Part shown: positions 1 through 16,309 of the stretch, piece by piece | How the letters are laid out: every line of letters begins with the position of its first letter | Numbering within the stretch: the stretch's first letter is position 1 | Assembly: GCA_043732305.1 (NCBI GenBank) | Contig: JAYTHU010000050.1 | Coordinates: 1 to 16,309, forward strand | DNA: 16,309 bases | Direction of reading: 5' to 3' | Origin: Oligoflexia bacterium | GTDB taxonomy: Bacteria > Bdellovibrionota > Bdellovibrionia > JABDDW01 | Position numbers and translations under genes: made by a program | The notes under the pieces: model-generated | Databases searched by the model: none | The model's input: only the letters and a program-made list of their open reading frames with translations | What the model was told of the DNA's origin: nothing

Positions 1-119
1 AAATGCGCGTTGGTCTGGAATACGATCGCGTCAGCACTCATTACGTGGACAACGCCAATGTCACAAATACTTTTGCCGTCGACAATCGCGTGCAAGTCAG
101 TGGCTGGTTTCGGTTCTAA
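1..119 (+). CDS. 3' end of a probable outer-membrane beta-barrel protein (partial, runs off the left edge; not in the ORF track)
   Basis: The frame from base 3 reads MRVGLEYDRVSTHYVDNANVTNTFAVDNRVQVSGWFRF-stop (TAA 117-119). The alternating hydrophobic/polar strands and terminal W-F-R-F fit the C-terminal beta-signal of Gram-negative OMPs. Confidence 0.7.
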   Translation, partial: MRVGLEYDRVSTHYVDNANVTNTFAVDNRVQVSGWFRF

Positions 120-200
120 CACACTATGCTATTTTGATTGATTTTTCCCCTGGGGCTCGTGTATAAGAGCCTAATTAAATTTAACCAGGAGAAATTTCGA

Positions 201-899
201 ATGAGACTTTTATCTGTATTGGCGAGTATGCTTCTTGTCAGCACCTTGGCCTTCGGTGCAAGCACCAAAATTAAAAAAGTTAAAAGAACAATTAACGACG
301 ATGGTTCCGTAACCACAACAACAACAGAGTCGTCATCTAGACTTTCAATTTACAAAGCTCGTGACACCGAACGTTTCGTTCGACGTATCATGCCCACAAT
401 TGGTTTGAACATTGCTGACACCACCATTAAAACAAGTGGAATGCGCACTGGTTTTGGCTTTGGTGGACTAATGGATCTCTGGGGTCAGCATGAGTGGGTG
501 TTGGAGACTGGCGTTCTCTATCGCCAACTAGGAACTAGCAACCAAGGAACGACCTTGGCTCTGAATTACATTAACGTTCCTATTTCTGCGAAATATTATT
601 TCATGGGACAAAATTCTAACACTATTTATTTCAAAGGCGGAATTACCCCCGGTTTTAATGTGGCCGCTACACAATCCACTGACACTACCAGCACAAACGT
701 GAGTAAAGATGTCAACACCTTCGACGTAGGAGTCATTGTTGGGATTGGCGGCCGTTATCTACTTTCTGATTCTGCGAGCATATTTTTGGAAGGTAATTAC
801 AACCGCGGTTTGGCCAATGTTATGAATACAACTGACGGCGAATCTTCCGTAAATACTTTGGCGTTTGGCGTGATGACCGGAGTCAGTATCGAATTGTAG
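201..899 (+). CDS. Small outer-membrane beta-barrel protein (PorT/OmpA-like barrel, OMP_b-brl type), about 232 aa, with signal peptide
   Basis: Start moved from 138 to ATG 201 because AGGAGA (187-192) precedes it and MRLLSVLASMLLVSTLAFG is a signal peptide. Typical barrel strands follow: LETGVLYRQLG, LNYINVPISAKYY, FDVGVIVGIGGRY, IFLEGNYNRGL, GVMTGVSIEL. Confidence 0.8.
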   Translation: MRLLSVLASMLLVSTLAFGASTKIKKVKRTINDDGSVTTTTTESSSRLSIYKARDTERFVRRIMPTIGLNIADTTIKTSGMRTGFGFGGLMDLWGQHEWVLETGVLYRQLGTSNQGTTLALNYINVPISAKYYFMGQNSNTIYFKGGITPGFNVAATQSTDTTSTNVSKDVNTFDVGVIVGIGGRYLLSDSASIFLEGNYNRGLANVMNTTDGESSVNTLAFGVMTGVSIEL

Positions 900-938
900 C
901 GCTTAGCTGCGTCGCAGTAATTACAATATATTTTTGAT

Positions 939-968
939 AGGGCCCGCTGAAAAGTGGGCCTTCTTTTT
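939..968 (+). terminator. Rho-independent terminator
   Basis: AGGGCCCGCT-GAAA-AGTGGGCCTT stem-loop (two G-U pairs, GNRA loop) followed by CTTTTT, 40 nt after the OMP stop. Confidence 0.85.
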
Positions 969-1096
969 GAACTAAATTCTCACGGGCCATAAAAAAAATT
1001 CATGAAACGGGTATTTTCATTTTTCATCGCTCGTATCTATTGCTTTGATATTTTGTAAATCACAATGTGCTCGAAACCCTTGTCCCGTTTTGCAAA

Positions 1097-1113
1097 TCAG
1101 AGAGGCTCTCTGA
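1097..1113. promoter_or_regulatory. Perfect 8-bp inverted repeat; candidate enhancer-binding-protein site
   Basis: TCAGAGAG-G-CTCTCTGA, about 105-120 bp upstream of the sigma-54 element. The function is inferred from position only. Confidence 0.35.
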
Positions 1114-1218
1114 GGGGCAATCGCAGAGTGAGTCTTTAATATTAAACCTATAGATTTTTTTCCGGATCTTAAAATTACTGAGAACTTTTTTACATAGTAG
1201 GGCACCTTCAGGTCATCA

Positions 1219-1234
1219 GGGCACGCCCATTGCA
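1219..1234 (+). promoter_or_regulatory. Sigma-54 (RpoN) -24/-12 promoter
   Basis: GGGCACGCCCATTGCA versus consensus TGGCACG-N4-TTGCW. GG (1220-1221) and GC (1232-1233) are exactly 10 nt apart, and the element ends 35 nt before the ATG at 1270. Confidence 0.8.
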
Positions 1235-1269
1235 ATTAGGTATTTCAAACTAATACACGGGGTGGGAAA

Positions 1270-3813
1270 ATGCGTACAAATTTATTTGTAGTATTGCTAG
1301 TGGGATCTATTTGTTTAGGGGCGATTCAACCGGCAAATTCGGGAGAACTAACTCCGCACGATTTTAAAAAAATGTGCGGAGAATATCTCATGGATCTCGG
1401 AAGTGATTCGAAATCAAGTAAGAGTCAAAAACATGATTTGCGTACGGCTGCAATTGTCGAGGAACATCCGTTCAGTGTTCTCCTTGATCCAGAATTTGTG
1501 CGTGCGCATCCGCTCATGCTCATGAGTTCTGATCAAATGGCACTTGCCGCCATCAATATTGCTGGGGTTGAGGAAGTTCTTGATCCAATCACTGGTGCAA
1601 ATAAAGTGAAGCGATATAAGCTTTTCTCCGATGGTGGGGATCTCACCAGTGGTAGTCGAGTCGTTGGAGCTTTGGATACCATTCAAAGTTTAGTGAACGG
1701 ACTTGCCGCCGGGGCTTCTGGTCATGATTCCGGAAAGTCTTTGAAGATTGTCGTGGCAGGACCCGGAACTGGAAAATCAGTTCTTCTCACGACTATAAAC
1801 AATGCGCTTAAAAAATTGTCACTCACCGAACCTAAGATGTTTCAGTACACATTCGAAATGACCAACTTAGACAAAATCCCAGAGGTAAAAAATCTTTTTG
1901 ATCAAATTCGCGTGGAAGGATCTTCTACGCCAATGCGCTCTCAGATCAATGATTTTCCTTTCGCACTTTTGCCGGAATCTTTGCAGAAAGCATATGTCGA
2001 AAAGTTTACCCCCGAGGTGATTGCGCTTTGTGGATATCCTCCCATTGCAAAGTTTGAATCAGAAGGCCAAGCACGTCGTATTCGCGACATGATCATGATC
2101 CATTATTCTCGAACTGAAAATGCCGGAAAACCTCTTAGCATTGAGCAAGAACTCTACTATTTAAGTAAACACGTTGTGCTGAAACGTAATATTCCTGGCG
2201 ATGATGGCGGAAGTTTAATTCTGCCAGCGCAAGGAAAACAAATTGATACAACGGGATTATTCTTCAAGCAAAATCCACTAGCGATTGGACTTGAAGGTGC
2301 AAACGCTGTTTTTTCTTATGCAGCTACCGGGATTTTTCCAAGATCCAATAACCAAGTTTTCATCATGGATGAAGCTGGAAAATATCCCCCTGACTTGCAT
2401 GCTAAAATGCTCACGTTTACTCAAGACAAGACAATTCAAGAAGGTGGGTCTCCTACTCTATTTATCAATTCAACTTTGATTGCGGCAACCAACACCAAGG
2501 ACATTCAGCGATTGAAAGCGGAAGACCCTGACTCCGCTCTTTTGTCCCGCTCTTGGATGATCAATATGCCTTGGCACTTGGATCCAGTTCTGGAAGCAGA
2601 AACAATTGCTTACGGAATGAAAGATCTCATGATGCAAAAACTTGGAGATCCTAATGCTCCTATTTTGAAGGCTTCAGAACATTTGCAAGAACTTTTCCCT
2701 CATCACGTTTTTGGACATGAAGCGGTGACATCTGATGGAAGATATCGCCTTTGGGTTGGAAGTGGTGAGAGCCGTGTAGAAATCAGTCCAAAAGCTTTGT
2801 TGTTTGCGGGGGCTGTTCCTGCTCTGACTCGTCAGTTTTTCATCACTCAAGAGGAGCTAGAAGCTGAAAATAATCAAGTAGCAAAAAATTATCCATTCCT
2901 GACTAAGCCTTTGTTGAATGACCGAGTTGCTAGACTCCGCGCTTGGATCGGTCTCACGCCTGTCGATCAGCAAATTGCAATTTCTTACAAGCGTCTAAGT
3001 GCAAAGCACAAAGAAGGGTCCTTTGGTTTTGGCAACAGAGACTCCAGTCGCTGGTTTGAAGCGGCCATTGCGCGAGCAAGAATGCCCGGCGGTGGAAAAA
3101 GTGTGACCGTAGGCCTGCTTGATAAAACTCTCGGTGAAATCACAATCGATCATCCATTAACAGATATTGTTAAAGACGATGACGGAAAAGATCGGTATTC
3201 GAAAACTTTCTTGGTTGGAATGATTAAGCTTTCAGATTTGTTAAAAACTCAGGTCTTCATTCCGCAAATGAAGAAAGATGTGATGAGTGCAATTGTTCTC
3301 GATCAAGATGAATCCATCAAAGATATCTATCGGGACGTGATTCAAGCACTGGCTGCAAAAGGTGCAAACCCAAGTGCTCAAGAGTTTTCAGACGTTATTT
3401 CTGGAACAACTAAGCCTATCATTGAAGGACAGTTGACTGAGATTCGCGTGATCTATGCAGAACAAAATGGGGGACGCGGGCTTTCTGCTGAGGAAATAAA
3501 TAACTGGCATGTTATTTTTGGATTGAGCGAAAGAAACAACGGTTTTGCTATAGATCCCAAACATGCACTGAACCAGTCATTGCTTTCTGCCGTTGCTCAA
3601 TATCATGCAAATCAAATGGCTGCGGCGTGGGCTACAACTGTTGATCGGTTGCTCCGAGTGGCGACAGGAAAACAGACGGGCACCCCTGATGAAATTCAAA
3701 TGGCTACCGATATGATTCGCAAACTGAAACTCAATCTTGGTTATAGCGAGCAAAGCATAAAGGAAGTTCTCCAAGTCATGCTCGTGGACGCTAACACCAA
3801 ACGCGGAAAGTGA
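1270..3813 (+). CDS. prkA: Divergent PrkA/YeaG-family AAA+ ATPase (annotated as a serine protein kinase family), 847 aa, with N-terminal signal peptide
   Basis: Walker A AGPGTGKS (1756-1779), Walker B VFIMDE (2356-2373) and ALLSR arginine finger (R at 2548). PrkA-like blocks occur in family order: KRYKLF, FSY..G.F.RSN, LHAKMLTFTQD, LIAATN, INMPWHL...E, ISPKAL....ALTR, EGSFGFGNR, GYSEQSIKEVL. A SpoVR/YeaH gene lies in the same operon. Confidence 0.85.
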   Translation: MRTNLFVVLLVGSICLGAIQPANSGELTPHDFKKMCGEYLMDLGSDSKSSKSQKHDLRTAAIVEEHPFSVLLDPEFVRAHPLMLMSSDQMALAAINIAGVEEVLDPITGANKVKRYKLFSDGGDLTSGSRVVGALDTIQSLVNGLAAGASGHDSGKSLKIVVAGPGTGKSVLLTTINNALKKLSLTEPKMFQYTFEMTNLDKIPEVKNLFDQIRVEGSSTPMRSQINDFPFALLPESLQKAYVEKFTPEVIALCGYPPIAKFESEGQARRIRDMIMIHYSRTENAGKPLSIEQELYYLSKHVVLKRNIPGDDGGSLILPAQGKQIDTTGLFFKQNPLAIGLEGANAVFSYAATGIFPRSNNQVFIMDEAGKYPPDLHAKMLTFTQDKTIQEGGSPTLFINSTLIAATNTKDIQRLKAEDPDSALLSRSWMINMPWHLDPVLEAETIAYGMKDLMMQKLGDPNAPILKASEHLQELFPHHVFGHEAVTSDGRYRLWVGSGESRVEISPKALLFAGAVPALTRQFFITQEELEAENNQVAKNYPFLTKPLLNDRVARLRAWIGLTPVDQQIAISYKRLSAKHKEGSFGFGNRDSSRWFEAAIARARMPGGGKSVTVGLLDKTLGEITIDHPLTDIVKDDDGKDRYSKTFLVGMIKLSDLLKTQVFIPQMKKDVMSAIVLDQDESIKDIYRDVIQALAAKGANPSAQEFSDVISGTTKPIIEGQLTEIRVIYAEQNGGRGLSAEEINNWHVIFGLSERNNGFAIDPKHALNQSLLSAVAQYHANQMAAAWATTVDRLLRVATGKQTGTPDEIQMATDMIRKLKLNLGYSEQSIKEVLQVMLVDANTKRGK

Positions 3814-3830
3814 TCGGCAGGTAGTATAAA

Positions 3831-6800
3831 ATGCGATTGATTTTTTTAGTTTTTGCTCTTGTTTTTGTAATCACTGGCTCTGGACTGAATTCCGCTTGGG
3901 CAAATCGCGAAGAGACGAGTGGAAGTCCTTATCTGGTAGTCGTGGAAGATCAGCAAGGACAGTCAAGTCGCAAACCTGGAATTTATAAACGTGACAGCAC
4001 AGGCAAGTGGCTTCCTCTGATCATGGGAAAAGTCAGTTCCCTGAGTGCTGTTGGACAATATTACTTGCCTCTCGAAAATTTTAAAAAGAATCTCAGGTTC
4101 GATTCTCTGGCTATAGTTGACAGGCGAGTTCATATTTTTAATATCAACAGTGAAATGTCTGTTAGTAGTTCAATTCTAATCTTAGATGGCTCTAGTGGCC
4201 AAGGTCACATGCAGGTCCTTGACCCACTTACCTCTCAGAGTATTGAAGTTCCGCTTATCAATACCCCTCAAGAATTTGCATTCACAAGTGTTCCTCTGCA
4301 ATTTATTGTCAGCAAATTAGATAAAATTGGTGAAGTGCTTCTTTTGTCTATTCACAGCCCCCATTTACACGGAGATGGTGTGACCTTTCCGGTATTTTTA
4401 GGCGAGCATGAGACACCCTCGAGCGCTCCAAAGGTAGTAAATGCTTCTCATTTATTAGAAGGTAAATTTCGAGATGGAATCCAGTTGTCTCGACGCATTT
4501 TAGGAAGTGAGAAAAGCCGGACTCCCACTGGGTATTTGAGCCAGCAAGTCATCAACCAGTACGCTAGGGTGCTTCCTGGTGATGGACCAGAAATAGAGTC
4601 CTGGAGAAACAATGTCCATGCTAAGGGCGAAAATATCTTCAACTTACCTCCTTCTGAATATCGTGAATTGCCTCAAGTCAGCATATTCAACGGCGAAACT
4701 GTAACTCCTAAAATTCCCACACTCGTTCTTGCTAAGTATCCCGATGTTGAGATCAGATACATTTGGGACCCAAAGGGTCTTCTCTCTGGGGTTTACGTAG
4801 TTCCAAGCACCGGTGATACCAATTTTGGTTTTATCCTTAGTAACGTCGTTCAGCACAAATGCTTGTTTCTTGGAAATATTTCGCATGATTCTTTGGGCTT
4901 TTCTAAAAATGTCTATGCCGAAATCGGAATTTACTCGTTTACAGATGATGTAGGTGGAATTCATTTGATCCAGGCGCCTAGCAAATCTGAACCTGCGATC
5001 GTGAATTTGAAACCTCCTTCAGATCTTGAAGTGATCGAAAAAAGTTTTCATATTGATCGTGAAGATCAAAACATTATTGCTTCATGGGGATATAAAAACG
5101 GTTCCTCTAGCACATATCTTTACCATTACATTCTAAGTGTCCCAGAATCGTATATCAAGATCATTAGCATGACTGAGATATCTAGAAAATATTTCAACTA
5201 CGCCAATCTGCTTTTTCGCACGTCAAGGCACAACGGTAAGACCTATTTTGATACGGATACACCGGCCCTTGATACTAAAGCGACTTACGCCTTAGCTCAT
5301 GACTTGAGTTCATCTCATGTGGATTTAGAAGAAAGCGCTAAACATAATACCTTGATATTAAAGTCCTTGCGCGCCACAAAACAAACGGTCTTACTTGAAA
5401 GCTTAAAATATCTTGAATACCAAAATGTTAAATCTAGCATCACTATGAGTGGGATTTATGAAGCCAGTGACGAAAAACAGTTGGTTAGCACACAGGTTCT
5501 GGAACCAATTCATATTCCTCTCTACATTCCTGGAACTTTTGTTTTGCAAAAGAAAAGAATCGTTCTTCTGAAGCAAAATATTCCGACTTCCATAGACATG
5601 GCGATTGTTCTTTCTGACGCCTCTCGAATGAATGGACAGAGTAATTTTCAAGCGAATCTCCTTCTGGCGAGTAAAGGTAAAGTTTTTTTGGCAAAACTCG
5701 CGACCATCGATTATCCTCTGGCATCTTTAGAAGATATAGAGATCCACGTCCCCTTCTTTAATAACGCCACCTCCGACCAAATGCTCGCTTACGTAAAAAT
5801 TAAAGATCAGGGTGTATTCCCCATTCCCTTCACGGTCTCGAAAGATGAATCTTTAGAAGCTAGATTCACTCAGACTATTTTAAATAGAGATTCCTTCAAG
5901 TTGTTTTCTGGCCAATCAATAGCTTCCAAAGCAAATATTTTATCTCGATTGAGATATGATAAGAACGGTGCGATTTATTGGGTGCTTACTGGCGAAGTCT
6001 CCGATTCTGAACCAGGCTTTACGATCAGAAATTTAATTACAGGCGAAACTGTCAATCATCACAACATGAAAATTTCTTTGTTTCAAGCAGGCAAGCCTGT
6101 GGAATCAAACACTGGAGCTTCATCCTGGCGCTACTATGTTCCTGATTTAAAAGATCCGGTTGGTTCCAGTCAGAGATACAAAACTGATTTGTTTTCCAAT
6201 TTTAAAAATCTTCTTGAGGACATGGCTGATCCCCGAAAACCACCGCAACGTGTGGTTATGATTGTGCCCGAAGATATCAAGCAATATGCAGCAAGTTACC
6301 CGCTAGCGCTTTATTTAAAGCATCATGATCGAAGTGCGCAATGGAGCCGAGACAGTTCCGGCATGAAGCTTTTTGTTCCTCGTGATAACTATTTTTCGCA
6401 AGAGGATGTTCTGCAAAATTTCTCAGTGATGGAGCAGAATGAAATTGCCGGCAGGTCTCGTTCTTTTTTCTACGGTGTCCTTTCGCATTTTTCACAAAAA
6501 GCAAAGCCTGAGCCGAAGAATCCGGAAGATGAAAAAACATTTACTATTCTAGAGCCCAAACTCTCGGAAAATATGTTTGACGAGGCTTCTGCCGATGGAA
6601 AAGTAGTCACCGATAATTCTGATAAAGTAAACCCTCACTTTTTGTATCTGCTTGTGACGGAAGGTCATCATGTGCCTATAGAAAAATTTGTGGCGCAGAA
6701 ATGGGATCATCCCAAAATTTCATCTCTCATCATTGCTACAAAAGAAGAGTGGGACGCCTATATAACCAAAGAGTCTTTTGAAGATAAGCTTAACCTTAAA

Positions 6801-9245
6801 CAATATTTCCGTGTAGAGACTCTTCAAGCACCCACAATTCCAGTTCGTGAACAGTATGTGAAAGAATTATTGGCTCGAAAAGAGATTCAAGCTTTTGGGT
6901 ACCATATTGATGTTTCCGACATAACCAATAAAGTCATTGCAGATCAAGACCAAGCGCGTGAAGTTTTGGCGAGATACTTTGTAAAACGTGCAGACACTTT
7001 AGCTGAAGAAAATCAGGAACCGTCTTTTGAAGGTTTTGTAAAAGCTGTCGGAATTCTCACTAAAGAATTACAAAAGAACACTGCTTTGAGAGCGTCGCTT
7101 AAAATCGACCGCGCAGTGATTCAGCAGTTGTTGTCCAAAGGTTTCACCATGACCCTGAACCCAGATCTTCTGGGACCTGATGATTTTCATAAAAAATTAG
7201 CCGATCCTCAAGCCGCTTGGAAATGGCAACAAAAAGGTTACGCCGGTCCGATTAAATTTAAAGAACAGATGATCAATATCATGCGCGGACAATTAAATCC
7301 GAGTAGCACACAAAATGTGGCTAGTACTTTTATATTGAATGGTGAATCTGGGACTGGGAAAACGCAGGCCATTAGGAGCTTCTTTGTAGATTTCTTGGGT
7401 CTCAAAGAATACAACATCAAGGCTCGAGATTTCACCTTAGGAGACGGCCGGACGGCAAATGCGGAAGCAGGTATTTTCATTCTGCATTGTCCTAGTATCG
7501 CAGATCCAAATATTCAGAGAATTCCAACCACGAATAAAAGTTCAACCATCATTTTAGATGAAGCTTTGCGGCATATTGATTTGTTTTTCACATCCGTTCA
7601 CGGTCAGCGCGGTGTTTTAATTCTAGATGACATTCATGATGCCAACAATTCCGTAAAGGAAGCGCTGCTGAAACGCGTTCGTTCTATTTTAGATCAAAAG
7701 ACAATCGAAGCTGTTTCTGCCGAAGGTGGGGAGCTCGTGACTGTTCCCACTCGTAATATCACGATTGGACTCACCATGAACTTCAAGCCAGATAAAGACA
7801 TGATTAAAAAAGTAGCTAAAAACGAGGTCAGTCCCACTAGGGATGAGTTGATTTTAGCAACGCTTTCCACACCTCACGCGATCTTGGACGATTCCTTTTT
7901 AAAGCGAATCACAGCCATTGTTCCCATGGACATTCATCCTAAAGATGCCAAGGGTCCGCAACTGACGCTTGAACTTGCAAATGTAGCTCGCCGTGGTTTT
8001 TTGAACAATCAAGTTCTGACTTTTGTGAGTCAGGATGTGATCACTACTTTAGTCGACAAATTTCCAACTACTGATGTGCGTACCTTTATGGATCCCGCAG
8101 AGAAAAATCTTTTGCAAACCAGCAGAAGCACGGGAAATCTATTTGTTACAGTTTCGAAAATCTCCCCTCACCAAACGTCTTCGAGTGGGGATGGACCAAG
8201 AGAAAAAATTGCCCATTACATTAAAGACAATACAGAAAAAGTTTCTATAGAAAATACCTTACGCGGAAAAATAGAGTTCATGCGTTACATGATTGATGGT
8301 TCAAGAAAAGTAATTTTTGAATCGATTTTAAAAAGCTTAAACGAAAACCCTGCCTACGCTGCTGGACCAGTGAACCAAAAAAATCTTGGAGCACCTGCAG
8401 CTAAAGCCATTCATGACCATTTATTGACGATTCCTTCTTTGCCGATTGAAGAGATGAATCTCAACCCTTCGCTGCTTCAGGTCAATAGTTTCCATGAGAA
8501 GAATCAATTTCGCTCGATTTTAAAATCAATCATTGAATCCCAGCGAGCGACAATGGGTTTTTCGATTCCACACATGGGTGCTTTTATTTCAGATGGATTA
8601 TTGGGAGATTCGAATTGGGATTCTGAGGATGATGGAATGTCACAGCGCACGCGTTTGAAGGTCGCTCAAGAGACCATGGAAAAAATCAAACCTGTTACTG
8701 TAAAAGTGATGGCGGAGATGTTGCGAGTTAAGTCTTTGGAAAAATATCCAGAACCAGAGAAATGGATAGAAAGTCTCAATAAATCGGATCCTGCATTTTT
8801 GATGAGAGACGCTGGAACCGCAATGACCGAGGCCCTTTCGGAATATATTATTGAGATGTATGGGGCGATGGTTAAAGAAAACCATGCAGAAAGTTTAAAT
8901 CCCGGCATTCCAAAAATGTCTACTTACGATAGTGTTCGGATATTTGCCTTAGCTGTCGACAAGGTTCTCGCGCAAATGCCTTGGGAAAACATGACGAGCT
9001 TCATGATTAAAAATCTCAACTTTGCTGTCGATAATTTGGACATGGGTCACGCCTCTGCACTTCAGTATCTTTTGTTTGAAAGTAAATTTTCTCTTCTCAA
9101 TGGAAAACATTTGAGCTTGGTTACAGGTCATGCGCAAGTCATGCCTTTCATTGAACAGCAAGAATCAGTGGAGAGAACATTGCACAAAAGATTTACAACT
9201 CACTGTGATGTCATTCTCTCAGGTCTTTCCCGAGGTAGCTTATGA
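3831..9245 (+). CDS. Giant (1804 aa) signal-peptide protein with an unknown N-terminal region and a ClpA/ClpB-like AAA+ C-terminal half
   Basis: Signal peptide MRLIFLVFALVFVITGSGLNSAWA. FILNGESGTGKT P-loop (GESGTGKT at 7341-7364). GVLILDDIHDANNSVKEALL, TVPTRNITIGLTMN and DSFLKRITAIVPM resemble the Clp NBD2 motifs [34 protein letters not shown] and PEFLNRIDEVVVF. Starts 17 nt after the prkA stop. Confidence 0.75.
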   Translation: MRLIFLVFALVFVITGSGLNSAWANREETSGSPYLVVVEDQQGQSSRKPGIYKRDSTGKWLPLIMGKVSSLSAVGQYYLPLENFKKNLRFDSLAIVDRRVHIFNINSEMSVSSSILILDGSSGQGHMQVLDPLTSQSIEVPLINTPQEFAFTSVPLQFIVSKLDKIGEVLLLSIHSPHLHGDGVTFPVFLGEHETPSSAPKVVNASHLLEGKFRDGIQLSRRILGSEKSRTPTGYLSQQVINQYARVLPGDGPEIESWRNNVHAKGENIFNLPPSEYRELPQVSIFNGETVTPKIPTLVLAKYPDVEIRYIWDPKGLLSGVYVVPSTGDTNFGFILSNVVQHKCLFLGNISHDSLGFSKNVYAEIGIYSFTDDVGGIHLIQAPSKSEPAIVNLKPPSDLEVIEKSFHIDREDQNIIASWGYKNGSSSTYLYHYILSVPESYIKIISMTEISRKYFNYANLLFRTSRHNGKTYFDTDTPALDTKATYALAHDLSSSHVDLEESAKHNTLILKSLRATKQTVLLESLKYLEYQNVKSSITMSGIYEASDEKQLVSTQVLEPIHIPLYIPGTFVLQKKRIVLLKQNIPTSIDMAIVLSDASRMNGQSNFQANLLLASKGKVFLAKLATIDYPLASLEDIEIHVPFFNNATSDQMLAYVKIKDQGVFPIPFTVSKDESLEARFTQTILNRDSFKLFSGQSIASKANILSRLRYDKNGAIYWVLTGEVSDSEPGFTIRNLITGETVNHHNMKISLFQAGKPVESNTGASSWRYYVPDLKDPVGSSQRYKTDLFSNFKNLLEDMADPRKPPQRVVMIVPEDIKQYAASYPLALYLKHHDRSAQWSRDSSGMKLFVPRDNYFSQEDVLQNFSVMEQNEIAGRSRSFFYGVLSHFSQKAKPEPKNPEDEKTFTILEPKLSENMFDEASADGKVVTDNSDKVNPHFLYLLVTEGHHVPIEKFVAQKWDHPKISSLIIATKEEWDAYITKESFEDKLNLKQYFRVETLQAPTIPVREQYVKELLARKEIQAFGYHIDVSDITNKVIADQDQAREVLARYFVKRADTLAEENQEPSFEGFVKAVGILTKELQKNTALRASLKIDRAVIQQLLSKGFTMTLNPDLLGPDDFHKKLADPQAAWKWQQKGYAGPIKFKEQMINIMRGQLNPSSTQNVASTFILNGESGTGKTQAIRSFFVDFLGLKEYNIKARDFTLGDGRTANAEAGIFILHCPSIADPNIQRIPTTNKSSTIILDEALRHIDLFFTSVHGQRGVLILDDIHDANNSVKEALLKRVRSILDQKTIEAVSAEGGELVTVPTRNITIGLTMNFKPDKDMIKKVAKNEVSPTRDELILATLSTPHAILDDSFLKRITAIVPMDIHPKDAKGPQLTLELANVARRGFLNNQVLTFVSQDVITTLVDKFPTTDVRTFMDPAEKNLLQTSRSTGNLFVTVSKISPHQTSSSGDGPREKIAHYIKDNTEKVSIENTLRGKIEFMRYMIDGSRKVIFESILKSLNENPAYAAGPVNQKNLGAPAAKAIHDHLLTIPSLPIEEMNLNPSLLQVNSFHEKNQFRSILKSIIESQRATMGFSIPHMGAFISDGLLGDSNWDSEDDGMSQRTRLKVAQETMEKIKPVTVKVMAEMLRVKSLEKYPEPEKWIESLNKSDPAFLMRDAGTAMTEALSEYIIEMYGAMVKENHAESLNPGIPKMSTYDSVRIFALAVDKVLAQMPWENMTSFMIKNLNFAVDNLDMGHASALQYLLFESKFSLLNGKHLSLVTGHAQVMPFIEQQESVERTLHKRFTTHCDVILSGLSRGSL

Positions 9246-12200
9246 AAAAATTATTGTTAATAATTATGCTTCTTTTAGGTTCAATTCTTCACGCTGAAGA
9301 AGATCAAGGCGCATATTTAGGAAACAAATGCGCGCGCGTCCTCGGGTGCCTTGGCAGTTGCGGGGGACATCCAAAGATTATTCAAATTGCAAGCGGCGAA
9401 GACACCGATACTTTTCAGCAGAGTGTTGCCGACGCAAAAATCATTTACGGTATTTCTAATAAGCTTAATTATTTCATACCCGACAATATCATTCGTCACG
9501 CTACCGGTATTGAGATGGCGGCTGTCGCAAGTGTAGGTGGGCATCCAGCACCGGTTTGGTCATCTGGAGCAAAACTTGTCGCAGGAGTTGGCGGCACCAT
9601 GGGAGTTTACGAAGTTGTTTTTCCCGGCCGAAGTTTTCATGATCAGTACATTCGCTCGGGGAATTCTGTTCATGACAATAGAACTGTATTTCCTCATGTT
9701 GCTGGTCACTATCATTTTGCGGTCAAGCATCCAGTTTCTCGCATAAGAGATTTGGATCAGATCGGTGACACCGAAAAATTAGCGGAATACATGAGTGAGA
9801 TAAAACTTAAAGTGAATGAGAGTGAATATTCTGATTGGTATCACCGTTTAGAAACTCTCTCTTATTTGCAAGATCTATCTCGCGGTTCTTATTACCCTCC
9901 ATCACATTTTGAACCAAGTAAGACGACTGAATTTTCCACTGAGAGTTCGGAGGATAAGGTAAATCCTTTGTCTCCTACTAGTTCAGTTATGCAGGCGTTG
10001 GTGGCAAATTTACCCGCTACTACCCCAGGCTGGAAAGTGAACATGGCGCAACTTTACGAGAAAACTGTAAAGATTATTGGCTCCTACACACAAACCAAAG
10101 TGATGAACGAAGGCTTTGCTGTTTTATCCCAATACTTACATCTGAAGCATGCGCCTGCCGATTGGCGAACGAGTGCTGATGCTGCTGAATTCGCGCAAAT
10201 CAATTCTGGGGTAGTATTCCCAAAGTTGAATAATCCCTACTGGCTTGGAGTTGAAGCTTGGAGAATTCACTACGCTCAATTTAAAAATAAAATGGCATCA
10301 CTAAATCTTTCAGATTTAGATTTGGACGCTCGTTTCGTGACTGAAATCGTAGATCCTATTTTAGAGTCAGGTTACAACGATTACACTTTTGTGCGTGCAA
10401 CCTTTAACGAAAAATGGGTAGAGAAACATAAATTATTTCTCTATAAATCAGAAATTCAAGGGCATGAAGAAGTTAAGATTGTGGTAACCCAAGACCCCCA
10501 ACGCATTGTGAATTCGTTTTCTCAGATGTTTAATAAAGACATTCACTTTGCTCGTATTGAACTTGTGAATCTCAATGAAAATAGAACTGGAACGGTGCTG
10601 CTGAGACACACGCCTGCGTATGGCATTCCCTTGAAATTAAGTTCCATGGCTCCAGCGCTTTATCAAGTGGCAAGATTCATGAAAGCTCCCATAAAATTAG
10701 AAACCATTTGGACAGCTATGTGGTTTCAAAGCAAAGGCAATTCCAAAGCGAGTCCTCAGGAGACGGGGCCGATGTCTGTTCAAGTGGATGCTTCTGGAAA
10801 AGTTCAGCTGAATTTATTTAGTGAAAAAATTCCCCCTGAAGTTCAAAAATCTCTGAGAGATTTTTTTCAGAGTTCTGTCGACGAATTTAAAAAAGACTTG
10901 ACCCTCTCTTATGGTAGTCAGCCTCTGCCTTTAGATGTGGCATCAATGAAAGCCGGCTCAGATCACGAAGCTCCCATCACTGGTGTGGACAGTTCGCTCC
11001 TTGGACATATGCCCACGACCACGCCCGCTATTTTAGAATTTATTAAGATGCGCGATCGAAGATTTCTGATTGCAGCTAAAGCCGCAATACGTGGCGAAAC
11101 CAAAAATGCTTTTAGCGCTAGCGGTGTTGTCGTAAAAGTTCTTCCAGACACTCCTATGCTCGAAAACGACACTCGCATTATTGGTGTCAGAAAAAGTTTT
11201 CGACAAAATAATCTTGGTCCGGCATCGATGATGACTCACTTTGGTGGAACCATGGCGCAGACGATCCCCGATGAAGATATGGATATTTCAGCAGGTGACA
11301 AATTGCCTGGCGATATCTTAGATCGCAAACCCGCTGGTGGTGGCGGCGGGAGTGGGCCGGGAGATGGTAATGGAGACGCGGATAAAGAGAGCGGCAAAGG
11401 TGCCAGCGGTGGTGAAGCCGATCCTCAGATGGAAGAAATTCCACAAGGTCTATATGGAAAAATGCTCGCCGAAGATATTGAAATTAGAAATCTGCGGCGC
11501 ACTTCGCAGAAGGACATCGACACTAAATCTTTTATTAAAGAAGGCGATGTTCGCAGGGCAAGCAATGATGTGAACTGGCCCAAAACTTCTGCTTCCGCTT
11601 ATGAAATGGGCTTGGTCATGCAGAAGCGTGAGAACATGAAACTTCCTGAAGGTCAGAAAAAGAAACGAACAAATCTTGAGCTGATCAGGTTCGGTTATAA
11701 ATTTCTGCCACAAAATCAATACACATCGCCTTCGCTCGATATTCAATTCGAGCCAAGTTATAGTGTCGTATTGATGGTGCTGGCCGATGTGTCTGGCAGT
11801 ATGAGCAAAGAGCATAAAGAAGCTATGAGGCGCGCAATATACAATGAAGTGGCTGCGCTCGAGGCGGCTCATAAAAAAGTCACAGTTCGATATTATCATT
11901 ACAGCCAAGGTGCTAAAGAAGTTTCTGTTAAAGAGTTTTATACTAAGTCAGAAGGGTCTTCAACGGACACCGCTGCCGGCATTACACTGGTAGCATCAGA
12001 TTTAGAAAAGGACCATCCGCGAGATAAAATCAATCGGGTTGTCAGTATTTTCTCTGATGGTGACGATAGTACTCCTGATGCATCTGCAGCATTGGGCGCA
12101 GCCCTTGCGGAGAAGGTTGATTTTCTGACGTATGCCAACATTGATCCAGAGGGCAAAAAAGTGGGCCCACTTTCTGAATCCTTTGAAGCCCTGAGCAAAC

Positions 12201-12292
12201 GTTCACCAGACAAAGTGGGATATGCTAACATCAGCGCCGATCCTGCGACTGTCTATCGCGCAATCAAGAATTGGTTTGGAAAACGTAACTAA
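9242..12292 (+). CDS. SpoVR(YcgB)-YeaH(YhbH/DUF444, vWA) fusion protein, 1016 aa, with signal peptide
   Basis: SpoVR motifs: YEVV, HVAGHYHF (9695-9718), QTKVMNEGFA (10091-10120), NPYWLG (10232-10249), YNDYTFV. YeaH motifs: RDRRFL, GDILDRKPAGGGGGSG, LAEDIEIRNL, DVSGSM MIDAS (11786-11803), AKEV..KEFY..SEG..T, SDGDD (12053-12067). ATGA overlap with the upstream stop and a GAGGT RBS (9232-9236). Confidence 0.85.
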   Translation: MKKLLLIIMLLLGSILHAEEDQGAYLGNKCARVLGCLGSCGGHPKIIQIASGEDTDTFQQSVADAKIIYGISNKLNYFIPDNIIRHATGIEMAAVASVGGHPAPVWSSGAKLVAGVGGTMGVYEVVFPGRSFHDQYIRSGNSVHDNRTVFPHVAGHYHFAVKHPVSRIRDLDQIGDTEKLAEYMSEIKLKVNESEYSDWYHRLETLSYLQDLSRGSYYPPSHFEPSKTTEFSTESSEDKVNPLSPTSSVMQALVANLPATTPGWKVNMAQLYEKTVKIIGSYTQTKVMNEGFAVLSQYLHLKHAPADWRTSADAAEFAQINSGVVFPKLNNPYWLGVEAWRIHYAQFKNKMASLNLSDLDLDARFVTEIVDPILESGYNDYTFVRATFNEKWVEKHKLFLYKSEIQGHEEVKIVVTQDPQRIVNSFSQMFNKDIHFARIELVNLNENRTGTVLLRHTPAYGIPLKLSSMAPALYQVARFMKAPIKLETIWTAMWFQSKGNSKASPQETGPMSVQVDASGKVQLNLFSEKIPPEVQKSLRDFFQSSVDEFKKDLTLSYGSQPLPLDVASMKAGSDHEAPITGVDSSLLGHMPTTTPAILEFIKMRDRRFLIAAKAAIRGETKNAFSASGVVVKVLPDTPMLENDTRIIGVRKSFRQNNLGPASMMTHFGGTMAQTIPDEDMDISAGDKLPGDILDRKPAGGGGGSGPGDGNGDADKESGKGASGGEADPQMEEIPQGLYGKMLAEDIEIRNLRRTSQKDIDTKSFIKEGDVRRASNDVNWPKTSASAYEMGLVMQKRENMKLPEGQKKKRTNLELIRFGYKFLPQNQYTSPSLDIQFEPSYSVVLMVLADVSGSMSKEHKEAMRRAIYNEVAALEAAHKKVTVRYYHYSQGAKEVSVKEFYTKSEGSSTDTAAGITLVASDLEKDHPRDKINRVVSIFSDGDDSTPDASAALGAALAEKVDFLTYANIDPEGKKVGPLSESFEALSKRSPDKVGYANISADPATVYRAIKNWFGKRN

Positions 12293-12324
12293 TCGAGCGA
12301 AGCTTAGTCTAAATAAATATTGTT

Positions 12325-12364
12325 AAGAAAAAGAAAGCCCCGCTTTTCAGCAGGGCTTTTTTTT
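12325..12364. terminator. Bidirectional rho-independent terminator between convergent genes
   Basis: A-rich tract, AAAGCCCCGCT-TTTC-AGCAGGGCTTT hairpin, then a T8 run. Lies between the stop at 12292 (+) and the stop at 12390 (-). Confidence 0.9.
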
Positions 12365-12389
12365 ACCAGTTTATTTTGTCTAGCGGTGC

Positions 12390-12971
12390 TTAGTGTTTTG
12401 CGCCGAGGTAATTCTTCACGCCTTCGGGAGTGGCTTTCATTGTTGAGCTGCCTTTTTTCCAGTTTGCGGGACAGACTTCGCCAGTTTTAGCAGAAGTTTG
12501 AAAAGCTTCAACCACGCGTAGAATTTCTTCCACGTTGCGGCCTACGCCTAAGTTATGAACAGTGATGTAATCGATTTTTCCTTCGGGATTGATCAAGAAA
12601 AGTCCGCGAAGGGCGATTCCAGCAGGGAGCAAAACTCCGTAGTCGCGCGCTACATCTTTGGTTAAATCGGCAAGTAAGGGGTATCGTAATTTTCCAATGC
12701 CACCATCTTTGGGTGCGGTGTTCATCCATGCGCGGTGAGTGTGTTCGCTATCGACTGAACAGCCAACAACTTCAGCGCCGAGAGCTTTGAACTTATCCAA
12801 ATTTTCGTCGAATGCGAGAATTTCTGTCGGACACACGAAAGTGAAATCCAAGGGATAGAAAAATAGAACCAGCCATTTGCCTTTGTAATCGTTGAGCGAA
12901 ATTTCTTTTACTTCGCCAGCGATAACGGCTTTGCCTTTAAAAAACGGTGCAGGTTGTTGTACTTGTGCCAT
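12390..12971 (-). CDS. ahpC: Typical 2-Cys peroxiredoxin (AhpC/Prx1 family)
   Basis: FFYPLDFTFVCPTE (peroxidatic Cys), GRNVEEILR and GEVCPANW (resolving Cys). AAGGAG RBS upstream. Confidence 0.95.
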   Translation of the reverse strand: MAQVQQPAPFFKGKAVIAGEVKEISLNDYKGKWLVLFFYPLDFTFVCPTEILAFDENLDKFKALGAEVVGCSVDSEHTHRAWMNTAPKDGGIGKLRYPLLADLTKDVARDYGVLLPAGIALRGLFLINPEGKIDYITVHNLGVGRNVEEILRVVEAFQTSAKTGEVCPANWKKGSSTMKATPEGVKNYLGAKH

Positions 12972-13009
12972 GAAATGGGGCTCCTTCTTAAAGTTAATTT
13001 GAGGTTAAT

Positions 13010-14422
13010 CTATGCCAGATCTGGCCTTGAGAGCAATCTGTCTTTTCTGTCGTTTAGACTGTTTGCCGATCGGTTGGCCAGCCGAATCCAATAAGCAAAA
13101 AGTGTGGATGCTACAATTGCCAATCCCAAGGCTAGGCCTGTCCATAGACCTTTGAGACCCCAATTTTCTTTGAAGCAAAGCCATGCTCCTATGGGAAGGC
13201 CAAAAATCCAGAAGGCAATGAGATTTGCAACAGCTGGAATTCTTGTTTCTCCGAGTCCTCGCATCGCTCCGGTGCAAATGACTTGAATGCCATCTGCCAC
13301 TTGAAATATCGCGGCTAAGATAATGATTTTAGAAGCCAATTTTATGACGTCAAGATCAGTGGTGAAAATTCCAATAATATGAGAGCCCCATGTTGAAAGT
13401 AAGATTCCTGAGCAAACCATAAAACAGAAAGACAAAATAAAGGCTGCATAGCCTGCTTGGAAACTTCGTTCAGAATCTTTTTCGCCCAAATAATAAGCCA
13501 CCCGAATTGCCGCGGCCATGGAAATTCCCAGTGGGATCATAAATGTGAAGCTCGCGATATTCAGAACGATAGAATGAGCTGCTAAGCTGACTGCCCCAAG
13601 TTTTGAGGCAAGGCCAGTGGAGAGCGAGAATACACCGACTTCGAAAAGCATCTGCAAAGCAGCTGGAGTTCCAAGCAAGAAAAGTTTTTTAAAGTAACTA
13701 TAGTCTATCCTCCAAGAGTGGTGACTGGGCGCTTTGTTTTTTCCTGAGAATGAAAAATAAATCAAGGCCACCGTCATGAGAACTCGATTGATCAAAGTGG
13801 ACAGCGCCGAACCCGGAATTCCCATTTCTGGAAAACCAAATTTTCCATTTATAAAAACCCAGTTCATCCCCAAATTAGAAATATTGGCGGTAACCATCAC
13901 CCATGTCACCCATTTGGAATATCCTGTGGCTTGGAGATATTGTCTGAGGGCGATGAACATCAAGAATGGAGTGAGCGACAAATTATAAATCTGAAGAAAT
14001 GATCTTGTTCCTACGGCAATAATGTTGGGGACGCCAAACATTGTTAGATGATCTGCGATGTAATAATTCAGTATCGTGAGTGGCACGCTTATGATGATTG
14101 CCATGTAGAAACCTTGGAGCTTCCAACGATGGGCTTCTTCAAGATTCCCGCTCCCCAAGTTAGATGCGATAAAAAAATCTAATCCAGAAAGTAGGCCTAA
14201 AGAAAATATTGAAAATATAAAAAATATCGAAGTGCCTAGGGTGACACTCCCTATGGCTACCGCACTAATTTTCCCCACCATGAATGAATCCACTAGTCCC
14301 ATGAGCATCTGCCCAGCTTGCGTAATAATAATTGGGACCGCTAGCACCATCATTGGTTTAATTTGTTCTTTTACCGTTTTCACTTTTTTGCTTTCAATAA
14401 AAATTTTAAAGGCACCAATCAC
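13010..14422 (-). CDS. MATE family multidrug efflux transporter (NorM-like)
   Basis: About 12 hydrophobic segments and the motifs LAVPIIITQ...MGLVDSFMVG, LGTPAALQMLFEVGVF, LAAHSI and FQVADGIQV...GAMRG. GTG start with a GAGGG RBS. Confidence 0.93.
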   Translation of the reverse strand: MIGAFKIFIESKKVKTVKEQIKPMMVLAVPIIITQAGQMLMGLVDSFMVGKISAVAIGSVTLGTSIFFIFSIFSLGLLSGLDFFIASNLGSGNLEEAHRWKLQGFYMAIIISVPLTILNYYIADHLTMFGVPNIIAVGTRSFLQIYNLSLTPFLMFIALRQYLQATGYSKWVTWVMVTANISNLGMNWVFINGKFGFPEMGIPGSALSTLINRVLMTVALIYFSFSGKNKAPSHHSWRIDYSYFKKLFLLGTPAALQMLFEVGVFSLSTGLASKLGAVSLAAHSIVLNIASFTFMIPLGISMAAAIRVAYYLGEKDSERSFQAGYAAFILSFCFMVCSGILLSTWGSHIIGIFTTDLDVIKLASKIIILAAIFQVADGIQVICTGAMRGLGETRIPAVANLIAFWIFGLPIGAWLCFKENWGLKGLWTGLALGLAIVASTLFAYWIRLANRSANSLNDRKDRLLSRPDLA

Positions 14423-14451
14423 TTTCCCTCACTCGTCGACACATCGGCTCG

Positions 14452-15105
14452 CTAGCCACTAGCAAATGCGGGATACTTTCTGTTTGTTCCTTTAAAGCGG
14501 CTATTTCTATTTTTATATGGAACAAGTCCCCAAGCCTCTAAAATATTTTTATCAATGTATTGGCAAAGCGATTTAAATTCATTTCCCCATTCTACAATTC
14601 GGGTGAATGGTCGCTTGTCCCAAAAATCTGCTCCAGCTGTTTTAATAACTACGGGCTTCTCAAAAATCTCCCCATTTGCCTGACCTGGATTGTTCCCGCT
14701 AGCATCTTCAATGTTTTTCTTATCGGTCGAGGCGGTTTTCCCGCGTTCGATTCCTAACATTTCTCTTGCGACCAGGCCAGAAATGGAACGAATAAATTTA
14801 TTGAATGCCACCCGCGAACTAGGAAGCACAATGAGATGGAAGTGGTTGCCTGTATTAGCAAATCTGTAAATTTTAACGCCACTTTGTTTTGCCTGCTTAA
14901 AGAACAGTTCTTTGAGTTTCTTTTCTTTTTTCAGAAATGAAATTTGCCCTTTTGCTTTTAAGGATCTCATCACTAAGTGCATAGCTCTTTTGGTTGCAAT
15001 CGGACGCTTGACCTTTGCATGGCTATTCTTCAGATAGGCCCCTCCAAAAACTTTGGGCGCTTTATTGTTAAATTCTTCGATTTTAAACTGCTTTTGTCGA
15101 GGCAT
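14452..15105 (-). CDS. Y1/HUH tyrosine transposase-like protein (IS200/RAYT superfamily)
   Basis: NHFHLIV HUH motif (HFH at 14836-14844), an upstream H-L-V-M-R strand, FWDKRPFTRIV and the catalytic-Tyr helix YIDKN (Tyr 14557-14559). GGAG RBS at 15112-15115. No IS ends identified. Confidence 0.8.
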   Translation of the reverse strand: MPRQKQFKIEEFNNKAPKVFGGAYLKNSHAKVKRPIATKRAMHLVMRSLKAKGQISFLKKEKKLKELFFKQAKQSGVKIYRFANTGNHFHLIVLPSSRVAFNKFIRSISGLVAREMLGIERGKTASTDKKNIEDASGNNPGQANGEIFEKPVVIKTAGADFWDKRPFTRIVEWGNEFKSLCQYIDKNILEAWGLVPYKNRNSRFKGTNRKYPAFASG

Positions 15106-15490
15106 TTAGCACTCCAGGTGGACTAATCATGACGTCGTTGGCATTACATAAAATGAATTTACCATCTTTGGTAGCGATGTCAATTTGATACATTTATTGC
15201 TAATTTTATTAGCGCGATGAATTGTCTTTTTTTGCGCGAGGATGGAAGGTTATTGAACGGAAATTTATATGTGAATTGAGCTCGACGGATCTGGGCTTGG
15301 TGTTTGCTTACCGCAAAGCAAAGGGGTGCTAAAAAATTAACTTTGGAAGTAAGGCAATGTGCAGAATAAAATTGATACTCGGTTTTGGCACAAGAGGCGA
15401 TTTAATCCGTATAGAATCGATCCCGTTGGAACCAAACTCGTGCCGGATCTCATCCACGCAAAAAATCTTTATCTTAGCGATGAGGACCTT

Positions 15491-16024
15491 TTAAACTTTT
15501 AGGATTCTGCCTAAGGTGCACATGATTACGCCCAAGCTAAGGGTAAAGCTCATAAAGATTGCGAGTCTCATCCACTGGCCAACGGATTGTAGAAACTGAT
15601 AGTCGAGGAAATCTGGACCGAACATATTGGAGCCTAGCCAGCAAAGAAAACCTAAAACAAAAGTGTAGAAAAGCATTCGGCCAAAGGCGTTGGCTTTTGT
15701 CATTTTGCCAACCATGAACCCACACAGAGAGGCGCAGGCGAAATGCACAATGGCTCCAACTAAGAACACGGAGGTTGGAGCAGAGAGAAGGAAAGCTTTT
15801 CCTCCAAAAACGGCAGAAGCCGTAAGCTGCAACCACCACAGTTTTCCAGCGGTTTCAACTTGGAATAAACTCGAAACAAAAATCATAACCACGCCGGCTA
15901 ATAGTCCGGAGAAAATCCCTACGCCCACTCGCTTGAGACTAGGATGCAAGAAAGAATCAAGAAGCACAGTTCCTTGACCATTGTCATCATTAGCTGCCAT
16001 TGCGTTAGTTGCGTCAGTAGACAT
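15491..16024 (-). CDS. Small integral membrane protein, about 177 aa, 4-5 TM segments, function unknown
   Basis: Start moved from 16141 to ATG 16024 because AGGAG (16036-16032) precedes it and the longer ORF would overlap the divergent gene. Hydrophobic helices include GIFSGLLAGVVM, VGAIVHFACASLCG and FVLGFLCW. Confidence 0.75.
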   Translation of the reverse strand: MSTDATNAMAANDDNGQGTVLLDSFLHPSLKRVGVGIFSGLLAGVVMIFVSSLFQVETAGKLWWLQLTASAVFGGKAFLLSAPTSVFLVGAIVHFACASLCGFMVGKMTKANAFGRMLFYTFVLGFLCWLGSNMFGPDFLDYQFLQSVGQWMRLAIFMSFTLSLGVIMCTLGRILKV

Positions 16025-16089
16025 TTTTTCACTCCTGTTTTGTCGAAATTTAAATAGATAGTAAAGGTTCCGTCCATTAAGATCAAGGT

Positions 16090-16309
16090 ATGAATTCAGC
16101 AAAAATAACGCAAAGTGAGCAAGCCAAAATAGGTGCGGCAATAAACACCAAATTCACCGATCTCATGGGCTGTGAATATCCTATCATTGCAGGCCCAATG
16201 TTTTTGGTAAGCAATGTTCAGTTGGTTACCGAGGTTTCTAATGCGGGAGGGGTCGGTGGCGTTCCTACTTTAAATTGGAGAACCACTGTCGCTTTCGATG
16301 CTGCTATGG
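16090..16309 (+). CDS. 5' end of a nitronate monooxygenase / FabK-like FMN oxidoreductase (partial, runs off the right edge; not in the ORF track)
   Basis: Reads MNSAKITQSEQAKIGAAINTKFTDLMGCEYPIIAGPMFLVSNVQLVTEVSNAGGVGGVPTLNWRT. The T.F...G..YPII..PM and VSNAGG.G motifs mark the family. The exact start codon is uncertain. Confidence 0.85.
   Translation, partial: MNSAKITQSEQAKIGAAINTKFTDLMGCEYPIIAGPMFLVSNVQLVTEVSNAGGVGGVPTLNWRTTVAFDAAM

Follow-up and report, generated by a model that had tools for sequence, protein, structure and literature searches.

The closest described relatives of the operon studied here are the PrkA/YeaG(SpdA)-YeaH/YhbH-YcgB/SpoVR modules (PF08298, PF04285, and PF04293; PDB 9xip), with which it shares full-length homology, Walker A/B and MIDAS motifs, and the His/Glu motifs of SpoVR. 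In E. coli, YeaG/SpdA is needed for cytoplasmic proteins to be broken down on a wide scale and largely without specificity (PNAS 2026; accessible part of PMC13684143); the accessible main text of that report mentions neither YeaH nor YcgB, and we infer that these take part in the proteolysis. According to the accessible part of PMC13001217, purified PrkA of B. anthracis shows no protease activity by itself, so that a peptidase could reside in a partner chain, and SpoVR has an invariant His-His-Glu set plus a further Glu.

Other known systems resemble single parts of the operon. Class I Clp/Hsp100 proteins (ClpA, ClpB, and ClpC) share two tandem AAA+ modules with its second gene, and the MoxR AAA+/vWA pairs (NorQ-NorD and CbbQ-CbbO) and Rea1 share an AAA+ ATPase together with a MIDAS-bearing vWA domain that follows an acidic, Gly-rich linker. 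Plasmodium PTEX HSP101 and the torsins are exported or lumenal Clp-fold ATPases of ATP-containing eukaryotic compartments, and the bacterial periplasm is held to lack ATP. Further, the lipobox and MYXO-CTERM are cysteine-containing sorting signals; like the motif described below, they place a conserved Cys near a terminus common to unrelated exported proteins. To our knowledge, no bacterial machine that is multi-subunit, ATP-dependent, and Sec-exported has been described, and the literature searched contained neither such a machine nor this operon. The accessible part of PMC11656739 mentions none of PrkA, SpoVR, or signal peptides.

Results

The window, that is, the whole 16,309-nucleotide stretch of DNA analyzed, holds three genes (Table 1) that are as tightly coupled as the first-pass annotation had claimed, with a 17-nt gap between ORF1 and ORF2 and an ATGA overlap between ORF2 and ORF3; conservation rules out an ORF artefact. 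The one terminator that had been called is likewise present, as a hairpin (12334-12359) with T-runs on both strands. The proposed sigma-54 promoter stood only in part: the site exists, although matches of its kind are at chance level in the whole window (mean, 0.56 expected; 91 of 200 shuffles), and it did not recur upstream of homologues (0/42 by a strict and 2/42 by a loose pattern), so that sigma-54 control was rejected as a conserved feature of the operon. In genome G000, sigma-54-like sites at ≤150 nt accompanied 9/93 Cys-tagged versus 14/493 untagged signal-peptide genes (Fisher p 0.005), and the site is plausibly real in the source genome.

Table 1. Positions of genes and features in the window
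Feature	Position	Strand	Remarks
Sigma-54-like -24/-12 site	1219..1234	+	GGGCAC-N5-TTGCA, 1 mismatch, 36 nt 5' of ORF1 ATG
ORF1	1270-3813	+	847 aa, PrkA/YeaG-like AAA+ ATPase, predicted exported
ORF1 predicted Sec signal peptide (to ANS)	1270..1341	+	Heuristic and family conservation
ORF1 N-terminal motif C36-G-E-Y-L	1375..1389	+	Cys in 40/43 homologues
ORF1 Walker A (K169)	1756..1779	+	K in 43/43 homologues
ORF1 Walker B D367-E368	2368-2373	+	E in 42/43 homologues
ORF2	3831-9245	+	1804 aa, Clp-fold
ORF2 predicted Sec signal peptide (to AWA)	3831..3902	+	Heuristic and family conservation
ORF2 D2 Walker A GESGTGKT	7341..7364	+	D2 G, K, D, D invariant in 21 homologues
ORF2 D2 Walker B DD	7626-7631	+	DD in 92/100 sequences with Walker A
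ORF2 C-terminal motif C1792-D-V-I-L	9204..9218	+	Last helix (model); 35/40 homologues, 97/109 representatives
ORF3	9242-12292	+	1016 aa, SpoVR-YeaH/DUF444 vWA fusion, predicted exported
ORF3 predicted Sec signal peptide (to LHA)	9242..9295	+	Heuristic and family conservation
ORF3 N-terminal motif C30-A-R-V-L	9329..9343	+	Cys in 52/55 homologues
ORF3 H152-x-x-G-H156 (with E124, E290)	9695..9709	+	Putative SpoVR zinc site; E124, H152, H156, E290 each 55/55
ORF3 vWA MIDAS D849-x-S-x-S853 (with T908, D939)	11786..11800	+	D849, S853, D939 each 55/55
Bidirectional intrinsic terminator	12334..12364	.	Common to operon and convergent peroxiredoxin gene

Judged by its sequence, ORF1 is a full-length PrkA/YeaG homologue with the AAA and C-terminal domains. 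It matched Pfam AAA_PrkA (E 1.1e-7; 31.7 bits against a cut-off of 25) and aligned to canonical PrkA at probability 100 over 597 columns (hhalign; residues 65-780), and its profile matched PDB 9xip at E 2.8e-31, with the profile including an unrelated tagged protein (DUF6829; row L058:14447-16867) that is present in alignment A1 and was dropped from the HMM and alignment A6. A search with the single sequence recovered only ORF1 itself, and relatives required a profile. The catalytic residues, among them sensor-1 N408 and arginine finger R427 (both 43/43), are kept in 42-43 of 43 homologues despite 20-37% identity; ORF1 should therefore still use ATP, and a machine of ORF1 and ORF3 should need it. 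Unlike in canonical PrkA, the pore loop is degenerate: it reads L-E-G in the window, and an aromatic residue occurs in 16/42 homologues, versus YG in 26/32 canonical PrkA.

ORF3 joins a SpoVR domain (aa 56-494) to a YeaH/DUF444 domain with a vWA fold (aa 679-1015) through a linker region of ~180 residues. Pfam matches (SpoVR, PF04293, E 1e-11, 44.5 bits against a cut-off of 27; DUF444, E 1.5e-18) and alignments to canonical SpoVR and YeaH profiles at probability 100 bear out the PrkA, SpoVR, and YeaH identities first assigned, at scores far under the NCBIfam equivalog cut-offs (62 versus 468 bits for YhbH; 33.9 versus 679 bits for SpoVR). The SpoVR part retains the YE, H-x-x-G-H, NEG, and NPY motifs, and the His/Glu motifs of the putative zinc site also occur in 49-50 of 50 canonical SpoVR. 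The zincin HExxH is absent from it; it has H-V-x-G-H instead, with the invariant Glu at 124 and 290, and we infer that the domain may be a peptidase with a metal site. In the YeaH part, a Gly-rich segment precedes a vWA domain with an intact MIDAS. The structure model of whole ORF3 (pLDDT 79; pTM 0.75) recovered the vWA fold, with NorD and Rea1-MIDAS giving the longest vWA alignments; vWA matches filled its fold lists, and no peptidase fold was matched to SpoVR. PDB sequence searches with the SpoVR part returned nothing significant, an Atlas search with residues 44-560 gave no usable match, and scanning the genome contigs with peptide patterns of ORF3 turned up no relative, so that profile searches were needed.

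ORF2 consists of an N-terminal region of ~750 aa without assigned homology (Atlas search with residues 25-780: no usable match), a double AAA+ core, and a 300-residue helical C-terminal domain, likewise without assignment. The "Clp-like partner" of the first-pass annotation held up as a fold, in that the model of residues 775-1804 (pLDDT 82) shows two tandem AAA+ modules and matches ClpA/ClpC. As a working unfoldase it did not, since, unlike class I Clp/Hsp100 proteins, ORF2 lacks a D1 Walker A (0/21 homologues) and the IGF/L ClpP-docking loop (0/21), has the D2 aromatic pore loop (GYVG) in only 2/21, and pairs the D2 GKT with an atypical Walker B (DD in 92, DE in 3, and unparsed in 5 of 100 sequences with Walker A). 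Its N-terminal region is unrelated to those proteins, and the helical tail and signal peptide are further differences. By sequence, then, ORF2 appears to be a Clp fold whose first ATPase module is dead and whose second is atypical, and it would be an optional subunit because it is missing from 3 of the 42 loci in which ORF1 and ORF3 are both full.

Each of the three proteins opens with a basic residue, then a hydrophobic core and a site of small residues, as noted at first pass, and in none of them did we find a twin-arginine motif or a further membrane segment after residue 40 (maximal 19-residue Kyte-Doolittle means, 1.32, 1.23, and 1.14 for ORF1, ORF2, and ORF3). A home-made n-h-c heuristic, which gives false positives on Rossmann-fold starts, called signal peptides in 32/43 ORF1, 35/40 ORF2, and 49/55 ORF3 non-redundant full-length homologues, versus 0/117 canonical controls (PrkA, 0/31; SpoVR, 0/50; YeaH, 0/36); a hydrophobic core lies within the first 80 residues in 42/43, 39/40, and 54/55, respectively. 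Signal-peptide-like N-termini thus appear to be a trait of the family.

A second shared feature, missed at first pass, is a terminal cysteine motif, C-x3-L, on all three chains, with the Cys at mature position +12 in ORF1 and ORF3 and 13 residues from the C-terminus in ORF2. Among 109 full-length ORF2 representatives, 97 have it C-terminally only, 7 N-terminally only, none at both ends, and 5 at neither; because the N-terminal forms are confined to one clade, the end swap would represent one or two events. The tag is not universal, since one clade has lost it from all chains together and kept the signal peptides. Unlike a lipobox or MYXO-CTERM, C-x3-L has its Cys 5-30 residues past the cleavage site, can sit at either end, and comes without a membrane helix or basic tail; ORF1, ORF2, and ORF3 have neither a lipobox Cys at +1 nor the combination of Cys, membrane helix, and basic tail. 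Tagged signal-peptide proteins of G000 carry ATP-grasp, ABC1 kinase, SelO, and DnaJ domains, as well as L/F-tRNA transferase and methyltransferase domains that score below cut-off, and further AAA+ ATPases with signal peptides are also tagged, whereas 70 untagged controls were mostly ordinary envelope proteins. The motif thus seems to behave as a portable tag. The loose pattern lacks specificity: it matches 65/586 signal-peptide proteins against 66/2587 internal windows, but also 111/1383 ORFs in which no signal peptide was called. In 400 kb from a genus that lacks the operon (G024), it occurred in 8/103 N-termini and 5/103 C-termini against backgrounds of 22/455 and 21/866, mostly in multi-Cys proteins; a comparison 400-kb sample of G000, away from known tagged loci, gave 2/85 and 4/85.

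The operon occurs in about 10% of genomes (40/390 and 39/401 in the class and phylum searched) and in 0/44 of the largest genus of the class. In keeping with the Bdellovibrionota-like source proposed at first pass, the 27 named carrier records are Bdellovibrionota-type MAGs; because none is a cultured organism, predation by the carriers is assumed. The normal cytoplasmic PrkA, YeaH, and SpoVR set, whose presence the first-pass annotation had proposed checking, lies elsewhere in the source genome, and most carriers examined keep it. One genome (G298; 1.6 Mb, 93% complete) has the signal-bearing set, with signal and tag on ORF1, and a canonical SpoVR was not found there. The exported SpoVR parts group in a single clade (support, 0.96) whose depth is about four times that of canonical SpoVR, which would fit a retooled, diverged, and fast-evolving second copy.

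Discussion

The operon deviates from canonical PrkA-YeaH-SpoVR in several respects: each chain bears a signal peptide and a cysteine motif, SpoVR precedes YeaH in a single fused protein, an extra Clp-fold gene is present, and the module is a second copy. We propose, at a probability of roughly 45%, that a likely predatory Bdellovibrionota delivers this module into the prey cytoplasm and degrades prey proteins for food with prey ATP. Starting from the coupled genes, their homologies, the conserved ATPase, MIDAS, and His-Glu motifs, and one C-x3-L per chain, the proteins would be exported by Sec into the predator periplasm, where the cysteine motif may act as a sorting or carrier-attachment tag that routes them, with other cargo, onward through a putative apparatus. 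In the prey, ORF1 would form an ATP-driven ring, the YeaH vWA/MIDAS would, as in NorQ-NorD, link the ring to its substrate, and SpoVR would be a zinc peptidase that the fusion keeps together with YeaH after export. ORF2 may serve as an optional nucleotide-binding scaffold or delivery helper rather than an unfoldase. Unlike PTEX HSP101, which actively threads proteins and has a pore partner, the operon has no pore gene, and no delivery apparatus was found; a TrbI/VirB10 gene was rejected as a candidate, as it sits in a conjugative-element-like cluster. In support of digestion in the prey, the epibiotic predator B. exovorus breaks down the cytoplasmic proteins of its prey in situ (accessible part of 10.1101/2023.10.25.563945). 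Several considerations count against prey digestion. Besides the failure to find a delivery apparatus, these are the lack of cultured carriers, the absence of the operon from the largest genus of the class, the missing HExxH of SpoVR, and a tag that is neither universal nor, as a loose pattern, specific. The degenerate ORF1 pore loop is a poor fit to strong, non-specific threading. Further, the prey's own YeaG and cheaper, ATP-independent proteases speak against an exported digestive machine.

One alternative, which we consider unlikely, is that the exported machine stays in the predator periplasm or feeding junction on leaked or imported prey ATP, held in place by its cysteine motif through a disulfide or acyl bond; there it would break down prey proteins as they arrive or serve in envelope quality control. 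Tagged cargo, however, includes domains with cytoplasmic macromolecular partners (DnaJ; weakly, L/F-tRNA transferase), ORF1-ORF3 lack a membrane anchor, and, in the accessible part of 10.1101/2023.10.25.563945, B. exovorus takes up no intact prey mCherry. It is similarly improbable that the module is delivered and acts as a MoxR-like remodelling chaperone for one client, with ORF1 and the vWA, for example, loading metal into SpoVR or disabling a host complex or the host YeaG module: the His-His-Glu-Glu set is invariant, and non-specific proteolysis is the best-supported function of the parent module (accessible part of PMC13684143). From the MoxR pairs themselves, the operon differs in its PrkA-type ATPase, the fusion of the vWA to SpoVR, and predicted export. 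Finally, a second or replacement PrkA module in the producer cytoplasm, with uncleaved anchors or downstream starts, is very unlikely: the reliance on a heuristic, the G298 gene content, and internal Met at 35, 41, and 83 of ORF1 would allow it, but three unrelated folds share a basic n-region, a hydrophobic core, and an A-x-A-like site across the phylum although the letters are not conserved, ORF2 M1 is invariant in 21 homologues, a basic N-terminus predicts a mature part outside (positive-inside rule), the canonical set persists in most carriers examined, and even the G298 ORF1 retains signal and tag.

Delivery into the prey and digestion there could be one case of something broader. Tentatively, and with more doubt than for the operon itself, much of Bdellovibrionota may use a two-step secretion, in which, after Sec export, a portable terminal C-x3-L helix loads cargo onto an apparatus for delivery to the prey cytoplasm; this cargo would include a PrkA-SpoVR-YeaH protease with SpoVR as its long-missing metallopeptidase, forcing the prey into starvation-type self-digestion on its own ATP.

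Either large proteins enter the cytoplasm of another cell by a new route or ATP exists outside a bacterium's own cytoplasm, and both would be surprising. With this operon, two questions become testable: by what means predators digest the cytoplasm of their prey in situ, and which chain of the universal YeaG-YeaH-YcgB module cuts protein. Thanks to the natural SpoVR-YeaH fusion, reconstitution would need only two chains, and SpoVR is the candidate suggested by the invariant His/Glu residues. In turn, the cysteine motif may provide a handle for listing the effector repertoire of uncultured predators.

Operon structure and distribution

The window (contig C50 of genome G000, which spans 2.99 Mb and is 98% complete) carries a real and conserved operon whose parts descend from a known module. 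Its three genes are as tightly coupled as the first-pass annotation had described, with a 17-nt gap between ORF1 and ORF2 and an ATGA overlap joining ORF2 to ORF3, and the terminator claimed after them is present as a bidirectional hairpin. The sigma-54 promoter did not hold up as a conserved part of the operon: the site exists, yet a single match of this kind is what chance alone would give in the window, and it recurs upstream of 0/42 homologues (2/42 under a loose criterion). In the flanking regions, the 216-aa hydrophobic protein has no Pfam match.

Features of the window carrying the operon
Feature	Position	Strand	Remark
ORF1, PrkA/YeaG-like	1270-3813	+	ORF call
ORF2, Clp-fold	3831-9245	+	ORF call
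ORF3, SpoVR-YeaH fusion	9242-12292	+	ORF call
Sigma-54-like site	1219-1234		one mismatch; 36 nt upstream of ORF1 start
Hairpin terminator	12334-12359		bidirectional
Outer-membrane beta-barrel gene	138-899	+	outside operon
Terminator of beta-barrel gene	939-962
Peroxiredoxin, MATE exporter, Y1/IS200-like transposase-fold gene (14452-15105), 216-aa hydrophobic protein	12390-16141	-

Within the class, ORF1 occurs in 41/390 genomes and the fused ORF3 in 40/390, with 38 genomes common to both lists and no carriers in the largest genus (0/44); a phylum sample was positive in 39/401, 28 of them outside the class. A one-genome-per-species scan returned 27 strongest loci, all MAG records, titled mostly Bdellovibrionales, Pseudobdellovibrionaceae, Bacteriovoracaceae, Oligoflexales or Deltaproteobacteria, with a few under other labels; its other 52 loci were canonical genes (ordinary cytoplasmic forms lacking signal peptides), for the most part from Bacillota. 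Among the loci retrieved for comparison (31 from the class and 20 of the phylum matches), the usual order is ORF1-ORF2-ORF3, and ORF2 is full in 38, missing in 3 and in two pieces in 1 of the 42 loci where both ORF1 and ORF3 are full. At E<=1e-30, ORF2 clusters number 186.

In the SpoVR tree, the 55 exported parts fall into one clade (support 0.96) whose stem is long and whose depth is about four times that of the seven canonical SpoVR of the class. The normal cytoplasmic set, which the first-pass annotation had proposed to look for in the same genome, is present in G000, with PrkA on contig C91 and YeaH-SpoVR on C164, both without signal peptides. The 1.6-Mb genome G298, a single contig, carries the full set of three genes split over two places (L058:2208-12259 and L240:6598-9066); its ORF1 bears both signal and cysteine tag, and a search of it for canonical SpoVR found none. 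In each of four genomes (G329, G330, G408, G429) the fused gene is present in two separate copies, and one genome has a tandem duplicate of ORF3 (L166:5948-11536).

Signal peptides and a cysteine motif

At the N-terminus of each protein, a basic residue precedes a hydrophobic core and a small-residue site, and ORF1 to ORF3 have no later membrane segment and no twin-arginine motif. Scored with a home-made heuristic rather than SignalP, the signal-peptide-like N-termini noted in the window prove family-wide: positives among non-redundant full-length homologues were 32/43 for ORF1, 35/40 for ORF2 and 49/55 for ORF3, against 0/31, 0/50 and 0/36 in the canonical controls. A hydrophobic core lies within the first 80 residues of 42/43, 39/40 and 54/55, respectively, and most misses that we inspected had a start called too early. 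Full-length sequences account for 109 of the 150 ORF2 representatives listed; of those 109, 86 pass the heuristic and 97 have the core.

A motif, C-x3-L, comes after the signal peptide of ORF1 (38/43) and ORF3 (47/55) and sits at the C-terminal end of ORF2 (35/40), with leucine at +4 in 81/114. Of the 109 full-length ORF2 representatives, 97 carry it only at the C-terminus and 7 only at the N-terminus, none has it at both ends and 5 lack it; because the N-terminal forms sit in one clade, the swap of ends amounts to one or two events. One clade (L167, L175, L178, L180) keeps signal peptides and lacks the motif on the chains seen, a partial exception being the cysteine kept in L175 ORF3. One of these four loci is titled Oligoflexales, some members of which are reported to prey on algae (PMC12865303).

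Conserved and lost residues in the three proteins

The AAA_PrkA match of ORF1 in Pfam is weak; its identity as a PrkA homologue is upheld by a profile alignment to canonical PrkA that spans 597 columns (probability 100) and by retrieval of PDB 9xip at E 2.8e-31. Its homologues keep the Walker A lysine, sensor-1 asparagine and arginine finger (43/43 each) and the Walker B glutamate (42/43). For ORF2, whose AAA matches are weak, the Clp-like reading stands by fold and fails by motif: the predicted structure of 775-1804 (pLDDT 82) resembles ClpA/ClpC, whereas the D1 Walker A and the D2 IGF loop are each found in 0/21 homologues, the D2 aromatic pore loop in only 2/21, and Walker B is DD in 92/100. 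Hence, ORF2 is Clp-like by fold and outside Clp by motif.

Both domains assigned to ORF3 were located, SpoVR at residues 56-494 fused to YeaH at 679-1015, and in the predicted structure (pLDDT 79, pTM 0.75) the C-terminal domain is a vWA, with its longest structural alignments to NorD and Rea1-MIDAS. E124, H152, H156 and E290 are each kept in 55/55 homologues, as are the MIDAS residues D849, S853 and D939, and YE, H-x-x-[AG]-H and NEG occur in 49-50/50 canonical SpoVR (L188-L239 and G000 C164:24952-26481). From these residue patterns, we infer that E124/H152/H156/E290 form a putative zinc peptidase site. In many homologues (e.g., L046, L043, L032), a C-P-T-C pair directly follows the invariant SpoVR glutamate; the window's ORF3 does not have it.

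Other tagged proteins of the genome

In G000, 65/586 soluble signal-peptide proteins have the looser C-x3-[LFM] within 45 residues of the mature N-terminus and 29/586 within 25 residues of the C-terminus, with internal-window backgrounds of 66/2587 (N-side) and 61/4903 (C-side). Because ORFs without a called signal peptide match too (111/1383 and 41/1383), the loose pattern is weak on its own. From the 93 tagged proteins, 53 were picked by eye; 17 of these had Pfam matches, among them ATP-grasp, ABC1 kinase, SelO, DnaJ, adenosine deaminase and two C1B peptidases, and an L/F-tRNA transferase and a methyltransferase fell below the cut-off. A comparison set, 76 signal-peptide-like proteins from 400 kb of sequence (70 of them untagged), matched mostly envelope families; most of its cytoplasmic enzymes start at residues 1-17 and represent miscalls by the heuristic.

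G000 has more AAA+ proteins with both signal and tag: two Clp-like and one MoxR-like, the last adjoining a tagged 938-aa protein. With a small AAA, these signal-peptide-bearing P-loop ATPases lie at C31:36832-39783, C62:32457-35108, C188:319-1869 and C31:77479-78639 (L241-L243), with the cysteine motif terminal or nearly so. Unrelated orphan genes that combine signal peptide and motif occur in runs at L065 (C31:24488-34830), L067 and L056:65-3992, and 18/93 tagged genes lie within 1.5 kb of another tagged gene. Among signal-peptide genes, sigma-54-like sites lie upstream of 9/93 with the tag and 14/493 without it, which hints that tagged genes of this genome may share a regulon. Separately, contig C113 (L140:11891-18690) holds a conjugative-element-like cluster with TrbI/VirB10-like and FtsK-like genes.

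Proposed function

In starving E. coli, YeaG (SpdA) is described as needed for a broad and largely non-specific breakdown of cytoplasmic proteins (PMC13684143, the main text of which does not name YeaH or YcgB). PrkA of B. subtilis has been reported to be an ATP-dependent protease (PMC9512850), and pure B. anthracis PrkA to have no protease activity (PMC13001217). Since ORF1 keeps its catalytic residues across the phylum and carries a predicted export signal, it must meet ATP outside the producer's cytoplasm. Prey cytoplasm is the simplest such place for a predator, and bulk proteolysis by the parent module is what a predator would need there; in B. exovorus, prey cytoplasmic protein is reportedly digested in situ via a fixed junction (10.1101/2023.10.25.563945). 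We therefore favor, at a probability of about 0.45, an exported machine for bulk proteolysis in prey cytoplasm, in which the ORF1 ring would be the motor, the YeaH vWA the coupler, SpoVR the peptidase, the cysteine motif a routing tag and ORF2 an optional scaffold or delivery helper.

A machine that draws on prey-derived ATP while acting in the periplasm of the predator or at its feeding junction is an improbable alternative. We give equally little weight to a client-specific remodeller, which is favored by the degenerate ORF1 pore loop (an aromatic in 16/42 homologues, versus the usual YG in 26/32 canonical PrkA). That the chains are not really exported is very improbable. The heuristic is prone to false positives on Rossmann-fold starts.

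In the literature searched, which included few subscription papers, no description of an exported PrkA-SpoVR-YeaH form or of the cysteine motif was found. That the operon marks a new delivery pathway is a tentative and rather doubtful suggestion. The residue patterns shared with canonical SpoVR make SpoVR/YcgB a candidate for the metallopeptidase in the universal YeaG module.

Follow-up and report, generated by a model that had tools for sequence, protein, structure and literature searches.

Because ATP is generally taken to be absent from the bacterial periplasm, an operon whose products appear to be exported, and which encodes two AAA+ proteins, calls for an explanation. One such operon lies in the window analysed here, that is, the whole 16,309-nt stretch of contig JAYTHU010000050.1 (assembly GCA_043732305.1) from an Oligoflexia bacterium; it comprises a prkA gene, a gene for a Clp/Hsp100-derived protein, here called P0001, and a gene in which spoVR and yeaH are fused (Table 1). 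Where do these proteins work, and what does P0001 do among them? We favour, with a probability of about 0.45, the reading that P0001 forms a nucleotide-gated ring, which serves an exported PrkA-YeaH-SpoVR module as scaffold and target finder, and that a cysteine motif shared by the trio directs all three proteins into the cytoplasm of prey or host, where ATP is available.

The operon and its relatives

The P0001 reading frame has no internal stops. A gap of 17 nt separates it from the prkA stop codon, and at its other end the stop codon TGA and the start codon ATG of the following gene overlap (ATGA, 9242-9245); the product of that gene has SpoVR, DUF444 and vWA matches. This map agrees with the initial annotation, which had placed the gene between prkA and a SpoVR-YeaH gene and proposed its coupling to the latter. 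Promoter and terminator-like sites overall occur in the window in numbers at the level of shuffled sequence, and the Rfam search gave zero matches.

Table 1. Features of the operon and of P0001, in window coordinates
Feature	Position	Strand	Basis
Terminator-like hairpin ending the gene upstream of prkA	939-962		
prkA, 847 aa, signal-peptide-bearing, intact AAA+ motifs, N-terminal tag C36 (1375-1389)	1270..3813	+	
Gene of P0001, 1804 aa, predicted exported Clp/Hsp100-derived protein	3831..9245	+	
Predicted Sec signal peptide of P0001, residues 1-24, cleavage-like site A-W-A/N	3831..3902	+	sequence
N-terminal region of three mutually homologous beta-sheet modules, in part propeller-like, without a close solved fold	3903..6176	+	model
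D1, AAA+ fold lacking the Walker A lysine and Walker B	6177..7145	+	model and census
D2, Clp-NBD2-like AAA+ module	7158..8255	+	model, profile alignment, census
D2 Walker A, intact	7341-7364	+	
D2 Walker B, Asp-Asp-x-His	7626	+	
All-helical C-terminal domain, about 330 aa	8256..9242	+	model
C-terminal F-x3-C-x3-L motif (C1792), lone-cysteine tag of P0001	9192..9218	+	
SpoVR-YeaH (DUF444/vWA) fusion, 1016 aa, signal-peptide-bearing, N-terminal tag C30 (9329-9343)	9242..12292	+	
Terminator-like hairpin after the SpoVR-YeaH gene	12334..12359		

P0001 is not a chance reading frame, since its matches form 228 clusters at 50% identity (E ≤ 0.001) and 35 of the 401 genomes of the phylum hold one; at narrower scales, matches occur in 29 of 301 genomes of the class and 7 of 41 near genomes. 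A word-index homologue search returned P0001 as its only match, the relatives requiring profile searches. When all species genomes were scanned for the motifs, 18 loci emerged, and true members of the family are present at 15, of which nine are titled with Bdellovibrionota taxa and six carry broad labels; no relatives were found on plasmids or, using a single-protein query, on viral contigs.

Linkage was read at 62 loci, some of them from one genome or on split contigs. At 49 of the 52 loci with enough DNA, prkA lies directly upstream of the P0001 homologue on the same strand (it is divergent at one and not next door at two), and at 52 of 54 testable loci spoVR-yeaH lies directly downstream. 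The co-occurrence with signal-peptide-bearing PrkA and SpoVR-YeaH that the initial annotation anticipated is borne out by these counts, and homologues independent of PrkA and SpoVR were not seen, save two second copies of the family that have other downstream neighbours. In one genome (G514) prkA is absent next to the homologue but present elsewhere. The genome holding the window (G000, 98% complete) also has separate prkA and yeaH-spoVR genes without signal peptides, located at contig ends, and the window's set is thus a second, specialised copy.

Signal peptides were called with a home-made hydropathy rule rather than SignalP. P0001 begins MR-LIFLVFALVFVITG-SGLNSAWA/N (the slash marks the putative cleavage site), in which the core is the sole hydrophobic 19-residue stretch of the protein, with no hydrophobic helix beyond residue 24; a comparable core is found in 98 of the 104 relatives with a complete N terminus, in keeping with the signal peptide proposed earlier. 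In PrkA, P0001 and SpoVR-YeaH alike, the N terminus combines a basic residue with a hydrophobic core and a site of the A-x-A/S type, whereas the canonical PrkA-YeaH-SpoVR module is cytoplasmic and lacks an export signal, and its copies elsewhere in this genome show no signal-peptide-like N terminus.

Predicted fold and motifs of P0001 and its partners

In sequence searches with P0001, Pfam gave a weak AAA match alone (E 0.024), the PDB search with the single protein gave nothing and that with the family profile gave weak Hsp104/ClpC1 matches, and the ESM Atlas returned AAA clusters below 0.9 for the whole protein. The model of residues 783-1804 (pLDDT 91, pTM 0.83) has ClpC1, ClpC and ClpA as its top Foldseek matches, with E about 1e-12 and covering both AAA+ modules, and an independent aligner ranks ClpA first (1ksf; Z 14.9, rmsd 12.8, 496 residues aligned, model residues 1-693), followed by mitochondrial CLPB, the ClpB D2 module, HSP101 of PTEX (6e10, Z 12.8) and torsin A (5j1s, Z 12.4). 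Residues 783-1475 are therefore predicted to adopt a ClpA-like double AAA+ fold. The tail (about residues 1476-1804) is almost wholly helical in the model and lies outside the Clp structural matches; R1492, W1645, D1710 and W1718 are conserved in it, searches found no family for it, the ESM Atlas gave no usable match, and a relation to exported PrkA or SpoVR-YeaH was undetectable.

The model of residues 25-782 (pLDDT 84) consists of beta-rich modules, at residues about 25-234, 279-484 and 494-744, which are homologous to one another by hhalign (E 1.3e-6, 3.6e-7 and 1.9e-4). They weakly resemble parts of propellers, all structural matches being partial matches to propellers (best VIA Z 7.4), and a PDB sequence search with this region gave nothing useful. 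The initial annotation had read P0001 as about 750 residues of unknown sequence followed by a degenerate AAA-like region, a Clp NBD2-like domain and a helical tail. The last three parts are supported by the model, together with the proposed Clp-type fold; the first part is predicted to consist of three related modules, with no close solved fold.

The motif census covered 114 proteins of at least 1700 residues among 150 listed matches, drawn from the 228 clusters. In D1, which is detected twice in 51 of the 114, the Walker A GK[TS] occurs in none and the Walker B hhDE in one. D2 is quite different in that K1177, D1266, D1267, N1317 and R1359 are each present in 114/114, residue 1178 is Thr or Ser in all of them, and R1417 is kept in 109; from the profile alignment and known Clp motifs, we take N1317 to be sensor 1, R1359 the Arg finger and R1417 sensor 2. 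The invariant Arg finger points to an oligomer with nucleotide between its subunits. The D2 Walker B is, however, Asp-Asp in place of Asp-Glu in 114/114 (followed by His in 100), and family members differ in both the length and the sequence of the pore-loop segment, in which an aromatic residue is not conserved: G[YF][VI]G was found in 0/114 and any [YFW]-hydrophobic-G pattern in 1/114. An IGF-like sequence at the IGF/L loop for ClpP was likewise found in 1/114.

Loss of the pore loop and of the Walker B glutamate argues against threading, and with D1 dead, an Asp-Asp Walker B in D2 and neither a pore nor a ClpP loop, P0001 is likely a nucleotide-gated scaffold rather than a threading unfoldase, as judged from its motifs. 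Some AAA+ proteins, DnaA among them, can nevertheless hydrolyse ATP with an Asp-Asp Walker B. The initial suggestion of a dedicated unfoldase or translocase fits these counts poorly (including the missing D1 lysine), while that of a scaffold or of target recognition fits them.

Comparison with the class I Clp/Hsp100 proteins (ClpA, ClpC, ClpB/Hsp104 and ClpV) leads to a similar view. P0001 shares with them a predicted tandem D1-D2 AAA+ fold, without a middle domain and with ClpA as the best match, and the D2 Walker A, sensor 1, Arg finger and sensor 2; it differs in its signal peptide, its 330-residue helical tail, identities of only 12-15%, a 750-residue N-terminal region of three beta modules instead of the helical Clp N-domain, a dead and often duplicated D1, the Asp-Asp Walker B and the missing pore loop and, compared with ClpA and ClpC, IGF loop. 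Clp_N had zero matches among the 53 family members scanned against Pfam, and the type VI cluster expected of a ClpV was not found, TssC/VipB giving no match in any of the 41 genomes searched, including the window's own (the E. coli control was positive). With five defining class I Clp features failed, P0001 is not to be filed as ClpA, B, C or V; it is a real, unusual protein and a new combination of known parts.

In the partner proteins, all three canonical families (PrkA/YeaG, YeaH/YhbH and SpoVR/YcgB) are represented with their key motifs intact, although the window's set differs from the canonical one in its signal peptides, its cysteine tags, the SpoVR-YeaH fusion and the inserted Clp-derived gene. 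Exported-type PrkA keeps the Walker A Lys in 45/45 sequences, the Walker B D/E in 39/45 and 43/45, and R427 and R590 in 45/45 each. In SpoVR-YeaH, H152, H156, E290, D849, S853 and D939 are each kept in 46/46, H-V-x-G-H and N-E-G are conserved and the MIDAS is intact; a PDB sequence search with this protein gave nothing useful. The exported set, in which SpoVR and YeaH form one chain and the catalytic-looking residues are all kept, may offer a soluble system for the biochemistry of this widespread module. The canonical genes are reported to be co-fit in six bacteria and SpoVR to have no known biochemical function (10.1101/072470), and PrkA is described as an AAA+ protein that oligomerises with ATP and that shows no protease activity when pure (PMC13001217). 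SpoVR may act as a peptidase, as we read its motif.

In MoxR AAA+/vWA pairs (NorQ-NorD, CbbQ-CbbO, RavA-ViaA), the MIDAS grips the target and the AAA+ ring pulls it (PMC9976466). The window's set also combines an AAA+ protein with a vWA domain whose MIDAS residues are intact, and we infer that PrkA-YeaH could work as such a pair, although the MoxR/vWA pairs are cytoplasmic and without a Clp-derived third partner. Given this analogy, the intact motifs of PrkA and the losses in P0001, PrkA is likely the motor and P0001 the platform and target finder.

The lone-cysteine motif

A lone C-x-x-x-L motif, absent from the initial annotation, is common to the three products, being N-terminal in PrkA and SpoVR-YeaH and C-terminal in P0001. 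In the first two it follows just after the signal peptide, in otherwise unconserved linkers and often as the sole mature Cys, and the Cys is aligned in 44/45 full-length PrkA and 44/46 full-length SpoVR-YeaH sequences. In P0001, C1792 is the sole conserved Cys, at the end of the last helix, and a Cys lies within the last 40 residues in 102 of the 114 listed full-length relatives. Eight members, marked by eye, instead carry an N-terminal C-x3-[LFM] extension and no longer have the C-terminal Cys; on the tree of the 114 they form one clade (support 1.0), and the swap is one evolutionary event, not eight. Four of the 114, in two lineages, have the Cys at neither end. Because each partner carries its own signal peptide and cysteine motif, the earlier idea that P0001 loads or delivers the other two components is weakened.

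The genome-wide count for operon-bearing genomes was made in the genome holding the window, in proteins with at most two mature Cys. The strict motif occurs in 47 of its 468 signal-peptide proteins (N-terminal in 28, C-terminal in 19), compared with 8 of 2867 internal control windows and with 19 and 6 of 1294 signal-less proteins (Fisher p 7e-18, 2e-6 and 3e-7, the significance being inflated by paralogues). The tagged genes are grouped in arrays. This genome has three Clp-like proteins with a signal peptide, each of which ends in the motif, whereas its signal-less ClpB-like protein does not end in it. In 800 kb of a genome in which the operon was not found (G014), 2/142 signal-peptide proteins are tagged, which is no enrichment; the values for two others where it was not found (G004, 0/21; G002, 1/18) and for operon flanks in other genomes (2/37) come from samples too small to decide.

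Pfam was scanned with 57 tagged proteins picked by eye from 104 rows, a set confined to tagged proteins; 14 had a match and 43 none. Four matches are to ATP-using families (ATP-grasp, SelO, Clp AAA in a second Clp ATPase, and ABC1 kinase); a possible enrichment of ATP users among tagged proteins is indicated by four hits to a P-loop pattern. The others are DnaJ, two C1B peptidases, PLD, M48, transglutaminase, trypsin, TPR, WG repeat and a weak hydrolase match, several of which (WG repeat, trypsin, TPR, M48) are ordinary exported types.

MYXO-CTERM, the lipobox and the Mia40 targeting helix all place a terminal cysteine in a short signal, and the F-x3-C-x3-L helix of P0001 recalls the Mia40 docking helix. 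The tag differs from these in occurring at either end, without a transmembrane helix or basic tail and not at +1. As to lipoprotein or MYXO-CTERM sorting, the Cys does not stand at +1 after a lipobox; its distance from the start of the mature chain ranges from several to about 40 residues, or else it is close to the C terminus, and no transmembrane helix follows the motif. A full-text literature search, with subscription journals largely outside its coverage and supplements excluded, found no description of the P0001 family or of the tag. If the motif is a delivery tag, it would provide a simple sequence rule for listing effectors of uncultured predatory bacteria and a handle on an unknown secretion step.

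Proposed destination and mechanism

A destination in the prey or host cytoplasm is suggested by the ATP users and the DnaJ domain that carry the tag; DnaJ domains need Hsp70, which is cytoplasmic in bacteria. The Sec signals in turn suggest a route fed from the periplasm. Type III, IV and VI systems were considered as the delivery machine, but their markers (one each) do not track the operon: TssC was found in 0/41 genomes, HrcV gave nothing above the cut-off, and VirB4 was found in only 2/7 operon-bearing genomes.

In the mechanism that we favour, the three proteins are made together, as the gene adjacency and the ATGA overlap indicate, and each is predicted to cross the inner membrane by Sec. 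A receptor or carrier in the periplasm would then recognise the lone-Cys amphipathic helix, possibly by forming a mixed disulfide with it, and so start a second step of transport. Once in the target cell, P0001 would assemble around ATP at the D2 interfaces, as its Walker A, sensor 1 and Arg finger suggest, with turnover that the Asp-Asp pair implies may be slow or occur only when triggered. By analogy with the MoxR/vWA pairs, the three beta modules would pick the target, PrkA would supply force through the vWA/MIDAS grip of YeaH, and the SpoVR His/Glu site would process or remodel what is held. More generally, and with the odds somewhat against it, we tentatively propose that some Bdellovibrionota use an undescribed two-step delivery, by Sec and then by a movable lone-Cys helix, which takes about a tenth of their exported proteins, including an AAA+ machine built on a Clp-derived pseudo-unfoldase, into the prey or host cytoplasm.

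The trio might instead stay in the predator envelope or the prey periplasm, a rather unlikely possibility, with the cysteine as a disulfide or acyl tether to an envelope partner and ATP either leaking from prey or acting as a structural ligand. Sec export alone would suffice for this, and the TssC, HrcV and VirB4 markers revealed no injection machine; the ordinary exported types among the tagged proteins, the slow-looking D2, the dead D1 and the existence of Cys-containing sorting tails such as MYXO-CTERM are all consistent with envelope residence, whereas the fully kept hydrolysis motifs of PrkA, the presence of the same motif on kinase, AMPylase, ATP-grasp and DnaJ domains, and its position away from lipoprotein +1 and without a following transmembrane helix are not readily accommodated. 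That the N-termini are not working export signals at all, the module being a cytoplasmic paralogue, is very improbable: although export is predicted from a sequence rule, such N-termini, followed by A-x-A-type sites, are present on all three genes across at least 45 loci, and they are missing from the canonical set that this genome also encodes.

Clp-derived ATPases that work outside the cytosol are known in HSP101 of the Plasmodium PTEX and in torsins, both among the top structural matches of P0001, and eukaryotic lumens hold ATP. The operon could be a PTEX-style machine that moves the tagged proteins, with the Clp-like ring as a docking collar and PrkA as a motor on the prey or host membrane, which we consider unlikely. 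HSP101, itself an ATPase of the Clp type, powers export through the vacuole membrane (PMC7355975), and the tag is rich in the operon-bearing genome and scarce in the three in which the operon was not detected, of which two (G002, G004) are samples too small to count. HSP101 has, however, two active modules and threads with D2 pore-loop tyrosines, as described in the same paper, and these tyrosines are absent from the P0001 family. The operon also encodes neither a pore protein nor another membrane component, its own products are tagged, it has decayed in one genome (G005), and a relative of another tagged Clp occurs in a genome (G003, 73% complete) where the search for the operon found nothing. 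That P0001 works as a Clp-type unfoldase, using a non-aromatic pore loop and passing substrates to SpoVR as its peptidase, is quite improbable; the fold, the kept Walker A, sensor 1, Arg finger and sensor 2, a possible re-wiring of the active site as Asp-Asp-x-His and the His/His/Glu set of SpoVR would suit it, but against it stand the variable pore-loop segment without a conserved aromatic, the absent Walker B Glu and a D1 that is dead and sometimes duplicated, as would suit a spacer or scaffold.

In the genome with the decayed operon, prkA is a remnant and the P0001 homologue and spoVR-yeaH both carry stops; this joint breakage of three genes indicates that the cell can do without the module and that its genes are lost together. 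As to the origin of the window's copy, a recent horizontally acquired island was rejected, the GC content being 0.425 compared with 0.427 for the genome.

Variation of the operon in other genomes

Departures from the order of exported prkA, the Clp-derived gene and the spoVR-yeaH fusion occur in several of the loci read. In the small genomes G096 and G121 the Clp-derived gene occurs once more (L047:175-10338 and L048:1-12921), and downstream of this additional copy spoVR-yeaH is replaced by genes for signal-peptide proteins of 264/296 and 1040-1095 residues. At another locus (L071:1-5590) the Clp-derived gene is followed by two tandem copies of the spoVR-yeaH fusion gene. The entire operon is broken in genome G005 (L009:1-8102), with prkA reduced to a 105-residue remnant and stops in both other genes. 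The genes around the operon of the window are the first three entries of the table below; no beta-barrel neighbour like the one upstream is prominent among the other operon loci listed.

Tagged proteins elsewhere in the genome

Proteins with predicted signal peptides and the lone-cysteine C-x3-L motif (the tag) recur in the genome of the window (G000). One array (C31:24488-39783) comprises eight or more genes for signal-peptide proteins, the majority of which have a Cys motif at the N or C terminus. On contig C188 (319-9085), the genes of a tagged P-loop protein of 516 residues and of a protein of 938 residues face four tandem paralogues of 338-366 residues, three of which end in a C-L-x-x-L-E helix. 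The Clp-like ATPase of C62 has intact Walker A/B motifs in both pairs and a C-terminal C-x3-L motif, with relatives in 2 of the 40 other genomes searched. A small tagged protein of the same contig, whose sequence we take to be reminiscent of nucleoside deoxyribosyltransferase-like folds, gave no match in a Pfam scan.

Features flanking the operon and related genes of G000
Feature	Position	Strand	Remarks
Outer-membrane beta-barrel gene	window 138-899		upstream of operon; own terminator-like hairpin at its end
Peroxiredoxin and MATE transporter genes	window 12390-14422	-	converging on the operon's terminator-like hairpin
ORF of IS200-like (Y1) transposase family	window 14452-15105	-	
Signal-peptide Clp-like ATPase, 883 aa	C62:32457-35108 (L144:57-2708)	-	
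Tagged protein, predicted exported, 158 aa	C62:38430-38906 (L144:6030-6506)		
Clp-like protein, 983 aa	last gene of array C31:24488-39783		dead D1 (first AAA+ module); C-terminal tag

Follow-up and report, generated by a model that had tools for sequence, protein, structure and literature searches.

The operon and the fused gene

The window, a stretch of 16,309 nucleotides of contig JAYTHU010000050.1 from an Oligoflexia bacterium, carries an operon of three genes, encoding a PrkA-like AAA+ ATPase, a giant AAA+ protein and a single-chain fusion of SpoVR and YeaH (P0001), with the giant gene overlapping the start of the fusion gene by 4 nt (Table 1). Promoter and terminator counts in the region are at the level of chance (12 terminator sites against 11.7 expected).

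Table 1. Positions of the genes, domains and motifs within the window
Feature	Residues and positions	Strand	Basis or conservation
PrkA-like AAA+ ATPase, 847 aa, signal peptide, CxxxL at C36	1270..3813	+	AAA_PrkA 31.7 bits (cut-off 25)
Giant AAA+ protein, 1804 aa, signal peptide, C-terminal CxxxL	3831..9245	+	motif counts, profile match
SpoVR-YeaH fusion gene (P0001)	9242..12292	+	one stop-free frame, 1016 aa
Predicted Sec signal peptide	1-18, 9242..9295	+	basic N-terminus, then hydrophobic core and Ala18; cleavage site by eye
Post-signal CxxxL tag (C30-L34)	9329..9343	+	C30 in 97/113
SpoVR domain, predicted gluzincin fold	56-493, 9407..10720	+	profile-profile alignment and model
E124, invariant, 28 residues from first His (M1 GxMEN Glu: 29-31)	9611..9613	+	113/113; compared with three M1 enzymes of the genome
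H152-V-x-G-H156, predicted metal ligands; Val replaces HExxH Glu	9695..9709	+	H152 and H156 113/113
N-E290-G, predicted third metal ligand	10106..10114	+	E290 113/113
Y333 in PYxxG, resembles M1 YxKG Tyr	10238..10240	+	113/113
Structured linker: hairpin, helix, conserved HAP-like motif	494-597, 10721..11032	+	predicted model
YeaH/DUF444 half, vWA domain at its end	598-1016, 11033..12289	+	
Gly/acidic flexible loop	697-724, 11330..11413	+	pLDDT <50
MIDAS D849-x-S851-x-S853, T908, D939	11786..12058	+	family alignment
Terminator-like hairpin between operon and convergent peroxiredoxin gene	12334..12359	. (listed on -)	T run follows on + too

An earlier note on this DNA had read the fusion gene as one uninterrupted frame in which a SpoVR-like region (about 9400-10750) is followed by a YeaH-like region with a Gly-rich loop and a vWA MIDAS, and had named the failure of profile searches on either half as grounds for giving that reading up. 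Both halves were assigned: P0001 passes the Pfam cut-off of 27 bits for SpoVR (PF04293, 44.5 bits) and, C-terminal to it, for DUF444 (PF04285, 67.5 bits). By hhalign, the SpoVR domain corresponds to residues 3-475 of the 509 of canonical SpoVR (probability 100, 425 columns), and when the profiles of the family and of the canonical sequences are aligned, the second half corresponds to residues 10-367 of the 367 of canonical YeaH (probability 100), so that both are near-complete and collinear with the canonical families. Homology to YeaH begins at 11033. Translation from within the frame, at 11048, was ruled out because the YeaH homology begins before Met603, no AGGAG-type site lies 5′ of it, as the note had also seen, and Met603 is unconserved, Arg being the commonest residue there. 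The YeaH half has the N-terminal helix, the Gly-rich loop, which canonical YeaH shares, and the vWA domain; the MIDAS residues D849, S/T851, S853 and D939 are kept in all 113 relatives considered below, and T908 in 105. The linker varies from 83 to 206 residues (median 110) across relatives, and V515, G519, P591 and A596 in it are conserved. The model of the whole chain (pTM 0.83) predicts a fixed packing of the two halves. The scores of the fusion lie far below the NCBIfam equivalog cut-offs (62 against 468; for SpoVR, NF008737, 33.9 against 679 bits), and the SpoVR half is, judging from such scores, a divergent paralogue rather than an NF008737 equivalog.

The PrkA-like protein aligns with canonical PrkA at an hhalign probability of 99.9, and its key residues are highly conserved (K169 and R427 in 33/33, C36 in 32/33, E368 in 31/33 and D367 in 29/33). 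Residues 1157-1370 of the giant protein align (probability 94.8) with the second of the ATPase modules in the Clp-type protein of this genome, and K1177, D1266 and D1267 (30/30) and C1792 (29/30) are kept in its relatives; an Atlas search with residues 25-760 returned nothing above 0.76. Walker A/B and the arginine finger are thus kept in the two ATPases of the operon, indicating that ATP is needed. By hand count, a PrkA-like gene adjoins the fusion in 34 of 42 distinct loci; seven of the other eight are incompletely visible (contig end or fetch window) and one is a broken operon. The giant gene is absent from three operons (L038, L111 and L119), and DUF2201_N was found in none of the 151 genomes searched. 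Two further PrkA-profile matches, on C62 and C102, were rejected as paralogues of the window's PrkA-like gene, there being no phmmer match; they are ORFs of ~810 aa that we take to be Lon-type.

A divergent family with an extra copy of the module

Full-length relatives of the fusion number 113 after clustering at 50% identity, and they are only 20-38% identical to the query. Of 400 genomes drawn from the phylum, 36 gave a fusion match, most with single frames of ~1000-1230 aa, and a scan of named genomes gave at least eight fusion loci among the 80 loci listed. In an Atlas cluster of 60, every member contains both the SpoVR and the YeaH domain; the architecture is thus already present in automatic databases. 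Phage and plasmid searches gave partial matches alone (2 and 3 records, none above 33% coverage). That the join is an artefact of assembly draws on one observation: Logan contigs from two runs, both possibly of the source sample, are identical to the window, yet in both they break within 10754-10809 and none bridges it; no RNA run containing the stretch was listed. Against this, independent homologues align across the junction (P0002 at 37% identity over 99% of its length), which supports the join, the conserved V515 and G519 adjoin the break, and the 113 relatives, the single frames and the Atlas cluster all carry the same architecture. An artefact is refuted at the level of the family, and for this gene we give it almost no credence.

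The same genome also contains an ordinary separate yeaH-spoVR pair, and the fusion is therefore an extra copy beside the canonical operon. Among 72 canonical loci, both genes are visible in 53, and yeaH precedes spoVR in 52 of these, the order that the earlier note had called usual and that is reversed in the fusion; the sole exception (L061) is an over-extended ORF call, in which SpoVR homology starts downstream of yeaH. SpoVR/YcgB and YeaH, taken as controls, proved to be conserved from E. coli to Bacillus and haloarchaea. The fusion has a single origin, in a fast-evolving paralogue clade with export features, whose depth is ~2.6 times that of the canonical sequences sampled. Trees built from a biased sample, in which E. 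coli was the one outgroup, name no donor: they unite the YeaH half with canonical sequences of the delta type (0.989) and give the SpoVR half no clear position (0.758). In one family (f2), which we take to be the Bdellovibrionaceae, none of 56 genomes had a fusion match, indicating that predation in general does not require the module.

Predicted folds and export features

The model of the SpoVR half (pLDDT 94.5) was searched against 48,161 chains, and the best 50 rows are almost all zincin-fold by title, a family assignment that is in part our own assumption. The best match was 3o0y (Z 12.5, rmsd 3.5, 189 aligned), and other rows include the M1 aminopeptidases 8sw0 (11.4; 3.8, 184), 3cia (11.2; 3.9, 189) and 5fwq (11.2; 4.1, 189) as well as thermolysin (9.5); matches of Z 11-12.5 lie below the tool's caution line for helical proteins (~13). 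The TFIID chains 6hqa and 5fur, which we take to be an inactive aminopeptidase fold, are also among the matches. Foldseek gave nothing at E <= 0.001 for this model (weak best rows: ACE and collagenase), and a sequence search of solved structures nothing credible for SpoVR (best E 0.5). On the strength of the model, the SpoVR half is predicted to have a gluzincin metallopeptidase fold, a finding new here; our literature search, conducted mostly outside subscription journals, found no paper on the fusion, and an earlier report of the SpoVR fold may exist.

The two His and the downstream Glu are predicted to be metal ligands, with E290 standing in NEGFA/NEGWA, a string that also occurs in two M1 enzymes of the genome, and Y333 presumably plays the part of the M1 YxKG Tyr. 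All of these residues and E124 are also kept in canonical SpoVR. The position of the HExxH Glu is occupied by Val in 106 relatives, Thr in 3, Ala in 2, Leu in 1 and Tyr in 1, and by Glu in none of the 113, while H156 and E290 are 134 residues apart, against ~19 in two M1 enzymes with both motifs matched. The site may therefore be non-catalytic.

Both fold searches with the whole-chain model were filled by vWA domains, mostly of extracellular proteins (Z 17.9, rmsd 2.8, 166 aligned), and the MIDAS domain of midasin (6qta) matched residues 622-1016 (Z 15.1, rmsd 3.6, 192 aligned); a sequence search of solved structures gave weak vWA stretches alone (best E 0.0013). Together with the neighbouring PrkA-like ATPase and its intact Walker motifs, this fold supports the MoxR-like AAA+/vWA adaptor logic that the earlier note had invoked. 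Its further claim, that the fusion is Rosetta-stone evidence for a complex of SpoVR, YeaH and PrkA, is plausible, although weaker than stated: contact between SpoVR and YeaH is predicted by the single-chain model, the fusion may reflect co-export as much as binding, since it arose once in a presumably exported paralogue clade, and a functional link of the three genes had already been published (10.1101/072470). The note had overlooked the canonical operon elsewhere in the genome, the predicted zincin fold of SpoVR and the export features shared by the entire operon.

The signal peptide that the note had implied is supported. Scored by our own heuristic rather than a trained predictor, an h-region was found in 97/113 fusions, 32/33 PrkA-like proteins and 27/30 giants, and in none of the canonical controls (0/47 SpoVR, 0/47 YeaH and 0/39 in a third set); none of the N-termini bearing it is acidic. 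Among the 97 h-region fusions, 84 have a basic n-region and 88 small residues at -3/-1, and the mature start of fusions is neutral to acidic (median -1). Lipoprotein and Tat signals were ruled out, with one lipobox and no Tat motif among the 97. By these sequence features the fusion has the makings of a Sec/SPase I substrate. All three operon proteins combine signal-peptide features with a CxxxL tag and few cysteines in the body: cysteine content is 0.05-0.34%, and a single CxxC accounts for much of what is left; canonical proteins have 0.65-1.08%. Of four regions compared, three show a depletion of ~tenfold. Genome-wide, CxxxL follows the signal peptide in 39 of 332 proteins against 2 of 332 in a control window, a stricter test that supersedes a looser count (151 against 68 of 1045). 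Other cytoplasm-type enzymes of the genome that bear signals include two MoxR-like, one ATP-grasp and two Clp-like proteins.

Proposed machine, alternatives and known systems

We propose, giving it an even chance, that the fusion is exported and provides a PrkA-type AAA+ machine with metallopeptidase and adaptor in one subunit, most probably at work in an ATP-containing compartment of the prey. All subunits would cross the inner membrane by Sec, and the CxxxL tag would serve a second export or docking step. A PrkA-like ring could engage the vWA/MIDAS domain, by analogy with MoxR-type ATPases and their vWA partners, and ATP hydrolysis would remodel the fusion chain or a client, upon which the zincin site would cut or modify peptide; E124 may stand in for the missing HExxH Glu or grip the substrate N-terminus. 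As one chain, SpoVR and YeaH would stay paired 1:1 during export, and the giant Clp-like ATPase could be an accessory subunit.

Export could instead end in the predator's own periplasm or at its surface, where the machine would act in the maturation or quality control of that cell's envelope or secreted proteins, with nucleotide leaked or scavenged during growth on prey. We consider this rather unlikely, even though Sec-type signals and cysteine depletion attest no more than entry into an oxidising compartment and stop short of showing delivery to prey, the vWA matches are mostly extracellular, and ORF maps show no dedicated secretion genes recurring next to the operon (the flanks being unannotated in other genomes). 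The periplasm is generally regarded as lacking ATP, and yet the ATPase motifs are kept; moreover, CxxxL singles out a distinct group among the exported proteins, which includes cytoplasm-type enzymes. Keeping the machine at the predator's membrane but on its cytoplasmic face, with the hydrophobic N-termini as uncleaved anchors or vestiges, would remove the ATP problem, and export is indeed deduced from sequence; the basic n-regions, small -3/-1 residues and mature start nevertheless describe a cleaved Sec topology, and the cysteine depletion speaks for the same side, making this account quite improbable.

Equally deserving of weight as the periplasmic account, and likewise a minority reading, is that the fusion is exported with its ATPases while SpoVR serves as a non-catalytic zincin scaffold, binding metal or peptide in a signalling or chaperone module. 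The loss of the HExxH Glu and the TFIID matches point this way, and the literature casts the canonical module as kinase signalling. The three ligands, E124 and Y333 are, however, invariant across so divergent a clade and in canonical SpoVR, which fits a working active site.

More tentatively, and with less confidence than in the exported subunit itself, some Bdellovibrionota may send a whole ATP-driven machine of several subunits (PrkA ring, giant Clp-like ATPase and zincin-vWA fusion) into the prey cytoplasm, by Sec and then by a CxxxL-addressed step shared with dozens of exported proteins, and the canonical PrkA-YeaH-SpoVR module, for which kinase signalling has long been the accepted reading, may be an AAA+-vWA-zincin machine for remodelling and proteolysis whose active site, HVxGH, is unusual. 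Export signals are not expected on a machine that depends on ATP. Predatory-type bacteria carry the widespread cytoplasmic stress module a second time, with SpoVR and YeaH fused and preceded by a predicted export signal, and the tag may point to an undescribed sorting step in them. A direct and testable hypothesis for the canonical module also follows from the fusion, the model and the invariant residues: a zincin site (H152, H156, E290, E124, Y333) would be coupled via a MIDAS adaptor to an AAA+ ring.

Among known systems, RavA-ViaA and CbbQ-CbbO are AAA+/vWA-MIDAS adaptor systems, as are NorQ-NorD and midasin (Rea1/MDN1). The last two resemble the fusion in vWA fold and intact MIDAS and are among its structural matches, but tied with or below generic vWA domains, which shows no special kinship; all of these systems are intracellular and unfused to SpoVR. 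Gluzincins (M1 aminopeptidases such as 8sw0, 3cia and LTA4H 5fwq, DUF885 3o0y, thermolysin and ACE) share the predicted fold over ~185 residues (Z 9-12.5) and, judged against the genome's own M1 enzymes, HxxxH with NEG[FW]A, a YxxG motif and a Glu similarly spaced upstream; the SpoVR half differs in HVxGH, in the long gap before the third ligand and in lacking a sequence-level match to any solved structure. A published precedent (PMC7824862) is the jumbo-phage system in which an N-terminal metallopeptidase is fused to a vWA co-chaperone beside a MoxR AAA+ ATPase. The likeness is one of domain layout (metallopeptidase first, vWA last); our locus has a PrkA-type ATPase, a SpoVR without HExxH and signal peptides.

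The nearest relative is the canonical PrkA/YeaG (PF08298)-YeaH/YhbH (PF04285)-YcgB/SpoVR (PF04293) module, whose operon is present in B. bacteriovorus (PMC5430801). According to 10.1101/072470 (2016), yeaG/prkA, yeaH and ycgB/spoVR act together by co-fitness in six bacteria and nothing is known of SpoVR's biochemical function; a 2026 study reported that B. anthracis PrkA, purified and by itself, had negligible activity as protease or kinase. All three components are homologous to ours over near-full length and share the same invariant SpoVR and MIDAS residues. The fusion has none of the marks of the canonical cytoplasmic form (separate genes, yeaH first, no export signal): here SpoVR and YeaH form one chain in reversed order with a ~110-residue linker, signal peptides and CxxxL are found on all genes, cysteines are depleted, and a giant AAA+ gene is usually inserted in what is an extra copy of the module.

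Fusion gene and its relatives

The fusion gene is a single frame without stops that encodes 1016 amino acids, along which Pfam assigned SpoVR first (44.5 bits) and DUF444 after it (67.5 bits), each against a cut-off of 27. In profile–profile alignments, fusion residues 56–493 were collinear with residues 3–475 of the 509 of canonical SpoVR, and residues 598–1016 with residues 10–367 of the 367 of canonical YeaH, both at a probability of 100; judged from these alignments, both halves are nearly complete. These results bear out the earlier note, which had read SpoVR and YeaH as one chain. The Gly-rich loop and the MIDAS motif were located where that note had placed them, and the Met at 11048 indeed lacks a Shine-Dalgarno-like site and is also unconserved. 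The reversed order that it had claimed holds as well: yeaH precedes spoVR in 52 of the 53 canonical loci showing both genes (72 canonical loci examined), the sole exception being an over-extended ORF call, and the order in the fusion chain is therefore reversed. The observation is thus confirmed, and its interpretation, of one complex acting with the PrkA ATPase, is partly supported.

Contigs of two sequencing runs, both possibly derived from the source sample, were identical to the window, and both break within 10754–10809. An assembly artefact is nevertheless ruled against by homology and is hardly conceivable: 129 proteins matched the fusion at E ≤ 1e-30 in a search of 1.84 billion representatives, and 113 of 151 related proteins were 940–1300 aa long, all 113 carrying the key residues of both halves. 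The relative P0002, named from an Oligoflexia MAG, shares 37% identity over 99% of the fusion's length, and all 60 members of an Atlas cluster contain both the SpoVR and DUF444 Pfam families.

Operon context and distribution

The fusion is preceded by genes for a PrkA-like protein and a giant AAA+ protein. Of 45 mapped regions, 42 were counted by hand; two others were duplicates and one contained no fusion. Both ATPase genes were present in 31 of the 42, and PrkA stood directly before the fusion without the giant in three (L038, L111 and L119); among the rest, five showed the giant in part, two ended at a contig edge and one was broken. Because PrkA can occur without the giant, the core of the operon consists of PrkA and the fusion; together they make up the canonical three-part module. 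At L028 (genome G005), the operon is fragmented: the giant is split into three ORFs and the fusion into two, with a further part of the fusion on a different contig, and the adjacent 37 kb viewed contained no PrkA-like gene, reflecting either decay or an assembly error. At L036, the PrkA-like gene (597-3173) is transcribed divergently from the giant and fusion genes, which lie on the other strand. Two hairpins flank the operon and have the loop-region sequence GCTGAAAAG in common, and the upstream beta-barrel gene gave no BLAST match among the flanking ORFs of six related loci compared.

Features of the window around the fusion operon
Feature	Position	Remark
Outer-membrane beta-barrel gene	138-899	directly upstream of operon
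Hairpin	939-962	flanks operon
PrkA-like gene	1270-3813	upstream of fusion
Giant gene	3831-9245	1804 aa; overlaps fusion start
Fusion gene	9242-12292	+ strand
Hairpin	12334-12359	flanks operon
IS200-like Y1 transposase gene	14452-15105	

The PrkA-like protein aligned with canonical PrkA at a probability of 99.9 and keeps the Walker A residue K169 (33/33), the Walker B residues D367 (29/33) and E368 (31/33), and R427 (33/33). In the giant, K1177, D1266 and D1267 are conserved in 30/30 sequences, and residues 1157–1370 resemble (probability 94.8) the second of the ATPase modules in the Clp-type protein of this genome.

The fusion occurred in six of 40 relatives (fragmented in G005) and, across the phylum, in 36 of the 400 genomes sampled; these 36 belong to many families, with 0/56 in family f2. 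At least eight fusions were found among the 80 named loci listed, the other 72 being canonical genes; six of the eight were labelled Bacteriovoracaceae, Bacteriovoracia, Bdellovibrionales, Bdellovibrionaceae or Oligoflexia and two were unclassified, and one protein record was labelled Bradymonadales. From these labels, the window's genome probably belongs to Bdellovibrionota. The window's genome (98.4% complete) also has ordinary genes, with yeaH and spoVR adjoining on contig C164 and prkA on contig C91. Trees of each half placed 40/40 fusions in a single clade (support 1.0) with a long stem and a depth about 2.6 times that of the 47 canonical sequences; distances in one half correlated with those in the other (Spearman 0.67), and no donor could be named from the trees. 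Two genomes, G058 and G078, carry two divergent fusion copies each (L128, L129 and L138). A Ralstonia jumbo phage record (MG752970.1, 21911-22687) encodes a SpoVR-like protein.

Predicted structure and export features

The model of the whole chain had a pLDDT of 86.8 and a pTM of 0.83; the latter is higher than expected for two halves (about 500 and 420 residues) placed independently of each other, which suggests that the two halves pack in a fixed arrangement. The C-terminal domain is predicted to adopt a vWA fold (Z 17.9, rmsd 2.8, 166 aligned). Folded alone, the SpoVR half reached a pLDDT of 94.5, and its best 50 matches among 48,161 chains were almost all zincin-fold proteins, led by the DUF885-type 3o0y (Z 12.5, rmsd 3.5, 189 aligned) and M1 aminopeptidases (Z 11.2–11.4) and including oligopeptidase F, M32, thermolysin and ACE; these Z values are moderate for a helical protein. 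Foldseek with this model returned nothing at E ≤ 0.001, the weak top rows being ACE and collagenase. In agreement with the predicted zincin fold, H152, H156, E290, E124 and Y333 are invariant in 113/113 relatives and the surrounding motifs are M1-like: NEG[FW]A around E290 also occurs in two M1 aminopeptidases of the genome, E124 precedes the first His by 28 residues (29–31 for the GxMEN Glu of the genome's M1 enzymes), and PYxxG resembles their YxKG. Canonical SpoVR has these motifs too.

Signal-peptide features were scored by our own heuristic in all three families and in canonical controls. A hydrophobic core was found in 97/113 fusions, 32/33 PrkA paralogues and 27/30 giants, versus none of the canonical SpoVR (0/47), YeaH (0/47) and PrkA (0/39) proteins. 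Among the 97 core-bearing fusions, 84 had a basic n-region and 88 small residues at -3/-1; a lipobox occurred once and a Tat motif never. Cysteine depletion is a line of evidence for export independent of this heuristic: cysteine makes up 0.05% of the YeaH half and 0.08% of the bodies of both ATPases, compared with 0.65–1.08% in canonical proteins. For the SpoVR half the figure is 0.34%, to which one CxxC contributes much; this pair is found in 50/113 relatives at residues 128–137, just after the invariant E124; the window's fusion lacks this pair, its only cysteines being 30, 36 and 40.

A CxxxL tag lies shortly after the predicted signal peptide of the fusion (C30, 97/113) and of the PrkA-like protein (C36, 32/33), whereas the giant carries it at the C-terminus (C1792, 29/30). 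Among the 332 proteins of the genome that passed strict signal-peptide scoring, 39 carried Cxxx[LF] after their predicted cleavage site, compared with 2 in a control stretch shifted 100 residues downstream; for the other 19 residues the ratio ranged from 0.46 to 1.18. Across this genome (for example at L141, L142, L146, L149 and L151), tagged genes form clusters, one of them a run of five on contig C31, and many lack a Pfam family. Of 33 signal-bearing proteins picked by eye, a sample that gives no rate, 18 had no Pfam family; among the remainder, the tag was carried by two MoxR-like ATPases, two C1 peptidases, one transglutaminase-like protein and one ATP-grasp protein that scored over cut-off. 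The MoxR-like ATPases (L141:1-5249 and L142:4-4371; bpMoxR over cut-off) bear signals and each adjoin a large tagged partner, one of them transglutaminase-like; these pairs may be additional AAA+ modules that are exported. The sample also included three AAA+ proteins, selected for their Walker A motif (L146:12345-15293, L157:4-2652 and L158:1-1158; two Clp-like), which have signal-like N-termini and lack an N-terminal CxxxL.

A possible exported machine and known systems

The fusion may be an exported zincin-plus-adaptor subunit of a PrkA-type AAA+ machine, with the CxxxL tag addressing a second step; this is our preferred reading, and we regard it as about as likely as not. It builds on the observed fusion, its family, operon and conserved motifs, and on modelled folds and packing; export, binding, catalysis and destination are what we infer from them. 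The fusion, the PrkA-like protein and the giant would all leave the cytoplasm by Sec, the tag would address a later step, and the PrkA-type ring would engage the MIDAS domain, with ATP driving the presentation or activation of a client at the zincin site.

SpoVR could instead be non-catalytic: the Glu of HExxH is missing in 113/113 relatives (Val in 106), and the third ligand, E290, is 134 residues away. Both points count against catalysis. On balance we consider a non-catalytic SpoVR unlikely. The periplasm is held to lack ATP, and since the ATPase motifs are kept, the prey would be the likeliest workplace; a role of the operon in the predator's own envelope seems correspondingly doubtful. 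Retention of the machine in the cytoplasm, to be set against the basic n-regions, the small -3/-1 residues and the cysteine depletion, is very improbable.

Published co-fitness data already place yeaG, yeaH and ycgB in a single pathway, and the same study describes the biochemistry of SpoVR as unknown (10.1101/072470); older computational links join the module genes (PMC2686479), and yeaH and ycgB are still termed uncharacterised in a 2026 preprint (10.64898/2026.07.20.739708). Purified B. anthracis PrkA is reported to have negligible kinase and protease activity (PMC13001217). The canonical operon is also present in B. bacteriovorus (PMC5430801), whose secretion systems comprise type I, type II, Sec and Tat (PMC12622784). 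Our literature search, with most subscription journals outside its scope, found no paper on the fusion, its export or the tag. The operon offers an active-site hypothesis for SpoVR that can be tested, as well as evidence, from sequence features, for export of an ATP-driven machine. Jumbo phages are reported to encode a MoxR ATPase together with a vWA partner that has a metallopeptidase fused at its N-terminus (PMC7824862); the domain order is that of the SpoVR–YeaH fusion, so that by analogy the reversed order looks like a recurring architecture. The fusion operon is a variant of the known PrkA–YeaH–SpoVR module, and the variant itself is new.
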